Positions 1 through 64,000 are shown, counted from the first letter of the stretch. The stretch is DNA of 64,000 nucleotides from a virus (IMGVR_UViG_3300027808_000017:1-64000); one strand, 5' to 3'. Made by a program: numbers and translations. The notes: generated from the sequence alone by a model not told the origin.

Positions 1-19
1 TACGAAAGAGCAAAACAAA

Positions 20-442
20 ATGGGACTATTTGATATATTTAAAAAGAAGCCAGTAGAACAGGTCGTAGCACCTGTTAAGGAAAAGAAACCTCGCACTCCC
101 AAAGTAAAAGAACCCATCAAGGAATTATCCGCTAAGGAAAAAGCAACCGCGGCAGGTGAACCTTATGTCAATGTATTGAGTATGGAAATTGATCCTGACA
201 ATATTAATGCAGGTGCATTTGAACTCGACTGGAACGACAAATTCATTCTTAATTTAATAAAAGCGGGTTACAAGATGCGTGACGATGATAAGGATACTGA
301 TTTAGTCGATAGGTGGTTTCAGACAGTGGCCAGAAACATTGCTTTAGAAGTATACGAGCAAGCACAAGCAGATCCAACTAACAGAGATTTACGAGAAATC
401 AAAACACGTGATTTGGGTAACGGGCGCACAGAAGTAAGTTAA
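20..442 (+). CDS. hypothetical protein, Lys/Pro-rich N-terminus
   Basis: 140-aa ORF in track; no recognisable motif. Confidence 0.45.
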   Translation: MGLFDIFKKKPVEQVVAPVKEKKPRTPKVKEPIKELSAKEKATAAGEPYVNVLSMEIDPDNINAGAFELDWNDKFILNLIKAGYKMRDDDKDTDLVDRWFQTVARNIALEVYEQAQADPTNRDLREIKTRDLGNGRTEVS

Positions 443-517
443 AGTATTATAAATTTTGGTTGACAATTAATTGATTCGGTGCTAAACTAACTACTTCTTT
501 ATAGATAGGAGTGACTC

Positions 518-1702
518 ATGGCATATTACTACAAATGGAAAAGTAATAATCAAAAACTTAAATTAGAACCCATTGACAATAAACTCAAACGTGAAAAAAA
601 TACGTTTAAAGTTAAAGATGTTGTTGGACTAACTGATGAATTAAATGATAGGTCCAACTCAGGATGGCATGAAAACATTGCACACTATATTGCAAACAAT
701 ATTTATTTTGAACTTAACAAACGTCCTAAACATGCACAAATAGAATTACGGTTATTGCTTAGTGATGAAGATATTCAGCGACTATTAGACGGCGGTCATT
801 GTGGTGATATTTCAGCACCGGGTGTATTTGATGAGCGCCGATTAAACCCTATCTTTGCAGTAAAACTTCTTAACGAAGATTATTTTCACGTTACTGATGG
901 TCAACATACACTTGCGGTAATTGCTGGCTTGGCAAGAAAAGGTAGATTAAAAATTGATGGCAATATTATTGAATCAAAAGATTGGTTAAGTGTCAAAGTT
1001 GATGTAATGTATGTAGAAAGCGATAGTCTTAGTTTTGCACGTAAACACTTTTTGTATATTAACGGTGAAGGTAAGAAACCCATAGAAGAATACGATAATC
1101 ATGCAGTGAATACATTGTGTGTTCGTTTAGATAGTGATACTGATCCTGATTCTATTAAAGCAGAGGAATTGCAATCTATCGCAGAAGAATACGGTATTAC
1201 TACATTACCTAAAAATCACCCTCAAGCAGAAGAACCCAATGCAGTAACACACATTAGTGGTATGAACAAGATGACTGCTGATGCATGGAGATTCTTGTGT
1301 GCAAATCACGAAAAATATTGGTCGAGCGAAAAAGTTGACAATGCTGAATTTGGTTTATTTGGTGGTCTATATGAACATTGCACTAAACCTAAATCAGGCA
1401 TTCGCACTGATACTAAGGCTTTTATAGAATTTGTACGTGACTTTAATGCTACTGTAAAAGAAGTTTTTGTTAATCCAAATGGATTAAAGGAAGCTACTAC
1501 TGAGGCATATAAAAAATATTCTTTACAAACAGTAAAATATGAAAAGAGTCCTGACAAAACAGTTGCATTAGCATTAATTTTAAAGATTTACAAAATGGCA
1601 GGTGGCACACATACAGTTCCGGGGATTGTAATGGCTCATGCACAAGACGGATATGATGTTACTGATTTTCTCTCAGAAGAAATTAAAGCAAAATTACCAT
1701 GA
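518..1702 (+). CDS. DGQHR-domain protein (DndB-like / ParB-like nuclease superfamily)
   Basis: 394-aa ORF; motif FHVTDGQHTLAVIAG matches the F-x-V-x-DGQH(R/T)-x-x-A core of DndB/DGQHR proteins; RBS GGAG upstream of ATG 518. Confidence 0.55.
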   Translation: MAYYYKWKSNNQKLKLEPIDNKLKREKNTFKVKDVVGLTDELNDRSNSGWHENIAHYIANNIYFELNKRPKHAQIELRLLLSDEDIQRLLDGGHCGDISAPGVFDERRLNPIFAVKLLNEDYFHVTDGQHTLAVIAGLARKGRLKIDGNIIESKDWLSVKVDVMYVESDSLSFARKHFLYINGEGKKPIEEYDNHAVNTLCVRLDSDTDPDSIKAEELQSIAEEYGITTLPKNHPQAEEPNAVTHISGMNKMTADAWRFLCANHEKYWSSEKVDNAEFGLFGGLYEHCTKPKSGIRTDTKAFIEFVRDFNATVKEVFVNPNGLKEATTEAYKKYSLQTVKYEKSPDKTVALALILKIYKMAGGTHTVPGIVMAHAQDGYDVTDFLSEEIKAKLP

Positions 1703-2121
1703 AATGGTTTTATATCATCAAGACTAGCCACAATGATACGCTAGGATTTGGAATTACTGCTCACTTATCTAAACGATTGGTTGATGGTTATTGCAATCCT
1801 AGCGCGGCAAAACAACAATTTTCAAAATTGTATTACGGAGAAAATCTGCATGTCAATCAATTAGAAAAATATATTAAACGTGTGTACAGTAGTAAACGAT
1901 TAAACTTTACTAACACACGTACCCGTAAACTTGAATGGATTGATCCAAAATATGATATTTCTATGCAAGAGTTGATTGAAGTGGTTGAGGATCGTATTGT
2001 AGGATATCCCTTACCGATTAGTCGTGTTAAGGGTAAATTCGTACCATACACACTTGATAATCCTGACGTATTTAGAACTATAACCGAAAATCCTGATTTG
2101 TTTTTAGAAGAAATCACTTGA
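1699..2121 (+). CDS. hypothetical protein
   Basis: 140-aa ORF, ATGA overlap with upstream gene. Confidence 0.45.
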   Translation: MKWFYIIKTSHNDTLGFGITAHLSKRLVDGYCNPSAAKQQFSKLYYGENLHVNQLEKYIKRVYSSKRLNFTNTRTRKLEWIDPKYDISMQELIEVVEDRIVGYPLPISRVKGKFVPYTLDNPDVFRTITENPDLFLEEIT

Positions 2122-2146
2122 CAATATTTAAATATACGTATATAAT
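2118..2146 (+). promoter_or_regulatory. sigma70-type promoter (TTGACA-17-TATAAT) immediately upstream of FEN gene
   Basis: TTGACA 2118-2123, 17-nt spacer, TATAAT 2141-2146; ATG at 2153 is only 7 nt downstream, implying a leaderless transcript. Confidence 0.5.
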
Positions 2147-2152
2147 ACACAC

Positions 2153-3163
2153 ATGACACACAAAACTTACGCACTCATTGATACCGCAAATACCTTCTTC
2201 CGTGCTAGACACGTTGCTAGTCGCAACTCTACATTAGAAGAAAAAATCGGCATGGCCCTACACTTGACACTTGCTAGTGTTAATCAAGCAGTAAGACGCT
2301 ATGGAATTGACCATGTTGTATTTTGCTTGGAGGGGAAATCGTGGAGGAAGGCAGTATACGGTCCTTACAAAAAAAATCGTGTGGTTGATGCAATGTCAGT
2401 CACTGAGGAAGAAAAAGAAGAATCGGCTATGTTTTGGGATACTTACGAAAAGTTTACCACATACATACGAGAGAAAACTAACGTCAGTGTACTCAGGCAC
2501 GAACGGGCTGAGGCTGATGATTTGATTGCCCGTTTTATCCATCTACATCCAAATGACACGCATTATATTATTAGCACTGATTCCGATTATGTTCAGCTTA
2601 TTACTGATAAAGTGTTCCAGTACAATGGAGTCGCAAATGAACTCATCACACTCTCCGGATATCTTAAAGATACGGGTAAGCCGATACTAGATAAGAAAAC
2701 TAAACAGCCTAAATTGTTAGAGGATCCACAGTACTTACTTTTTAAAAAATGTATGAGGGGAGACAGTTCCGACAACGTATTCAGTGCGTATCCGGGTGTG
2801 CGTGAAAAAGGTTCTAAGAATAAGGTTGGTTTGATTGAAGCATACGAAGATAGAATGAAGCAAGGTTTTTCGTGGAACAATCTAATGTTGCAACGCTGGC
2901 TGGACCACGAAAATGTCGAGCATCGGGTTAAAGATGACTATGAACGCAATCGTATGCTGATTGACTTAACTGCACAACCTGACGAGATTAAACAATTGGT
3001 TGATGAATCAATTCACAATGGTGTTCGTACAACTACAACATCTCAAGTTGGTATACACTTTATGAAATTTTGTAACAAATACGAATTGACTAAGCTCAGT
3101 GAACAATCAGAAACATATTCACGGTGGCTTAACAATCCCTATACAGGTGTACTCAATGGATAA
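2153..3163 (+). CDS. 5'-3' exonuclease / flap endonuclease (RNase H, T4 rnh / T5 D15-like)
   Basis: N-terminus YALIDTANTFFRA resembles FEN/PIN N-termini (LLLIDGNSLAYRAFFA-type), 336 aa, acidic clusters typical of FEN active site. Confidence 0.75.
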   Translation: MTHKTYALIDTANTFFRARHVASRNSTLEEKIGMALHLTLASVNQAVRRYGIDHVVFCLEGKSWRKAVYGPYKKNRVVDAMSVTEEEKEESAMFWDTYEKFTTYIREKTNVSVLRHERAEADDLIARFIHLHPNDTHYIISTDSDYVQLITDKVFQYNGVANELITLSGYLKDTGKPILDKKTKQPKLLEDPQYLLFKKCMRGDSSDNVFSAYPGVREKGSKNKVGLIEAYEDRMKQGFSWNNLMLQRWLDHENVEHRVKDDYERNRMLIDLTAQPDEIKQLVDESIHNGVRTTTTSQVGIHFMKFCNKYELTKLSEQSETYSRWLNNPYTGVLNG

Positions 3164-3359
3164 GAAAATTAGAATTAATTTAGCCGGCATTGATGAACTT
3201 GACGAACAAACATTGGGTATGTTGATTGACGGGCTTGTTGAACTATATCAAGAAAAATATGGATTAGATATTTTACTTGACGAACCAGACAAACCCGAGT
3301 ATGATGCAGAGAACTTGGATGTTGTAAAAGATTACTTGAAAAAATTTAGATTACAATGA
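3156..3359 (+). CDS. small highly acidic protein (possible DNA-mimic type)
   Basis: in-frame ATG 3156 (MDKKIRINL...) overlapping end of FEN gene; D/E-rich 67 aa. Confidence 0.35.
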   Translation: MDKKIRINLAGIDELDEQTLGMLIDGLVELYQEKYGLDILLDEPDKPEYDAENLDVVKDYLKKFRLQ

Positions 3360-3838
3360 ATGAGAAAATAACTTATTATAAAAAAGTGGGTCGTAGATAC
3401 AGGGCCGTGTATGAGTACGACCAAAAACTTAGTGATGCATTACCAAAAGGTACTCATCTAATACAGGTTTATCCAGGTGGAAAATTAACACGTTACAATA
3501 TAAACCCTGCACATGCACCAATGATTGCGGCTGGTCGTGTAGCAGAGGATAAGATTAGTGAGGTAATTAGAAAAGCCACTGACATGCGTCCTGCTAGTAA
3601 AGAAACAAAATTAACAGAAGAACAAATACGTTGCTGGAATGAACTAAGCAAAGCGTTTGGTGAAGATAACCACGCATTACAATGGCCCAGTGCTAGGGAA
3701 GCCTGTGAGGAAGCAGTCAAGGCAATGCAAGAGGAAGCAGAAAAACTACTAGCTGTGCCAGCAGTTAGAAAAGCCTATGAACATTTCTTGTTTGTAGCAG
3801 AATTAACCAAGGATACTAAAAATGAATCTAATAGCTAA
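3356..3838 (+). CDS. hypothetical protein
   Basis: 160-aa ORF, ATGA overlap. Confidence 0.45.
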   Translation: MNEKITYYKKVGRRYRAVYEYDQKLSDALPKGTHLIQVYPGGKLTRYNINPAHAPMIAAGRVAEDKISEVIRKATDMRPASKETKLTEEQIRCWNELSKAFGEDNHALQWPSAREACEEAVKAMQEEAEKLLAVPAVRKAYEHFLFVAELTKDTKNESNS

Positions 3839-4283
3839 ACCAATTATTAAAAATCAATATTGGGTAGTCACTGATGGTGACAAAAAAGTTGGTAATGTTA
3901 TTCAAGAGGGTAGTGAATACAAAGTTAAACTCAACAACAAAACTGAACTCTATGATAGCACCAAGGCTATTGAAAAACTTAAGCATATAGAATTTGAGAA
4001 ACTTGCAAAGGTCAAACCCAAGGACACTAGCCCGCCCTTTGCAGTCTTCCCAACAAGTAGGAATAAAATCTATAACAGCATATTAGATGTCAAGCGTAAG
4101 TTACATTTGTACACTACTACCCCAAAAAGCAAGTGTTACTATGTTGCTGGTTGGTTTGCTATCAAGACCGGTGCTGAGTATGTTGCTACTTTTTGTCCTA
4201 AATACATATTTGTTCAACGGTATAATTACAAAGGACCGTTTAACTCTGAGGTCGAAGCAAATAGTAGCATAAATACTCTATGA
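3822..4283 (+). CDS. hypothetical protein
   Basis: 153-aa ORF. Confidence 0.45.
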   Translation: MNLIAKPIIKNQYWVVTDGDKKVGNVIQEGSEYKVKLNNKTELYDSTKAIEKLKHIEFEKLAKVKPKDTSPPFAVFPTSRNKIYNSILDVKRKLHLYTTTPKSKCYYVAGWFAIKTGAEYVATFCPKYIFVQRYNYKGPFNSEVEANSSINTL

Positions 4284-4468
4284 ATCAAATAAAAAAATTT
4301 ATTGATAAAATAACGGTCATAGAAGGACGTCAAGCACGGGAAGTTGTACTTACACTCAATGATGCCAAAGAATTACGTGATGAAATTATGAAAATTCTAT
4401 TGGATAATCGTGAGTACAATAAAGAACCCGAAACTATTAAAGTAGTGATGCAGGGCGGTAAATGGTAA
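4280..4468 (+). CDS. hypothetical protein
   Basis: 62-aa ORF, ATGA overlap. Confidence 0.4.
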   Translation: MNQIKKFIDKITVIEGRQAREVVLTLNDAKELRDEIMKILLDNREYNKEPETIKVVMQGGKW

Positions 4469-4472
4469 ATTA

Positions 4473-4766
4473 ATGAGCAGAACACAACCCAAAGTTATAT
4501 TAGAAATAACAGATAAAGTCACATACAAATGTGACCAAATTGTAGAAGCTGCAGGTATATGGGCTGTGTTTTATGACGGGCAACCAATTAACTTAAAAGC
4601 ACAACATGCCTACGATAGTGAGAGTGTCCCAAAGTATAAAAAGACCAGTTTCAGTAATCCCGGTCATGCAAGAAACCTGTGTCGTAAATTAAACGCACAA
4701 TTTAAATCAGATAAATTCAGTGTCGTGTTTATGAACAACGGTACTAAAGTTTATCCTGATGACTAA
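4473..4766 (+). CDS. hypothetical protein
   Basis: 97-aa ORF. Confidence 0.45.
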   Translation: MSRTQPKVILEITDKVTYKCDQIVEAAGIWAVFYDGQPINLKAQHAYDSESVPKYKKTSFSNPGHARNLCRKLNAQFKSDKFSVVFMNNGTKVYPDD

Positions 4767-5157
4767 ACCCTCATATAAAGAAATTATTACCGAGGCAGTT
4801 GTAAATCAATTGCCAACAGGATTTGAGGTCTTGAAAGAAGATGCATTAAAGACATGGTGGTTTACTGGTCAGAGTAGTGACGTATTAAGATTAAGCGAAA
4901 CCGGTGATGTGAATTTTCGCATAGCACAAATTGAATTTTATCAATATGATTTTACACCCAAAACTGAAGATAGTTATTATCGGTACATGAGTGACTTGGG
5001 GAAGAAAATACGTTGCCCCTATTTTTTAGGTGTAAATAAAGTTGAAGGAAAGAAAAGTAAACCATACATAAGATTATATGATAGCAAGATTGCTATGATG
5101 ATTAGCTTATATGGGAACTTGGACAGTTATTTAAAATCAGTGAGGATACGAAAATGA
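4759..5157 (+). CDS. hypothetical protein
   Basis: 132-aa ORF. Confidence 0.45.
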   Translation: MTKPSYKEIITEAVVNQLPTGFEVLKEDALKTWWFTGQSSDVLRLSETGDVNFRIAQIEFYQYDFTPKTEDSYYRYMSDLGKKIRCPYFLGVNKVEGKKSKPYIRLYDSKIAMMISLYGNLDSYLKSVRIRK

Positions 5158-5330
5158 CAGAAGAAAAGAAAAGTAAGAACCCATTTGTGAATTTGGCTAA
5201 TGAAGCCAAAAAGAACAATAATGAACTTCACCCTGGATTGGGCAAAGCACCAAAGAAACAAGGACCAAAATTTAATACAAAAGGTTTTGGTGGTGCAAGT
5301 GTAATAAGACGGACAGGTCGTGGTGGATAG
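5154..5330 (+). CDS. small Lys-rich protein (58 aa, not in ORF track)
   Basis: ATG 5154 overlapping TGA of upstream gene (ATGA); MTEEKKSKNPFVNLANEAKK...; ends TAG 5328-5330. Confidence 0.35.
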   Translation: MTEEKKSKNPFVNLANEAKKNNNELHPGLGKAPKKQGPKFNTKGFGGASVIRRTGRGG

Positions 5331-5389
5331 TGTCAACGGAATCAATGCCTAAGGCGTTATATATAAATAATTTAACAAAGGAAACTAAA

Positions 5390-5584
5390 ATGAAACAACT
5401 CATCGTAATTATCATGACCACATTTGCATTAACAGCATTTGCCGCAGAACCAGCAACGGCTCCTGCGCCAGCGGCAGCACCTGCTAAAGACAGTAAAATG
5501 AAATTAGCTAAAAAGAAAGACCATAGCAAAGATAAAAAGGTTAAAAAGGACGCCACCAAAAGTCCCAGTAAACCAGCTAAGTGA
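5390..5584 (+). CDS. secreted Lys/Ala/Pro-rich protein
   Basis: start MKQLIVIIMTTFALTAFAAEP (signal peptide) with RBS AAAGGAAAC; C-terminal PAPAAAPAKD...KKVKKDATKSPSKPAK. Confidence 0.5.
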   Translation: MKQLIVIIMTTFALTAFAAEPATAPAPAAAPAKDSKMKLAKKKDHSKDKKVKKDATKSPSKPAK

Positions 5585-5777
5585 TGCTGAGGACGAGGAT
5601 GATGACGAATCATCTAGTCCAGACATAGTAGCGCATCGTGGTTATAGTCGTCCAAAGATTATTAACCATGAGTCTGATACTGATAACTTATCGGATCATG
5701 TAAAATTTAGGTTGTTTCTTGCTAGGAATTTAGCAATGAAAAAGTTTAGAGAAAAACGTAGTCAGGCATAAATATTA

Positions 5778-5812
5778 ATGCAGTTATGGGTTCTGCATAA
5801 AAACCCTTTTTA
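5778..5812 (+). terminator. rho-independent terminator-like hairpin
   Basis: ATGCAG..CTGCAT and GGGTT..AACCC stems followed by TTTTT. Confidence 0.4.
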
Positions 5813-5836
5813 AACACACTAACACAGGAGAAAATT

Positions 5837-6133
5837 ATGATTCAATCTTTCACACATGATGCCGTTGACGCGGTACAAACGGGTAAACTACAATTTGTTT
5901 CAGCTTTCGTTAAACACGAAGGTCTAGCAGAAACAATGACTAAATTTGTTGAAGCCCAAACAGAATACACCAAATCAGTATTAGATACAAACATTGATAC
6001 AATGTTGAATTTCGGTACACTTATTACAAAGAAAGACTTTGTTAAGGACCTTATCTCATCATATGGCTTTGATAAATTTGTACCCGCTATGCCGACTGCA
6101 CCTGCTAAATCTGCAAGTAAAAAGGCTAAGTAA
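5837..6133 (+). CDS. hypothetical protein with Ala/Pro/Lys-rich tail (phasin-like?)
   Basis: 98-aa ORF with RBS AGGAGAAAATT; C-terminus PAMPTAPAKSASKKAK. Confidence 0.45.
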   Translation: MIQSFTHDAVDAVQTGKLQFVSAFVKHEGLAETMTKFVEAQTEYTKSVLDTNIDTMLNFGTLITKKDFVKDLISSYGFDKFVPAMPTAPAKSASKKAK

Positions 6134-6479
6134 CTATGATGCCCTCCCTAATAGAGGTTATCAGAAACCTCTTTAAAAAATCAACCTATGGGTCTGACCT
6201 AGAAAAATATATTACTAACCGTTGTCCACAAAATTGCGGGGATGTAGAACGTTACACAATAGAATATCACAATAGAAAGGGTTCTATCCTATGAAATCCT
6301 TATGCAAATTCTATGAGTTTTTAATTATATGGGTAGAAATAATTCACGAATACCGTAAATTAAATAAGTCAAAATATTATTAATACCCAAAAGAATTGAT
6401 TGTATAGCATAACAATGTTATACTTCAATCGTGTTCACAAGGAACACAAACAGACATACACACATTAAAGGAGAAGATT

Positions 6480-6737
6480 ATGTCAAATTTACCAGAAGTA
6501 AAATTCAACAAAAACGGCTACGAGATTCGTACAGATATTTTAGACATGGCCAAGAGCATGGTCAGTGAAGAATTTCACGCCAAGTGGCACGGTTGGGAAA
6601 TGACTGCCGCACGTGATGAGAAAACCAATCAAATTGTTAGCACAGTTAAAATGCCAGAATTTCCAGGACTTGATAAGGTTCTTGAAACAGCAGAAAAGAT
6701 GTACAGTTTTGTAAATCAAGGCACTACTAAAAAGTAA
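6480..6737 (+). CDS. hypothetical protein
   Basis: 85 aa; RBS AAAGGAGAAGATT ATG. Confidence 0.5.
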   Translation: MSNLPEVKFNKNGYEIRTDILDMAKSMVSEEFHAKWHGWEMTAARDEKTNQIVSTVKMPEFPGLDKVLETAEKMYSFVNQGTTKK

Positions 6738-6756
6738 TACTTTTAGTTTCAAAAGA

Positions 6757-6782
6757 AGCTCCGCTAGTCGGGGCTTTTTTTT
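6757..6782 (+). terminator. rho-independent terminator
   Basis: GAAGCTCCG..CGGGGCTT stem followed by T9. Confidence 0.6.
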
Positions 6783-6791
6783 GCCCAAAAT

Positions 6792-6820
6792 TTGACAATA
6801 AATGGATACTCTGCTATACT
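6792..6820 (+). promoter_or_regulatory. sigma70-type early promoter (family member)
   Basis: TTGACA-17-TATACT followed by conserved UTR ...TGTATTGATTAATTAAAGGAGC. Confidence 0.6.
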
Positions 6821-6850
6821 ACGTGTATTGATTAATTAAAGGAGCTATCA

Positions 6851-7123
6851 ATGACCCAAGTTTATGATGCACTGAGCGAAAGCCAAAAACGTGACATTCG
6901 CATGTATGGCGTGACCGAAGCCGAGATGAAAGAGGCTGTAGAACAAAGTATTACTTTTCGTCATAGTGGTCCTGCTATGATGGCAGCTAGCCTGATGAGT
7001 GATTGTCAGGAAATGATTGCACATGACAACGGCGGATCGTATGATTTCATGGTTATCGAAGATGTTCGCCAAGCACTGAATCGTGCTAAGTGGATCCTCT
7101 TTGAATACTGTGACAAAAGGTAA
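6851..7123 (+). CDS. hypothetical early protein
   Basis: 90 aa, downstream of family promoter. Confidence 0.5.
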   Translation: MTQVYDALSESQKRDIRMYGVTEAEMKEAVEQSITFRHSGPAMMAASLMSDCQEMIAHDNGGSYDFMVIEDVRQALNRAKWILFEYCDKR

Positions 7124-7147
7124 TACTTAATGTTACATACCCAAAAC

Positions 7148-7176
7148 TTGACAATAAATCGGTTTGGGTATATAAT
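7148..7176 (+). promoter_or_regulatory. sigma70-type early promoter (family member)
   Basis: TTGACA-17(ATAAATCGGTTTGGGTA)-TATAAT; UTR CTTGTATTGATTGATTAAAGGAG. Confidence 0.65.
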
Positions 7177-7206
7177 ACTTGTATTGATTGATTAAAGGAG
7201 CTAGTT

Positions 7207-7443
7207 ATGAAGGTAAAACTTTTTGTTACAGGTAGTCAGAATTACATGTATTTCAAAAACAAACTTCCTACTAGGCGTTGGGATTACTGTGAAACACCCC
7301 GCAATGTGACTATTATCCCTGATCCGGTCAACGTCTATCAAGACGGTGAGTATGGTTTTGTGACAGTTTTTGGTCGTAAGATTTTTGTCAAATGTGACGG
7401 AAGTCATTGGGAAATCGTTGGTGCTGAGAAGCCCAAAACTTGA
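7207..7443 (+). CDS. hypothetical early protein
   Basis: 78 aa. Confidence 0.5.
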   Translation: MKVKLFVTGSQNYMYFKNKLPTRRWDYCETPRNVTIIPDPVNVYQDGEYGFVTVFGRKIFVKCDGSHWEIVGAEKPKT

Positions 7444-7468
7444 CAATAAATGGATTAGGGTATATAAT
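7440..7468 (+). promoter_or_regulatory. sigma70-type early promoter (family member)
   Basis: TTGACA (overlaps stop of upstream gene)-17-TATAAT; UTR AGACTCTTAGACAGTAAAGAAAAGGAAACGAA. Confidence 0.65.
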
Positions 7469-7500
7469 AGACTCTTAGACAGTAAAGAAAAGGAAACGAA

Positions 7501-7878
7501 ATGTCAAACGAATTAAAATCTTGGGAAGAAATGTCTGCACTAGAGCAGGCCCAATGTACATATTGGGATATGTACAAGGATGCTTACGGCGTTCGCCCCC
7601 GCGGTATTGACACTTCTGATTGGACCCTTAGGGATTTTGAAGCAGAGTTTGCTTCATTGGCTACTGCTATTGAACGTATGGAAACTCTACGTAAAATTGC
7701 TGAGGCAGAGACTATCGCCAAATTTGAGCAACACGTGACCAACACTATATGCATGGGTGCTCGGAATCGTGAGACCGCACTTAATTGGATCATGGATGCT
7801 AGCAACGCCAATGGTGACTGGGAGTACTTTTGTTTTATTGAAGGGTTACCTTATAGCTACTTCAGAAAAGCGGCCTAA
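7501..7878 (+). CDS. hypothetical early protein
   Basis: 125 aa. Confidence 0.5.
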   Translation: MSNELKSWEEMSALEQAQCTYWDMYKDAYGVRPRGIDTSDWTLRDFEAEFASLATAIERMETLRKIAEAETIAKFEQHVTNTICMGARNRETALNWIMDASNANGDWEYFCFIEGLPYSYFRKAA

Positions 7879-7880
7879 GG

Positions 7881-7909
7881 TTGACAATAAATAGATTTGG
7901 GTATATAAT
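7881..7909 (+). promoter_or_regulatory. sigma70-type early promoter (family member)
   Basis: TTGACA-17(ATAAATAGATTTGGGTA)-TATAAT. Confidence 0.65.
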
Positions 7910-7938
7910 ACTTGTATTGATTGATTAAAGGAGTTGAA

Positions 7939-8211
7939 ATGTCTGCACTAGTTGAATACACATTGGAACTGTACAAATCTGACAAACGTGTTACGGGCGG
8001 TAAGCGTCTTGTCACTAAAGAAGAATTTGCCCCTGTCACTAGAGCCTACATCAAGGCTGTGATTGAGTCAAAAACTAAGTTGGGTTTCATTGTTGAACCC
8101 CATGAGACTTATGTTACCAAACGCAACATGATGACCGGTAAAACATATCAGGAACGTTATGATACACCGTATTTCTGTTCACCCTCTAGCGAATCTTTTT
8201 GGAGCAATTAA
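7939..8211 (+). CDS. hypothetical early protein
   Basis: ATG 7939 after AAAGGAG; track ORF began at upstream TTG. Confidence 0.5.
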   Translation: MSALVEYTLELYKSDKRVTGGKRLVTKEEFAPVTRAYIKAVIESKTKLGFIVEPHETYVTKRNMMTGKTYQERYDTPYFCSPSSESFWSN

Positions 8212-8213
8212 TC

Positions 8214-8387
8214 ATGGCAGGTAAAGCAAAATCAATATATCTCACAGTAACCCCTAAGGGTCAATTACAAAGTGTTTTCAATAGGGTGTTCTTTGATGCT
8301 AAGTCCTACAATGAGTACATCAAGTCGGACGAATGCAAAGAAAAATATCCTGCTGACAAATTCGATATCATCAAAGAAACATATTAA
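8214..8387 (+). CDS. hypothetical small protein
   Basis: MAGKAKSIYL...; GGAG 11 nt upstream. Confidence 0.4.
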   Translation: MAGKAKSIYLTVTPKGQLQSVFNRVFFDAKSYNEYIKSDECKEKYPADKFDIIKETY

Positions 8388-8396
8388 GGAATAATC

Positions 8397-9125
8397 ATGC
8401 CTGGATTTGTAGATGTTACTGGTTGGTCTAAACAAGAAATTCAACGTCTTGGTCACGAGGATGACGATACACCTGATACAAAAACAGTATTCCGTGTTAA
8501 AAAGGAACCTAATATTAATTTCCAAGCTGATGATGTTTGGGCGGCTGCTTGTCAGGCTCAACAAGTCAATGGCAGTTATGTTAAACTCGGGGATGAAACT
8601 CAAAACACCAATCGTCAAATTATGTTTAGACTGTTGGCAGACACTACCCAAATTACCGATGAAAATCGTGTACAGGGTACAAAGGTTCGTCAATACTATC
8701 AAGCATTCACTTTCAAAATCCTTAAGGGAATTGCATTAAATGATTTTGATAACAATGCAATGCTTATCAGTAATCGCAATGTTATTACCAAACAGTATGA
8801 CGTAGCAGTCATTGCCAGCTTGCCACAAAGCTATGAACGAGGTTCTAAGCGAGCCAGTGTTACTCAACGGATTAAATTTGCTACTGGTGGTTATATCGGT
8901 CAACCCAGTGACAAAGTTACATTGACTATTGAACTATTGAAAGATGTTTATAGTCAGAAGTGGAATACAAATTATTTTACAGGTATTACAACTGATGACC
9001 AAATAGTATTTTTTGCTTATAATGGTACTGGTAAATTAGATATCGGTGATACATACACAATTCAGGGTACTGTTAAAGCGCACCGCGACAACAGTACGCA
9101 ACTAAATCGGGTAAAGTTTGTTTGA
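8397..9125 (+). CDS. hypothetical protein
   Basis: 242 aa; RBS AAGGAATAATC ATG. Confidence 0.5.
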   Translation: MPGFVDVTGWSKQEIQRLGHEDDDTPDTKTVFRVKKEPNINFQADDVWAAACQAQQVNGSYVKLGDETQNTNRQIMFRLLADTTQITDENRVQGTKVRQYYQAFTFKILKGIALNDFDNNAMLISNRNVITKQYDVAVIASLPQSYERGSKRASVTQRIKFATGGYIGQPSDKVTLTIELLKDVYSQKWNTNYFTGITTDDQIVFFAYNGTGKLDIGDTYTIQGTVKAHRDNSTQLNRVKFV

Positions 9126-9150
9126 CAATATATCCGGTTCGTAGTATACT
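9122..9150 (+). promoter_or_regulatory. sigma70-type promoter
   Basis: TTGACA-17-TATACT. Confidence 0.5.
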
Positions 9151-9182
9151 ACAATCATTCTTTCACACACAGGAGTTATACA

Positions 9183-9313
9183 TGAGTCATTTTATCGCAT
9201 TCATTCTTGGTATCGTAGTCGCAACAGTAGGCTTTACTGGTGTTGCTAAAATGCTTGACAACGGTGTCAACAAGACCAAAACAATTGTACAAGAACAAGC
9301 TAAGGAACAGTAA
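9183..9313 (+). CDS. small single-pass membrane protein
   Basis: MSHFIAFILGIVVATVGFTGV... after AGGAGTTATAC. Confidence 0.45.
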
Positions 9314-9408
9314 TGGTAATGTCTTGGCTTGCTGTACTACTGTTAGTGTTTGTGGGTGAACCTATGTTGGGATTAATTTTGGCATTTCTTATTTTGATGA
9401 TGGAGTAA
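9313..9408 (+). CDS. small hydrophobic peptide (31 aa)
   Basis: MVMSWLAVLLLVFVGEPMLGLILAFLILMME; not in ORF track. Confidence 0.3.
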   Translation: MVMSWLAVLLLVFVGEPMLGLILAFLILMME

Positions 9409-9412
9409 TAAT

Positions 9413-9559
9413 ATGAATGATGAATTGAAAGCACTAGTAATCAGTGCAGGTGCACCTAAAGACTTGCTTAATGAATTTTGGTTCAACATCTTTTGCGAGA
9501 AATTCGCTGATGTATTGTTGACGCAAGCCGAACAAGAAATGTTAGGAGCTAACAAATGA
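9413..9559 (+). CDS. small protein (48 aa)
   Basis: MNDELKALVISAGAPKDLLNEFWFNIF...; ATGA overlap with next ORF. Confidence 0.35.
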   Translation: MNDELKALVISAGAPKDLLNEFWFNIFCEKFADVLLTQAEQEMLGANK

Positions 9560-9681
9560 AAAAATATTTAAGCACAGATTTTATTATACCATTCTTGTGG
9601 TTCATCATACTGCAACCTTTGATTTTCTTCTTTACTATGTTTGTTTTTTTCTCGGCAGTGTATAATAGTATTTGGAGCTAA
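9556..9681 (+). CDS. small membrane peptide (41 aa)
   Basis: MKKYLSTDFIIPFLWFIILQPLIFFFTMFVFF... Confidence 0.35.
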   Translation: MKKYLSTDFIIPFLWFIILQPLIFFFTMFVFFSAVYNSIWS

Positions 9682-9684
9682 ACA

Positions 9685-11022
9685 ATGAGTGCAAGTTGGA
9701 TTAATAAATTAAACGAGAGCGACAGCCGCCTTCACAAAGAAGATGTGATTTTGCAGGCGCTTGAAGCAAGTGTCCTAGGCAGTCGTAATAGTCAGATTTT
9801 CTTGGGCTTTACTAACGCCTGTTATAATCCCTATGTTACATTTGGTATTCGTCAAGTGCCCGATACTGTAGGTATTGTTGACGCAGAAAATCCCTGGGAT
9901 GAATTCAATACGTTGATGTATCAACTTGGCCAGCGCAAGTTGACAGGTCATGCCGCACGTGATGCTGTACAAAATATGTCTGAACGATTTGACAGTATTG
10001 AATGGAACACATTCCTAGCACCTGTATTGCGTAGAGACTTACGTGCGGGTATCAGTGATAAGACAATCAATAAGATTTGTAAAGGTACTGAATATGAAGT
10101 ACCAATCTTTGGTTGTCAATTAGCAACTAACAGTGAAGGTCGTCCAGAGATGCAAGGTATCAAACGTCTTGAGCCTAAACTTGACGGCGTTCGTGTGTTG
10201 TTGACCGCTATCCCTGATGAAGATGGCAATATTGTCACTATTTGTTTCAGTCGCAATGGTAAACAGTTTGACAACTTTGGTCATATTGAAAATCAAGTGC
10301 GTGAGAACTTTGTAAAACTTACTCATAAAGCCGCAAGTAGTAACTTAAGCATGGGCTTTGTAATGGATGGTGAAGTGATTGGTAATACATTCCAAGAACT
10401 TATGCGACAAGCACGCCGCAAGACTGACGTACAAGCAGAGGATAGTGTGTTTAATGTATTTGACATTATACCAGTAGCAGCCTTCCGTGAGGGTCATTGG
10501 AATGCACAACTACACAAACGCATTACTATTTTAGAAGATATGCGTAGTATCATTGATGACATGCCTAATGTTGAATTGTTACCACATATCATGGTTGACT
10601 TGGATACAGCGGCAGGTAAAGATCAATTAGAACGATATGCCAAGGATCAAGTTAATGCAGGATTTGAAGGCATTATGATTAAAAATGTTGATGCGCCATA
10701 TGTTTGTAAACGTAGTACAGATTGGATGAAGTGGAAACCAGTTATTACCGTTGACTTAGAAGTTATTGGTATTGAAGAAGGTACCGGAAGAAATAAAGGA
10801 CGACTTGGAGCACTGGTTTGTGAGGGTCAAGATGACGGAAAGCACATTACTGTTAATGTTGGTAGTGGGTTCTCTGATACAGATAGAGATAGTTATTGGA
10901 ATGATAGCAATCACATCATTGGACGCACAGCCGAAATCTTATGTGATGTAGTGACACAAAATCGTGATGGTACATATAGTTTGCGCTTTCCACGATTTGT
11001 TAGATTTAGGGATGATAAATGA
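9685..11022 (+). CDS. ATP-dependent DNA ligase
   Basis: adenylation motif I (KxDG) in EPKLDGVRVLL; 445 aa; GGAG RBS. Confidence 0.85.
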   Translation: MSASWINKLNESDSRLHKEDVILQALEASVLGSRNSQIFLGFTNACYNPYVTFGIRQVPDTVGIVDAENPWDEFNTLMYQLGQRKLTGHAARDAVQNMSERFDSIEWNTFLAPVLRRDLRAGISDKTINKICKGTEYEVPIFGCQLATNSEGRPEMQGIKRLEPKLDGVRVLLTAIPDEDGNIVTICFSRNGKQFDNFGHIENQVRENFVKLTHKAASSNLSMGFVMDGEVIGNTFQELMRQARRKTDVQAEDSVFNVFDIIPVAAFREGHWNAQLHKRITILEDMRSIIDDMPNVELLPHIMVDLDTAAGKDQLERYAKDQVNAGFEGIMIKNVDAPYVCKRSTDWMKWKPVITVDLEVIGIEEGTGRNKGRLGALVCEGQDDGKHITVNVGSGFSDTDRDSYWNDSNHIIGRTAEILCDVVTQNRDGTYSLRFPRFVRFRDDK

Positions 11023-11228
11023 ACGAGCGAATTAAAGAACTTATCGAACAGGCTACTTGTTTCAAAGAAGGCCTTACTGAAGGATTATACGACATTGAAA
11101 TTTTTGACAAAGAAAAGTTTGCCGATTCGCTTGTATGGGAATGTATGAAAATCTGTGAAGATGTTATGAAAAAAGATAACTCTGCACTTGCCTGTTGGAG
11201 TGCAATCAAAGGAACATTTAGGAGTTGA
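11019..11228 (+). CDS. small protein, MNxRIKEL paralog family (copy 1)
   Basis: MNERIKELIEQATCF...; shares N-terminus with ORFs at 13466, 13774 and 62100-62303(-). Confidence 0.5.
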   Translation: MNERIKELIEQATCFKEGLTEGLYDIEIFDKEKFADSLVWECMKICEDVMKKDNSALACWSAIKGTFRS

Positions 11229-11231
11229 AGA

Positions 11232-11525
11232 ATGAATATATCTATTGCTAGTGCATCCGTAATGCCTGTACTCAATACCGCTGCCATGGCCGGTCGCAGA
11301 GTTGATAGAAATGAACAACTGGCGGATGAACACTATGATAAAATTGATGAATACTATGATGTGAAACGTAGTGATTGGCAAAAGAATCGTGCAAGTTTCC
11401 AGGATCATGAAGAGGCAAAATACATTGCAGAAATCAATGCATATCTCAGCCTCAAAAGACGAGTGGAATATGGGTTATATCAATATGGTAAATTTTTAGG
11501 CTACAACTTGGATGTATCCGTATGA
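11232..11525 (+). CDS. hypothetical protein
   Basis: 97 aa. Confidence 0.45.
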   Translation: MNISIASASVMPVLNTAAMAGRRVDRNEQLADEHYDKIDEYYDVKRSDWQKNRASFQDHEEAKYIAEINAYLSLKRRVEYGLYQYGKFLGYNLDVSV

Positions 11526-11647
11526 ACGAACCAGAAAAAGATAATGTTGCAGATTTAGTAGTTGATTATCCCATCAATGTAATACTGCCCATAGCCGGTG
11601 GTGTGTTGATATTTCTTTTGATTTTTATAGCTATTGTGGTGTCATAA
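11522..11647 (+). CDS. small membrane peptide (41 aa)
   Basis: MNEPEKDNVADLVVDYPINVILPIAGGVLIFLLIFIAIVVS; ATGA overlaps. Confidence 0.35.
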   Translation: MNEPEKDNVADLVVDYPINVILPIAGGVLIFLLIFIAIVVS

Positions 11648-11868
11648 TGAACGAATTAGAAATTGCACTGCAAGCACATGACTGGAGCCTAGATGGTTGG
11701 CGCACAAGACCTCAAGTGGATCAATTGATGAAGGGTCACCCAGATCCTGCAGAGGCCCAAGCACTGTGGCAACAGCATTGCCCTTGGAGCAACAGCAATG
11801 GCGGTTATGTTGCATGGTCAAAAAAATTCACCCAAGACAATGCCACAATGATATGGAGTTATCAATGA
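11647..11868 (+). CDS. hypothetical protein (G+C-richer)
   Basis: 73 aa. Confidence 0.45.
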   Translation: MNELEIALQAHDWSLDGWRTRPQVDQLMKGHPDPAEAQALWQQHCPWSNSNGGYVAWSKKFTQDNATMIWSYQ

Positions 11869-12158
11869 CACATAATCACAATTTATTATGTCAAATAAGG
11901 TCACTGTACAACGAACCATATCATGTTGTGAGGCCACTATTGCCCATAAGAATGCAACACGGTGCAGACATGATGGCCTGGGCTGAACACGCATTTGGTC
12001 CAGCAGGCAAAAGAATTAAGGGCATAATTGGGCAAACTGTAAAAGTTGAAGAACCTGGTCTTAGATACTATGTGGATCCCACTGCATTTTGGTTTAGAGA
12101 TAGCAAAGACCGTGATAGTTTTGTTGTACATTGGACAAAGGAGTTGAAGAATGATTAA
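11865..12158 (+). CDS. hypothetical protein
   Basis: internal Met (MTHNHNLL) of the 11697-12158 track ORF, ATGA-coupled to upstream gene. Confidence 0.4.
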   Translation: MTHNHNLLCQIRSLYNEPYHVVRPLLPIRMQHGADMMAWAEHAFGPAGKRIKGIIGQTVKVEEPGLRYYVDPTAFWFRDSKDRDSFVVHWTKELKND

Positions 12159-12327
12159 ACTTTGGTTAGCATTTATTATCCTTGCTGTTCTTATTCACTT
12201 TGGCATTAGTGCTTTAAGAAATATGAACGGTTTGGAACAATTAGCCTTGACAAAAAGTATAGGCTATAGTATACTTGTATCACTGGCAGCAGTAATGCTG
12301 ATGACAGTAATTGTTATTTTATTTTAA
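12151..12327 (+). CDS. small 2-TM membrane protein (58 aa)
   Basis: MIKLWLAFIILAVLIHFGISAL...; not in ORF track. Confidence 0.35.
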   Translation: MIKLWLAFIILAVLIHFGISALRNMNGLEQLALTKSIGYSILVSLAAVMLMTVIVILF

Positions 12328-12335
12328 GGAAAAAC

Positions 12336-13130
12336 ATGAAACGTATTTTTACTCTCTCTATTCTCGCTGCCGCAATTTTGGCAACTGGCTGTACACGTAT
12401 TGAAACCGGCGAGGTTGGTGTGCGAGTTGGATTTGACCGACAGATTCAGCCAGGTGAATTGTTGCCTGGATCATTCAATCAAACCATGATAGGTGATGTG
12501 CTTACATTCCCTATCAAGGACGTGAATGTGGTGCTGGAGAATATGACTCCTGTGGCCAAAGACAATTCAACCATGAAAGACTTTGATGCTGTGGTTGTTT
12601 ACAACATCAACCCACAACAAGTGAGTGAATTGTATGCAACCAAGAACAAGAGTTTCCACGCTGAGTTCAAAGGCGACACCTATGTGATGTACAACTACAT
12701 TGTGCAAAATGCTCGCAACGCCATCTACAAAGCCACACGTAAATATGAAGCATTAGACATGGCAGACAATCGTACTGAAATGGAAAACTATATCAAGGAT
12801 GAAATTACACGAAACCTTACTGAAGAAAAACTAGATGGCTCAATCACCATCAATCAAGTTATGGTTCGTAGTGTAATTCCTGCTGACAGTGTTGTTGAAA
12901 GTGCAAACGCCTTGGTTCGTAGCAAAAACGAATTGAAGCAAAAAGAAGTTGAAGTAAAAACTGCCGAAGCAGAAAGTCGCAGAATGGCAGCACTGGCCAA
13001 CAACTCAGGTGCTAGTATTGCGTTCATGCAAGCACAGGCTATGTTGAATATTAGTGAAGGTATCAAGAACGGTCAAGTGCAGACAATCGTTGTACCTAGC
13101 AACTTTAACGCATTGATGATGAACAAGTAA
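12336..13130 (+). CDS. SPFH/band-7 (prohibitin-like) lipoprotein
   Basis: lipobox ILATGC; TGEVGVRVGFDRQIQPGELLPG resembles SPFH domain start; C-terminal coiled coil. Confidence 0.55.
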   Translation: MKRIFTLSILAAAILATGCTRIETGEVGVRVGFDRQIQPGELLPGSFNQTMIGDVLTFPIKDVNVVLENMTPVAKDNSTMKDFDAVVVYNINPQQVSELYATKNKSFHAEFKGDTYVMYNYIVQNARNAIYKATRKYEALDMADNRTEMENYIKDEITRNLTEEKLDGSITINQVMVRSVIPADSVVESANALVRSKNELKQKEVEVKTAEAESRRMAALANNSGASIAFMQAQAMLNISEGIKNGQVQTIVVPSNFNALMMNK

Positions 13131-13274
13131 TATGTGGGCGTTGATTATTGCACTTACAATGGATGTAGCACCTTTTGAGATAAAGTTTACTCAATTGGCT
13201 GAGGTCAAAACATATCAAGAATGTAGAGACCTTTCTAAGATATTAAAAGACCGTGGCTTGAATGCACACTTGTT

Positions 13275-13469
13275 TTGTGTACAGCAACAATGAGTGGCTT
13301 AGGCATCATACAAGAAGAATCACCCCAAGCATGTCAAATGTGCGGGGTGATTGATGAATGTCGTCCTTATGGTCCTAATAACGAAGAAATTTGTTTTGAC
13401 TGTGCTATGAAGGATGAGGAAACTACTGAGCGCAAAATGACAACTTATATTTTTGGTGAACAACAATGA
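13275..13469 (+). CDS. small zinc-ribbon protein
   Basis: CQMCG...CRPYG...CFDC: two CxxC pairs. Confidence 0.45.
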   Translation: MCTATMSGLGIIQEESPQACQMCGVIDECRPYGPNNEEICFDCAMKDEETTERKMTTYIFGEQQ

Positions 13470-13777
13470 ACCAACGAATTAAAGAACTGTTAGATGAAGC
13501 CACTGTTTATGCACTGCATGAAACTAAAGATGCGGTTGACTTTTTAGATAATCCTGTAACAAAACAACAACGTGAGCGTCAATTGGAAATATTTGCTGAG
13601 GCTATTATTCGTGAATGTTGCATGGCATTACATCCTATGTTGCGTGACATGATTAGTCGTGGTCAAGGTCGTGAACTTATTCTACAACATTTTGGTATCA
13701 ATCCAAGAGAAATTACAACTTTTATGCTTGATAGAAGTATTGCACAGATGGAAAAGCAAATAGAGGTTAAAGAATGA
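13466..13777 (+). CDS. small protein, MNxRIKEL paralog family (copy 2)
   Basis: MNQRIKELLDEATVY...FAEAIIRECCMAL. Confidence 0.5.
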   Translation: MNQRIKELLDEATVYALHETKDAVDFLDNPVTKQQRERQLEIFAEAIIRECCMALHPMLRDMISRGQGRELILQHFGINPREITTFMLDRSIAQMEKQIEVKE

Positions 13778-13998
13778 ACCAGCGAATGAAAGAACTTGCT
13801 AAACAACTAGGTTACAATGTTAACTTTAAACCATCAGATGATGAAACAGATAGAGAATATCAGGTTGTTAGCAATGATTTTGCTGAAAAATTCGCTGAAT
13901 TGATTGTTCGGGATTGTGCCCTTACTGCTGGCCTAATGGAACATGGAGGCCGGAAAGGCATCGGTGCACAAATATTAGATAATTTTGGAGTTAAATAA
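13774..13998 (+). CDS. small protein, MNxRIKEL paralog family (copy 3)
   Basis: MNQRMKELAKQLGY...FAELIVRDCAL. Confidence 0.5.
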   Translation: MNQRMKELAKQLGYNVNFKPSDDETDREYQVVSNDFAEKFAELIVRDCALTAGLMEHGGRKGIGAQILDNFGVK

Positions 13999-14195
13999 TG
14001 TTTTTAACATGGGTTTTAGTAATATCAACATTCACCCCCGGTGGTGATTTAGTTAGTGAATATAAAGAAGGTCCTTTTCAATCTAAAAAAGAATGCATTG
14101 CATCAAAAAAAGAATTGAATAATCCACCTGCTTTAATGGGCTTGAAATTTAAAGGCAAGTGTGTTAGATTAAAAGTAGAAAACGAAAATGAGTAA
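13998..14195 (+). CDS. small secreted protein
   Basis: hydrophobic N-terminus MFLTWVLVISTFTPGG. Confidence 0.4.
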   Translation: MFLTWVLVISTFTPGGDLVSEYKEGPFQSKKECIASKKELNNPPALMGLKFKGKCVRLKVENENE

Positions 14196-14388
14196 CCTAG
14201 TCGGCAAGTCATACATTTTTGAAGATGGTGGCAAGATTGAAGTAATTCAAGTCAAACTAAGAGAAGATGGATTATGGGTGCATTATTTAATTTCAATGAA
14301 CTCTAGTCTACCTAGAAAACTAGTTATGAAACACGGTGAATTTATGACAAATTTTAAACATTTATTTGGAGAAGATGATGGCGTATAA
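14188..14388 (+). CDS. hypothetical protein
   Basis: 66 aa. Confidence 0.4.
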   Translation: MSNLVGKSYIFEDGGKIEVIQVKLREDGLWVHYLISMNSSLPRKLVMKHGEFMTNFKHLFGEDDGV

Positions 14389-14608
14389 AACAATTTATAC
14401 AGAAGTTGAAGTTGATGTTGACCTTTCAGAGTTTGAGACCGATGACCTACTTGACGAATTAGCAAGTCGTAGTTCACTCCCAATGGAAGAAGATTTCCAT
14501 GGTAAAGAAATACTTGAAGCCATTTATCATAAACGTAGAATGGGCCGCACTGATTATGAAAAAGAATTAGACCAATTGATTTGGAATAGTCTAGGCAAAA
14601 TGTTATAA
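14366..14608 (+). CDS. small acidic protein
   Basis: 80 aa, D/E-rich. Confidence 0.4.
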   Translation: MEKMMAYKTIYTEVEVDVDLSEFETDDLLDELASRSSLPMEEDFHGKEILEAIYHKRRMGRTDYEKELDQLIWNSLGKML

Positions 14609-14642
14609 TACATCGTGTAATCAACTATGAATAAATACTAGG

Positions 14643-16304
14643 ATGTTCTCACGAATCTTTTCACTCAGCAATGCCACTCTTTTAGTGGCATTGGCACTTA
14701 GTACTATCGCCGCTTGGTATAGTATTGTTGGTCTAACCGCTATCTTTGCAAGTGCGGTTATACCTATTATCATCATGGGCTCGGCACTTGAACTTGCAAA
14801 AATTATAACAACAGTCTGGTTGCGTAAGTATTGGGATCGTTGTACTTGGGTAATGAAAGTATATCTTGTTCCGGCTGTTATTGCACTTGCAGTATTAACA
14901 AGCATGGGTATTTTTGGTTTCTTATCTAAAGCACACTTAGACCAAGGTGTTATAGGTGGTGATAGTATTGCCCAAGTACAAATTTTAGATGAAAAAATAA
15001 AAACAGCAAAAGAAAATATAGAGTCCAATCGTAAGGCTCTTAAGCAAATGGATGAGGCTGTAGATCAAGTCATGGCACGTTCAGATTCAGAAAAAGGTGC
15101 AGATAAAGCAGTATCTGTTCGTAGAAGTCAGACAAAAGAACGAGTTAGATTACAAAATGAGATTATAGCTGAACAGACAAAAATTGCTAAACTTAACGAA
15201 GAACGAGCTCCTATTGCTTCAGAAGTACGTAAAGTTGAAGCAGAAGTTGGTCCAATCAAATACATTGCGGCATTTATTTATGGAGATAATCCAGATGCTA
15301 ATTTACTTGAACGTGCAGTACGATGGGTAATTATTTTACTTGTTATTGTATTTGACCCTCTTGCAATTATTTTAGTGATTGCGGCTAATCAGAGTAAAGA
15401 TTGGGATAAAGAAATTGAAGATGATAAAAATGCTATGGCTATCATCCCACCCAAAGAAGAAGATACGAGACCCTTTACCGAAGAAGAAATAACAGCATTA
15501 GATAAACCGGTAGAAGAAGTTGATATAGTTCCTGCACCAGAAACTGAACCAAAAGCAACTTGGGCTTTTCCATCTGACCCACAACCCGAATCAGTTGACC
15601 ATTATGTAGCAAACAAATTTACTGAATTTGATCCTAGATATTTGGTTACTAAAGTTATCACTGAAGAAGAATCTAAAGATATAGTGGCTTCTCCGGCATA
15701 CCCTGAAATGTATATCGATTATCAAATAATAGAAGATGTTATTGAAGAAGATTTACCACCTGTCACAAGTTGGGTAGAAATTCCTGAACCAGAAGTAATT
15801 GTAGCAGAGGAAGAAATCAAAGTAGACGATTCTCCTCCTTACGAAGGTATTAGAGATTTAAAAACAGGCCAATGGATACAAACAGGACCTGCAATTATTG
15901 ATCCAACAATAAAATCTACTATGGGTTTTAAAGATTTGGGCGGAGGGTATGTAGAATTTGAAGGCAAGAGAATGGCACTTCATGTTTTAAGAGATAAGCG
16001 TCCTGATTTGTTTGCTATCAGAGAAGACAATCCAAGACAAGTAAAAATTACTTTTGGATCCAAATCAGTTACTGTTGGTTTGATAGGTGATACGTTTATT
16101 CGTACCGATGCTATTCCCCATCGTGTTTTCAAAAGCAATGGTGAAAAATGGATAGAGATTAACAAGAACACAACAGCTACTTACTTAAGTAACACTAATT
16201 ACTTACAACATCTAATGGAAAAAATAGCAACTGGTGAATACGAACCCGACCTTTTAACCGAGTTGGAACAAGAGGCCATTTCAAATCATTTGAATTCAGC
16301 TTGA
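14643..16304 (+). CDS. multi-TM membrane protein with coiled coil and long acidic C-terminal domain
   Basis: 553 aa; ~3 N-terminal TM helices, coiled coil, further TM (VIILLVIVFDPLAIILVIAA), acidic tail. Confidence 0.55.
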   Translation: MFSRIFSLSNATLLVALALSTIAAWYSIVGLTAIFASAVIPIIIMGSALELAKIITTVWLRKYWDRCTWVMKVYLVPAVIALAVLTSMGIFGFLSKAHLDQGVIGGDSIAQVQILDEKIKTAKENIESNRKALKQMDEAVDQVMARSDSEKGADKAVSVRRSQTKERVRLQNEIIAEQTKIAKLNEERAPIASEVRKVEAEVGPIKYIAAFIYGDNPDANLLERAVRWVIILLVIVFDPLAIILVIAANQSKDWDKEIEDDKNAMAIIPPKEEDTRPFTEEEITALDKPVEEVDIVPAPETEPKATWAFPSDPQPESVDHYVANKFTEFDPRYLVTKVITEEESKDIVASPAYPEMYIDYQIIEDVIEEDLPPVTSWVEIPEPEVIVAEEEIKVDDSPPYEGIRDLKTGQWIQTGPAIIDPTIKSTMGFKDLGGGYVEFEGKRMALHVLRDKRPDLFAIREDNPRQVKITFGSKSVTVGLIGDTFIRTDAIPHRVFKSNGEKWIEINKNTTATYLSNTNYLQHLMEKIATGEYEPDLLTELEQEAISNHLNSA

Positions 16305-16324
16305 CCCAAAATCATCAAAAACAA

Positions 16325-16353
16325 TTGACACTAAATCATTTTGGTGCTATACT
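16325..16353 (+). promoter_or_regulatory. sigma70-type promoter
   Basis: TTGACA-17-TATACT. Confidence 0.5.
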
Positions 16354-16387
16354 ATGTTTATTGTTCAACTACACACAGAGGTTAATT

Positions 16388-17017
16388 ATGAAACTTAAAT
16401 TATCAGTACTTGTCATTGCATTGTCACTGACCGCATGTTCTAGTATGAAGACCGGTAACGGTACTAATTCTAGTGTCCCGATCGTCAATCAAAAGCTATC
16501 TACGTCATTCGTAGCTGAGGGTGTTAAGATTGAAACTAAATGTAGTTGGTCTATGTTCGGCAAAGATGAATGTCAATTAGTTGCTATTGAGGCAATTGGT
16601 ACAGCACCTACATTTGGTAACACTACGTCAAATCGTAAGAATGCACTTACCCGTGCTCAAATGGCAGCTGAACGTCAAGTAACTGAATTTTTGCAAAAAG
16701 AAGTCACCACTAGTCGTGTTCAAAACACTATTGCCAAGAACATTGAAAAGGCTTCTGACAAAGTTAAGTCAGGTAAGACTGATGATAGCGCAGTTGAATT
16801 GACTGACAAAGAGGCAAGTACTATTAATTTGCGTGAAAATCACAATGACACCCTTGTGTCATTGACTGAAAACATTCAAACATCAGCCAAAGCAATTCTC
16901 AAAGGCTTCATCAAGACTGACGAACGAGTTATTGGTGATCAGGAAGTTTCTGTGACTATGCGGTGGGACATAGACAGTGAACTGGCTCGCAATCAACTTG
17001 CTAAAGCAATGCGATGA
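16388..17017 (+). CDS. lipoprotein
   Basis: MKLKLSVLVIALSLTACSS lipobox; RBS GAGG. Confidence 0.55.
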   Translation: MKLKLSVLVIALSLTACSSMKTGNGTNSSVPIVNQKLSTSFVAEGVKIETKCSWSMFGKDECQLVAIEAIGTAPTFGNTTSNRKNALTRAQMAAERQVTEFLQKEVTTSRVQNTIAKNIEKASDKVKSGKTDDSAVELTDKEASTINLRENHNDTLVSLTENIQTSAKAILKGFIKTDERVIGDQEVSVTMRWDIDSELARNQLAKAMR

Positions 17018-18048
17018 AATACATATTGCTTGCGGTGATGCTGGCCCTAACAGCATGTGCTAGCACTACTGAGGCTGTAAGAACTTCAAGCGATAGTCCC
17101 GATGCTGGGGTCATACGTGTTCTCGGCACAGGATCAACTAAAGAAGAGGCAAAGAATAACGGCTTCACTACTGCTATCGAAATTGCTGTTGGTTCTGCAA
17201 TTCTTTCACACAAAGATGTCCGTTCCGATAAACTTATACGTGATGACATAGTGAAATACAATGCAGGTTACGTTGATAATTATAAAATCATTGACGAGAC
17301 AAAAACAAGCGGTGGTTACTCATTGTTGATGGATGTTCATGTTAAGAGCAGTCGCATACATGAACGATTATTGAGTGGGGGCGGTGACGAGAAAAATGTC
17401 AACGGTGATAAATTGGCTACTCAATATGACACATATCGTGCCCAACAAGAATCAGCCGATAAACTCATTGATGTGTTAATACAAGATTGGCCCGAAAAAG
17501 CCTTTACTATCAAACAAGGTAAACAAGAATTTAGTATTAATGAAAAACGTGTGTCTGTATTACGAATTCCAATTGAAATGAATATGAACTATAGCTATAT
17601 TATGGCATTGGATGAGTCTCTTAAAAAGATTAACCAAAAGAAAACATATTCAGATTTAAAAATTGGTATTGCAGTTAAAGCACCCGATGATTGGGTATTC
17701 GGTAGAACCAATGGATATTTCTTTGATGACATTCAACGTATAAAACAATTCCAACAAGGGTTTAATGATAACTTTTGGATTCAAGTTCATTTAAAAGATA
17801 TTAATGGTAATTTACTGTATTCTCAGTGTTTTGAACATGGAAGAAGTTTTTCATACCAAACAACTAAGGCATTTATTTTACAAGGTAATAACTCCGTAGA
17901 TTCTAACATTGAAATTGAACTAAATTCAAAACTATCCAAGACATTGCGCCAAGCATATAGTGTAGAAATGGTTCCCTCTAGAGTTTGTATCAACAAAATA
18001 TACGAAACTATACCTCTGCTAAAATGTCCCCCGCTAAACAAAAAATGA
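17014..18048 (+). CDS. lipoprotein
   Basis: MKYILLAVMLALTACAS lipobox; ATGA-coupled. Confidence 0.55.
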   Translation: MKYILLAVMLALTACASTTEAVRTSSDSPDAGVIRVLGTGSTKEEAKNNGFTTAIEIAVGSAILSHKDVRSDKLIRDDIVKYNAGYVDNYKIIDETKTSGGYSLLMDVHVKSSRIHERLLSGGGDEKNVNGDKLATQYDTYRAQQESADKLIDVLIQDWPEKAFTIKQGKQEFSINEKRVSVLRIPIEMNMNYSYIMALDESLKKINQKKTYSDLKIGIAVKAPDDWVFGRTNGYFFDDIQRIKQFQQGFNDNFWIQVHLKDINGNLLYSQCFEHGRSFSYQTTKAFILQGNNSVDSNIEIELNSKLSKTLRQAYSVEMVPSRVCINKIYETIPLLKCPPLNKK

Positions 18049-18059
18049 TAAGTAATAAT

Positions 18060-19283
18060 ATGACCGAAGAATCTAAAATAAATTATTGTCACTTTTGTGG
18101 GAACAGCAAAGAAATTGTAAAAAAACTTGTTGTTAGTGAGAAGGTTGCTATATGCAATGAGTGCGTGGAACTATGTCAGAATCTAATCAATGATGAAGTA
18201 GAGCCAGAAAATCCGATTGAACCTAATCGTGATCCGGAGGCCATCAAAGAATATCTTGATATGCACGTTGTTGGTCAAGAAGATGCTAAGATAGTTTTGA
18301 GCGTTGCTGTTGCCAATCATTATAAGCGCATCAACAATCCACCAAAAGATATTGAAATACAAAAAGGTAATGTGTTGATTGTCGGGCCTACAGGAAGTGG
18401 TAAAACATTGCTTGCTAAGACAGCCGCAAAATATCTTAAAGTGCCCTTCATTGTTGCTGATGCTACGAGTTTGACAGAAGCCGGGTATGTTGGAGATGAT
18501 GTTGAATCAATGATTAGTATGTTGATTCATGCCGCAGGTGGTGATGTAAAATTAGCCGAGCGTGGTATTATATTTGTTGATGAAATTGACAAGATTGCAC
18601 GTAAAGGTGAAAGTGCAAGTATCACCCGTGACGTATCAGGTGAAGGTGTTCAACAAGCATTGCTCAAAATGGTAGAAGGTAGTACCGTTCGTATTCCCAA
18701 AGAGGGTGGTCGTAAACATCCTGGTGGCGATATGAGTGAAATCAATACCAAAGATATATTGTTTATTGCCGGTGGCGCATTTGTTGGTCTTAAAGACATT
18801 ATTGCTAATCGTATGAATGGTACAAGTATTGGATTTAATGCTACTATCACTGACAGCAAAGTTGAAGGTGATTTGACAAAAGTCAGTCCTGATGACTTAA
18901 CCAAATATGGAATGATTCCTGAGTTCATTGGACGTTTTACTACTACAGTAAGTATCCAAGAATTGTCTAAGAAACAATTGGTTCATATTTTGACAGATGT
19001 AAAGAACAATTATATCAGTCAATACAAGTATTTGCTAAGTTTGGATAATATCAATTTATCTTTTACTAAAGAAGCCCTTGAACAAATTGCTGAGAATACA
19101 CTAACATTAAAGACCGGAGCACGTGGTTTACATACTGAGATTGAACGTGTTTTAATGTGTCATATGTTCTATACCAAGCAATACAAAGAAAATAATATAA
19201 CTATGCTAAATATAGATGTGGGTCAAATTTTAAATCCCACACCAATATATGACGAAAAAAGGAAGACAGGTACTAGTAACTGA
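18060..19283 (+). CDS. clpX: ATP-dependent Clp protease ATP-binding subunit ClpX
   Basis: N-terminal C4 zinc finger CHFCG...CNEC; Walker A GPTGSGKTLLAKT; ClpX-like length; start set at MTEESKINYCHFCG (track ORF starts further upstream). Confidence 0.85.
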   Translation: MTEESKINYCHFCGNSKEIVKKLVVSEKVAICNECVELCQNLINDEVEPENPIEPNRDPEAIKEYLDMHVVGQEDAKIVLSVAVANHYKRINNPPKDIEIQKGNVLIVGPTGSGKTLLAKTAAKYLKVPFIVADATSLTEAGYVGDDVESMISMLIHAAGGDVKLAERGIIFVDEIDKIARKGESASITRDVSGEGVQQALLKMVEGSTVRIPKEGGRKHPGGDMSEINTKDILFIAGGAFVGLKDIIANRMNGTSIGFNATITDSKVEGDLTKVSPDDLTKYGMIPEFIGRFTTTVSIQELSKKQLVHILTDVKNNYISQYKYLLSLDNINLSFTKEALEQIAENTLTLKTGARGLHTEIERVLMCHMFYTKQYKENNITMLNIDVGQILNPTPIYDEKRKTGTSN

Positions 19284-19470
19284 TGGTAATGTTGAAAAAG
19301 CATTACGTAAGTTTAAGAAAAAAATTGCAGAGCAAGGTCTACTGCAAGAAGTCCGCGACCGTCAAGAGTTCGTTAAACCCACAGTCAAACGCAAAATTGC
19401 CAAGAGCAAAGCAAAGAGTAGATGGAAGAAACATCTACGAGACCAAGAATTACCCAAAAAACTATATTAA
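19249..19470 (+). CDS. rpsU: 30S ribosomal protein S21
   Basis: VLVTDGNVEKALRKFKKKIAEQGLLQEVRDRQEFVKPTVKRK aligns with bacterial S21 ([43 protein letters not shown]); overlaps clpX 3' end. Confidence 0.75.
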   Translation: MTKKGRQVLVTDGNVEKALRKFKKKIAEQGLLQEVRDRQEFVKPTVKRKIAKSKAKSRWKKHLRDQELPKKLY

Positions 19471-19573
19471 CCTAAATAGTTGTATATATTGCACAATCAT
19501 GTAAAATATATACTGTAGTAGATGCCTAACGGGTCTATTACAACACAATCTTGCTTTAACAAAGGAGAAAATT

Positions 19574-21490
19574 ATGAGCAAAGTAATCGGTATCGACCTA
19601 GGTACCACAAATTCATGTGTAGCCGTCATTGAAAACGGAATCCCCAAAGTAATTGAAAACAGCGAAGGTGCTAGAACTACACCCTCAATCGTTGCCTATG
19701 CCAACGATGAGATTCTTGTAGGTGCTAGTGCTAAACGTCAAGCAGTTACTAATCCAAAAAATACAATCTACGCCGCAAAGCGACTGATTGGTCGTAAATT
19801 CAAAGAAGAGGCTGTACAAAAAGATATTAACTTGATGCCGTATACCATCGTTGAAAATGACAATGGTGATGCATGGGTTCAGTTAAACGATAATAAGTTA
19901 GCACCCCCGCAGATTTCAGCGGAAGTCTTACGCAAGATGAAAAAGACTGCGGAAGATTATCTAGGTCATGAAGTTACACAAGCAGTTATTACTGTTCCCG
20001 CTTATTTTAATGATAGTCAAAGACAAGCGACAAAAGATGCAGGTAAAATTGCAGGCTTGGAAGTATTGCGTATCATTAACGAACCCACAGCAGCCGCATT
20101 AGCGTATGGTGTAGATAAACAGGAAAAGCGTGACCGTAAAGTTGCTGTATATGACTTAGGTGGTGGTACCTTTGACGTATCAATCATTGAGATTGCCAAC
20201 GTTGATGGTGACACACAAGTTGAAGTATTGTCAACAAATGGCGATACATTCTTGGGTGGTGAAGACTTTGACCAACGCATCATGGACTACTTGATTAGTG
20301 AATTCAAAAAGGATTCAGGAGTCGATTTAAGTAAAGACATGCTAGCACTGCAACGACTAAAAGAAGCCGCAGAAAAGGCTAAGATTGAGTTGTCAAGTAC
20401 AGCACAAACAGATGTTAACTTACCATATGTAACAGCAGATGCTAGCGGTCCTAAGCACATGAACATTAAGTTGTCACGTAGCAAATTGGAACAGTTAGTT
20501 GATGAATTGATTCAACGCAGTATTCAACCATGTAAGACAGCTATGGCTGATGCTAAGATTTCAATAAGTGATATTGACGAGGTTATTCTTGTTGGTGGTA
20601 TGACACGTATGCCTAAAGTACAAGAAATGGTTGAATCATTTTTTGGTAAAGCACCTCGCAAGGACGTTAACCCGGATGAGGCAGTTGCCGCTGGTGCCGC
20701 TATTCAGGGTGATGTATTAGGTGGTGGACGCACAGATGTTTTATTGCTTGATGTTACTCCATTGAGTCTTGGCATTGAAACAATGGGTGGTGTGATGAGT
20801 AAGTTGATTCAAAAGAATACAACTATTCCTACTAAACAAAGTCAAACATTCAGTACAGCAGAAAACAATCAACAAGCGGTTACTATTAAAGTATTCCAAG
20901 GTGAACGTGAAATTGCACAATACAACAAGTTGCTAGGTGATTTTAACTTAGATGGAATTCCACCAGCACCAAAAGGTATGCCTCAAATCGAAGTTACATT
21001 TGATATTGATGCTAACGGCATTATGCACATCGGTGCAAAGGACAAAGGTACTGGTAAGGAAAACAAAATCACTATTAAATCAAACAGTGGTTTGAGTGAA
21101 TCAGAGATTCAAGAAATGGTTAAAGATGCTGAATTGAATGCTGAATCTGACAAGAAAGCCCGTGAATTAATTGAGGCACGTAATGGTGCAGAATCAACAT
21201 TGTATGGATTCAAACAAGACTTTAATAAGTACAGTGACAAAGTTACTGAAGAAGAAAAAACTAAAGCCGAAGAAGCAATCAAAGCAGTTGAAGAAGCAAT
21301 CAACGGGGATGACCCAACCGTTATCCAAGATAGTATTCCTAAATTATATGAGGCAATTGGTCCAATCACTAAAGCTAAAAGTGATGAAGAAGCCAAGAAA
21401 AAGGCTGAAGAGGCAACTAAGACTACAGAAGCACCAAAAGATGACAATGTAGTTGATGCAGAAGTTAAAGAGTCACCGGAGACTGTTTAA
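19574..21490 (+). CDS. dnaK: chaperone DnaK (Hsp70)
   Basis: [18 protein letters not shown]..., full-length Hsp70 (638 aa); RBS AAAGGAG. Confidence 0.9.
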
Positions 21491-21554
21491 ACTTTAGATC
21501 GGGTGCCGCATTGCGGGCCCGACAATTATTCTTGCTTTATTAAGGAGATATAAA

Positions 21555-22001
21555 ATGACAAGAGAATTAACATTAAGAGCGTTAGACATACCAACCATTC
21601 ATAGATTTGGAATAGGATTTGATTCTATGATAGATGAACTGATGCGTATGAATGCAACGCAAACTAACACCAACTACCCACCCTATAATATAGTAAAAGA
21701 ATCTGAGGATCGATTTGCTATTGAAGTAGCGGTTGCTGGGTTTAGTGAAGGTGAGGTTTCTATTGAAATAGAGAATCGTGTACTTACAATTGCCGGTAAC
21801 AAAATACATGACTTAGATAATCCTAAAGAATATCTACATCATGGGATAAGTAACCGTAATTTTATTCGTGAATTTTCTTTAGCAGAACATGTTGAAGTTA
21901 AAAGTGCTATAAATGAAAACGGGATCTTATCTATTGGACTAGAACGAATTATTCCAGAAGAGCATAAGCCCAAGAAGATTGTAATAAATTACAATAAATA
22001 A
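21555..22001 (+). CDS. small heat-shock protein (Hsp20/IbpA family)
   Basis: alpha-crystallin-like core (AVAGFSEGEVSIEIENRVLTIAG), 148 aa. Confidence 0.75.
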   Translation: MTRELTLRALDIPTIHRFGIGFDSMIDELMRMNATQTNTNYPPYNIVKESEDRFAIEVAVAGFSEGEVSIEIENRVLTIAGNKIHDLDNPKEYLHHGISNRNFIREFSLAEHVEVKSAINENGILSIGLERIIPEEHKPKKIVINYNK

Positions 22002-22024
22002 TATAATAGCATATCGTAAATACA

Positions 22025-22052
22025 AGTGTGCGGGAAACTGCACACTTTTTTG
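22025..22052 (+). terminator. rho-independent terminator
   Basis: AGTGTGC-GGGAAACT-GCACACT followed by T6. Confidence 0.6.
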
Positions 22053-22063
22053 AAAGAGAAAAA

Positions 22064-22369
22064 ATGGCACAAACAGATACGAACCTAAGCGTAAGACCTA
22101 TAGTTGATGTAAAGGAACCACCGTTGTTCAGAGTAATTTATATGAATGATGATTTAACCAGTATGGAATTTGTTATACGGAGTTTGATTGATCATTTTCA
22201 TTACACAGATGAAACCGCAGTGAATATCACAACTGGAATTCATGATTCCGGAAGTGCAGTAGTTGCAGTGTTACCATATGAAATTGCAGAACAAAAGGGT
22301 ATTGAAGTAACTATGGAAGCCAGAACTGAGGGCTATCCGTTACAAGTTAAAATTGAGGCCGAGACTTAA
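22064..22369 (+). CDS. clpS: ATP-dependent Clp protease adaptor ClpS
   Basis: PLFRVIYMNDDLTSMEFVIRSLIDHF...VAVLPYEIAEQKGIEVTMEARTEGYPLQ aligns with ClpS ([20 protein letters not shown]...); start moved to ATG 22064 after terminator. Confidence 0.65.
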   Translation: MAQTDTNLSVRPIVDVKEPPLFRVIYMNDDLTSMEFVIRSLIDHFHYTDETAVNITTGIHDSGSAVVAVLPYEIAEQKGIEVTMEARTEGYPLQVKIEAET

Positions 22370-23054
22370 ATTCTATTCGTTTAGGGTAATAAGGATTTCG
22401 GCCCGCACACGGGTTATTAAGGTAGTTGATATTGTCTAAGACAGTATCAACTATTTTTCCATGTGTGCCAAATACCCAGTGAGATACTTTGTTTTCAGTA
22501 TCATATTCTAATGCATCAGTTAGTGGTCCGGCATCATGCATATCAGGTTCTTCACCATAATATAATTTTTTAGTTGGTACAGAACTAGAAACTACCATAA
22601 TATGTTCTACTTCTGAATGGACCTGTAATCTGTGTATAGTACTGCATAGATATGAAACATCCTCATATCCAGCAACAATTAATTCTATTTCAGCCATTTT
22701 ATTTCTAGGCTTATAATTTCCATACCATCCATTAGTGGCTACGATTGCTATCTCATTTAGCACCACTACATTATCATGTAAGAATATTACATTCTTTAAT
22801 GACGCACAAATTTCTCCAATTTCTTTGATACGTTTTTCTCTAATAATTACAGTAGAGTGTTCTAACGCACCATCAATAAAAAAGACACCCTGATAGCAAT
22901 TACTCAGGGTGTCTAATACTGTTTGTAGCATTGCTAAATCATTACTGACATTACCCGCAACAATACAATATAAACTTGTAGGTTTATCTTCCCAGATAAA
23001 GGTGTCATCTACTGATAAATTCAAATCACTAATTACATCAAATCCAAGTATCAT
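22347..23054 (-). CDS. putative calcineurin-like metallophosphoesterase
   Basis: N-terminal D-x-SDLNL, later GN/GTHGK motifs; 235 aa. Confidence 0.4.
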   Translation of the reverse strand: MILGFDVISDLNLSVDDTFIWEDKPTSLYCIVAGNVSNDLAMLQTVLDTLSNCYQGVFFIDGALEHSTVIIREKRIKEIGEICASLKNVIFLHDNVVVLNEIAIVATNGWYGNYKPRNKMAEIELIVAGYEDVSYLCSTIHRLQVHSEVEHIMVVSSSVPTKKLYYGEEPDMHDAGPLTDALEYDTENKVSHWVFGTHGKIVDTVLDNINYLNNPCAGRNPYYPKRIEFKSRPQF

Positions 23055-23115
23055 GTTTTCAACAGTTAATATGGAAATAGGACTACTGCCCTATTTCGCA
23101 ATAAAGCAGTATATA

Positions 23116-23403
23116 TTACGCTTTTGGTTTAGCTTTAGTTGTTTTAGAGGCTACTTTTTTAACGGCAGCAACTGCATCTTTAACATCAACTTTGCCGTCT
23201 TCATTGACATCTAATGCTTTTTTAACACGGGTGGTAGTCTTTTTAGCAACTTCCTTAACAACCGCTACTTCAACTTTGACTTCAGCAACGGCTTCTTTGA
23301 CAACTTCTTCAACCTTAGCAATTGCTTCTGGTTCAGATTTAGCCAAATAATTCCATAATGAGTAAACAGCAATCACTGCAACGACAACGATAATAATTTC
23401 CAT
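23116..23403 (-). CDS. membrane-anchored Ala/Val/Lys-rich repeat protein
   Basis: N-terminal TM MEIIIVVVAVIAVY; internal repeats VKEAVAEVKVEV / VKDAVAAVKKVASKTTKAKPKA. Confidence 0.5.
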   Translation of the reverse strand: MEIIIVVVAVIAVYSLWNYLAKSEPEAIAKVEEVVKEAVAEVKVEVAVVKEVAKKTTTRVKKALDVNEDGKVDVKDAVAAVKKVASKTTKAKPKA

Positions 23404-23434
23404 AGTAAAATCTCCTTGAACTAATATTTATGAC

Positions 23435-23944
23435 TTGAGGTTCCAAAGCAGATTTTTTCATAAATACTGTATGTTCAAGTCCTTGTCATTGCGAGAGTTG
23501 ATGGATCTACCCTTGCCCAAAATCACCGCGCAAAAAAGACTACTATTTAGACCGGATTTAGAGGATGTGGAACATGTCTATGATTTGTTAAATGAGCATG
23601 TTTTTGATAATATTTTAGTTAAGCCTAATATTAAATTGGGCACATGCCGAGACTATTGGGGAATGTGTTATGGGGAGGACAATCCCTATAATAGCGGAAC
23701 TTATTGCAGAATCAAACTAAGTGACAAATGGTATTCTGCTCAATGGATGGTGACAATGTTATCGCATGAAATGAGTCATCAGTATCAATGGGATGTTTAC
23801 AGTCATGGTCGTAAGACTAGAGTTATGAGCCATGGACCTAGTTTCTACAGATATCAATTAAAGATGCGGGAACACAATATTTCATTGAAAACATACTATT
23901 CTACTAGACAATGGTTTAATAAACAAGATTTGTTTAAAGCGTGA
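23435..23944 (+). CDS. SprT-like zinc metallopeptidase
   Basis: HEMSHQYQW...H motif in SprT-like context; 169 aa (true start may be Met 23471). Confidence 0.55.
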   Translation: MRFQSRFFHKYCMFKSLSLRELMDLPLPKITAQKRLLFRPDLEDVEHVYDLLNEHVFDNILVKPNIKLGTCRDYWGMCYGEDNPYNSGTYCRIKLSDKWYSAQWMVTMLSHEMSHQYQWDVYSHGRKTRVMSHGPSFYRYQLKMREHNISLKTYYSTRQWFNKQDLFKA

Positions 23945-23963
23945 AAGAGATAAATACATTACT

Positions 23964-25457
23964 ATGAGAGCAATTGAATTTTTAAAAGAATCCCAAGGTG
24001 GTATATTCCGCCGTGCCCAAGAGGTTGACCAAGGTGCGGAAATCAAGTTTAAAAACGCGGAAACAAACCAAGAAATTAAACTACTGTCAGCAGAAGTATT
24101 TCCTCAAACTGGACAATACCAAACATATGAAGAATTAGACCAAGCAGTTACTGATTTTTGTACTATGTTTGAAGTTCCACCGGAGAACGTTCAGTATGCA
24201 GGTAAACCAGATAAATCACGTGCCGCAATGGTAAGTATTTGGACGGATTTAACATCAGGTGAACCAATGGCGTTTGTTAAACTTGCTACAAAACGTAGTG
24301 AAGGTGCTTCACCTATTATGCAGAGTAATGCTGATTTTAAGAATGCGTTTGGTTATGGAGATGTAGGTAAGACAGCACAACGTCAAACATTACAATTAAA
24401 ACCAAAAGACGTATTAGCATTTGATGAATGGTTAAATCCACAAGGTGTTATACGCAGTGTTACTAGCAGATTGAAAACTAGAAGTGACCTAGACGAAAAC
24501 CTGAAGCAAGGATTAGTACAGCTTGTAACTAATGTTGCCCAAGGTGTCAGTGAGCCTGTGCCGGGTATGGCACAATATTTAACAACGTTAGAAGTTGATT
24601 ACGGTGAGGTACCTGCCCCTATTGCGTTAATTACAGGTAATTTTGTAGGAGGAGACTATCTGCAAGCCGAAAAAGGATTATTAGGTCCATTAGGTTTAAA
24701 ATGGAGCGATTTATCAAAAATATTGTATCCCAAGGCCGGGGGCGAAAAGATTTATGATAGTTACATTTATATTGATGAAGAAACCAAACTTAAAGTAAGT
24801 TCAAAAGATAAAAAAGGCGGCGCAGCCGCTAGTATTACTGGATTAATTGATGAAATTAACAAAACACCAGAAAAATTTCAAAGTGTATTACTTAATAAAA
24901 AATTCGGCTCTTTACTTAATATATGTAGGACAATTGCTAGCGCACCAAATACATATCAAGGAAGTGCAAAAAAGAGTAGCAAAAGTATAAATGGCCCTTT
25001 AATTTTAGCTGTAAATACTTTTAAATTTATTGACGACAATGATGCTAGAACAATTGTAGGGTTGATGAACTCCCCAAATAATAAAATGATGCCAGAACAA
25101 GCATACAAAAAAAATGTCATTGGTCCTAATTTATGGAAGATAATTTCAGTTAAAGGTGCCAATTATAAGGACCCGGGATATAATTTAGGTTATCATGTAA
25201 TGGCATGTGTTGCAAAAAATATTGCTAATATATGTAATAGCGATCCAAATACTGATAAATTTTTTAGGTCTATTTTGGAAAGATCCAACATGGTACAAGT
25301 TAAAACTACAGTTAAAAAATCCGGTGACGGGGCGGCATTTACTAATTTTGTTGTAATGTATCCTCCGGTCTTCGATGGCAAAATGACTATGCATGCGGAT
25401 AACAATTATATGGCGACACGAAAGCCAATCGCACCATTAAGTTTCAAAATGCCTTAA
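23964..25457 (+). CDS. hypothetical protein (497 aa)
   Basis: N-terminus MRAIEFLKES resembles N-terminus of 863-aa protein at 46123. Confidence 0.5.
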   Translation: MRAIEFLKESQGGIFRRAQEVDQGAEIKFKNAETNQEIKLLSAEVFPQTGQYQTYEELDQAVTDFCTMFEVPPENVQYAGKPDKSRAAMVSIWTDLTSGEPMAFVKLATKRSEGASPIMQSNADFKNAFGYGDVGKTAQRQTLQLKPKDVLAFDEWLNPQGVIRSVTSRLKTRSDLDENLKQGLVQLVTNVAQGVSEPVPGMAQYLTTLEVDYGEVPAPIALITGNFVGGDYLQAEKGLLGPLGLKWSDLSKILYPKAGGEKIYDSYIYIDEETKLKVSSKDKKGGAAASITGLIDEINKTPEKFQSVLLNKKFGSLLNICRTIASAPNTYQGSAKKSSKSINGPLILAVNTFKFIDDNDARTIVGLMNSPNNKMMPEQAYKKNVIGPNLWKIISVKGANYKDPGYNLGYHVMACVAKNIANICNSDPNTDKFFRSILERSNMVQVKTTVKKSGDGAAFTNFVVMYPPVFDGKMTMHADNNYMATRKPIAPLSFKMP

Positions 25458-25519
25458 CCAAAACTCTTTTAATTTGTTTTACAACGTGTTATACTTGTAA
25501 AACATTTTAAAGGAAGTTT

Positions 25520-26107
25520 ATGAGTCTAGTCCCAATCGTCATTGAACAAACAAGCAAAGGTGAGCGTAGTTATGATATCTACAGCCGTCTATTGCGTGAC
25601 CGTGTAATTTTACTTGAGGGTGAAGTACATGACCAAATGGCAAATCTTATTGTTGCCCAATTGCTATTCCTAGAATCAGAGGGTGACAAGGATATTTCAA
25701 TGTATATCAATAGTCCCGGCGGTAGTGTGACAGCAGGTATGGCAATCTATGATGCTATGCAATTCGTTAAGCCTGATATTCATACAATTGTAATGGGTCA
25801 GGCATGTTCTATGGGTAGTCTACTCGCACAATCAGGTGCACCCGGTAAACGTTTTATGTTGCCCAATGCAAGGCACATGATTCATCAACCTTCAGGTGGT
25901 GCAAGAGGTCAAGCAACTGATATGCTGATTCAGGTAAATGAAATACTTGAAATGAAAAAGAACCTAACAGGAATCTACACTAAGCACAATTCAAAAGGTA
26001 AAACTTTTGATGTACTCCAAGCTGATATGGAACGTGATAATTTTATGAGTGCTCAACAAGCATTTGACTATGGACTAGTAGACGAAATAGTTACAAAGCG
26101 AGGTTAA
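25520..26107 (+). CDS. clpP: ATP-dependent Clp protease proteolytic subunit ClpP
   Basis: [27 protein letters not shown] (Ser), HQP...GQATD (His/Asp) catalytic triad context; 195 aa. Confidence 0.9.
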
Positions 26108-26109
26108 TT

Positions 26110-26850
26110 ATGGAAGAACTAATTGACCTTTCATATGCTCATCATATCCAAGATACCGTTGACATAGAAACTATATGTTCAAATGCAATTGAAGTTAATT
26201 CAATGGAACCCTATTGTTGGCCATTAGATATACCAATAGATAAAGAATTATTATTAGAAAGTTGGAACAAGCTATTTGTTTCGCTTGGTTATACTTATGA
26301 ATCTATGACCGCATTAATGCGTGAGTATTTTGTAGAAAAATATAAACAATTAGGTCACCCCAAAGATCCAATTGCATGGGATATGAATCTAACACATTAT
26401 ACCGAACTAACCGGTGATGATCGATGGAATAAGTTCAGAGGTACCGTCGAATGGATTCTAGAAGATGGCGGAGATCCTAAAAGAGCCACTGAGATGTTAT
26501 CAGAAATAAAAAATACATACTTAGAACATGTCATCAACAGTTTATTTGAGCATCATGCTAAGAATTTTAATAGAGAATTTAAAGGGCAACTTAATGTAAC
26601 TTGGGTTGGTCCTGGTCAACGATATAATCTTCACAACGATAATAATATCTATTTAAGATATCATATTCCGATCATAACAGATCCAAAAGTCTTTTGGATA
26701 TTTCAGGATGTAAATAATGTTGAACAATATTATAAAATGCACATGCCGGTTGGTGCTGTATGGATGTTAAATCCTGTACAAGTAGTACATACCGTAGTAA
26801 ACCAATGGGACCATGCAAGGGCACATTTATTATTGTCCGAGTTTAGATAA
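26110..26850 (+). CDS. putative aspartyl/asparaginyl beta-hydroxylase-like (cupin) protein
   Basis: NLHNDNN...RYHIPIITD resembles H-x-D...RxH(L/I)P(L/I) core of Asp beta-hydroxylases. Confidence 0.35.
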   Translation: MEELIDLSYAHHIQDTVDIETICSNAIEVNSMEPYCWPLDIPIDKELLLESWNKLFVSLGYTYESMTALMREYFVEKYKQLGHPKDPIAWDMNLTHYTELTGDDRWNKFRGTVEWILEDGGDPKRATEMLSEIKNTYLEHVINSLFEHHAKNFNREFKGQLNVTWVGPGQRYNLHNDNNIYLRYHIPIITDPKVFWIFQDVNNVEQYYKMHMPVGAVWMLNPVQVVHTVVNQWDHARAHLLLSEFR

Positions 26851-27531
26851 AATTAATTTAGAAAATGCTATATGAGCTTCTTGGTTAAAATGACCTAACG
26901 GCAATCGTTCATGCCCTTGATTCATACACCAAGTACTAAAATCTTCAAAGATTATTTTGCTAGTGTCAACGTGTTGAATTGAATTATAAATATCACTAAA
27001 TCCAAAAATATGAAAGTAATTTGAGGATAGATTTTTACATGTTTGGTCAACATAAAACAATGCATTTTCCACTCCGGTATCATTTATCCTTAGCATGTGT
27101 TCAATAAAATGCTTGTTAATTGGATGATGTTTTAAATTATTTTTATATTGATTTCCGCTCCACTGTATACCTAATTGAATGTAATTTGTATTGTCTCTCG
27201 CATAAAAATTTCCCTTATCAGGATAGTATAGTTCTTTTCGATGTGGTTCTGTATAAAAAAATAATACCAAACTATCAGGATGATCCGTCAGTGCTTTTGG
27301 TAAAATACGTAAACTGCGTTCATTACTCCCACCACTAAGAGCATAATTATAGCAAGGAATATTAAGGCTATCAGCTACTAACTTGGGGAAAGAAAAAGAT
27401 TTTGTTTGATTATCCATGTACTCCAAAGTAATACTACCTTTGATGTAATCGTTGACCAAATCCTCTCCCAATAATTCACATCCTGCAACATGGCTATCAC
27501 CAAATGCTAGCACCGACTTATAGTTTTTCAT
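26830..27531 (-). CDS. SGNH/GDSL-family hydrolase
   Basis: N-terminal block I motif VLAFGDSHVAG. Confidence 0.55.
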   Translation of the reverse strand: MKNYKSVLAFGDSHVAGCELLGEDLVNDYIKGSITLEYMDNQTKSFSFPKLVADSLNIPCYNYALSGGSNERSLRILPKALTDHPDSLVLFFYTEPHRKELYYPDKGNFYARDNTNYIQLGIQWSGNQYKNNLKHHPINKHFIEHMLRINDTGVENALFYVDQTCKNLSSNYFHIFGFSDIYNSIQHVDTSKIIFEDFSTWCMNQGHERLPLGHFNQEAHIAFSKLILSKLGQ

Positions 27532-27559
27532 AGTACATATTTAGTTAACAAAAATATGG

Positions 27560-27588
27560 TTGACAATAAATCACTTTGGGTATACAAT
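27560..27588 (+). promoter_or_regulatory. sigma70-type early promoter (family member)
   Basis: TTGACA-17(ATAAATCACTTTGGGTA)-TACAAT. Confidence 0.6.
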
Positions 27589-27617
27589 AGAGGCTTCTGT
27601 AGAGAAAAGGAGTTTTT

Positions 27618-27818
27618 ATGTCTTACGTTGTTTTCAAGCATAACAAAGAATACGGTCCTCGACAAGGTCTCGAGGGTCCGTTTCACTATCCCAATGGTCG
27701 TGTTCTGTATTACGATCCTAAAGCAGGTGAGTACTACGATCCTCGTACCGACTTTTACGTTGACCGTGACGAGGTCTCAGACCTGCAAAATTCTATCTTT
27801 GACATCCTGAAAGGTTAA
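27618..27818 (+). CDS. hypothetical early protein
   Basis: 66 aa; RBS AAAGGAG. Confidence 0.5.
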   Translation: MSYVVFKHNKEYGPRQGLEGPFHYPNGRVLYYDPKAGEYYDPRTDFYVDRDEVSDLQNSIFDILKG

Positions 27819-27819
27819 T

Positions 27820-28038
27820 ATGAACAGCTTATATGCTTTAGTATTCATTATGGCAGGTTCACCCCCTGCATATTTAGGTAACTATACTGGTCTGAATAGT
27901 TGTCAAAAGGCTATACGTGATATCTACAGTGGTCGCTTGAATCCAACCGGCGAATATTTGCCAGAGTTAGACAAAAGTATTAAATTGATAATGAAGAATA
28001 AAAAAGAATTTATTTGCATTCCGGTGTCAAAAGACTGA
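27820..28038 (+). CDS. hypothetical protein
   Basis: 72 aa. Confidence 0.45.
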   Translation: MNSLYALVFIMAGSPPAYLGNYTGLNSCQKAIRDIYSGRLNPTGEYLPELDKSIKLIMKNKKEFICIPVSKD

Positions 28039-28044
28039 AAACGG

Positions 28045-28073
28045 TTGACAATAAATGGCTTTGGGTATATAAT
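28045..28073 (+). promoter_or_regulatory. sigma70-type early promoter (family member)
   Basis: TTGACA-17(ATAAATGGCTTTGGGTA)-TATAAT; UTR AGAATCTTAAACAGTAAAGAAAAGGA. Confidence 0.65.
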
Positions 28074-28106
28074 AGAATCTTAAACAGTAAAGAAAAGGAC
28101 TTGCAA

Positions 28107-28379
28107 ATGCGTACACCAACTATAATTTATGGTTTGAAAAATTCTCAGAAAATTCGCATCATTTTCAAAGGTGATGGTTCTGAGAATGAAATTGGATTGT
28201 ACATGACAGTACAACAATCGGTGACAATGTTTGCTACCGCTCTCTCACGTAGCCTAGCTTGGGATGCATTATTGCAATTGTCATCTATACGTCAGGAAGC
28301 ACAAAAATATAACGAACCGATTCCAACAGGGATCGGCACTACAATTCGTGGCAAGCAAATTCAAGTTGATTTGGTCTGA
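28107..28379 (+). CDS. hypothetical early protein
   Basis: ATG 28107 (MRTPTIIYGL) after UTR/RBS; track ORF extends upstream through promoter. Confidence 0.5.
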   Translation: MRTPTIIYGLKNSQKIRIIFKGDGSENEIGLYMTVQQSVTMFATALSRSLAWDALLQLSSIRQEAQKYNEPIPTGIGTTIRGKQIQVDLV

Positions 28380-28389
28380 GGAGACAAAA

Positions 28390-28557
28390 ATGAAATTAGA
28401 AACCGCTCTTAACGTGATCCATAAAGAAGGTAAATTCTTAGGATTGACTTCCTTCGCAATGATGCAATTCATTGCAAAGAATCCCCTAGCACAACCTAAA
28501 AAGACATTAGAAGCCTTTAAGGTTGTAAAAGAAAGTGTTACAAATACTTTTGAATAA
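28390..28557 (+). CDS. hypothetical small protein (55 aa)
   Basis: MKLETALNVIHKEGKF...; RBS GAGGAGACAAAA. Confidence 0.4.
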   Translation: MKLETALNVIHKEGKFLGLTSFAMMQFIAKNPLAQPKKTLEAFKVVKESVTNTFE

Positions 28558-28562
28558 AAAGG

Positions 28563-28591
28563 TTGACGATAAATCGTTTTGGGTATATAAT
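28563..28591 (+). promoter_or_regulatory. sigma70-type early promoter (family member)
   Basis: TTGACG-17(ATAAATCGTTTTGGGTA)-TATAAT. Confidence 0.6.
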
Positions 28592-28625
28592 AGAATCTTA
28601 AACAGTAAACAACAGGAGTTAGCAA

Positions 28626-29093
28626 ATGGGTACACGTTCACTTATCGCAGTTGTTCATGGTGATAACTACAAAACAGTTTATTGTCATTGGGATGGCTAT
28701 CTGTCACACAATGGTCGTATTTTGCAAAAACACTATGATTCACCTAAAGCAAACAATCTTGTTGCAATGGGCAATATCTCTAGTCTCAAAGCTAACATTG
28801 GTAGAAAACACCCCTTCAGTGCGTTTGACATTCCCGGCATGTCTCCAAGTGCATGGGAAAATAAGTATGGCAACATGACTACATTCTATGGTCGTGACCG
28901 CGGAGACGAAGGTCAAGAGTTTGTCACACATACCAGCAAAGAATCACTAATTGAATCATTCAATGAGTCTTGGTGCGAGTTTGCATATATTATGAAAGAT
29001 GACATTTGGTATGTTATGTTTCAAGGTGATGAGAATTTTTATTTGTTGTCAGAAGAATTGGTTAAACAAAAAGATACAGTAGAGGCAGTATAA
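28626..29093 (+). CDS. hypothetical protein
   Basis: 155 aa. Confidence 0.5.
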   Translation: MGTRSLIAVVHGDNYKTVYCHWDGYLSHNGRILQKHYDSPKANNLVAMGNISSLKANIGRKHPFSAFDIPGMSPSAWENKYGNMTTFYGRDRGDEGQEFVTHTSKESLIESFNESWCEFAYIMKDDIWYVMFQGDENFYLLSEELVKQKDTVEAV

Positions 29094-29422
29094 TGGAAGC
29101 AGTTGTCGAGACTACAGTCTGGAACGATAGCAATAACGCTAATCATACCTATCTACTTGATGGCACCAAAATGATTGCGTACATTAAAGTAGGCGACACT
29201 GCTCCCTTTTATTTTAAAAACCCAATCACCATTGACAAACGTGGTCGGAAGTTTCAAGCATTGAAAGTTAATCCTTTCAAAAAGATAAAAGAAAAATCAA
29301 CAATAATTAAAGTGTCCGGTAGTAAAGGTAATATATATAGTATTGATACGGAAGACAAAACATGTACGTGTCCGGGCTATATGTATCGTGGTAGTTGTAA
29401 ACACATTACGGAGTTAGTATGA
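29093..29422 (+). CDS. SWIM-type zinc-finger protein
   Basis: C-terminal CTCPGYMYRGSCKH = CxCxnCxH SWIM signature. Confidence 0.5.
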   Translation: MEAVVETTVWNDSNNANHTYLLDGTKMIAYIKVGDTAPFYFKNPITIDKRGRKFQALKVNPFKKIKEKSTIIKVSGSKGNIYSIDTEDKTCTCPGYMYRGSCKHITELV

Positions 29423-29631
29423 ACGATTATAATACGCACATAGATCCCGAGTATCCATACTCTATTGTGATACCCGGTGACAATCTGGAAATGTCAGCAG
29501 TTAATAGCCCCACAAGTGTTTGGCTAAGAACTAAAAAGTATCCTTACATTGTAGGTGGTACTTTTGAAAGACACATTTTTAGGTTTAAAGAATACAAACA
29601 CGCTAAAGCGTTTGCGGCAAAATGGAAATAA
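29419..29631 (+). CDS. hypothetical protein
   Basis: 70 aa. Confidence 0.45.
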   Translation: MNDYNTHIDPEYPYSIVIPGDNLEMSAVNSPTSVWLRTKKYPYIVGGTFERHIFRFKEYKHAKAFAAKWK

Positions 29632-29637
29632 TTTATA

Positions 29638-30480
29638 ATGAAGATAGCAGTATGCAGTGACTTGCACTTAGAATTTGAAGACCTCATCCTCAAGAACGAA
29701 GAGGATGCAGAGGTCCTCATCCTGTCCGGCGACATTATGATTGCTGAGGACTTACACAGCCACCCTGTGAAGCATCCTATGGATCCTACTAACATTCCCA
29801 ATTTGGGTCGTAGACAAGAAGCCGCACAAAGGTTCCGTGATTTTCTTAGTCGTTGTAGTTTTCAATTCCCGCATGTAATTTACATTGCAGGCAATCACGA
29901 ATTCTATCATGGTAAGTGGGTAGCTAGTTTGAATCATCTACGTGAAGAATGTGCAAGATATCCTAATGTTTATTTCCTTGAGAATGATATCAAGGTTATC
30001 AATGAAGTGACCTTTATTGGTGCAACATTGTGGACTGACTGTAACAAGGCTGATCCATTGACTATGCATGCCTTGACTGATATGATGAATGACTTTAGAG
30101 TGATTCGTAATGATGAACTTGGATACACTAGATTGCGGCCTGCTCATATTGCAATGCGTCATAAAAAAACATTGGATTACTTCAAGCATGTTTTGGCTGA
30201 TAGAAAAGATGAGAAGTGTGTTATTGTTGGTCATCATTCACCTAGTCATTTAAGCATACATGAGATGTACAAGAATGATTACTTGATGAACGGTGGTTAT
30301 CACAGTGATTTAAGTGAATTCATTTTGGATCATCCGCAAGTTAAACTATGGACTCATGGTCATACGCACACACCTTTTGACTATGTGATTGGTGATACCC
30401 GAATCGTATGCAACCCAAGAGGGTATAAAGGACATGATGCAAGTGCCGATATTTTCAAACTTATTTTTGTAGATGTTTGA
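29638..30480 (+). CDS. calcineurin-like metallophosphoesterase
   Basis: motifs CSDLHLE, SGDI, AGNHEFY, GHHSP, HGHTHT. Confidence 0.65.
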   Translation: MKIAVCSDLHLEFEDLILKNEEDAEVLILSGDIMIAEDLHSHPVKHPMDPTNIPNLGRRQEAAQRFRDFLSRCSFQFPHVIYIAGNHEFYHGKWVASLNHLREECARYPNVYFLENDIKVINEVTFIGATLWTDCNKADPLTMHALTDMMNDFRVIRNDELGYTRLRPAHIAMRHKKTLDYFKHVLADRKDEKCVIVGHHSPSHLSIHEMYKNDYLMNGGYHSDLSEFILDHPQVKLWTHGHTHTPFDYVIGDTRIVCNPRGYKGHDASADIFKLIFVDV

Positions 30481-30498
30481 TTCACGTTAAATATTTTC

Positions 30499-31359
30499 AT
30501 GACCGAATCAACAGAATCGCAACCTGAAAAATTAGTACATTTAAAATTTATATTTAACCAGATCGGTGATCAGGTTTGTACTACAGGTTTGCCTGAAATA
30601 ATATACAAAAAAACAAATACCAAATCAGTAATCACTGATCCATTAATATGGGTATTCAAGCATAACCCATATGTTGTATTCATGACCGAAGAAGAGGCAA
30701 AGGACCTTCCTATGGCTGTAGTTCAGCCTGACACTAGGCATGAAGATCATCGACAAAAATATATGGATACTTTTGGTACGCAACTAATTTATGGACAACT
30801 TGAATTTATGTCTACTTTAATGGGTGTTCCAGGTATACATTTGCGTCATCCTAGATTGTATTTGCATGAAGATTCAGAGATAGTTCCACATAAGATTGTG
30901 GTTCACACTACTGGATCTGATAGAACACGATTGAATGAAGTAAACATCAGAACACATTTGGGTGAGGATAACGTCCGAGTAATGTCTGATGAAATAATTT
31001 CAGCTATTCTAAAGAATTATAAAAATTTCAAGATAGTACAAATAGGTGGAAAAGATGACAAACCACTAGGTGGTGATACCATAGACTTGCGTGGTAAGAT
31101 AAGTTTATGGGAAGTTGCCAAAGAGATATCTGAATCAAGTAGATTTATTGGTGTTAATTCAGGATTAATGCATATTGCTAATTGCTATCCTAGAGTTGAT
31201 AAAAGAATTTTCCTAACAGAATTTCCTAGAGAATCCTTATTGAAGTGGTATCCAGGAGATATGAGAAACCTTTTGTTTTCCTGGGCCGACGCAACCAACA
31301 TGTATTTCAACAGAACAGTTGATGATATTGGATTGACATATTCTTACACGAAGATTTAA
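30499..31359 (+). CDS. putative GT9-like (heptosyltransferase-like) glycosyltransferase
   Basis: C-terminal FIGVNSGLMHIANCY resembles GT9 LIGNDSGPMHLAAA motif. Confidence 0.35.
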   Translation: MTESTESQPEKLVHLKFIFNQIGDQVCTTGLPEIIYKKTNTKSVITDPLIWVFKHNPYVVFMTEEEAKDLPMAVVQPDTRHEDHRQKYMDTFGTQLIYGQLEFMSTLMGVPGIHLRHPRLYLHEDSEIVPHKIVVHTTGSDRTRLNEVNIRTHLGEDNVRVMSDEIISAILKNYKNFKIVQIGGKDDKPLGGDTIDLRGKISLWEVAKEISESSRFIGVNSGLMHIANCYPRVDKRIFLTEFPRESLLKWYPGDMRNLLFSWADATNMYFNRTVDDIGLTYSYTKI

Positions 31360-31396
31360 AACGGGTAAAATTTAAAAAAGAGTTTACCAAATACTA

Positions 31397-31425
31397 TTGT
31401 AATAGTCCTGTCTTTATATTATAAT
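31397..31425 (+). promoter_or_regulatory. putative sigma70 promoter
   Basis: TTGTAA-17-TATAAT. Confidence 0.35.
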
Positions 31426-31469
31426 CTGTATACGTTGTGAGAGCAACGATTTTTTAAGGAAGAAAAAAT

Positions 31470-31733
31470 ATGAACAAGCAAGTAACTAAGCAAGAACGCC
31501 TTATCGAGGCATTCAAGTCAGGCGAAAAACTGACAGCGGCACAAATCAAAGCACGTTTTGGTATTGCCAACCCAACCGCAACCGTAAGTGATTTGCGTTT
31601 GCGTAGTGGATTTGCTATCTATGCAAATCAACACACCGATACTAAAGGTCGTGTTAGCACCAAGTACCGTTTAGGTAACCCTAGCCGCGAAGTTGTTGCC
31701 GCAGGATATCGTGCATTGGCACTTATCGCCTAA
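31470..31733 (+). CDS. hypothetical small basic protein (possible DNA-binding)
   Basis: 87 aa; RBS AAGGAAGAAAAAAT. Confidence 0.5.
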   Translation: MNKQVTKQERLIEAFKSGEKLTAAQIKARFGIANPTATVSDLRLRSGFAIYANQHTDTKGRVSTKYRLGNPSREVVAAGYRALALIA

Positions 31734-31754
31734 TCTCTTTATTGAGACTACTGA

Positions 31755-31780
31755 AAAAGGGTGTTTATCACCCTTTTTTC
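31755..31780 (+). terminator. rho-independent terminator
   Basis: AAAGGGTG-TTTATC-CACCCTTTT then T-run. Confidence 0.65.
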
Positions 31781-31782
31781 AT

Positions 31783-31811
31783 TTGCACATAATTAAGTTA
31801 TGTGTTATAAT
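31783..31811 (+). promoter_or_regulatory. putative sigma70 promoter
   Basis: TTGCAC-17-TATAAT; RBS AAAGGAG follows. Confidence 0.45.
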
Positions 31812-31829
31812 ATATGAAAGGAGAATTCA

Positions 31830-32354
31830 ATGGGTTTATTTCATAAGATAATGAACAAGCTAGGTCGTTATCGCCTAATTCCAGATCGTAGAACAGGTGA
31901 AGACTATATGCATCGCTACTATCTGTTTCTTAAAGACCGTACATGGTTTCCCTTCAATTTCACATTACACAAGATTGTAAAAAGTGACGATCCAATTTTT
32001 CACGACCATCCTTGGGCTTTTATGACTATTGTTCTTAAAGGTGGTTACTGGGAACATACACCTGTCTTTAATTCTGAAGGTAAAAAGATTGCTGAGTTTC
32101 AACGTTGGCACGGTCCAGGTAGTATTATCTTTCGCCGAGCAAAAGATTTTCATTGGCTAGAACTTGACTGGATGGTTGGCCCTGCAACTACATTGTTCTT
32201 CATGGGTCCTCAAGTGCGTGACTGGGGATTTCTAATCAATAGAACTAAAACAAAAAACCAGTGGGTTCAACATGAAAATTATCTGAACAATTACCAAGAT
32301 TATCACAAGAAATACATAGAGCCAAAAACAATGGCAAGTAGAAAGAAACCATAA
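31830..32354 (+). CDS. hypothetical protein (possible cupin-like)
   Basis: 174 aa; HDHPW...WEH...H pattern. Confidence 0.4.
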   Translation: MGLFHKIMNKLGRYRLIPDRRTGEDYMHRYYLFLKDRTWFPFNFTLHKIVKSDDPIFHDHPWAFMTIVLKGGYWEHTPVFNSEGKKIAEFQRWHGPGSIIFRRAKDFHWLELDWMVGPATTLFFMGPQVRDWGFLINRTKTKNQWVQHENYLNNYQDYHKKYIEPKTMASRKKP

Positions 32355-32578
32355 TGTACATCACACTAACAAACGCCGCAGAGTCACACAAAGGAAACAA
32401 GATTGCAATTAATACAAGTTTAATTGCAACTGTACATCAATCAACAGTTAAACAAGATGACGGTATTATTGGACATGTAACTTATATTTTCTGCCCACCT
32501 CATGGTACATGGGAAGTCAGTGAATCACTTGAAGATGTAGTTAAAGAATTAAATTCTTTAGAATGGAATAAAAAATGA
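32354..32578 (+). CDS. hypothetical protein
   Basis: 74 aa. Confidence 0.45.
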   Translation: MYITLTNAAESHKGNKIAINTSLIATVHQSTVKQDDGIIGHVTYIFCPPHGTWEVSESLEDVVKELNSLEWNKK

Positions 32579-32856
32579 ATGAAGATACACGTGAAGTCTT
32601 GTTAATTCTGCAAGAAGAATGTGCAGAGGTAACTCAAGCGGTCAGTAAGTGTTTTCGTTTTGGTCCCGATCAAATGAAACCTGGTAAGGATCGCACTAAT
32701 ATTAATATGCTTGAAGAAGAAATTGGCGATCTGTTTGCTATGGTTGAGTTACTTACTGACTTAAATGTTGGTGTAACAGTTGAGGGCATTCAACAAGCCA
32801 AGATGAAGAAGTTTGAAAAATTGAAGATTTGGTCTGACTTAAAAATTAATAAATAA
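32575..32856 (+). CDS. MazG-like nucleoside triphosphate pyrophosphohydrolase
   Basis: LQEECAEV...EEEIGDLFAMV: EExxE/D metal-binding pattern of MazG/dimeric dUTPase family. Confidence 0.55.
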   Translation: MNEDTREVLLILQEECAEVTQAVSKCFRFGPDQMKPGKDRTNINMLEEEIGDLFAMVELLTDLNVGVTVEGIQQAKMKKFEKLKIWSDLKINK

Positions 32857-32860
32857 TATT

Positions 32861-33214
32861 ATGGAAATATTACTTCTTATCGTTGGTCTTGTAATTGGTT
32901 ACCTAATAGGTGAGTCCTATTGTTTGTTCAAAATGCGTCATATTATTCTGGATGTAGCTTCAAAAGAAGGCATTTATCTTGATGATGAAATAGAGTCTAA
33001 AGGCAAGGTAATAGAAGTACACAAGTTAAGAATTCAAAATATCAATGATATGTTGTATCTTTATACTGATGCAGAAGATTTCATATGTCAAGCCAAAACG
33101 TTAGAAGAATTAGCCACACTATCACAACAATATAAAAACATCAACTACGCCGCAGTGATTCATGATAACAAAGTGTTCACTTTCATCAACGGCAATGTAA
33201 CTGAAAAAGAATGA
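32861..33214 (+). CDS. membrane-anchored hypothetical protein
   Basis: N-terminal TM MEILLLIVGLVIGYLIG. Confidence 0.45.
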   Translation: MEILLLIVGLVIGYLIGESYCLFKMRHIILDVASKEGIYLDDEIESKGKVIEVHKLRIQNINDMLYLYTDAEDFICQAKTLEELATLSQQYKNINYAAVIHDNKVFTFINGNVTEKE

Positions 33215-33750
33215 AAATCAAAATTAACAAGTGGCCCAAAGGGGCAGGAGATCAAAAAGTTGATATCCAAATTGATTCATGGGATACATGGAACATGGAT
33301 GGTACCTTGGCTAAAATCATCTACCCAATGTTGATTCAACTAAAAGCTACTAAGCACGGTATACCTAACGAATTTGTAAATGATGTTGGTGGTGAAGATT
33401 ATGTTGACCAAGAAAGTTTTGACTTTTATAAAGAAACTCACAAAGAATCCTGGGATATTGCAGCAAAGCAGTGGGATGAAACACTTGATAAAATGATCTG
33501 GTCGTTTGGTCAAATTGCTTATGAAGATTATGATGATAAGTATCATCACGGCAAAGCTGAGTATGATTGGGTTGATTCTGATAAGACATATCCAAACCCA
33601 GTTACTGGTAAATTAGAACCCACATATCGAATGGTTGACAAGAACCCAGGTGAACATTGGTATGATCATGTAGGTCATCAACTGCATGAACAGCGTATAC
33701 AAGAAGGTTTTGAATTGTTCGGTAAGTATTTTCGTAATCTTTGGGACTAA
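33211..33750 (+). CDS. hypothetical protein
   Basis: 179 aa. Confidence 0.45.
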   Translation: MKIKINKWPKGAGDQKVDIQIDSWDTWNMDGTLAKIIYPMLIQLKATKHGIPNEFVNDVGGEDYVDQESFDFYKETHKESWDIAAKQWDETLDKMIWSFGQIAYEDYDDKYHHGKAEYDWVDSDKTYPNPVTGKLEPTYRMVDKNPGEHWYDHVGHQLHEQRIQEGFELFGKYFRNLWD

Positions 33751-33751
33751 C

Positions 33752-34009
33752 ATGAACGCATTTGACCATATGGTAACTATTCTATCCGCTGAGGCGTATA
33801 AAGATAATGATTTTACACCTATTAGTAAAGATGAGTATGCTAAATTTTGCAAAGAGTATATTTTTGAAAAACTAAAAGAGATACGATTTGGTACAGCCTT
33901 TCAAAAAAGATTTGGCGTAAGAGATAGAGTACTAAGTATATTTAGCGAACAGAAAGATGCCATGGATCATATTGAGAGATATTATATAGGGGAAAGTAAT
34001 GAGTGGTGA
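33752..34009 (+). CDS. hypothetical protein
   Basis: internal Met MNAFDHM of track ORF 33686-34009. Confidence 0.4.
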   Translation: MNAFDHMVTILSAEAYKDNDFTPISKDEYAKFCKEYIFEKLKEIRFGTAFQKRFGVRDRVLSIFSEQKDAMDHIERYYIGESNEW

Positions 34010-34799
34010 AATAGAAAATATACGCAAGAGAGGAATTGTAGTAGAAACCGCAGTTGATGCTAATAGGATTTTAGGTTTAATTAATAAATTAAAACCAATA
34101 CAAACTCAATATGAATTAATGCGTGTAGGTCACGACAGAGAAGGGGGCTATTTAATTCCAGATGACATTGTTGGGATAGCAACTTGTTTTTCTGCTTGTT
34201 CCTCTATAGATAGTTCAGTTGCATTTGAACAAGATTTGCATGAATCATTTGGTATTAATTCGCATCTAGTAAATTTTTCTATGGAAGAAGTACCTGGATA
34301 TATTACACCATTGTCATTCATTCCAAAATTTTTAGGTCCAACTAATAATAATACGGATATAACATTAGATTCTTGGGTCAAAGAAACAGTAGAATACGAA
34401 TATTGTGGAGTGCATCAATTAATGCTTAAATTAGATTGTGAAGGTAAGGAATATGGTGCTATTCTTTCCTCCTCTGAGGAAATTCTTAAACAATTTAGAA
34501 TTATAGTCTTAAAATTAACTGATGTTGATAAATGGGGGCATCCGTCTTTCTTTAAAATTGTCGAAGATTTTACCAACAAACTATTACAACATTTTAATGT
34601 AGTACATATTCATCCAGACAATAAAGGAATCATCAAAAATATTAATGGGATAGATTTACCAGAAACAATAGAGATTACCTTTCTTTCTAAAAAAAGATGT
34701 AAGGTATTGGGATATGTAAATTCATTGCCAGATGAATTAGATAAACCATGCAATCCGGATTTAGTTGATATAGCGTTACCTGATATTTGGTATAAGTAA
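33999..34799 (+). CDS. hypothetical protein, tandem paralog A
   Basis: shares GGYL(I/V)PDD, ESFGINSHL, DSWVK, KWGHPSFF, LLQHFxVVHxHP, LPDIWYK with next ORF. Confidence 0.5.
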   Translation: MSGEIENIRKRGIVVETAVDANRILGLINKLKPIQTQYELMRVGHDREGGYLIPDDIVGIATCFSACSSIDSSVAFEQDLHESFGINSHLVNFSMEEVPGYITPLSFIPKFLGPTNNNTDITLDSWVKETVEYEYCGVHQLMLKLDCEGKEYGAILSSSEEILKQFRIIVLKLTDVDKWGHPSFFKIVEDFTNKLLQHFNVVHIHPDNKGIIKNINGIDLPETIEITFLSKKRCKVLGYVNSLPDELDKPCNPDLVDIALPDIWYK

Positions 34800-34822
34800 A
34801 ATATAAATTATAAAGGAAAATA

Positions 34823-35587
34823 ATGCCAAACGAAACTATTGTTGAACTTGCTGTAAGTGCGGATAGGCTTGTCAATTTGATTAGTAAATTAAAGCCAGTA
34901 AAAACACAAACTGAACTAATGAGAGTTGGATCTACCCAAGATGGTGGATATTTAGTTCCGGATGATGTCGGGGGGATAATTGCATGTTTCTCTCCTGGAG
35001 TAGAACATACATCAACATTTGAATTAGATTTACTTGAATCTTTTGGAATCAATTCTCATTTAGCAGATTATTCAGTAGACGGTCCTCCTGCATATTTTAA
35101 CCCATTATCGTTTACTAAAAAATTCTTGGGCGCAATAAACAATGATGTATATATGACAATGGATTCATGGGTAAAGAGTACACCTGAATACGAATCTATT
35201 GGTGATTTTCTACTTCAAATGGATATTGAATTTGGTGAGTACAGTACATTGCTTGCAACTTCGGATGAGATTCTTAAAAGATTTAGAATTATAGTTATTG
35301 AAGTACATCACATTGACAAATGGGGACACCCCTCTTTCTTTAACATAGCAGAATCATTCTTTGATAAACTGTTACAACATTTTCATGTAGTACATGCACA
35401 TCCTAATAATTATGGCACTGTTATTAATGTTAATGGAGTAGAGTTACCGCAAACTATTGAATTTACTTTACTTGCAAAAGACAGATGTAATATATCAGGG
35501 TTTGTTGATACTTTTCCAGATGAATTAGATAGTCCGTGCTGCCCTGATAAAAATGAACTAGTGTTACCTGATATTTGGTATAAATGA
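34823..35587 (+). CDS. hypothetical protein, tandem paralog B
   Basis: collinear homolog of 33999-34799. Confidence 0.5.
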   Translation: MPNETIVELAVSADRLVNLISKLKPVKTQTELMRVGSTQDGGYLVPDDVGGIIACFSPGVEHTSTFELDLLESFGINSHLADYSVDGPPAYFNPLSFTKKFLGAINNDVYMTMDSWVKSTPEYESIGDFLLQMDIEFGEYSTLLATSDEILKRFRIIVIEVHHIDKWGHPSFFNIAESFFDKLLQHFHVVHAHPNNYGTVINVNGVELPQTIEFTLLAKDRCNISGFVDTFPDELDSPCCPDKNELVLPDIWYK

Positions 35588-36126
35588 AACAAAAATTTAT
35601 AGATTACTTCATGGATGTAGCTGAACGCACTAGTCAGTTAAGCCATGCTATACGATTGCAAGTTGGTGCTATCATTGTTAAAGATGATAGGATCATCAGC
35701 ATCGGATACAACGGTATGCCTAGTGGTTGGGACAACAATTGTGAAGATAAAGAATACATGAGTAGTGATGCCGGGGGTTGGTTAGATCCTAATGAGATTT
35801 ATGAACGATGGCCGTTTGAAGAAAAACCCAGAATTCAATGGTTTGGGGATGACTCTATAACTGTTACCAATAGATATAAACTGAAAACGAAACAAGAGGT
35901 GTTACATGCTGAAACAAATGCGATTGCAAAACTGGCTAAGTCTAACGAATCTGGTGTGGGTGCTACTTTGTTTATTACCCATTCTCCATGTTTGGACTGT
36001 GCCAAACTTATATACCAAAGTGGTATTAACAACGTTCTATACCGTAACACTTATCGTAGCGATGATGGTATAGATTTCTTAAACAAGAGTGGAGTCAATG
36101 TCACCCAACACACAGTACAAAACTGA
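35584..36126 (+). CDS. dCMP deaminase
   Basis: zinc-binding HAETNAI ... PCLDCAKLI (H-A-E / PCxxC). Confidence 0.8.
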   Translation: MKQKFIDYFMDVAERTSQLSHAIRLQVGAIIVKDDRIISIGYNGMPSGWDNNCEDKEYMSSDAGGWLDPNEIYERWPFEEKPRIQWFGDDSITVTNRYKLKTKQEVLHAETNAIAKLAKSNESGVGATLFITHSPCLDCAKLIYQSGINNVLYRNTYRSDDGIDFLNKSGVNVTQHTVQN

Positions 36127-36298
36127 AATAAACATTAAGTTTGGTCAACTAGCACCAATCATGCACTGGTGCCAAACTCAATGTAATTGTGATTGGGGTT
36201 ACAAAATGTTAGACAATGCAGGATATCATCCAGGTAAATATGAATTTTACTTTGAAGATGAGAAAGATTACGTTAACTTTATACTTTGGAAAAAATGA
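36089..36298 (+). CDS. hypothetical small Cys-containing protein
   Basis: track ORF; true start may be Met 36161 (MHWCQTQCNCDWGY). Confidence 0.35.
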   Translation: MESMSPNTQYKTEINIKFGQLAPIMHWCQTQCNCDWGYKMLDNAGYHPGKYEFYFEDEKDYVNFILWKK

Positions 36299-36546
36299 AG
36301 TACTTTACTTTTTACCGTGAATCAAATAACTTTGATGACATATTAAACGATATCAATCTTAAAAAATTGATTACTACTAAACTGCGTTGGGATAATTACC
36401 TAATGATTGGCATCAGCAAATATAAAAAAGATGCGGAAAAGATATTCAGCTATGTCACACTTAAGTATGGTGATGAGATGCGTAACCGATTGACTAAAGA
36501 CTATAGCCCTGTACCAAATGTGGATTACATCCCTATTAGAAAATAG
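36286..36546 (+). CDS. hypothetical protein
   Basis: 86 aa. Confidence 0.4.
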   Translation: MEKMKYFTFYRESNNFDDILNDINLKKLITTKLRWDNYLMIGISKYKKDAEKIFSYVTLKYGDEMRNRLTKDYSPVPNVDYIPIRK

Positions 36547-36714
36547 TCATTTGGTTACTTTGTGCAAAAAATGATCCTATACTATATAGTACTTGAACTA
36601 GAATAAACCCAGCATTCAATACACCAAACAACAAATACATAGCCGTTAATGCCATGATTAAGCTATGTAATGCTGGATTCATCAATAATTTTTTTATTTT
36701 TTGGCAAATATTTT

Positions 36715-37014
36715 TCATCGTTTACTTTGTTGTACCTTTTCTGTTGTAGTATTAGAGCAACTAACCGCATTGCTACGAAATGTTTTATATATTGTTGCCT
36801 TATTACCCTCTCTACAATGGTACTCGCATATTTGCATACCGTTATCTGTAACCGAGGTATAGGCTAAATCACATTGACTATTTATTAGTTTTGTTTTTTC
36901 TATCTTATGAGTTGATTCTGAATTTATATTTATATATAAATTCTTCGGGACAAGCGGTGCTACCACAGTAACTACGGCAGCAACACCCAATAAGAAATTA
37001 TTGAATTTTATCAC
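36715..37014 (-). CDS. secreted Cys-rich small protein
   Basis: signal peptide MIKFNNFLLGVAAVVTVVAPLV; 6 Cys. Confidence 0.45.
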   Translation of the reverse strand: MIKFNNFLLGVAAVVTVVAPLVPKNLYININSESTHKIEKTKLINSQCDLAYTSVTDNGMQICEYHCREGNKATIYKTFRSNAVSCSNTTTEKVQQSKR

Positions 37015-37126
37015 TACGTATAGTCCTTTCTTGTTTTATTTTTTAGTGCAACTATACTAGAATATTTACCCCACGTGGACAGGCAATATCTTACTAGATA
37101 TTGGTAAATTCAATTAACTGAGTATA

Positions 37127-37468
37127 TTAAATGTTATTAGGATTGCTTCCGGCATTGCCGGAACCTAATACACATGCAGTAGTATCGGTGTACTCTACTA
37201 CAGTCCAAGTTTTCTTTTCTTTGTTTACTAGTAAAGCAAGATGACTGTTGGTGTTTGACTTACCAACCCACACAGGTGTTTCTCCAAATTCTTTGGCAAA
37301 ATGCGGTATCACAAAGTCTGCATTACTACATTTTAATGGCTTTTGTAATTGGATAATTTCTTGTGCGTGGCCAGTTAAACAAACCAACAATGACAGTGCT
37401 AATAATTTTTTCATTGTATACGTCCCTAAGGCAACGGACTGCTGGAGGGTCCTGATGAATGTATACAT
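37127..37468 (-). CDS. secreted small protein (paralog 1)
   Basis: signal peptide MKKLLALSLLVCLTGHAQ; shares EFGxxxxWVG...TWTVVEY...AC with next ORF. Confidence 0.5.
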   Translation of the reverse strand: MYTFIRTLQQSVALGTYTMKKLLALSLLVCLTGHAQEIIQLQKPLKCSNADFVIPHFAKEFGETPVWVGKSNTNSHLALLVNKEKKTWTVVEYTDTTACVLGSGNAGSNPNNI

Positions 37469-37731
37469 GCAACACTAGAACTATACTGAACTACAGTAAA
37501 TGTTCCTGTAACACGATTACGCATCACTGCAATAGTTGTGGGGGTTTTAGTTAAATTGTCTTGTCCCACCCATATTTGTTCTTGACCAAATTCTCTAGCC
37601 AAGAATTCTAACATAGCTTGTGCCGGGGCACAACTTAATTGCACTTCAGCTTGGAACATGCGATTTGGTACTTGGGCGCTGGCTATAGAGCTAATTAGGC
37701 AGAATAGGAACGCCGCTATTGATTTTTGCAT
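37426..37731 (-). CDS. secreted small protein (paralog 2)
   Basis: signal peptide MQKSIAAFLFCLISSIASAQV. Confidence 0.5.
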   Translation of the reverse strand: MQKSIAAFLFCLISSIASAQVPNRMFQAEVQLSCAPAQAMLEFLAREFGQEQIWVGQDNLTKTPTTIAVMRNRVTGTFTVVQYSSSVACIHSSGPSSSPLP

Positions 37732-37781
37732 AATGGATCCTTAAAATAGTATTGAATAGTATTTATCTTCGCTGGTATTAG

Positions 37782-38564
37782 TTAATTTAACAAATCTGGT
37801 TGTTCTTTTAGGATTCTATGATACAGTGGTTGAAAACTAAACCAACCTGCAAATGCTGATCCCACGATTGAATACGATTGTTCACATGATTCCGTAGAAA
37901 TACTTTTTGGGCTATGGGTGACACCCGCAGATTCTGTCAATAACTGTACCTGACAACTTCTTTCCATGGTAATAAACCACCATGCGGCTGCGTCAACAGT
38001 ATCGCCCACAGTCAGCAAACCGTGATTTTGTAGGATTACCGCTTTGTTTGCCCCCAGTGCATTGGCTATTCTTTTACCCTCATCAAGTTCAACTGCCACA
38101 CCACCAAAGTCTTGATATACTGAATGATCATTGTAAAAAGCACAAACATCTTGTGTCAGCATGTCAAGAGGTTTACCAAATGTGCTCCATGCCCTACCGT
38201 ACATACTATGTGAATGTGCCGCTGCCATAGCATCAGGTCGGGCGTGATGAACACTGCTGTGTATTGCAAAACCTGCTGTGTTAACAGGATGATTACCTTC
38301 AATGACATTTCCTGAATGGTCTACTCTGAGCAAATTAGACACACACACCTGACTAAAATGCACTCCAAACGGATTAATCCAAAACGTGTCTAAAAATTCT
38401 GGATCCCGAGCCGTTATATGCCCCGCGACACCTTCATCAAATCCAAATTTTGAAAAAAGACGAAACGCCGCAGCCAGGCGCTGTTTGCAATGAAGTCGGT
38501 GGTCTTGGGGATTTGAAAACACCGGCGGGGTTGGTAAATCTAATGCCATTTTACGTTGATCCAT
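37782..38564 (-). CDS. class II aldolase/adducin-domain protein
   Basis: GHITARDP..., HSH, LQNHGLLTVG motifs typical of class II aldolase/adducin N-terminal domain; G+C-richer. Confidence 0.55.
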   Translation of the reverse strand: MDQRKMALDLPTPPVFSNPQDHRLHCKQRLAAAFRLFSKFGFDEGVAGHITARDPEFLDTFWINPFGVHFSQVCVSNLLRVDHSGNVIEGNHPVNTAGFAIHSSVHHARPDAMAAAHSHSMYGRAWSTFGKPLDMLTQDVCAFYNDHSVYQDFGGVAVELDEGKRIANALGANKAVILQNHGLLTVGDTVDAAAWWFITMERSCQVQLLTESAGVTHSPKSISTESCEQSYSIVGSAFAGWFSFQPLYHRILKEQPDLLN

Positions 38565-38576
38565 AATTATTTTCTT

Positions 38577-39095
38577 TTATTGTGATGGGTTTGAGAGGCA
38601 GCTTCTCTGTACTTCGTTTAACATCATATAACGTTCACGCTGTCCGTGATGAATATTATAAATCAAATCGGCAATATTCCGAGTGATACGCATGAATTCT
38701 GGATTACAATGATGTGGGAATGTTTGTACAAATGTTTTCTTTGTATAGTCCCAGTCATTATCCCGCATGATAAATGCATAATGTGTGAGTTCGTGTCCTA
38801 GGCCCCAATCTATCATCTCATAACCATAATGTTTCAGTGTTTCGGGAGAGATGATAATTTGCATATCATAGTCAGAGTTATCTAGTATAGGAAATTGAAA
38901 CATCATTCTTACTCCAGGGGGCAGCGTTTCAACGGTGATTGGTGGCATGGGTAAATCTACAGGAGCGCCCACACGCTGTTTGATAAATTTCCACTCTAGT
39001 TCAATCACTGGCCAATCTAAATCCGATAATATCGGTTGGACGTTGGCTATGGAGCTAGTTAGGCAGAATAGGAACGCCATTGCTATGTATTTCAT
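38577..39095 (-). CDS. secreted HExxH zinc metallopeptidase-like protein
   Basis: signal peptide MKYIAMAFLFCLTSSIANVQP; GLGHELTHYAF. Confidence 0.5.
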   Translation of the reverse strand: MKYIAMAFLFCLTSSIANVQPILSDLDWPVIELEWKFIKQRVGAPVDLPMPPITVETLPPGVRMMFQFPILDNSDYDMQIIISPETLKHYGYEMIDWGLGHELTHYAFIMRDNDWDYTKKTFVQTFPHHCNPEFMRITRNIADLIYNIHHGQRERYMMLNEVQRSCLSNPSQ

Positions 39096-39269
39096 AGTGG
39101 CTCCTTTTAATATAGTATTTATTTAAATTTGCTTGGCAAAGTGTCCTTAGGACCAGTTTTCTTTGCTTCATCCATCATTTTTTCTGTTGCTGGGCTAGTT
39201 CTGTGGGGTACACTGTGATGTTTTTGTGATGGGGGATATTTCGGGGGACTGTGTTTAAACCAACTCATG

Positions 39270-39521
39270 TTATTCTCCTTCTTTTTTTTCGTTTGATTTT
39301 GTTGTTCCGTATTGTATTTGTCGTTGCTTTGCTATTACCATTCTCATACATTGAGTCCTACGTTCATAACTCTTAATCTTATCACAAAATGTAGCACTAC
39401 CTGCATAACTTGCTAGACAGTAGTTTTTGTCATCCTGTACATTCATTTTGGAACAATCATTCATGTCACTGTTGACTGACACTGACACAAACAATAATGA
39501 TAATATGATAATATTTCGCAT
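39270..39521 (-). CDS. secreted Cys-rich small protein
   Basis: start at MRNIIILSLLFVSVSVNS (signal peptide); track start further upstream falls in terminator hairpin. Confidence 0.45.
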   Translation of the reverse strand: MRNIIILSLLFVSVSVNSDMNDCSKMNVQDDKNYCLASYAGSATFCDKIKSYERRTQCMRMVIAKQRQIQYGTTKSNEKKEGE

Positions 39522-39547
39522 ATAGAAAAGCCCCTTACGGGGCGATA
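39522..39547 (-). terminator. rho-independent terminator (minus strand)
   Basis: minus-strand reading: CGCCCCG-TAA-GGGGCT then TTTTCT. Confidence 0.55.
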
Positions 39548-39763
39548 TCATTCTTGCATTTTTCTCTGAATATAACTGTCAATTTTTGACTTTGCATCAT
39601 CTAACGAATTTGCATATATTTTAAAAATACCTTTATTTTTATTAATAGTTACATCGTATGGTATAATACCGTTAAAATTAAATCCTTCAGGAACTTCTAC
39701 TTCTACTTCAAATTGTCTCAGATTTTTAATTCTCTCTAACAATTTTGTCACTAATTCAGCCAT
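39548..39763 (-). CDS. hypothetical protein
   Basis: 71 aa. Confidence 0.45.
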   Translation of the reverse strand: MAELVTKLLERIKNLRQFEVEVEVPEGFNFNGIIPYDVTINKNKGIFKIYANSLDDAKSKIDSYIQRKMQE

Positions 39764-39963
39764 AAATTTCTCCTATATTTTATAGTGTACTATATCTCTT
39801 AGTTATTTATTCTAAATATTTACATGAGTAAATCTTTATTAGACGAACTACGTGAACACTTAGAGGGTATTGAAAACTATTGGCTAGCATTAGCTATAAT
39901 TATGTTATTCTCTTTATTTGCATCAGTATTAACATTATTTGGTGTGTACTTTTATACTCGTCT

Positions 39964-40299
39964 TTAATGTTTTCTAGGATGGTTTATAAACCATCTCTCT
40001 AATTCTTCCAAATTTAAATCACCATCAAAGTGTTTCTTAAATCCCTTATAGAATCTTATCTTTTCTGGATCTCCGTTGAATCGTTCCATGATTTGATCTT
40101 CTTCTAACTGCTCCCGTTGAAACTCTGGTAATATTTCTTTATAGCTGTAATATCCAAATAAAATAAAACAAGCAAGCACTGATGTTATGAAAATGAAGGC
40201 ATATATATAGTCGTGGAAAATAATTAAAATTATAGGTACTAAAAAGACACCAAGAATTGATAGCAAAATTAACGATAGTGTTTTAGTTACTGGATTCAT
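39964..40299 (-). CDS. 2-TM membrane protein
   Basis: TM helices LSLILLSILGVFLVPIILIIF and FIFITSVLACFILFGYY. Confidence 0.45.
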   Translation of the reverse strand: MNPVTKTLSLILLSILGVFLVPIILIIFHDYIYAFIFITSVLACFILFGYYSYKEILPEFQREQLEEDQIMERFNGDPEKIRFYKGFKKHFDGDLNLEELERWFINHPRKH

Positions 40300-41122
40300 T
40301 TTCTGTTTTCTTTCTCTCTTTCTCTGCTAAAAATTCTTCATATTCTTTTAATTTTTTCTGTCGTTCAAACCATTCCTGTTTCCTCAATTCGGCTAGGCGA
40401 GTTTGATATGGTTTATTTTTTATGTCATATCCCCATCTTGTTTGAGCATCATGTGCTATCCACATCATTAACCCACCTATGACTAACATTACAATAATAA
40501 CACCCACACCAAACATAAACTCAAATTGATACTTAGCCATTCTTTGTTTGCGTCTTAATGCTTGTGCCGCCTCTGCTCGCATTTGTTTTGCAACAAGAAT
40601 TTTTTGTTCAGTACCCATTTCTTTAGTCATTAAGTCTACTTCGGTGTACAATGCACCCAGTTCAGGTGGTGATTGGTAGATCATGAGTTCACGCAATTCT
40701 TTACCCATTTGTTCTAATTGCTTTTTCATTAGAACACGTTTTAATGCACGTTTAGCTAAACTATCACCACCACTATATACTTCTGTCTTACTGCGCTTTT
40801 CTTCTTCTTCAAGTACTGCTAGACATTTGAAATAGTTATCGTAGTAAGCGCCCAGACTGTCTCCAATTTCTGTATAGATATTGGTGCTTTCCTCACTACG
40901 TTTGTTTAGTTCTTTTACGCGGGTTTTTTCTTCTGCTAACTGCTTAACCGCGGCAGGTGGAACAGGTTTTCCCTCATACTTTTTATGAAACTGGTCATCT
41001 AAATCTTTTAGTACGCCCTTTACATCACCTGTCGCACTCTTAATGTCTTTATAAAGTTGGCACCCCTTCTTAACGGCTTGTACTGCGCCGTTTGCTAAGG
41101 CAAAGAGGGTAAACGGATCCAT
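40283..41122 (-). CDS. coiled-coil protein with C-proximal TM segment
   Basis: 279 aa; TM FMFGVGVIIVMLVIGGLMMWI. Confidence 0.5.
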   Translation of the reverse strand: MDPFTLFALANGAVQAVKKGCQLYKDIKSATGDVKGVLKDLDDQFHKKYEGKPVPPAAVKQLAEEKTRVKELNKRSEESTNIYTEIGDSLGAYYDNYFKCLAVLEEEEKRSKTEVYSGGDSLAKRALKRVLMKKQLEQMGKELRELMIYQSPPELGALYTEVDLMTKEMGTEQKILVAKQMRAEAAQALRRKQRMAKYQFEFMFGVGVIIVMLVIGGLMMWIAHDAQTRWGYDIKNKPYQTRLAELRKQEWFERQKKLKEYEEFLAEKERKKTENESSN

Positions 41123-41159
41123 AGCGGTCCTTTAGGTGTTAAGGCATAACCGAATCAAA

Positions 41160-41711
41160 TTAGATAGGTAACCAAAGCCAAAGTGCTTGGCTCATTAGTA
41201 TCATTGCTACACCACCTACATATAAACTTGCTGTATATAGACGATTGTTAACTGATAAGATACTTGCTGATAAAAGAACAATAGCAATTTGAAATAAGCT
41301 ACCTGCAAATGTATACCATGGACTACGTAGTTTAGCCACTGCACGTTCATCTTCTAATTTACGTGCTTTAGCCATTAACTCTTTTTTACCTTCACCAGAT
41401 TCTGGATCAGATTCGTAACGGTCAATTTTAGCCTGTAGTCGTGCAACTTTTTCCTTGTCACCTCTAGCTAAGGCATCATCACGTGCCATTTCTGCTAATG
41501 TACCCTTGATACTTTTAGCTTGATAGAAGCTCCAAGTATTGTTAGCATCAATAGTATTGTTCAATACTTTACCACTATTACTACCACCTATATAGGTATT
41601 GATAGCAAGTAGTGCCGCAAATACGACAATAACCCATCCTGCTTTATCCTTGATTAATGCCTCACGCTCTGAACGAGATAGAGGTTTTGCTTCTTGTTTT
41701 ACTTCTGCCAT
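41160..41711 (-). CDS. membrane protein
   Basis: 183 aa; TM near N-term and C-term; RBS AAGGGAG. Confidence 0.5.
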   Translation of the reverse strand: MAEVKQEAKPLSRSEREALIKDKAGWVIVVFAALLAINTYIGGSNSGKVLNNTIDANNTWSFYQAKSIKGTLAEMARDDALARGDKEKVARLQAKIDRYESDPESGEGKKELMAKARKLEDERAVAKLRSPWYTFAGSLFQIAIVLLSASILSVNNRLYTASLYVGGVAMILMSQALWLWLPI

Positions 41712-41772
41712 TTTAGTCTCCCTTATGTTATAATTATTATATTAGTATTTATTGTTTTTTTGCCCAAAATCT

Positions 41773-41802
41773 TTGACAATCATGTGCAAAGTATGATACT
41801 AT
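41773..41802 (+). promoter_or_regulatory. sigma70-type promoter with extended -10
   Basis: TTGACA, ~18-nt spacer, TGaTACTAT; ATG 41809 only ~7 nt downstream. Confidence 0.4.
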
Positions 41803-41808
41803 TATATT

Positions 41809-42336
41809 ATGAAATTAAACATGCCACATTTATACCTAGACATGGACGGTGTCCAAGCAGACTTATTCACCGAAGTAGCACATAGATGCGGAGTCAAACA
41901 TTGGGATGATATACCAGATCATGATGAAGTTTTTAACAAACTAAGTTTACAAGGCCCAGAGGTTGCCTATGAATTATTTCGTGTATTGAAACCATTATCC
42001 GGTGGACAAGTTATTGTCAACTGGCTACATGATAGCAAAATACCGTTCACTGTATTAAGTGCCCCATTACGCAATGAAGGTGATGCAAGTGTTAGGGCAA
42101 AACGTGATTGGCTAGATGAGTTTAATCCCGGAACCAGTCAAAATGCTATCTTTACTAAACGCAAATTCAAATATGCAATATCAGATGGACAACCTAATGT
42201 ACTAGTAGATGACTTTAACTATTATCTAAACAGTTGGGCAGAAGCCGGTGGTATTGCAGTCAAGCATAGTGATGCAACTACTGAACATACCATAATGCAG
42301 TTGAACAAAATCTATAAGCCTTATCTAAATAACTAA
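41809..42336 (+). CDS. 5'(3')-deoxyribonucleotidase-like HAD phosphatase
   Basis: HAD motif I LYLDMDGVQADLF near N-terminus (cf. DMDGVLAD of dNT-type nucleotidases). Confidence 0.55.
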   Translation: MKLNMPHLYLDMDGVQADLFTEVAHRCGVKHWDDIPDHDEVFNKLSLQGPEVAYELFRVLKPLSGGQVIVNWLHDSKIPFTVLSAPLRNEGDASVRAKRDWLDEFNPGTSQNAIFTKRKFKYAISDGQPNVLVDDFNYYLNSWAEAGGIAVKHSDATTEHTIMQLNKIYKPYLNN

Positions 42337-42343
42337 ATATTAG

Positions 42344-42532
42344 ATGAGCAAAAAACTGCCTGAAGGAAAGATCCAAAGTTACGAGGTCATATCTCACAAA
42401 GATGAGAATGGTGACATGTTGATGCCTATACCAAAATCTTTATTGAAAGAATTAGGTTGGAAACCCGGTGACAACATTGAATTTGGACTTGATACTAAAG
42501 GTCAGTTTATTTTAACGAGAAAAGAAGAATGA
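42344..42532 (+). CDS. SpoVT/AbrB (MazE-like) swapped-hairpin domain protein
   Basis: MLMPIPKSLLKELGWKPGDNIEFGLDTKGQFILTRKEE; homologous to N-terminus of 58775-59257(-). Confidence 0.45.
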   Translation: MSKKLPEGKIQSYEVISHKDENGDMLMPIPKSLLKELGWKPGDNIEFGLDTKGQFILTRKEE

Positions 42533-42954
42533 GTTACGTTTACACTAGTCCCGGGATGACCCCAACCGCAGTACCAACAATAACCGTTTCTACCGTTTCA
42601 CCCAACACAGTTACTTATCCTAATCAAATAAATTGGGGTACCATGTCTACCGGTGGTAATGGTAGTACTGGTACTTACACCATTGCAACTGATCCCAATC
42701 TTAAAGGTGCATCATTACAAATTAAAGGTAATGCAGAGTTTGAAGGTGATGTTACTTTTGAGGGTGACGTTGCTATTAAAGGTAAGTCAATCAAAGAGTC
42801 ACTATTAGCTATTGAGGAACGGTTAGCCATACTACACCCAAATATAGAACTAGAGAAGAAATGGAACAACTTGCGAGAACTACGTAAACAATACATGGAA
42901 CTTGAAGCCGAAATTATAGAAAAAGAGAAGATGTGGGCTATACTGAAAAAGTAG
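42529..42954 (+). CDS. hypothetical protein with Thr-rich / fibre-like N-half and coiled-coil C-half
   Basis: GNAEFEGDVTFEGDVAIKG repeats then heptad-rich tail. Confidence 0.45.
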   Translation: MSYVYTSPGMTPTAVPTITVSTVSPNTVTYPNQINWGTMSTGGNGSTGTYTIATDPNLKGASLQIKGNAEFEGDVTFEGDVAIKGKSIKESLLAIEERLAILHPNIELEKKWNNLRELRKQYMELEAEIIEKEKMWAILKK

Positions 42955-42957
42955 TAC

Positions 42958-42986
42958 TTGACAGTAATTGGGCTTTAGTCTATAAT
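42958..42986 (+). promoter_or_regulatory. sigma70-type promoter
   Basis: TTGACA-17-TATAAT. Confidence 0.55.
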
Positions 42987-43018
42987 ATGTACATGTTCAA
43001 CACTATGACTCACACATT

Positions 43019-43408
43019 ATGACTATGCATCTTGAGGGCCCATGGCTCAGTCTTGGCGGCAAACGTAAAGGCAAGGTTAAGTTCCGCAATGCTGAACAAG
43101 CAAAGAAAGCAAGAGAATTGGAAGAATCTTGGAAAGAAATGCTGAAACGCCAAGGCGTTGAAGCCGAAGAAAAGAAACGTGCTAAGGCACTTAAGGCTCC
43201 TACACTTACATATAAATTGTCTGCACCTCCAGGACGTGAGACACAAAAAATCAAAAGTCTAAGCACACCCGGTGGTTCTACTGCCGCTGTTCACAAAGTG
43301 TACACTGGTGACAAAATCATTGGTATCGCTACTATGCACAAATCAAATGCTGTGCCTGTGTTTAGCAATGAACAAGCGGTAGAAATTTCAAGGATGCGCC
43401 GTGGCTAG
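43019..43408 (+). CDS. hypothetical basic protein (G+C-richer)
   Basis: 129 aa. Confidence 0.45.
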   Translation: MTMHLEGPWLSLGGKRKGKVKFRNAEQAKKARELEESWKEMLKRQGVEAEEKKRAKALKAPTLTYKLSAPPGRETQKIKSLSTPGGSTAAVHKVYTGDKIIGIATMHKSNAVPVFSNEQAVEISRMRRG

Positions 43409-43664
43409 ATGCACCTACTACGGCGTCAAAGGCGACTATGCGTGGAAATTGGCATTGGACAATAAATTGCGCTCGACCAATATCAACCACATTCCCCGAC
43501 TCATGCGTGAAAGCGATCAAGTGTGGTATCAAGGTCCTCGTGGCGGTGTGCAGTTGGCCAAGGGTGCATACTGGAACTACTGGGCCACCTATCTGCGCCA
43601 GGATTCAGAAAAAATGAAAGAATTCATATGGATCAAGTTAAAAGCAAAGGAGTTGCGATTTTAA
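43401..43664 (+). CDS. hypothetical protein
   Basis: 87 aa. Confidence 0.45.
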   Translation: MARCTYYGVKGDYAWKLALDNKLRSTNINHIPRLMRESDQVWYQGPRGGVQLAKGAYWNYWATYLRQDSEKMKEFIWIKLKAKELRF

Positions 43665-43880
43665 ATGGCAAAAGAAGAGGGTATTAAAATGGACGGCAAG
43701 GTAGTAGATGTACTACCTAATGCCGTTTTTAAAGTAGTAATGGAAGCTGGTCCTATCATAACAGGATACATCAGCGGCCGCATGCGTAAGCATGATATTA
43801 AAATTTTATTGGGTGATACTGTTGAAGTTGAATTCAGCCCATATGATTTGACTAAAGGTCGTATAACCCGTAGACGGTAA
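43665..43880 (+). CDS. infA: translation initiation factor IF-1
   Basis: 71 aa S1-like OB fold: [63 protein letters not shown] aligns end-to-end with bacterial IF-1. Confidence 0.85.
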
Positions 43881-43923
43881 GTTGTAACAGTATTGTCACA
43901 TATATCCCAATAAATATGGGTAT

Positions 43924-44808
43924 ATGCAAAAAACTTACCGCAGTATTTTCATTAGCGATGTACACTTAGGTACAAAAGATTGTCAAGCAGGAAAATTAAA
44001 CAATTTCCTCAAGCACAATTCGTGCGATACCCTATATCTTGTGGGTGATATAATTGATGCATGGAAAATACAACAAAACAAATGGCGTTGGAAACAATCA
44101 CACACCAACGTAGTACGCAGAGTATTAGGTCATGCCAAGCGTGGCACTAAAGTAATATTCATTGCAGGCAATCACGATGAATTCTTAAGACCAATGATAC
44201 CCTATGGTTTCAGTTTTGGCTTAATAGAAATACACAATCAAATAGAGCATATAGGTGCAGACGGTAAACATTATCTTGTCACTCACGGAGACATGTTTGA
44301 TGGCCTTACAAGACTAGCACCCTGGTTATCATTCTTAGGAGACAAAGCATATGATTTCATTCTTAGCCTCAATAGCAAACTTGCTTGGATTCGTCGCCGT
44401 ATGGGTTTTGGGTACTTTAGCCTTAGCCGTTTTCTTAAGCACAGGGTCAAAAAAGCAGTAGATTTTATTTTTAAGTTTGAAGAAAACTTAGCTAAGTATT
44501 GCAAGAAGCGTGGATTTGATGGAGTGATATGCGGTCACATACATCACGCAGAAATAAAAGATATAGATGGTGTAACTTATATGAATGACGGTGATTGGGT
44601 AGAGAGTTGTACTGCGCTAGTAGAACATCATGATGGTCGTTGGGAAATAATAACTTGGACACAGGAGAGTGACAATGTGGATAATGATATTGATAGCAGT
44701 ACACGTGAACAACCCACAGGATCAACCAGGAAGAATAGAACTGACATTCAACGACCAAAAGAGTTGCGAACAAGCGTTGTTGACAATGAAGTACGAATTA
44801 AAATTTAA
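43924..44808 (+). CDS. LpxH-family metallophosphoesterase
   Basis: ISDVHLG, GDIIDAW, AGNHDEF, THGD, CGHIHH, DGDW - same motif order as LpxH; acidic C-terminal extension. Confidence 0.55.
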   Translation: MQKTYRSIFISDVHLGTKDCQAGKLNNFLKHNSCDTLYLVGDIIDAWKIQQNKWRWKQSHTNVVRRVLGHAKRGTKVIFIAGNHDEFLRPMIPYGFSFGLIEIHNQIEHIGADGKHYLVTHGDMFDGLTRLAPWLSFLGDKAYDFILSLNSKLAWIRRRMGFGYFSLSRFLKHRVKKAVDFIFKFEENLAKYCKKRGFDGVICGHIHHAEIKDIDGVTYMNDGDWVESCTALVEHHDGRWEIITWTQESDNVDNDIDSSTREQPTGSTRKNRTDIQRPKELRTSVVDNEVRIKI

Positions 44809-44829
44809 GAGTTTTAAGGTAGAAGGAAA

Positions 44830-45549
44830 ATGTCAGAAACAATACTAAGTGAAAAAATTACAATCGTTGTGCCATGTAAGAATGAAGAAAATTACATCGC
44901 ACATCTACTGATGCATCTACGCAATCAACTGATAGGTAGTACCAAAATCATTATTGCAGATTGTTCTACTGACAATACCCGTGAAGTTATTCAAGCAACA
45001 AAGGGTAGATTAAATGTAGAAATCATTGACGGTGGACCTGTTAGCATTGCAAAGAATCGTGGTGCTAAATTAGTAACTACTCCCTACATTCTATTCATTG
45101 ACGCTGATGTTCGTTTCTTTAAAGAGACAGTTATCCGTGATTCAGTCAATGAGATGGAGTCAAAGAACTTAGATTTAATCGGACTAAACATCAAATGCTA
45201 TGACCATGACAAACGTACTAGTATTGGATTTGCTGTTTTCAACGGAATCAACCGTATATTAAAACACTTTAGTCCATTTGCTGTGGGTGCTTTCATGCTA
45301 ACACGCAGAGATAGATTTGAAGAATTCGGGGGATTCCCTGAAAAGATGTCAACATCCGAAGACTATTTCCTATCCAGAAAGTACAGCCCCAAAAAGTTTA
45401 GAATTATTAAACATCATTTTGGTCAAGATAGTCGCAGATTTAAGAAGATGGGTTATTTTGGAATGGCTACATATCTTGTTAAGAACTTTGTTAACCGAAA
45501 CAATAAGAAATACTGGGATAGTTTAGACTCATCTAAGTATTGGAGCTAA
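44830..45549 (+). CDS. family 2 glycosyltransferase
   Basis: ITIVVPCKNEENYI N-terminus, DAD (DxD) motif, 239 aa. Confidence 0.65.
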   Translation: MSETILSEKITIVVPCKNEENYIAHLLMHLRNQLIGSTKIIIADCSTDNTREVIQATKGRLNVEIIDGGPVSIAKNRGAKLVTTPYILFIDADVRFFKETVIRDSVNEMESKNLDLIGLNIKCYDHDKRTSIGFAVFNGINRILKHFSPFAVGAFMLTRRDRFEEFGGFPEKMSTSEDYFLSRKYSPKKFRIIKHHFGQDSRRFKKMGYFGMATYLVKNFVNRNNKKYWDSLDSSKYWS

Positions 45550-45574
45550 TGTAAGTTGCGATAAATACTCTACT

Positions 45575-46126
45575 ATGTACGATATTGTAGAGAAAATCAG
45601 TGAATCCAGAACAAAAAAATTAGAGATAGTCAAGCTATCCTATGACCTTTCCGACCTCAATCCAGTATTAAGCAAAAAGACAATGGATTATCACTATGGG
45701 GATTTAGCCCATGGATATGCATCCCGATACAACAAGGGTGAGGGTGACAAAGATTTCAATTATGCGGGTGCTTTCCTGCACAACATTTATTTTCCGCAGT
45801 TTCGCAAAATACAAGAAGATAACACTCCTAACGGTCCTGTACTAGGAATCATTAAGCGTAAGTACGATTGGTGGAGAGATTTTAAAGAACAATTCAAACA
45901 AGAAGCCATGAAGATACAGGGTAGTGGTTGGATTTATATGAGTTATACAGGTGAGATAAAGACTATTGTTAACCACGAGGTTCGTGAAGATATTCTTATT
46001 CTAGTTGACTGGTGGGAACATGCTTGGGCCTTAGACTATCAAGCAGATAAAAAAGGTTACTTAGAAAACATTTGGAAGATAATGAACTGGAGTCACATCA
46101 ATACCCGCTGGGGGAAGAATTTATGA
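45575..46126 (+). CDS. Fe/Mn superoxide dismutase homolog
   Basis: SKKTMDYHYGDLAHGY ~ QTMEIHHTKHHQTY; GSGWIYM ~ GSGWAWL; DWWEHAWALDYQ...IWKIMNW ~ DVWEHAYYLKFQ...FWNVVNW. Confidence 0.6.
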   Translation: MYDIVEKISESRTKKLEIVKLSYDLSDLNPVLSKKTMDYHYGDLAHGYASRYNKGEGDKDFNYAGAFLHNIYFPQFRKIQEDNTPNGPVLGIIKRKYDWWRDFKEQFKQEAMKIQGSGWIYMSYTGEIKTIVNHEVREDILILVDWWEHAWALDYQADKKGYLENIWKIMNWSHINTRWGKNL

Positions 46127-48663
46127 GAGCCACTGAATTTATAACTGAATCTAAAACTGTAGAGTACGAAGGCTTAACACTAAAAATAAGTAAACAAGGT
46201 CATGAGTTAATAGTCAATGCCCTTGATGATTGGGGTAATAAAGTATTAGGCCATGTAAGATTCAACATAGGTGATGGTAAAGAATTAGACCCACAAGACC
46301 TTAAAGTTGATGATAAGTATCAAGGTCAAGGCATCGCTAAAGTCATGTATGATTATGTTAAAAGTCTTGGCTATACGATTGCTAGAAGTTATGACCAAAC
46401 TGATGCCGGTGCAGGCTTTTGGAACAAGCATCGCGGAGAAGATGTTCGTATTTGGGAAGCCCGAGCCGGTGGAAAACTGAATAGAAAATACGATTCGGCC
46501 CGTCGAGAAGTTAAAAGCATTTTGAACAGCCCATACATAAACTTAAAAGAGTGGGGTCTGAGCATGACTATGTTGCCCAAACTAGGTATTAATCCTGGCA
46601 AGGGCATCAGCGAGGATACTCCCAAGGGCATTTACTTTTATCCATTAGCGTATGTCAATGATTGGGTCAATGGTTCTGAGGAGTTACCATGGGGTAATGA
46701 TTTCCCATACATACAAGTGTTTCAATACGATACTAGTCATCGAATGACACCGGACACAAAAGTTGATCCTGAGAGATTAAAGGCAACACTGCGTCAATAT
46801 TGTCCTGAAGAAGTTATCAATCAATTAATAGAAGAAGGCACATACAACAATGATCCTTATTGGTTTATTTATAATTGCCTAATTCAAGTAAGCAAGAATG
46901 ATGAATCTACTATTATTCGTTGGAATAAAATATTAAGAGACTTGGGCTTTACTAGTGTTTATGACTATGGCAAGGGCTGGATAGCACACAACGAACCAGA
47001 GCAAGGTATTATCTTAGATCCAAGAATCATCAAGCAGGTTCAAACTTTTAACAACTACACACGTAAGCAAGGTGTAGCGGAGGGCAAGGTCAAACTCTAC
47101 ACAGATCCTGGCTATTTTGGGGCAGAAGTAGATGACACAGGGTTTGATGGCCTACCAGTAGTCAACATACCCACTAATCAACTTGTGGGATTTGAACCAG
47201 ATTCAAAGATGAATCAACCAAAAAGCCGAGCCAATGTTGAAAAAATAGTAGCAGGATTGAAACAAGGTGACAAGTTGCCACCATTGTTGGTTCGCAAATA
47301 TAAAAATGGATATCAAGTATTAGATGGTCATCATAGATTCTGGGCCTATAAATTGTCGGGTACAAAATCTATTCCATCACGAATTGTACCTGATAAAGAT
47401 ATAGAAGAAATCAGTAAACAAGGTGTGGTAGAAAGTGTCAATGACTATCTATGGCACGGGTCTAGGTATAGAAATGAGGTACTAGTACCGCGTCAGGCTA
47501 ATGATACCGGTGGTAAAGAAGAAAGTAATAAAAATGCTATATATGCTACTCCTAGTGCAAAAGTTGCTATAGCAATGGGGCTAACTACTCCTGGATCAGA
47601 TACCGGAATGTTTCCAAACGATCCACAAATGGTACTATTCAAAGGCGGTATTAGAAAAGGTGAAATGGTTTACTTGCACAAGGTACCTAAAGATTTATTC
47701 ATAAAACACAACAGCAGAGAATGGTATAGTAAACCCGATGTAAAAGAAATTACACCTATAGAAGTAGTAACAGTTCCTGTAGACAAATGGTTAAGTTTGA
47801 TTAGAACTGCTACCCCTAAAGATTTAGAATTACAGAAAAAAAACATGAAGAAGCAAGGTGTGGCGGAAGGCTTAGATGATAATAGAGTTAGTTTCAAGGT
47901 ACAAAAAGGTAAAAACAAATTTGCAACTACTTTAAGTGTTGGTGGCGACCCAGTAGGAGTATACCAATATGATGCTGATACAGGTCGTAGCATAGCCGAG
48001 ATTTATCCAGAATTCAAAGGCAAAGGATTAGGTAAATTATTGGTTTTACATGCTATCTATACCGCGGCTAATTTGGGATTAGATTTCCAAGAAGATGAAT
48101 CAAGAACCTCAGAGTATGATAATGTATTAGATAGTTTGAGTAGTAACGGTTATATTGTAGATGACGATGGATATTGGTATGTAACCGGTCAAGGTGAACA
48201 ATATCTACAACAATCATTAAAACAAGGTGTGGCGGAAGGTGATGACAAATTAAAAGATCCAATAGCAAATGCAATATTAGATTTCTATCAACATGCCGGA
48301 CATATTAGCAAAGACCCAATTGATAACTATGTTGGTACTGCAAAAGAATTGCTAAGTCAGGTCAGTGATCCTACAGTCAAATCAAAGATACTAGATATTT
48401 TCAAACAAGCAAAACAAAGCCCATATGTTCAAGGTGGAGTTGTTACAACTATTGGTGCATTACTTGCCGGTGGAGTATTAAGTTCAGCACAGAAAATGGG
48501 ATTGAGTCCAGCGCAAACTAACTTAGTGTTACAAGCGATACTAAATACAGTTATACCTACTGTGGTGTCCAGGATCAATGGAAAGAGTTGGAGTGACACA
48601 GTTAAGTACACACTAGCAAGTGCAGGCATTGGTACTGGCATTGCTGGTATGATGGAGGAATAA
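46123..48663 (+). CDS. large multidomain protein: GNAT-like / ParB-like nuclease domain / second GNAT-like, with KQGVAEG linker repeats and hydrophobic C-terminus
   Basis: GNAT motif A-like YQGQGIAKVMYDYV and KGKGLGKLLVLHAIY; ParB/Srx motif GYQVLDGHHRFWAYKL; start at MRATEFITES (GGGGGAAG RBS). Confidence 0.5.
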   Translation: MRATEFITESKTVEYEGLTLKISKQGHELIVNALDDWGNKVLGHVRFNIGDGKELDPQDLKVDDKYQGQGIAKVMYDYVKSLGYTIARSYDQTDAGAGFWNKHRGEDVRIWEARAGGKLNRKYDSARREVKSILNSPYINLKEWGLSMTMLPKLGINPGKGISEDTPKGIYFYPLAYVNDWVNGSEELPWGNDFPYIQVFQYDTSHRMTPDTKVDPERLKATLRQYCPEEVINQLIEEGTYNNDPYWFIYNCLIQVSKNDESTIIRWNKILRDLGFTSVYDYGKGWIAHNEPEQGIILDPRIIKQVQTFNNYTRKQGVAEGKVKLYTDPGYFGAEVDDTGFDGLPVVNIPTNQLVGFEPDSKMNQPKSRANVEKIVAGLKQGDKLPPLLVRKYKNGYQVLDGHHRFWAYKLSGTKSIPSRIVPDKDIEEISKQGVVESVNDYLWHGSRYRNEVLVPRQANDTGGKEESNKNAIYATPSAKVAIAMGLTTPGSDTGMFPNDPQMVLFKGGIRKGEMVYLHKVPKDLFIKHNSREWYSKPDVKEITPIEVVTVPVDKWLSLIRTATPKDLELQKKNMKKQGVAEGLDDNRVSFKVQKGKNKFATTLSVGGDPVGVYQYDADTGRSIAEIYPEFKGKGLGKLLVLHAIYTAANLGLDFQEDESRTSEYDNVLDSLSSNGYIVDDDGYWYVTGQGEQYLQQSLKQGVAEGDDKLKDPIANAILDFYQHAGHISKDPIDNYVGTAKELLSQVSDPTVKSKILDIFKQAKQSPYVQGGVVTTIGALLAGGVLSSAQKMGLSPAQTNLVLQAILNTVIPTVVSRINGKSWSDTVKYTLASAGIGTGIAGMMEE
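47065..48240 (+). repeat. three copies of a ~20-nt intragenic direct repeat encoding KQGVAEG
   Basis: AAGCAAGGTGTAGCGGAGGGC at 47065-47085, AAGCAAGGTGTGGCGGAAGG at 47851-47870, AACAAGGTGTGGCGGAAGGT at 48221-48240. Confidence 0.7.
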
Positions 48664-48986
48664 TGGCATATTCAGAAAAAGTAATTGACCAAATAGTAAA
48701 AGAACACAATGTTGTGTTGTTTATGAAGGGGACCGCACAATTTCCCATGTGTGGATTTTCGGGCAAAGCTATACAACTGCTGAATGAATGCGATTCAGAC
48801 TTTGATGTATTCACTGTAAATGTGCTTGATGATAATGACATTCGACAAAGTATCAAAGAATACAGTAATTGGCCGACCATTCCTCAATTGTATGTCAATG
48901 GTGAGTTCATCGGCGGATCTGACATCTTGATCGAAATGCACGAATCAGGTGAATTACAACAATTATTAAAAAACAAGGAGTCATAA
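48663..48986 (+). CDS. monothiol glutaredoxin (Grx4/GrxD type)
   Basis: FMKGTAQFPMCGFSGKA: CGFS active site; 107 aa. Confidence 0.8.
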   Translation: MAYSEKVIDQIVKEHNVVLFMKGTAQFPMCGFSGKAIQLLNECDSDFDVFTVNVLDDNDIRQSIKEYSNWPTIPQLYVNGEFIGGSDILIEMHESGELQQLLKNKES

Positions 48987-48989
48987 TTT

Positions 48990-49018
48990 ATGGCATATTC
49001 AGAAAAAGTAATTGACCA
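48990..49018 (+). repeat. 29-bp exact direct repeat of the first 29 nt of the grx CDS (copy at 48663-48691)
   Basis: ATGGCATATTCAGAAAAAGTAATTGACCA present at both positions; second copy opens a 16-codon remnant ORF. Confidence 0.85.
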
Positions 49019-49078
49019 CTACGCAGTTATGATAGAATAATAATGCACACAACCGGGTGCACCTAGATAAATACTTGT

Positions 49079-49675
49079 ATGAAAAACAAATATGGTCTAA
49101 GTAAGGTGTGCTTTTTTTGTGAATCTAGTTTTATAACTAAACCTAGATTTATAGATTACTGTTCACAAAAATGTAAAAATCCTCTTAACAGGGGAGAATA
49201 TGATCCCTGGAATAAAGGTATCAAACTTACAGATGAACAAAAAGCAAAACAAAATACAGACGGGCTCAAAAAAGGATGGGGATGGAACAAGGGCGGAACT
49301 AATGAAGCGGCACGCCAGCGTATGCTAGTCAATAATCCAAATAAAGATGGAAGGTTAAACAATCTTAGACCAAAAAATCCAATTACAGAACCCCTTAAAA
49401 TATATCGTAGTAAGGTTAGGTACCATACATATAGAACTCTTAAAGAAATGAGAGCAAACGGTGAGTGGGTTCCAAAAACTGGTAAGTATAAAGACAGTTG
49501 GCAAATTGACCATATTATTCCACACAAACAAGGTTTTGAATTAAGAATAGATCCTTCAGTACTTGGTGGAAAAAAGAATATACAATTTATTAAAGGCGAA
49601 GAAAACAGAAAAAAATGGGATAGTTATCAACCCATTGAAATAGTAGAGTCTATTACAGGAGGTAATTATGTATAG
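49079..49675 (+). CDS. putative HNH endonuclease
   Basis: N-terminal Cys cluster CFFC...C..C; WQIDHIIPHKQG...N...N consistent with HNH core. Confidence 0.45.
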   Translation: MKNKYGLSKVCFFCESSFITKPRFIDYCSQKCKNPLNRGEYDPWNKGIKLTDEQKAKQNTDGLKKGWGWNKGGTNEAARQRMLVNNPNKDGRLNNLRPKNPITEPLKIYRSKVRYHTYRTLKEMRANGEWVPKTGKYKDSWQIDHIIPHKQGFELRIDPSVLGGKKNIQFIKGEENRKKWDSYQPIEIVESITGGNYV

Positions 49676-50051
49676 TGCAAAAGTGTTAGATCATTATGAG
49701 AACCCTAGGAACGCAGGAAGTTTTTCCAAAGATGAAGAAAATATAGGTACGGGATTAGTAGGAGCCCCGGCGTGTGGTGACCTAATGAAACTACAAATAA
49801 GAGTAGAGAATGGCATTATTACAGATGCACGTTTTAAAACGTATGGATGTGGATCGGCAATTGCAAGTAGTTCTCTAGTCACAGAGTGGGTTAAAGGCAA
49901 GACATTAGACGAGGCAGCAACTATTAAAAATTCAGAAATTGCTGAGGAACTTGCATTACCCCCAGTTAAGATACATTGTAGTATCTTAGCAGAAGATGCT
50001 ATCAAAGCCGCAGTAGAAGATTATAAAAAGAAACATGATATCATTATCTGA
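49668..50051 (+). CDS. iscU: Fe-S cluster assembly scaffold IscU
   Basis: YENPRNAGSF, GAPACGD, YGCGSAIASS, LPPVKIHCS (three conserved Cys + LPPVK). Confidence 0.85.
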   Translation: MYSAKVLDHYENPRNAGSFSKDEENIGTGLVGAPACGDLMKLQIRVENGIITDARFKTYGCGSAIASSSLVTEWVKGKTLDEAATIKNSEIAEELALPPVKIHCSILAEDAIKAAVEDYKKKHDIII

Positions 50052-50358
50052 CAAAGCAAAAACAAAAATAGAAACTCTATTAAAGAGTTCTCAACATGTT
50101 GGGATTCGTATAGGGGTGAAAACAACTGGTTGTAGTGGATTAGCATATGTATTAGAATATGTAAAAGAATATGTTAGTGATCCTACTACTATCAATTACG
50201 CTCAACCTAACTTTTGTGTATTAGTAGATAAAAAGCATAATGTATATTTAGAAGGTCTTACGATGGATTATGTCCGTAATGGACTAAATGAGGGGTTTGA
50301 GTTTAGCAACCCGAATGAACGTGACCGCTGTGGATGCGGAGAAAGTTTTAGAGTATGA
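50035..50358 (+). CDS. A-type Fe-S carrier (IscA/HesB family)
   Basis: GCSGLAY ... CGCGESF C-terminal signature. Confidence 0.7.
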
Positions 50359-50678
50359 TAACAATTACAGAATCAGCAAGTATCAAAATAGCAGATATTA
50401 TTGCGGAAGAAAACAACCCTGACTTAAAGTTACGTATGTTTGTCCAGGGCGGGGGATGCTCAGGATTCAGCTATGGATTTACGTTAGAGGAGATAAAAAA
50501 TGAAGATGACTTTGAATTTGAAGCTGGTGCCACAAGTGTCCTGGTCGATGCAATGTCGGCTCAATATCTTCAAGGGGCTGAGGTTGATTACGTAGAAGAC
50601 TTAATGGGGGCAGAATTCAAGATAAAGAACCCCACAGCTACTAGTACTTGCGGATGCGGGAGTTCCTTTTCGGTTTAA
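50355..50678 (+). CDS. A-type Fe-S carrier (IscA/ErpA family)
   Basis: [21 protein letters not shown] ... CGCGSSFSV. Confidence 0.8.
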
Positions 50679-50702
50679 GATAAATACTAGACAAGGATTA
50701 TC

Positions 50703-52751
50703 ATGGCAATTTTAGGACAAGCAAACATATTAGTAGGAGTAGAAAATCAAGCTACTGGTAGTGATAGCATCTACACCGCATTCAATAAAGTAGTTGACAA
50801 CTTTGACACGTTATTCACCTATTCCAGCCCGTTCAATACATTTAATAGTGGTAACGGGATCACAGCAACCCCATTTAGTAGCAACGGATCAGTATTCTTT
50901 GAAAACACAGGAGTAACTAGTTTAATTGCCGGTACTGGAATCACTATATCATCTCAAACAGGAGAAATTGTTATTTCTTCTGCCGGTGGGGAGGGAATGT
51001 CAGGTGTCACTAGTGTTGGAATATCAAGTATTTCGTTAGATGTAAGTGATTCTCCTATCGTCAGTTCAGGATTAATTAGAGTAGAATTACCTACAATTGA
51101 AACAGGCCTTGGATTTGAACCGGGTGACTATATTACACCCGCACTTACCGTAGATGCATACGGTCGTATTACTAGTATTTCTAATACCTCTACGTCAGGT
51201 ACAGTAACCAGCATAGCACTAGATACAGTTGGTGATGGCATTGGCATAACCGGAGGTCCGATAACAGATAATGGAACGATTGTTATTACTAACACAGGCG
51301 TTACCAGAATAAATGCAGGAAATGGAATTGAATTAAGTGGTAGTACCGGAAACGTGACTATCAATTCTACACTTAGAGGTGTTGGTGTTGTTAGTAGAGT
51401 AGATGTTGATAGTACTACACTGACAGTACTGAACAGTCCAATAACATCATCAGGAACAATTACAGTTGATATTCCAGATGACATCTCGTTAGCTGGAAAT
51501 CTTATTGCAAATACTATCACTAGCAACTCCACAGCAACAATTACAGGTAATATTACTGTGGGTAATATTACCTCTACTGGTACAATTACTTCATTAGGTG
51601 GAAATATTTTATTAGGAGCTAATCTAGTAATTACTACCTTAAGTGGCACGGGCGGACCATCTAATATTCTTACTATTGGGTTTACTACTCAACCAAGAAT
51701 ACCGTTTGTACCAGGTGCTATCATTACCATTACCGGAACAACACCAACTACTTACAATGGATCTTACACAGTAATCACAGGTACTACAAGTGCAGTAACT
51801 GTGACTAGTTCAGTATCAACAGCAGTAGTTACAAAAGGTAGAATCATTGGTGGAGGTGATATAATTAGTAATGGATTTGTTACGGTATCTGCTAACATTA
51901 CTAGTGCAAACGTGATAGCTACTACAGCATTGCAGGCACCCAAAGTTAATATTACAGGTAATGTATCATCCTCTGCATGGGGTACAAGTGGAATAGGTTT
52001 AGTTGTGTCAGCAAATACATATACTGATGCCTCTACTGCAGGTTCAGGCACAGTCGCAAGTGCTTCAATCAACGTGATAAATATACCAACTATTACAGCA
52101 AGTAATCTTGCAGTAACCGTCACTAAAGCATCGTCATTATATATTGCAGGTGCACCTGCTGCCGGTGCTAATATTACATTAACCAATTCATATGCATTGC
52201 AAGTGGCTGCTGGGCCTGTACAGATTGATACATCTACTGCCGCAACATCAGCCACGACCGGCGCACTAAGAGTTGCCGGTGGTGTAGGTATCAGTGGTGC
52301 TTTATATGCAGGAGGCGGAATAGCTAGTGCAAACACTACATCCGGTTCTCTAGTGGTTACCGGTGGACTAGGTGTTAGTGGTGATACATATCACGGTGGT
52401 AGTGTCCTTATTTCAGGAACAGGCGGGCTAGGGTACGGAACTGGATCTGGTGGAACAGTTACGCAAGCTACAAGCCGAACAACCGGTGTAACTATTAATA
52501 AAACAAACGGTGCTATTGTTCTTATTTCCGGAGCAGGTTCTACCGGGTGGCAATCATTCACTGTGACTAATAGTACAGTGGTAGCTACTGATGTAGTTCA
52601 TGTTTCTCAAAAATCAGGTACGGATCTTTATCAAATATTTGTTACTGCTATAGCAGCCGGTAGCTTTCGAATAACATATGCAACTACTGCAGGCTCAACT
52701 ACTGAGCAACCGGTATTTAATTTCGCTGTCGTAAAAGCAGTAACAGCATAA
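50703..52751 (+). CDS. tail-fibre-like structural protein (Thr/Gly/Ser/Ile-rich repeats)
   Basis: 682 aa; repeated NTGVT(S/R)(L/I)xAGxGIxxSxxTGxVxI units. Confidence 0.5.
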   Translation: MAILGQANILVGVENQATGSDSIYTAFNKVVDNFDTLFTYSSPFNTFNSGNGITATPFSSNGSVFFENTGVTSLIAGTGITISSQTGEIVISSAGGEGMSGVTSVGISSISLDVSDSPIVSSGLIRVELPTIETGLGFEPGDYITPALTVDAYGRITSISNTSTSGTVTSIALDTVGDGIGITGGPITDNGTIVITNTGVTRINAGNGIELSGSTGNVTINSTLRGVGVVSRVDVDSTTLTVLNSPITSSGTITVDIPDDISLAGNLIANTITSNSTATITGNITVGNITSTGTITSLGGNILLGANLVITTLSGTGGPSNILTIGFTTQPRIPFVPGAIITITGTTPTTYNGSYTVITGTTSAVTVTSSVSTAVVTKGRIIGGGDIISNGFVTVSANITSANVIATTALQAPKVNITGNVSSSAWGTSGIGLVVSANTYTDASTAGSGTVASASINVINIPTITASNLAVTVTKASSLYIAGAPAAGANITLTNSYALQVAAGPVQIDTSTAATSATTGALRVAGGVGISGALYAGGGIASANTTSGSLVVTGGLGVSGDTYHGGSVLISGTGGLGYGTGSGGTVTQATSRTTGVTINKTNGAIVLISGAGSTGWQSFTVTNSTVVATDVVHVSQKSGTDLYQIFVTAIAAGSFRITYATTAGSTTEQPVFNFAVVKAVTA

Positions 52752-52778
52752 AAAAAGCCCCTTAAGGGGCTTTTTTGT
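52752..52778. terminator. bidirectional rho-independent terminator between convergent genes
   Basis: AAAAAAAGCCCCTT-AA-GGGGCTTTTTTG. Confidence 0.75.
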
Positions 52779-53011
52779 TATATAAAATTCTTTATATCTA
52801 GCTTGGATAGCATGTGGTCTGTGTATTTTGAATGACACATTGTAATGATATCTTCATAGGGCCATTCTAAATAAAACGGACATCCGGTTCGCCACTTGCT
52901 ATTTGTTCTAAAATAAGCCAACTCATACAAGTCTGCTTTATTTGAAGGATCAAACTTACGGCGCTTAAGTGATATCTCACTTAATGTTGTCCAATTATCG
53001 TATGCTGGCAT
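52778..53011 (-). CDS. hypothetical protein
   Basis: 77 aa. Confidence 0.45.
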   Translation of the reverse strand: MPAYDNWTTLSEISLKRRKFDPSNKADLYELAYFRTNSKWRTGCPFYLEWPYEDIITMCHSKYTDHMLSKLDIKNFI

Positions 53012-53014
53012 TTA

Positions 53015-53203
53015 TCAATCACGTTCCATTTTGCTGGCTTCTACTATGACTGCATTTACTTCTTCCAAAGTAGGGCACATAATCTTAGCAGATTTCCAAT
53101 CATCATCATGGTCACGACCGGACACTTCAACCATGTAGCCGTTATCATAAAAATAAACAGTTACACTGTCACCGGCTTTTTTCAATTTATCACTTAATTT
53201 CAT
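53015..53203 (-). CDS. hypothetical protein
   Basis: 62 aa. Confidence 0.4.
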   Translation of the reverse strand: MKLSDKLKKAGDSVTVYFYDNGYMVEVSGRDHDDDWKSAKIMCPTLEEVNAVIVEASKMERD

Positions 53204-53230
53204 TTTGTTTCCTTATTGTAAATGGGTATA

Positions 53231-53254
53231 GGCGCCGTAGCGCCTTTTGTTATT
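53231..53254 (+). terminator. hairpin + T-run (plus-strand orientation) immediately 3' of a minus-strand gene
   Basis: GGCGC-CGTA-GCGCC TTTTGTTATT. Confidence 0.3.
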
Positions 53255-53636
53255 AAACGGTTGCGACACCGACTTCTGCCAACAGTTGTTCAGCAGACAC
53301 TTCTTTCTTACCACGAGCCTTGATGTTAGCAAGACTAGGCTTTGCGGCTTTAGTAGTACGCACTTTAACAGTGCCCTTGCTTGCCTCTTTAACACGATCA
53401 GCCAATGCATCACTGATTGTTGCTTGATCACCAGCAGATTGGAAATCTGCATGAGCGGTCAAATAATTGAGTGCCTCAACCTTAGTCATCTCAGAGGGCA
53501 ACTCAATCAGGTCGATACGTGTAGCACCGCCCTTAGAGAATTGTTTGACACGGCGAACCATGTCATCTGTAAAACGGACCTTAGCGTTACCGTTGTGAAT
53601 TGTAATACCTGCAACTTTAAAAGTTTGATTAGCCAT
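53253..53636 (-). CDS. hypothetical protein (128 aa)
   Basis: start at MANQTFKV after AAAGGAATACAA; track ORF starts further upstream. Confidence 0.45.
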   Translation of the reverse strand: MANQTFKVAGITIHNGNAKVRFTDDMVRRVKQFSKGGATRIDLIELPSEMTKVEALNYLTAHADFQSAGDQATISDALADRVKEASKGTVKVRTTKAAKPSLANIKARGKKEVSAEQLLAEVGVATV

Positions 53637-53750
53637 TTGTATTCCTTTAAAAAATATAGCTAGTTGAAAAAATATGCTTTTCAGCACAGTTATAATGATA
53701 ACACAAAGGGTTATTAATGTCAACCATTTGTGTTACCAAAATCTTTTTAA

Positions 53751-54161
53751 TTAACCCACAATGTAGGGCTTGTTCCATTTGCCGATGTGTACTTCAACAT
53801 ACCAACCTACGTTAAAATAGTCGGATTGGATATCGCTCTTGTCCCAATTACCATCGTTCATTGCTTCCATTACTTCGGTCAAGAATGCCTTAGCATCACC
53901 GTCATAGTGTTCATGGAACCAGTAAGGATTGATAGAATCGTAAGCATTTGTGTTAGGCTTGAAACCTTGTGCAACCTGATAAAAATTATTACCGCACACA
54001 CGATTAGAGTTTGCGATAAAGTCAATTTTACCTGACTTTAAGGTCAATGACAATGTAGAATGATGACGGACACTCAGTGAACCCTTGATACCATACTTGT
54101 TAAGAATGGATTTAACTTTAGGGGCGATTTCTGATTTACGTTCCTGAGACATATAAGCCAT
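53751..54161 (-). CDS. hypothetical early protein
   Basis: 136 aa downstream of family promoter. Confidence 0.5.
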   Translation of the reverse strand: MAYMSQERKSEIAPKVKSILNKYGIKGSLSVRHHSTLSLTLKSGKIDFIANSNRVCGNNFYQVAQGFKPNTNAYDSINPYWFHEHYDGDAKAFLTEVMEAMNDGNWDKSDIQSDYFNVGWYVEVHIGKWNKPYIVG

Positions 54162-54194
54162 TTGTTACTCCTTGTTTCGACTGTTTAAGATTCT

Positions 54195-54223
54195 ATTATA
54201 TACCCAAATCCATTTACTGTCAA
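54195..54223 (-). promoter_or_regulatory. sigma70-type early promoter (family member, minus strand)
   Basis: revcomp TTGACAGTAAATGGATTTGGGTA TATAAT + UTR AGAATCTTAAACAG. Confidence 0.65.
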
Positions 54224-54228
54224 CCGTT

Positions 54229-54360
54229 TTACTGTTCCATCGGATCATTAAGAATATATTCGGAAATATATTCTACTACAAAAGTTTTACCTTTGTGCAA
54301 TTTGAGATATTCACCTAGGGACTCTGCACTGCGAAAAATATAACTGTTAATGCGAAACAT
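54229..54360 (-). CDS. small early protein (43 aa, not in ORF track)
   Basis: MFRINSYIFRSAESLGEYLKLHKGKTFVVEYISEYILNDPMEQ after UTR ...TTGATTGATTAAAGGAGTGTAT. Confidence 0.4.
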   Translation of the reverse strand: MFRINSYIFRSAESLGEYLKLHKGKTFVVEYISEYILNDPMEQ

Positions 54361-54380
54361 ATACACTCCTTTAATCAATC

Positions 54381-54409
54381 AATAAAAGTATTATATACCC
54401 GAATCCATT
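54381..54409 (-). promoter_or_regulatory. sigma70-type early promoter (family member, minus strand)
   Basis: revcomp TTGACA-ATAAATGGATTCGGGTA-TATAAT. Confidence 0.65.
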
Positions 54410-54573
54410 TATTGTCAAATTTTGGCTAATTTCTTTTTAGTGTGTCAGAGTTCTAGGCCTATATCAGAATCGGTCCTAGAGCACCTGACACACAAATGAA
54501 TACTCAAGTATTCATTTTTATTAAGAAGTTATATATAAAAAAACCCTACAAGGTTAATACTTTACTTTTAGTT

Positions 54574-55641
54574 TCAAAAAGCATCGTACATGCGGTACAT
54601 GGTCTTTTCAACTCTTGTCAGTACAACAGTGGTACCGTTGTCTTTGAAAGTGAATTCACCTTTACGACCATCAACGTGAATCAATGCATCAGGCTTGAAG
54701 GTCTTCCAAATGTACTCACTATCCTTATCCTCAGGGTCACTGTCAAATTCAACTTCAACACCTTTTGGTTGCAGGGGATTACCTTGAAACTTGCCATCAC
54801 GGTTACCACTTTTAACTTCTTTACCGTTGTGTACAATTTTCAGTGTGTACTCGGTACCGTTATCAAACTCAGGTTTAGCGTTAAGCATTTCTAGCGCCTC
54901 TTGCGGAGATTCGTTATAGCGGTTCATTTCTTCAACAATTGACTTCAACATATCAAAATTGAATTCAGCAAACAAGCTACCAATATTTACCATGCTATCA
55001 ACATTTTTGAGGCTTGCATCCTTAAGATTGTCATAACAGTATTCACGGATGAATGGCTCATCCAATCCTTTGAAGTCTAGCATGTAGTAGATACGACCTG
55101 GACGATTACGCATGTGTGAATCAACACGCCACTTATCGTTACAGGTAATCATAAACAATTTCTTAGTTGGAAAGACACCATCCAACAATGTTAGAATTGA
55201 TTCTTGTTGGTCTTTATCATACGTCTTTTCAAACTCATCAAATAGAATAGCACAAGGCTGTTCAATGTTTTGAATGAATGTATTAAACTTATCACCGCAC
55301 CAAGGCTGATTGATAACGATTGTAGGGATTCCTTGCTTAGCCAATTGAATAGCAACATTCTTAGTAAGCAATGTTTTACCACTACCTTTTTCACCAGTCA
55401 TCATTACACCGGTTGCGTTATCACGATCCATAAAGGTACGGATAATCTTGTCAGTGTTCTTAAGACAATTTCCGTAGATTTTACCTGGAATAGCAAAGCC
55501 ATCAATATGTTCTAGGTACAACTCACCTGACATTTCATTAATTTTAACAACATAATTACCTGCAGGCAACATACGATGAATGTCCATTGCCTCATCACTG
55601 GCTACACGGTAGGTATTACCAGTCTTCAAAAAATAACTCAT
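54574..55641 (-). CDS. classic-clade AAA+ ATPase
   Basis: Walker A GEKGSGKTLL, Walker B ILFDEFE, sensor-2-like NRPGRIYY; 355 aa; RBS AAAGGA. Confidence 0.65.
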   Translation of the reverse strand: MSYFLKTGNTYRVASDEAMDIHRMLPAGNYVVKINEMSGELYLEHIDGFAIPGKIYGNCLKNTDKIIRTFMDRDNATGVMMTGEKGSGKTLLTKNVAIQLAKQGIPTIVINQPWCGDKFNTFIQNIEQPCAILFDEFEKTYDKDQQESILTLLDGVFPTKKLFMITCNDKWRVDSHMRNRPGRIYYMLDFKGLDEPFIREYCYDNLKDASLKNVDSMVNIGSLFAEFNFDMLKSIVEEMNRYNESPQEALEMLNAKPEFDNGTEYTLKIVHNGKEVKSGNRDGKFQGNPLQPKGVEVEFDSDPEDKDSEYIWKTFKPDALIHVDGRKGEFTFKDNGTTVVLTRVEKTMYRMYDAF

Positions 55642-55799
55642 TTCAATCCTTTAAAAAAAATTGTTCTATATTTGTTAACACTGACATTGTATTCAATACA
55701 AAACATACTCCGGCTGCATACCAGGAAAAAGAATATTTTTCAGAATCAATAATCCACTTAGCCGCCCAAATTGCAAATATTAGGTTAAGTATTATCATA

Positions 55800-55973
55800 T
55801 TATGAATTCAGTGTAGCAAATGGACTCATATCTTCTTCATTCGGTTCTATCTGCTCAAGTGTATCATACACCCACACGATAGGGATATCAAGAATTTTGG
55901 CAATTGTCGCAGGATGAACACCATCCTCGATCATCATTTCAATATCCAGCATTACATTAGTCATTTTGCTCAT
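55800..55973 (-). CDS. small acidic protein (57 aa, not in ORF track)
   Basis: MSKMTNVMLDIEMMIEDGVHPATIAKILDIPIVWVYDTLEQIEPNEEDMSPFATLNS. Confidence 0.35.
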   Translation of the reverse strand: MSKMTNVMLDIEMMIEDGVHPATIAKILDIPIVWVYDTLEQIEPNEEDMSPFATLNS

Positions 55974-56136
55974 TTTCTAACTCCTCAAGTCTATACTCTG
56001 CTAATTCATCAATCATGGTATCAATTAACACAAGGTGATCTTGTACAAAATTCATATCACCCAATGTATCAATCATTAGTTCTTTGGCTTCTTCTAATCT
56101 TTCGATTGCCAATTTCATTTTTTCTGCATTAGTCAT
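55957..56136 (-). CDS. small acidic coiled-coil protein (59 aa, not in ORF track)
   Basis: MTNAEKMKLAIERLEEAKELMIDTLGDMNFVQDHLVLIDTMIDELAEYRLEELENEQND. Confidence 0.35.
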   Translation of the reverse strand: MTNAEKMKLAIERLEEAKELMIDTLGDMNFVQDHLVLIDTMIDELAEYRLEELENEQND

Positions 56137-56348
56137 TTTGAATTACTCACTGTAGTTTTAAACAAAAATCCAAACAACACCGTAATGCCCCACGCCTGCA
56201 GCCAGGACACTTCACTAACCCCTGCAACGGCTCCAACCAAGCAACCATTCCAAAGCATGTACACCGGCCAACTTAGTAAGAAACTAAGTAACAATAGTCC
56301 TGCAATAGCAATGACAATTGCCCCAATCATAACAGCAATTTTTTCCAT
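56133..56348 (-). CDS. small 2-TM membrane protein
   Basis: MEKIAVMIGAIVIAIAGLLLLSFLLSW... Confidence 0.45.
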   Translation of the reverse strand: MEKIAVMIGAIVIAIAGLLLLSFLLSWPVYMLWNGCLVGAVAGVSEVSWLQAWGITVLFGFLFKTTVSNSK

Positions 56349-56353
56349 GATTA

Positions 56354-56626
56354 TTACTCCGAAAATTCGTACATGTATTGAGCAACGCTAGGATCCAACT
56401 TGATGAGGTCTTTAGCGGCACCAGTCAATGCACGATAACGGGCTTGCACTTGACTACGGGGCAGTTCGCCGTCACAGGAAAGATTCTCAGGGCTCAGTGC
56501 GGCATCAATACTTTGTGCAACACGTTTGCGACCCTCAGCCGTTTTAACTTCGTAGACCACAACGTTACCACTGAACAATGAATTCCAGCTGTTTTGCTGG
56601 GAGATGTATGCGTTAAGTGCTTTCAT
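56354..56626 (-). CDS. hypothetical early protein
   Basis: 90 aa. Confidence 0.5.
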   Translation of the reverse strand: MKALNAYISQQNSWNSLFSGNVVVYEVKTAEGRKRVAQSIDAALSPENLSCDGELPRSQVQARYRALTGAAKDLIKLDPSVAQYMYEFSE

Positions 56627-56659
56627 TTTTGATTCCTTTAATCAACTGTTTAAGATTAT

Positions 56660-56688
56660 ATTATATACCCGAATTGATTTATTGTCAA
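56660..56688 (-). promoter_or_regulatory. sigma70-type early promoter (family member, minus strand)
   Basis: revcomp TTGACAATAAATCAATTCGGGTA TATAAT. Confidence 0.65.
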
Positions 56689-56951
56689 GCCTGGTATGTA
56701 AAATAACTACGGATTTTGCTTTGGCGATTGGTGTGACTTTCGTTGAATTTTACTTCATAGCCTCGCTCACGGAGAGCAGTCATCAACACTGACAAGTCAC
56801 AGTCCTCTTCCAGGAATGCATTCTCACCCTTTTGATAACTGTATGTAGAGATTTTGTCGGCGATACCAAGTGACACCAACTTGGACTTTGCAATACGTGC
56901 CCAAGCATGACCAGGATCTGCAAAAACTTTGATGGAGATTTTTTTAGTCAT
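56685..56951 (-). CDS. hypothetical protein
   Basis: 88 aa; 3' end overlaps -35 of downstream promoter. Confidence 0.45.
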   Translation of the reverse strand: MTKKISIKVFADPGHAWARIAKSKLVSLGIADKISTYSYQKGENAFLEEDCDLSVLMTALRERGYEVKFNESHTNRQSKIRSYFTYQA

Positions 56952-56960
56952 GTTTGTTCC

Positions 56961-57203
56961 TTAGATGTAAAAACATTCACCACGCTTGTCGGCACCGATA
57001 GCATCATAGACACATTCACGAACCATAGTGTCCATTGCCTCACCGAACATGTCAGGATTAGAATCGGCCAAGTCACGCAATGCCTTGAAAGTCTGTTTCC
57101 ATGACAGATTTTGACTTTTGGCAGTTGTCACAATACCGTGAACAGCCATGTTACCTTCATCAGAGTACATAGCATAAGTGATATCAAGTGTGATTTTAGT
57201 CAT
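56961..57203 (-). CDS. hypothetical early protein
   Basis: 80 aa. Confidence 0.5.
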   Translation of the reverse strand: MTKITLDITYAMYSDEGNMAVHGIVTTAKSQNLSWKQTFKALRDLADSNPDMFGEAMDTMVRECVYDAIGADKRGECFYI

Positions 57204-57235
57204 TTCGTTTCCTTTTCTTTACTGTCTAAGATTCT

Positions 57236-57264
57236 ATTATATACCCAAAGCCATTTATTGTCAA
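57236..57264 (-). promoter_or_regulatory. sigma70-type early promoter (family member, minus strand)
   Basis: promoter+UTR (to ATG 57203) nearly identical over ~60 nt to the + strand copy at 7440-7503. Confidence 0.7.
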
Positions 57265-57281
57265 CTTTGGGTATGTTGTTT

Positions 57282-57584
57282 TTAAGCAACTTCCAACATG
57301 CTAGCTGGGACTCTCCAGGTCGTGCCAATCAAGCTACTTGACTTTTGCTCACTCACCAGGATGTACTTTTGATTTACTTTTTTCACAGTACCGGTCACAA
57401 TCATACCATTGCGACTATTTTTGAATTTGACAACAGTACCAACGTTCATGGCACGTTTGTTCTGCTTTGCAATGCTAGCACGGGCAAACTTGATGGCATC
57501 ACCAATGCTATTCAGTTCATCATTGGTAAAGTTACCGAACATGATAGCAGAATTAACTTGCTGAATTGCTGAGAATTTTTCCAT
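57282..57584 (-). CDS. hypothetical early protein
   Basis: start at MEKFSAIQQ after AAAGGAAAGACAA; track start is a TTG upstream. Confidence 0.5.
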   Translation of the reverse strand: MEKFSAIQQVNSAIMFGNFTNDELNSIGDAIKFARASIAKQNKRAMNVGTVVKFKNSRNGMIVTGTVKKVNQKYILVSEQKSSSLIGTTWRVPASMLEVA

Positions 57585-57619
57585 TTGTCTTTCCTTTGAG
57601 TTAATCAATCAATACACGT

Positions 57620-57648
57620 AGTATATCAAACTTTGGATTTATTGTCAA
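57620..57648 (-). promoter_or_regulatory. sigma70-type early promoter embedded in 3' end of upstream small ORF
   Basis: revcomp TTGACAATAAATCCAAAGTTTGA TATACT. Confidence 0.55.
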
Positions 57649-57763
57649 CCAAAACTTGGTCTGTGACAATGATTCCACCGTAAGCATTTTGATAAGTTTC
57701 CGCAACTGCACGGATGAAGAAAGTGAGTACTTTACCGTTACCTGCAATCAAAGTGAATTTCAT
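57626..57763 (-). CDS. small early protein (45 aa, not in ORF track)
   Basis: MKFTLIAGNGKVLTFFIRAVAETYQNAYGGIIVTDQVLVDNKSKV; last codons encode the next promoter's -35. Confidence 0.4.
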   Translation of the reverse strand: MKFTLIAGNGKVLTFFIRAVAETYQNAYGGIIVTDQVLVDNKSKV

Positions 57764-57789
57764 ATCGATTCCTTACTGTTGATACAAGT

Positions 57790-57818
57790 ATTATATACCC
57801 GAAATGATTTACTGTCAA
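57790..57818 (-). promoter_or_regulatory. sigma70-type early promoter (family member, minus strand)
   Basis: revcomp TTGACAGTAAATCATTTCGGGTA TATAAT. Confidence 0.65.
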
Positions 57819-57839
57819 CTGAAAAATGAATACTTTATG

Positions 57840-58073
57840 TTACTCTTTGGTAGTATAGTTTCTAGCAGATATCCCGCACTTTTCGCCGTACATGCGTGAT
57901 TGTTCACAGGTCTTCAAATAACTGGTCCTAGAGCGGCCTAGTACGTAATCGGGGGTTGGTTCTGTCAAAGAATCTGGATGTGTGCAAGTATGCTCATAAT
58001 CATTTCGTATTACTTTGTTAAGTAACGGGATTTGACTGATAAACTTACAATCCTTACAAAGCAGGACTTCCAT
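57840..58073 (-). CDS. small Cys/His-containing protein (possible zinc-binding)
   Basis: MEVLLCKDCKF...HTCTH...C; ATG one nt after stop of upstream basic ORF. Confidence 0.4.
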   Translation of the reverse strand: MEVLLCKDCKFISQIPLLNKVIRNDYEHTCTHPDSLTEPTPDYVLGRSRTSYLKTCEQSRMYGEKCGISARNYTTKE

Positions 58074-58074
58074 G

Positions 58075-58227
58075 TTAGTACTCACTCTTTTTATGTTTTG
58101 GTGTGCGGCGATATGCAATTTTGCTTTGCACAACCTTGGGTTTGAACGGTGTATTTTCTTGAAACAATACACGATGGGCCCTGTGTTTGGGCTGTTCAAT
58201 TTTGAAAGATAAGAGTTCTTTTTTCAT
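58075..58227 (-). CDS. small highly basic protein (50 aa)
   Basis: MKKELLSFKIEQPKHRAHRVLFQENTPFKPKVVQSKIAYRRTPKHKKSEY; ATG 7 nt from -10. Confidence 0.4.
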   Translation of the reverse strand: MKKELLSFKIEQPKHRAHRVLFQENTPFKPKVVQSKIAYRRTPKHKKSEY

Positions 58228-58234
58228 AGCCTTT

Positions 58235-58263
58235 AGTATAGCAGAACCCTTATTTATTGTCAA
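58235..58263 (-). promoter_or_regulatory. sigma70-type promoter (minus strand)
   Basis: revcomp TTGACAATAAATAAGGGTTCTGC TATACT. Confidence 0.5.
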
Positions 58264-58508
58264 CCAGAGCGGCCTGTACTGTAGTGTGTACCTTTTGGTC
58301 CTTTTGAAACAAAAGTTCTACCATATAATTCACCCTGATATTCATCACTATTAGTAGAGTATTTCAGTACCACTTTGATACTTTTATTCAGGCTAATGCT
58401 TAACAGTACTTGAGGTTTGAATTCAAGTACATCGGCCGTTACCGTTTGTCCATTGTCTACACACTTGACCTGTGCAGTTTCATCATACCGAATCATCTTA
58501 GACTCCAA
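58260..58508 (-). CDS. hypothetical protein
   Basis: 82 aa. Confidence 0.45.
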   Translation of the reverse strand: MESKMIRYDETAQVKCVDNGQTVTADVLEFKPQVLLSISLNKSIKVVLKYSTNSDEYQGELYGRTFVSKGPKGTHYSTGRSG

Positions 58509-58791
58509 GAGTAACGTTTATTTGTTTGATAGATTTGGTAGTGAAACTACGCCACTCTTTAATGTCTGTATCAAACACCCGCATTGTAGTTTCTGATTGT
58601 TTCCTAGGTGTTGCACCTTCTTTGATTTCAATTTTAGGAACAACGTCAGGATTGGTTGTGCAATTCATTACACGTTCAGTACCATCCTTTTTAGTGAAGG
58701 TAACTGTAACTGTATCAGTACCCAACATACCACGCAACCAAGATTCAAACTTAGTCCAGTCTTCTTCTTTCCAATCAATTGTCGGATTCAT
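58498..58791 (-). CDS. hypothetical protein
   Basis: 97 aa. Confidence 0.45.
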   Translation of the reverse strand: MNPTIDWKEEDWTKFESWLRGMLGTDTVTVTFTKKDGTERVMNCTTNPDVVPKIEIKEGATPRKQSETTMRVFDTDIKEWRSFTTKSIKQINVTLGV

Positions 58792-59257
58792 CTTCTTGTT
58801 CTTCCCAGGTTGTAAAAAAGTTTTTAATTTTTAATTCTTCATCCCAAGAACTACAATAATCATTATCTACATCACACAATGTCAATGCTTCCTCTTTAGA
58901 CACAATACGATGACTAACAATCTGTTCACCAATATGTTCTTGGCTAAACTCTTTTGCCTCGTTCATTGTAACAGTATCTAATGCCCAATCAGTTTTGTTC
59001 TTCCCGTACTTATCAATACCAACAGGAACTTCAACCATATAACGTTCACGGAATGTACTGACACATTCAACAAGAACCCATTGTGTATCTTTCTTTTCTT
59101 TCTTAGTCAAGGTAAAACTCCCGTCTTTGTGTGTTTTAAATTTAAGTGTATCACCGATCTCCCAACCTAATTCATCACAAAATCCCTCCGGGAACGGAAG
59201 AATCAAGTCACCTGTATCAGGATCTTCTTGTAGGTATACTGTGTGTTTCTTTGACAT
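58775..59257 (-). CDS. protein with N-terminal SpoVT/AbrB-like domain
   Basis: DLILPFPEGFCDELGWEIGDTLKFKTHKDGSFTLTKKE homologous to ORF 42344-42532. Confidence 0.45.
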   Translation of the reverse strand: MSKKHTVYLQEDPDTGDLILPFPEGFCDELGWEIGDTLKFKTHKDGSFTLTKKEKKDTQWVLVECVSTFRERYMVEVPVGIDKYGKNKTDWALDTVTMNEAKEFSQEHIGEQIVSHRIVSKEEALTLCDVDNDYCSSWDEELKIKNFFTTWEEQEDESDN

Positions 59258-59266
59258 TTTTTTTCC

Positions 59267-59554
59267 TTATGTTAACATGCGAATTAAACCAATTGAATCT
59301 ATCGTTGTGAGCAAGAGGTAGTTCCCAAGCATACCAAACGATCGGCGAGTATAACTAGCCCAAGCGTACATAGCACACCCTGTAATCCAAACAGGATAAA
59401 GTGCCAGTAAAGGTGGATTTGGAACTGTTGCAGCCATTGTGATAGCACACCCAATGCTAATACCCCAAGCAACAACTTCAACACAGAATCTAAATTTGTT
59501 AGTTTTGTAATCACTTTTTATCCAATCAAAGGTATCATGTAAAAAATTAGTCAT
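59267..59554 (-). CDS. 3-TM membrane protein
   Basis: 95 aa hydrophobic. Confidence 0.45.
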   Translation of the reverse strand: MTNFLHDTFDWIKSDYKTNKFRFCVEVVAWGISIGCAITMAATVPNPPLLALYPVWITGCAMYAWASYTRRSFGMLGNYLLLTTIDSIGLIRMLT

Positions 59555-60146
59555 GTGTTTTTATTACTTCAAGTAATACTTTCTCAACCATTTTGTTAAG
59601 TGTAATATCATGTTTATGTGCTTCCATGCACAATTGTAACATAACATCATCTTCCAATTCAATAGGAACTTGAACACGCTTGTCAAAATCTTCACCATAA
59701 AAGATTGCTTTTGCTTTTTCTAAAAAGTCTTCCTCAGTTTCAAGATCAATCCATTTAACATCATCCCAAGCCTTGCGCCATTTAACATTGCGTGACTTAG
59801 CCTCAGATATCATGGCATCTTTATATTCAGGATTCAACCAACGATAAGGTTCCATCTCTTTATCTTCTTTGCCCCATCCACTGGTTTTAATACTTACATC
59901 GGCTTCATAGATTTCCTGTGTCTCAGTACTGTAAAGCACAGACACATGAGCAAACTCACTTTCATAATTTAAAAACCTTGCGTTTGGATAACAGTTCCAT
60001 CCATACTCACTACCTTCAGTAATACGGTGATTTGTTAGTTCATTTATTTGACTTAAGTGCATTTTCTTGTCCTTTGTAGTGTTCAATAATAGGTTCGATG
60101 TTGTTATTGTATATCTGTTCCATTGTTTTGTAAAGCAGTTTGGCAT
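59547..60146 (-). CDS. hypothetical protein with C-terminal ribbon-helix-helix-like segment
   Basis: RVQVPIELEDDVMLQLCMEAHKHDITLNKMVEKVLLEVIK (beta-alpha-alpha pattern); true start may be internal Met MHLSQ. Confidence 0.4.
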   Translation of the reverse strand: MPNCFTKQWNRYTITTSNLLLNTTKDKKMHLSQINELTNHRITEGSEYGWNCYPNARFLNYESEFAHVSVLYSTETQEIYEADVSIKTSGWGKEDKEMEPYRWLNPEYKDAMISEAKSRNVKWRKAWDDVKWIDLETEEDFLEKAKAIFYGEDFDKRVQVPIELEDDVMLQLCMEAHKHDITLNKMVEKVLLEVIKTHD

Positions 60147-60279
60147 CCTGCTCAGTCATACCTGCTGTCCAATTTGGTTCGCCATCTTCTTTACGCAACC
60201 CATAATCATGCCTATATGTATAACACATGTCAGTGATAATTTGTTCTTTATCTTTCATATAATTTTTTACACTCCACAA
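60040..60279 (-). CDS. hypothetical protein
   Basis: 79 aa. Confidence 0.4.
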   Translation of the reverse strand: MWSVKNYMKDKEQIITDMCYTYRHDYGLRKEDGEPNWTAGMTEQDAKLLYKTMEQIYNNNIEPIIEHYKGQENALKSNK

Positions 60280-60475
60280 TTACAAAAGTGGGATAGTTTT
60301 CTTTCATTGATAAAACAGTCGGGCAATGAAATTCAACTACAATAGTTTCACTATCATAGTAGTCATTGGTTATCAACCCCCAAACAAATCGTCCAATAAA
60401 TATTACACCCAATAATACAACGATAGGCAATATCAAACTACTTGCTCTGTTGGGTCCTGGAAAACTATACATCAT
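60248..60475 (-). CDS. small membrane protein
   Basis: TM ILPIVVLLGVIFIGRFVWGLI. Confidence 0.4.
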   Translation of the reverse strand: MMYSFPGPNRASSLILPIVVLLGVIFIGRFVWGLITNDYYDSETIVVEFHCPTVLSMKENYPTFVIVECKKLYER

Positions 60476-60484
60476 GTATCCTTG

Positions 60485-60763
60485 TCAACATTCAATCCAG
60501 CAATTGTTTGCATAATCCCAATGTCTATTATCATATAAAGAAAACATGATTTCATAACCAAACAAACCTAACTCAAGTTTAATACCTGCATGGTCACCTT
60601 TTCTACGCCAATCAAATTTAAAATGAAATAGATTTTCACAGTCTTGAAATACTTCAAATTCAAAATATTTGTGTTTGAAGGGCGTACCACAAACATAATT
60701 AAAAATATGATTGAATGACGTACTAGTGAAGGGGTAATCAATTGAAAAGTTTAGTTTAATCAT
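60485..60763 (-). CDS. hypothetical protein
   Basis: 92 aa. Confidence 0.45.
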   Translation of the reverse strand: MIKLNFSIDYPFTSTSFNHIFNYVCGTPFKHKYFEFEVFQDCENLFHFKFDWRRKGDHAGIKLELGLFGYEIMFSLYDNRHWDYANNCWIEC

Positions 60764-60802
60764 ATTATGATGATAACATGAAACCTAATTAAAGTCAATT
60801 AT

Positions 60803-61015
60803 TTAGGTTAACATGTTGTTGATAAGTTTTAGGGCACTTTGTACTACTGATACATCTACGTGCATTCTTTGGGCAATTTCATGCACATTCAGATTTCTTT
60901 CAACCATTTCTTTCACTTGCAACATTACGTCATGGGACATGTTAAACTCCTTAGGGGGTATATATAACGCCTCAGGATCCAGTTCCGTTGACATTAAATT
61001 TTCAACATTGCCCAC
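60803..61015 (-). CDS. small putative HTH DNA-binding protein
   Basis: C-terminal LNVHEIAQRMHVDVSVVQSAL helix-turn-helix-like. Confidence 0.4.
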   Translation of the reverse strand: MGNVENLMSTELDPEALYIPPKEFNMSHDVMLQVKEMVERNLNVHEIAQRMHVDVSVVQSALKLINNMLT

Positions 61016-61329
61016 ATTGCTGTCTTTTCCAAATCAGTTTGAAAGTTTGGGTATACCTCATCCAATCTTGATTTAGGAATATTCACATATCCTTTATTTT
61101 CTTTTTTGCGAAACATATCTTCTGCTTCCCAAATTGATGCACTAAACATCTTTGTCTGTAATTTGGCACCACGCCGGCCCCAAAATGATAGGTATTCATT
61201 GTATGCAGGTTTATAGTTTGGAAAAGGATGAAATTTAAGATGTGAGGCCTCATGTTCACGCAACAGAATGATGCCCCAGACTTTATCAGAAGTGCCTTCA
61301 CGACACCAACCAATATATGCGTAGTTCAT
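60994..61329 (-). CDS. WGR-domain protein
   Basis: DKVWGIILL...SFWGRRGAKLQTKMFSASIWEAEDMFRKKENKGY matches WGR domain pattern (W..., WGRxG, KxxKGY). Confidence 0.5.
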   Translation of the reverse strand: MNYAYIGWCREGTSDKVWGIILLREHEASHLKFHPFPNYKPAYNEYLSFWGRRGAKLQTKMFSASIWEAEDMFRKKENKGYVNIPKSRLDEVYPNFQTDLEKTAMWAMLKI

Positions 61330-61604
61330 TCTTCAATTTCCTCTACAGGTTTATCAGGGATATTTTCTGTATCATTATCTTGTGCAAACACAAAGCCCAT
61401 ATCTAACATTGTGTCCATTTCAGCAGGTGTACAGTGAGCACGAAACACAAACAGTCGGCAAGTAAGATTGTCCTTGCTATAGTAGATCCTATAACTCACA
61501 CGTTCCACATTCAATGCTTTAGCAAGGTCGTCTAAAGAAAAACTTTCGGGCCAGTCATCATCAACGCTATTACGTATCTTTTCAAAATAAAAATCTTGCA
61601 TCAT
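61326..61604 (-). CDS. hypothetical protein
   Basis: start at MMQDFYF after GAAGGA RBS; avoids overlap with upstream ORF. Confidence 0.45.
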   Translation of the reverse strand: MMQDFYFEKIRNSVDDDWPESFSLDDLAKALNVERVSYRIYYSKDNLTCRLFVFRAHCTPAEMDTMLDMGFVFAQDNDTENIPDKPVEEIEE

Positions 61605-61614
61605 TTTAATTCCT

Positions 61615-61872
61615 TCAGCTAAAAACAAATATCCAGGCATTGATAATAAACCAAACTGTTGCACAAGACATAATAACAATCAATGCATCCAGTGCAATGA
61701 TTTCGGGTCCAGGGGGCTTAGGTCCAAATTCTTTTAACCAAGAATTTTGGTCAACCTTTTTAACTTCTGCTGTACCTAAATGCAAATCAACGGGTTTCAT
61801 TACCGTAAACTCATTCATTATTTCATCGGTCATTTCCGGCAAGTCATCAAAGTCATCAAGTGGTTTATTCAT
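61615..61872 (-). CDS. hypothetical protein with C-terminal TM
   Basis: 85 aa. Confidence 0.45.
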   Translation of the reverse strand: MNKPLDDFDDLPEMTDEIMNEFTVMKPVDLHLGTAEVKKVDQNSWLKEFGPKPPGPEIIALDALIVIMSCATVWFIINAWIFVFS

Positions 61873-61875
61873 ATT

Positions 61876-62103
61876 TTATCTCCATGCATTAACTAAACCA
61901 ATTACACAAGTAACGATTGCTACCATGTTCACTACTAGTTGCGGGCGATTCTTAACACGAATAGTCCACGCCATAAATGCTAATGTGCCTAATGTAAATG
62001 CCACAATGTTGTAGGGATAAACACTAGGTCCAATTGCATTGCACACGTGTCCTGCAATAATGAATACTGCACCAGCCCATTGTAAGATATCGTTTACTTT
62101 CAT
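61876..62103 (-). CDS. 2-TM membrane protein
   Basis: 75 aa. Confidence 0.45.
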   Translation of the reverse strand: MKVNDILQWAGAVFIIAGHVCNAIGPSVYPYNIVAFTLGTLAFMAWTIRVKNRPQLVVNMVAIVTCVIGLVNAWR

Positions 62104-62303
62104 TCTTCAACTCCGAAAACTCTGAAATGTTTTCCAATAATTACACAGCCTCTAAATTCACCATTATCCGCTAGAATCTTGATACATTCCATCACAATCA
62201 ACTCGGCAAACTTTTGACATTCTGGCATGTCCCAGTGTCCAATGCCAAACATATCCGTTGTGTATCCAGCCTGTTCAGCAAGTTCTCGAATTCGTTCGTT
62301 CAT
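62100..62303 (-). CDS. small protein, MNxRIKEL paralog family (copy 4)
   Basis: MNERIRELAEQAGYTTD...FAELIVMECIKIL. Confidence 0.5.
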   Translation of the reverse strand: MNERIRELAEQAGYTTDMFGIGHWDMPECQKFAELIVMECIKILADNGEFRGCVIIGKHFRVFGVEE

Positions 62304-62641
62304 TACTTTACTCCAAATGTGTTCAATGCTGGTTGCAGTGTGTTAATCAATTCAGTCTCGCGGGCATGAGCAGGACGCTTGCCTCTCACAATCTCCACGA
62401 CACCAAATACAAATCGCTCGGCACCTTGTTCACGCAAGGCACGTGACAAACCCCAATCTTTGTTCTCAGTCATAGCACGTTGCATGTGTTTTTGCATACG
62501 ACGGCGTAATGTGCGAAATACATTACCCTTGAATGAAACAGCAGTCAGACCAATGTAATACTCAAGTGTTACAGTGTCTTGAATGTAGTAGATGACTTGA
62601 TTGCGGTCTGTTCTACGTTTGCGGTTGATTTTCGAGTTCAT
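62303..62641 (-). CDS. putative GIY-YIG nuclease
   Basis: VIYYIQDTVTLEYYIGLT...RTLRRRMQKH...ARETELINTLQPALN fits GIY-x10-YIG...R...H...E...N spacing. Confidence 0.45.
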   Translation of the reverse strand: MNSKINRKRRTDRNQVIYYIQDTVTLEYYIGLTAVSFKGNVFRTLRRRMQKHMQRAMTENKDWGLSRALREQGAERFVFGVVEIVRGKRPAHARETELINTLQPALNTFGVK

Positions 62642-62647
62642 GTAAGT

Positions 62648-62676
62648 ATTATATACCCAATGTGATTTATTGTCAA
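62648..62676 (-). promoter_or_regulatory. sigma70-type early promoter (family member, minus strand); leaderless
   Basis: revcomp TTGACAATAAATCACATTGGGTA TATAAT then ACTTAC ATG. Confidence 0.6.
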
Positions 62677-62699
62677 CTATTGAGTATACTACTTTCAGT

Positions 62700-62927
62700 T
62701 TACTTTACAAACCCAGCAAACATTTCAATGTCATACCAAGCTACTGCTTTAGTATTCATTTCATAAACAAGCACAGGGAATGCTTGAGTATTAACTTTAT
62801 CAAAGTTAACAAGTTTCTCAAAATTAGATTGACACAGTTCTTCATCAGACTGGTCCTCAAAAGTCACAAATGCTTTGTTAGTGTTCACAAACTCATCAAT
62901 GTTGTAAGACATAATAGGCCCTTTCAA
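62700..62927 (-). CDS. hypothetical early protein
   Basis: 75 aa; RBS AAAGGG. Confidence 0.5.
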   Translation of the reverse strand: MKGPIMSYNIDEFVNTNKAFVTFEDQSDEELCQSNFEKLVNFDKVNTQAFPVLVYEMNTKAVAWYDIEMFAGFVK

Positions 62928-62942
62928 ATGTTTAAGATGCTA

Positions 62943-62971
62943 TTGTATACCCAATTTGATTTATTGTCAAC
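62943..62971 (-). promoter_or_regulatory. sigma70-type early promoter (family member, minus strand)
   Basis: revcomp TTGACAATAAATCAAATTGGGTA TACAAT. Confidence 0.6.
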
Positions 62972-63407
62972 TTGTTGTTGTAAGGATATCCAAAGCCTGT
63001 TGTAATACTTTTGACTGACGATGTTGTACATCCAACTCCCATGGTAGGTTGGTGTATTCTTCATGTGTCATTTCTTCAGGTGGTTTATTTGTATAGGGTA
63101 TGCCATGCCAATAACACATGCCATTAGGTTTAATCTTAAGCATACCTAAATACTTTTGACTAACATGTATCAGTTCATGTACAAGAATTTTTAGTTGTGA
63201 TTCTAGTGATAGGTTGATGTTCAATCCAATACGATTGACTCGGTTGATATCAATACCACCATAGACATTCTCCTCTAAGGGGCACAAGCATACCTCTACA
63301 GTGTCCGGCAACTCTATGATTTGAGATACTGCAATGGCTAACGAGGTCAATAAAGCCTCGTTATCTTTTTCATAGTTATTATTTTTATAGTAAAACTTAA
63401 CTTCCAT
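62967..63407 (-). CDS. HExxH-motif protein (putative zinc metallopeptidase-like)
   Basis: LVHELIHVSQKY; 146 aa. Confidence 0.4.
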   Translation of the reverse strand: MEVKFYYKNNNYEKDNEALLTSLAIAVSQIIELPDTVEVCLCPLEENVYGGIDINRVNRIGLNINLSLESQLKILVHELIHVSQKYLGMLKIKPNGMCYWHGIPYTNKPPEEMTHEEYTNLPWELDVQHRQSKVLQQALDILTTTS

Positions 63408-64000
63408 TATGCATTATGAATTTTGTCCATTGCCTTTTTAACTATCTTCTCACGTTCTTGTTTAGTTCTAGCACCTAGCACTGTTATATTATATAATTGG
63501 TTATTTGTACTTACAAGCATTGTGATACAGAATCCTGCCGCATTTGTAAACCCTGTCTTTATCGTAACTATTCCTTCTTTTCCAAAATAATGACTAGTTG
63601 GATTACTAATAATTGATTTGTTCCTTGGTTGTTTGATTCGCTTTTTAGATTTTTTACTCTTTTTAGATTTATTAGGTACCGCTGATTTAGTAACCACTCT
63701 TTGTGTTTGTGCGGCTTGTTGTACAATAGGAAAATTACTAACTGCTTTAACTAGCATTACAATATCATTAACAGTACTGTAATTCATAGCACTCAATCCA
63801 GTGGGTTCGACAAATCCGGTATGCATCATTCCAAGTTCTTTTGAATGAGTATTCATTTGACGAATAAAATGTGGTTGTCCACCGGGATAATTTTGCGATA
63901 AAGTAACTGCGGCTAAATTATCACTGCTTACTAATGACATGTTAACTAGTTCTTGTCTTGTCAGAATCATGCCCTTCCTTAGTTTAGTGTGATTGATTTT
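63407..64000 (-). CDS. D-alanyl-D-alanine carboxypeptidase (peptidase S11/PBP5-like), 5'-truncated by window edge
   Basis: SxN motif VSSDN, KTG motif IKTGFTNAAGFC; frame open to window end so SxxK motif presumably lies beyond 64000. Confidence 0.6.
   Translation of the reverse strand, partial: KINHTKLRKGMILTRQELVNMSLVSSDNLAAVTLSQNYPGGQPHFIRQMNTHSKELGMMHTGFVEPTGLSAMNYSTVNDIVMLVKAVSNFPIVQQAAQTQRVVTKSAVPNKSKKSKKSKKRIKQPRNKSIISNPTSHYFGKEGIVTIKTGFTNAAGFCITMLVSTNNQLYNITVLGARTKQEREKIVKKAMDKIHNA

What the first reader, a model, noticed from the sequence alone, without database searches (positions are those of the whole stretch)
48663..50678. Fe-S cluster biogenesis module (monothiol Grx, IscU, two A-type carriers) without IscS, HscAB or Fdx
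CGFS glutaredoxin, canonical IscU (three Cys plus LPPVK) and two IscA/ErpA-type carriers (CGCG C-termini) are contiguous. No cysteine desulfurase or HscA/HscB is present, so the module would draw on host IscS while boosting scaffold and carrier capacity. It may support Fe-S-dependent phage or host enzymes during infection.
Basis: partly seen in the sequence, partly recalled or inferred. Interest (0 to 1): 0.55.

Follow-up and report, generated by a model that had tools for sequence, protein, structure and literature searches.

The report
Phage iron-sulfur assembly genes, endonuclease-invaded
A large uncultured phage carries four intact bacterial-type genes for building and delivering iron-sulfur clusters but lacks the sulfur-donor and chaperone genes; this kind of viral helper gene set is already known, and the new detail is a selfish DNA-cutting gene inserted into the scaffold gene iscU.

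Summary
The four genes are real. HMMs and residue-level alignments confirm a Grx4-type CGFS glutaredoxin (48663-48986), IscU (49668-50051), an IscA/SufA-like carrier (50035-50358) and ErpA (50355-50678). All cluster ligands are present and all four genes are under purifying selection.

They are not contiguous. Between grx4 and iscU lie an orphan copy of the first 11 iscU codons and a 198-aa HNH homing-endonuclease gene (49079-49675).

No IscS, IscR, HscB, HscA or Fdx was found in the window, in about 28 kb of flanking DNA from the same phage, or around IscU in about 150 related viral loci. All 80 closest cellular loci carry the full iscRSUA-hscBA-fdx operon. The window does encode an Hsp70, but it scores as DnaK, not HscA.

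The same phage genome encodes candidate cluster clients just outside the window: a QueE-like radical-SAM enzyme and a second radical-SAM enzyme.

Viral iscU, A-type-carrier and grx genes were already described in marine viromes, so the module is a new member of a known kind.

The endonuclease element is the unexpected part. In relatives it comes with 6-9-nt stop-containing insertions in iscU that look like short ribosomal hops.

The parts
48663..48986 (+). grx4: Grx4-family monothiol (CGFS) glutaredoxin, 107 aa. Its start overlaps the stop of the upstream 863-aa gene (TAATG). Its first 29 nt are a copy of the iscU 5' end.
   Evidence: TIGR00365 148 bits against cutoff 117; Pfam Glutaredoxin 3e-19; alignment to GLRX5 2wul and E. 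coli Grx4 1yka; dN/dS 0.11 against L065; other viral Grx4 proteins lack the MAYSEKV prefix.
48663..48691 (+). Left copy of a perfect 29-nt direct repeat (ATGGCATATTCAGAAAAAGTAATTGACCA). It equals the first 29 nt of iscU in the closest relative, L003.
   Evidence: the repeat finder family D1, 100% identity, spacing 327; blastn 29/29 to L003 1417-1445; alignment A1.
48990..49022 (+). Orphan iscU 5' fragment (codons 1-11, MAYSEKVIDHY), left behind upstream of the endonuclease element. Its first 29 nt are the right copy of the direct repeat.
   Evidence: Sequence read directly; identical to the L003 iscU start.
49046..49078 (+). Conserved leader of the endonuclease element (CACACAACCGGGTGCACCTAGATAAATACTTGT). 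It is present just before the ORF198 start codon in relatives that have unrelated upstream DNA.
   Evidence: Upstream sequences of about 40 distinct loci; coordinates checked.
49079..49675 (+). ORF198: free-standing HNH-type homing endonuclease. It has an N-terminal C4 zinc ribbon, two WNKG repeats and a DH...N...N motif at residues 144-176. It overlaps the iscU start by 8 nt.
49668..50051 (+). iscU: Fe-S cluster scaffold, 127 aa, uninterrupted. It is a mosaic: codons 1-40 (49668-49787) arrived with the endonuclease element, and codons 41-127 are native.
   Evidence: TIGR01999 217 bits against 192; 79% identity to E. coli IscU. Against L003, codons 1-40 are 66% identical at nucleotide level and codons 41-127 are 95% identical. 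dN/dS 0.02 for codons 41-127.
49761..49790 (+). Inferred endonuclease recognition region in iscU (codons 32-41, GAPACGDLMK). The window carries the variant GAC CTA (Asp-Leu) instead of the consensus GAY GTN (Asp-Val).
   Evidence: Contingency table: none of 58 loci with ORF198 keep the consensus motif, against 87 of 89 viral loci without it and 80 of 80 cellular loci. Coordinates checked.
50035..50358 (+). A-type carrier of the IscA/SufA (ATC-II) type, 107 aa. It overlaps iscU by 17 nt.
   Evidence: TIGR00049 100.6 against 58.8; best equivalog IscA 111.8, below its 150.6 cutoff; alignment to E. coli IscA 1s98 with three Cys; dN/dS 0.18.
50355..50678 (+). erpA: A-type carrier of the ErpA (ATC-I) type, 107 aa. 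It overlaps the preceding gene by 4 nt (ATGA).
   Evidence: NF010147 155 bits against 117; alignment to HI1723 2apn with three Cys; dN/dS 0.06.
45575..46126 (+). Fe/Mn superoxide dismutase (context). It lies in the same + strand gene block. In relatives its homologue sits directly beside iscU.
   Evidence: Pfam Sod_Fe_C 1e-19 and Sod_Fe_N; SOD next to IscU or ORF198 in L046, L049, L051, L063, L080 and L214-L216.

Best explanation
This is a phage auxiliary operon for iron-sulfur cluster supply, and it depends on the host for the chemistry it does not encode.

Shown:
- The phage encodes a complete-looking scaffold (IscU), a CGFS glutaredoxin, and one carrier of each of the two classes that act in series in E. 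coli (an IscA-type and ErpA).
- All four are co-oriented with overlapping or closely spaced reading frames.
- All four keep their ligands and are under purifying selection.
- There is no cysteine desulfurase, ferredoxin, HscB/HscA or IscR in 92 kb of the genome.

Inferred mechanism:
- Phage IscU docks on host IscS and receives sulfur. It is 79% identical to E. coli IscU and 80-85% identical to Burkholderiales IscU.
- The [2Fe-2S] cluster is released with host HscBA, through the retained LPPVK motif.
- Clusters pass through Grx4 and the IscA-type carrier to ErpA, the aerobic route to [4Fe-4S] targets.
- This raises the flux of clusters to the phage's own radical-SAM enzymes (a QueE-like enzyme of a FolE-QueD-QueE deazaguanine set, and a second CxxxCxxC enzyme) and to host enzymes, in an oxic habitat where clusters are easily damaged. 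The phage also carries SOD, a rubrerythrin-like protein and rubredoxin.

The mobile element: superimposed on the operon is a selfish HNH homing-endonuclease gene together with a replacement copy of iscU codons 1-40. It inserted after iscU codon 11. The Val-to-Leu variant (GAC CTA) it brought at the inferred recognition site would protect this genome from its own nuclease.
For: Gene identity and ligands.

Selection: dN/dS 0.02-0.18.

Same population seen repeatedly: the exact IscU protein is indexed in 40 blocks of the assembly collection, and all six places shown carry the same gene order.

Missing partners:
- phmmer and tblastn with IscR, IscS, HscB, HscA, Fdx and a J domain find only DnaK.
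- Pfam lists of called genes show none.
- None of about 150 related viral loci has them.
- All 80 closest cellular loci do, wherever the locus reaches far enough.

Clients and stress genes on contigs 100% identical to the window ends.

Carrier relay in E. coli (IscU to IscA/SufA to ErpA under aerobiosis): PMC2682760.

Precedent for viral iscU, ATC and grx genes with radical-SAM clients: PMC5332604.

Endonuclease element:
- Positional association.
- Site contingency: 0/58 against 87/89 and 80/80.
- Sharp identity breakpoint at codon 40/41.
- Orphan target fragment, conserved leader, HNH motif and fold.
- Truncated or remnant copies in L198 and L250-L258.
Against: - No activity, expression or interaction data exist; the whole mechanism is inferred from homology.
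- Only about 92 kb of a genome that is probably much larger was seen, so IscS, Fdx or HscB could be encoded elsewhere.
- The host is unknown. Burkholderiales is suggested only by IscU similarity, and IscU is so conserved that this is weak evidence.
- The QueE-like protein scores below all QueE cutoffs and lacks a canonical CxxxCxxC spacing.
- The IscA-like protein fails the IscA equivalog cutoff.
- Many of the related loci are redundant samples of a few phage populations, so the contingency counts overstate the number of independent events.
Confidence: 0.68

Rival explanations
1. Sulfur-flux hijack. The phage overproduces IscU mainly to occupy host IscS. That diverts sulfur away from TusA and ThiI, which changes tRNA thiolation and therefore decoding and frameshifting during infection. 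Under this reading Fe-S supply is not the main purpose.
For: In E. coli, IscU and TusA compete for IscS, and the IscU level changes lambda gpG:gpGT frameshifting and phage yield (PMC3296357). The phage keeps IscU but no IscS. It also invests heavily in translation: S21, IF-1 and at least 25 tRNA genes.
Against: Occupying IscS would need neither two carriers nor a CGFS glutaredoxin, yet IscA-type carriers accompany IscU in most viral loci and all are under purifying selection. All cluster ligands and LPPVK are kept, which a mere IscS binder would not require. In lambda, more IscU lowers phage yield.
Confidence: 0.08
2. Repair, salvage or iron buffering rather than new synthesis. The module collects iron or clusters released from oxidised or ClpXP-degraded host proteins. 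It re-delivers them, or supplies iron to non-Fe-S iron enzymes such as di-iron ribonucleotide reductase, rubrerythrin and rubredoxin. This would need little or no IscS.
For: SOD lies in the same gene block and is directly adjacent to iscU in several relatives. Rubrerythrin-like and rubredoxin genes lie nearby. ClpX, ClpP and ClpS are in the window. In other viral lineages iscU-iscA sits 1-3 kb from proteins of NrdA and NrdB size with NrdA/NrdB-like sequence (assigned by eye, no HMM run) and from a classical glutaredoxin. Recycling was proposed for marine viral genomes (PMC5332604).
Against: IscU is a de novo assembly scaffold, and its IscS- and HscA-facing features are conserved. No ribonucleotide reductase was found in the 92 kb seen for this phage. 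Iron-chaperone roles for A-type carriers are debated. Nothing here separates salvage from synthesis.
Confidence: 0.17
3. Not a phage feature: a piece of bacterial chromosome, an assembly chimera, or decaying hitch-hiked host genes with no role.
For: The proteins are 79-85% identical to cellular IscU. Some GenBank 'phage' records that match are really bacterial contigs.
Against: The same gene order recurs with exact protein matches in independent ENA and JGI assemblies and in IMG/VR. The neighbours are phage-like, and the window has G+C 0.37 against 0.45-0.71 in the cellular loci. The gene order differs from all 80 cellular loci. dN/dS is far below 1.
Confidence: 0.02

Closest known systems
Bacterial ISC operon iscR-iscS-iscU-iscA-hscB-hscA-fdx (E. 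coli; Burkholderiales versions fetched here)
   Same: IscU is 79% identical to E. coli IscU and 80-85% identical to Burkholderiales IscU. An IscA-type carrier follows iscU directly, as in the operon. Ligands and LPPVK are conserved.
   Different: IscR, IscS, HscB, HscA and Fdx are absent. Grx4 and ErpA, which are unlinked to isc in all 80 cellular loci, are fused into the same gene string. A homing endonuclease sits inside.
Viral Fe-S cluster auxiliary genes of marine environmental viral genomes and viromes (Nishimura et al. 2017, PMC5332604; HMO-2011-type phages, PMC9038755; PHROG 8429 'NifU-like Fe-S cluster assembly protein')
   Same: Phage-borne iscU and/or A-type carrier genes of proteobacterial type. 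They occur without a desulfurase, in genomes that also carry grx, ClpP and radical-SAM genes.
   Different: Here all four genes (Grx4, IscU, ATC-II, ATC-I) form one string. Among about 250 sampled loci that combination was seen only in this phage population. The close relatives come from JGI and ENA metagenomes whose habitat I could not verify. The endonuclease invasion of iscU is not mentioned in those papers.
E. coli A-type carrier relay (Vinella et al. 2009, PMC2682760)
   Same: One ATC-II-like and one ATC-I (ErpA) carrier, the pair that acts in series from IscU to apo-targets under aerobiosis.
   Different: The phage genes are adjacent and overlap by 4 nt. In E. coli and in the 80 cellular loci, erpA is elsewhere. 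The relay in the phage context is untested.
Phage T4 MobA / gene 60 mobile element: an HNH homing endonuclease, a replacement copy of target sequence, and a translational bypass that blocks self-cleavage (bioRxiv 10.1101/2022.08.31.505936)
   Same: An HNH gene lies just upstream of a replacement copy of the conserved target-gene segment. The endonuclease ORF overlaps the start of the downstream coding sequence by 8 nt. The target site is altered in element-bearing genomes. In relatives a stop-containing insertion is flanked by two Gly codons.
   Different: The target is iscU, not topoisomerase. ORF198 has no detectable sequence family in Pfam. The window's allele is protected by a substitution, not a gap. 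The gaps in relatives are 6-9 nt rather than 50 nt (20 nt in the Aeromonas clade), and no take-off stem-loop was examined. Cleavage and bypass are untested.
Phage C48C1 (OQ984149, Kyanoviridae, 156 kb), 'NifU-like Fe-S cluster assembly protein'
   Same: It is the only annotated phage genome record in the GenBank phage collection whose IscU is at least 74% identical to the window's.
   Different: It has a lone iscU with no carrier or Grx4 beside it, and no DNA-level similarity to the window.

Membership tests
IscU scaffold (NCBIfam TIGR01999) | Score above the curated equivalog cutoff | tested here: met
   216.9 bits against cutoff 192.4.
IscU scaffold (NCBIfam TIGR01999) | Three cluster-ligand Cys, Asp39, His105 and the LPPVK HscA-binding motif (E. 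coli numbering) | tested here: met
   Alignment to E. coli IscU 2l4x shows APACGD, YGCGS and LPPVKIHCS all identical.
IscU scaffold (NCBIfam TIGR01999) | Assembles a [2Fe-2S] cluster on IscS | not testable with these tools
   Needs biochemistry or complementation.
ErpA (NCBIfam NF010147; ATC-I) | Score above the equivalog cutoff and three conserved Cys (GCSG, CGCG) | tested here: met
   155 bits against 117; alignment to HI1723.
IscA (NCBIfam TIGR02011; ATC-II) | Score above the IscA equivalog cutoff | tested here: not met
   111.8 bits against 150.6, and NF007049 109.8 against 181. It passes only the A-type-carrier subfamily TIGR00049, 100.6 against 58.8. I therefore file it as 'IscA/SufA-like A-type carrier', not as IscA.
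IscA (NCBIfam TIGR02011; ATC-II) | Three conserved Cys; gene immediately 3' of iscU | tested here: met
   Alignment to E. coli IscA 1s98. It overlaps iscU by 17 nt, the same order as in the 80 cellular loci.
Grx4-family monothiol glutaredoxin (TIGR00365) | Score above cutoff; CGFS active site; glutathione-binding WP(T)IPQ and GG.D motifs | tested here: met
   148 bits against 117.1; alignment to GLRX5. The enterobacterial model NF008086 is not met (109 against 205).
Complete ISC machinery (iscRSUA-hscBA-fdx) | Cysteine desulfurase IscS encoded with the scaffold | tested here: not met
   No hit in the window or about 28 kb of flanks, and none in about 150 viral loci. It is present in all 80 cellular loci.
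Complete ISC machinery (iscRSUA-hscBA-fdx) | Dedicated chaperone pair HscB/HscA and ferredoxin Fdx | tested here: not met
   No HscB, J-domain or Fdx hit. The only Hsp70 is a DnaK: NF001413 988 against 648, with HscA models below cutoff.
Viral auxiliary Fe-S genes (as in PMC5332604) | Located in a viral genome | tested here: met
   100% matches in IMG/VR contigs; PHROG hits; a repeated promoter-like family; a block of 25 tRNA genes in the flank; phage-type ATPase relatives. No capsid or terminase gene was seen in the 92 kb examined.
HNH homing endonuclease (free-standing) | HNH (beta-beta-alpha-metal) catalytic motif and fold | tested here: inconclusive
HNH homing endonuclease (free-standing) | Sporadic presence at one fixed genomic site beside a conserved target gene, with target-site variants in carriers and co-converted flanks | tested here: met
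   In all 72 relatives it lies 5' of iscU wherever the locus reaches that far. It is absent from the closest relative, L003. Site contingency is 0/58 against 87/89. There is a breakpoint at codon 40/41 and an orphan target fragment.
HNH homing endonuclease (free-standing) | Cleaves or nicks the element-free allele | not testable with these tools
   Needs purified protein and substrates.
Endonuclease plus translational-bypass cassette (T4 MobA / gene 60 type) | Coding gap in the target gene, with matched take-off and landing codons and a stop after take-off | tested here: not met
   The window's iscU is uninterrupted. In relatives (not the window), 29 distinct alleles with 15 insertion variants fit GGN, then stop, then 0-3 nt, then GGN-GAY. 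All but one variant has the stop.

The most novel reading that the evidence does not exclude
The 198-aa gene inside the module would define a previously undescribed family of iscU-specific mobile HNH endonuclease cassettes. These would work like the T4 MobA/gene 60 element: each carries its own copy of iscU codons 1-40 and protects its genome by rewriting the recognition site.

The window has the substitution form (Asp-Leu). At least 29 distinct relatives instead have a 6-, 7-, 8- or 9-nt insertion of the form GGN, stop, 0-3 nt, GGN, placed directly after the cluster-ligand Cys. Both halves of the gene stay under purifying selection across these alleles.

Only a short ribosomal hop from the first Gly codon to the second would restore the IscU sequence for all four insertion lengths. 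If that is right, these would be natural short-range translational bypass sites, repeatedly tied to a homing endonuclease.
Probability: 0.5. Interest if true: 0.78.

Novelty: new member of a known kind. Interest (0 to 1): 0.45.

Why it matters
As an Fe-S gene set the finding adds detail rather than a new idea. It shows a phage that has pulled together the scaffold, both carrier classes and a CGFS glutaredoxin from loci that are dispersed in cells. It left out every component that generates sulfide or consumes ATP. Radical-SAM clients and oxidative-stress genes sit in the same genome. That makes it a good candidate for testing which steps of Fe-S supply limit phage growth in oxic waters.

The more consequential point is the selfish element in iscU. 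It gives a natural series of alleles: sensitive, substituted, and interrupted. These could be used to map a new homing endonuclease's specificity. If the interrupted alleles are decoded by hopping, they would add many independent short natural examples of programmed bypass linked to a homing endonuclease. In the literature I could search, that link rests on the T4 gene 60 family.

Tried and rejected
- **Megablast of the module** against 50,697 phage records found nothing. Most tblastn 'phage' hits to IscU, ErpA and DnaK were mislabelled bacterial contigs, for example 'Acinetobacter phage MD-2021a' with a full isc operon. I used those only as cellular references.
- **The window's Hsp70 as a missing HscA.** Rejected: DnaK models pass and HscA models fail.
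- **Search for IscS, IscR, HscB, Fdx or a J domain** by phmmer, tblastn and motif scans found none. The only CxxxCxxC match in the window is a 51-aa antisense ORF, which I dismissed.
- **ORF198 as an IscU accessory factor** rather than a mobile endonuclease. Rejected for four reasons: it is absent from the closest relative; it occurs as truncated and remnant copies; it is tied to altered target sites; and it is bounded by a recombination breakpoint.
- **Interrupted iscU alleles in relatives:**
  - Sequencing error is rejected: 15 variants in many samples.
  - Pseudogenes are rejected: no other stops, and pN/pS is 0.18-0.26 with synonymous sites near saturation.
  - A single frameshift direction cannot explain lengths of 6, 7, 8 and 9 nt.
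  - A split gene re-initiated at the Met of DVM fails for alleles that read DVL with GTT or GTA at that position (L206, L212).
- **Foldseek against the PDB** gave no usable match for ORF198.
- **Walking further along the 70-kb IMG/VR contig** was abandoned.
- **Host assignment from IscU similarity** (Burkholderiales) is kept only as a weak lead.

Full report
**1. What is at 48663-50678**

Six-frame ORF listing shows five co-oriented genes, not four:
- 48663-48986 (107 aa)
- 49079-49675 (198 aa)
- 49668-50051 (127 aa)
- 50035-50358 (107 aa)
- 50355-50678 (107 aa)

Curated HMMs identify four of them.

| Gene | Model | Score vs cutoff |
|---|---|---|
| Grx4-family monothiol glutaredoxin | TIGR00365 | 148 vs 117 |
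| IscU | TIGR01999 | 217 vs 192 |
| A-type carrier, best match IscA | TIGR00049 (subfamily) | 100.6 vs 58.8 (passes) |
| same protein | TIGR02011 (IscA equivalog) | 111.8 vs 150.6 (fails) |
| ErpA | NF010147 | 155 vs 117 |

- IscU has APACGD, YGCGS and LPPVKIHCS, and is 97/123 identical to E. coli IscU.
- The glutaredoxin has CGFS, WPTIPQ and GGxD.
- Both carriers have GCSG plus the C-terminal CGCG.

The reading frames are tightly packed. The grx4 start overlaps the stop of the upstream 863-aa gene. The iscU and iscA-like genes overlap by 17 nt, and the iscA-like gene and erpA overlap by 4 nt. Against the closest relatives, dN/dS is 0.02 (IscU codons 41-127), 0.18 (IscA-like), 0.06 (ErpA) and 0.11 (Grx4).

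So the genes are real, intact and selected. The statement that they are contiguous is wrong.

**2. The genome around it**

The window has G+C of about 0.37 and is packed with small ORFs. It has no DNA-level match among 50,697 deposited phage records.

The exact IscU protein is indexed in 40 blocks of public assemblies. All six places shown have the same gene order, and 100% matches exist in IMG/VR.

Other genes in the window:
- ClpX, ribosomal protein S21, DnaK, IbpA, ClpS and ClpP at 17985-26107
- IF-1 at 43665-43880
- DNA ligase and a 5'-3' exonuclease
- Fe/Mn superoxide dismutase at 45575-46126

A family of at least 15 near-identical promoter-like elements (TTGACAATAAAT-N7-GGGTATATAAT) marks the small-gene regions. 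None lies in front of the module. The module belongs to a long + strand block that follows a perfect TTGACA-17-TATAAT match at 42958.

**3. What is missing, and how firmly**

With phmmer against all window ORFs and tblastn against the window plus flanks, the only hit is HscA against the window's Hsp70. That Hsp70 is a DnaK by curated models (988 bits against a 648 cutoff) and is below every HscA cutoff. Pfam lists for called genes across most of the window and both flanks show no Aminotran_5, HscB, DnaJ, Fer2 or frataxin family.

The comparison with relatives is the stronger test.
- Of the 80 best IscU-bearing IMG/VR loci (out of at least 593), none has IscS, IscR, HscB, HscA or Fdx within 10 kb. 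Most have an IscA-type gene next to iscU, and about 15 also have an ErpA-type gene.
- All 80 closest cellular loci are Burkholderiales and allies, with IscU 78-85% identical. They show iscR-iscS-iscU-iscA-hscB-hscA-fdx wherever the contig reaches. None has Grx4 or ErpA nearby.

The phage lineage has therefore assembled scaffold and carriers from loci that are dispersed in cells, and carries none of the sulfide-generating, electron-donating or ATP-consuming parts. The four-gene combination (Grx4, IscU, ATC-II, ATC-I) was seen only in this phage population among about 250 sampled loci.

**4. Clients**

The window holds none that I could recognise.

Contigs that are 100% identical to the window's ends extend the genome (L260 over window 1-4865; L262 over 61992-64000).
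- About 5-8 kb to the left lie GTP cyclohydrolase I FolE (322 bits against a 202 cutoff), a QueD/PTPS-family protein, and a 280-aa radical-SAM protein. The best hits of that last protein are QueE models, at E about 1e-15 but below cutoffs. Together these are the three enzymes of the 7-deazaguanine route.
- About 8-9 kb to the right lies a 322-aa radical-SAM protein with a canonical CTNACSYC motif. Nearer the window, about 4-5 kb out, lie a rubrerythrin-like protein and a 44-aa rubredoxin.
- Further right is a block of 25 tRNA genes.

Radical-SAM enzymes need [4Fe-4S] clusters. In E. coli the aerobic route to such targets runs from IscU through IscA/SufA to ErpA (PMC2682760). The phage encodes exactly that pair of carrier classes.

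SOD in the same gene block also fits. In nine related loci its homologue is directly adjacent to iscU. This points to a role in keeping clusters supplied under oxidative conditions.

**5.

ORF198 (49079-49675) has no Pfam or NCBIfam hit. It belongs to a family of 381 proteins of about 200 aa, some of which JGI labels McrA.

An alignment of 28 members shows three conserved features:
- an invariant C4 zinc ribbon
- two WNKG repeats
- D144-H145, N167 and N176

The genomic behaviour is much clearer.
- In all 72 IMG/VR relatives (51-100% identical), the gene lies immediately 5' of iscU wherever the locus reaches that far.
- It is absent from the window's closest relative, L003. There iscU follows the upstream gene directly.
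- It is preceded everywhere by a conserved leader of about 33 nt. Beyond that leader the DNA is unrelated, or consists of iscU 5' remnants of various lengths.
- In the window, the 33 nt at 48990-49022 are an orphan copy of iscU codons 1-11, identical to the L003 iscU start.
- Window and L003 iscU are 66% identical over codons 1-40 and 95% identical over codons 41-127.

The inserted unit is therefore leader, ORF198 and a replacement copy of iscU codons 1-40, at roughly 49023-49787.

The breakpoint falls exactly at the most conserved stretch of the gene, GAPACGDVM. I classified that stretch in every locus.

| Locus class | Consensus motif | Amino-acid substitution | 6-9-nt insertion |
|---|---|---|---|
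| Full-length ORF198 present (58 loci) | 0 | 22 | 36 |
| Viral, no ORF198 (89 loci) | 87 | 2 | 0 |
| Cellular (80 loci) | 80 | 0 | 0 |

The window is among the 22 substituted loci, with GAC CTA (Asp-Leu). Many loci are repeat samples of the same populations, so the number of independent events is smaller than these counts. Even so, there is no exception among ORF198-bearing loci.

Sporadic presence, a fixed site, altered target sites, a co-conversion tract and decayed copies together are the signature of a free-standing homing endonuclease that targets iscU. The decayed copies are a truncated ORF in L198 and 34-aa remnants in L250-L258. The layout parallels the T4 MobA element, where an HNH gene, a replacement stretch of the target gene and the gene 60 bypass move together, and the bypass blocks self-cleavage (bioRxiv 10.1101/2022.08.31.505936). 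I found no paper that links a homing endonuclease to a phage iscU.

**6. grx4 is also an insertion into the iscU 5' end**

A perfect 29-nt direct repeat (48663-48691 and 48990-49018) brackets grx4. The repeat is the first 29 nt of iscU. As a result, grx4 begins MAYSEKVID, the IscU N-terminus. Grx4 genes of other viral lineages begin differently and join the shared sequence only at IDQ.

L065 shows grx4-iscU without ORF198. L003 shows neither grx4 nor ORF198. Recombination between the repeats would delete grx4 precisely. The module is thus modular: the core is iscU plus an IscA-type carrier, with ErpA, Grx4, SOD and the endonuclease as variable additions.

**7. Interrupted alleles in relatives (not in the window)**

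There are 45 such loci, comprising 29 distinct alleles. In them the insertion sits between the Gly and Asp codons of ACG|D.
- It has 15 sequence variants, of 6, 7, 8 or 9 nt.
- In every variant but one, the first Gly codon is followed directly by TAA, TAG or TGA.
- All have a second Gly codon immediately before GAY.
- No allele has any other stop.
- Both halves keep all ligands. Pairwise pN/pS is 0.26 for the N part and 0.18 for the C part, with pS of 0.6-0.8.

Frameshifting in one direction cannot serve all four lengths. Re-initiation at the Met of DVM fails for alleles that read DVL with GTT or GTA. A hop of peptidyl-tRNA-Gly from the first GGN to the second restores the exact IscU sequence in every case. 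This is an inference from sequence alone and needs protein evidence.

**8. Mechanism and rivals**

The best-supported reading is a host-dependent booster of Fe-S cluster assembly and delivery, at about 0.68.

Two rivals cannot be excluded.
- The module may act mainly by occupying IscS and changing tRNA thiolation. In E. coli, IscU and TusA compete for IscS with effects on lambda (PMC3296357). The co-selected carriers and intact ligands argue against this.
- It may serve salvage or iron buffering rather than new synthesis. The links to SOD, rubrerythrin and ClpXP, and the putative ribonucleotide-reductase neighbours in other lineages, speak for this.

Contamination or decay is effectively excluded.

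**9. Novelty and verdict**

Viral iscU, A-type carrier and grx genes, and their co-occurrence with radical-SAM genes, are already published as auxiliary genes. The sources are PMC5332604, which cites Sharon 2011 and the Pacific Ocean Virome work, and PMC9038755. PHROGs already holds families for them.

The module is therefore a well-supported new member of a known kind, fuller than those described. The embedded iscU-specific endonuclease element, and the hop-like insertions in its relatives, are what a specialist would find surprising. They raise the score above what the Fe-S genes alone would deserve.

Noticed in passing
Related loci L197-L201, L204-L209, L212, L213, L218-L223, L226, L227, L229-L239, L241, L242, L245, L247, L250-L258 (iscU about 600-710 nt after the ORF198 start; e.g. 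L198 4596-4975): iscU is interrupted just after the ligand Cys by a 6-9-nt insertion of the form GGN, stop, 0-3 nt, GGN-GAY (15 variants, 29 distinct alleles). Both halves are under purifying selection. It reads as a short Gly-to-Gly ribosomal hop tied to the upstream HNH gene or its remnant, and resembles T4 gene 60/MobA in miniature.
   Followed up: partly
window 48663-48691 and 48990-49018: A perfect 29-nt direct repeat of the iscU 5' end brackets grx4, so Grx4 starts with the IscU N-terminus MAYSEKVID. This implies grx4 entered, and could leave, by recombination at the iscU start.
   Followed up: yes
window 17985-26107 and 43665-43880: A proteostasis and translation gene set: ClpX, ribosomal protein S21, DnaK (not HscA), IbpA-like small heat-shock protein, ClpS, an SprT-like protein and ClpP, plus IF-1 further on. 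DnaK homologues lie about 5 kb from iscU in several related viral contigs (L035, L042, L056, L058).
   Followed up: partly
L259/L260 1716-5638 (left of the window); L262 383-5368 and L264 736-7002 (right of the window): The same phage genome, just outside the window, carries FolE, QueD-like and QueE-like genes (the 7-deazaguanine pathway) and a second radical-SAM gene. It also carries a rubrerythrin-like protein, a rubredoxin and a block of 25 tRNA genes.
   Followed up: partly
window + strand 6785, 7141, 7433, 7874, 16318, 27553, 28038, 28556; - strand 54169, 54364, 56634, 57210, 57764, 62622, 62916 (each about 56-65 nt): At least 15 copies of a conserved promoter-like element (TTGACAATAAAT-N7-GGGTATATAAT). 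Many also share a downstream leader ending in AAAGGAG, always ahead of small-gene clusters. They are probably the phage's early promoters.
   Followed up: no
window 46072-48663: This 863-aa ORF has an N-terminal GNAT domain and a ParB_N domain. A linker-like motif KQGVAEG recurs three times, with a fourth variant KQGVVES. The C-terminus is hydrophobic. The L003 homologue has extra inserted and C-terminal segments. It looks like a multi-domain protein or polyprotein of unknown role.
   Followed up: no
window 34425-34724 and 35213-35512: A 300-nt direct repeat at 68% identity shows that the adjacent 266-aa and 254-aa genes (33999-34799, 34823-35587) are diverged tandem paralogues. Neither has a Pfam hit.
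   Followed up: no
GenBank records CAKLQH020000011.1 and CAKLQF020000009.1 ('Acinetobacter phage MD-2021a'); locus L002: These 'phage' records contain an ordinary bacterial iscR-iscS-iscU-iscA-hscB-hscA-fdx operon flanked by ppiD and hupB. They are bacterial chromosome contigs, and they inflate apparent phage hits for IscU, ErpA and DnaK.
   Followed up: yes
window 49012-49041: A promoter-like match (TTGACC-18-AATAAT) is formed partly by the orphan iscU fragment, just upstream of the endonuclease leader. The leader itself contains the palindrome GGTGCACC. These could control ORF198 expression.
   Followed up: no
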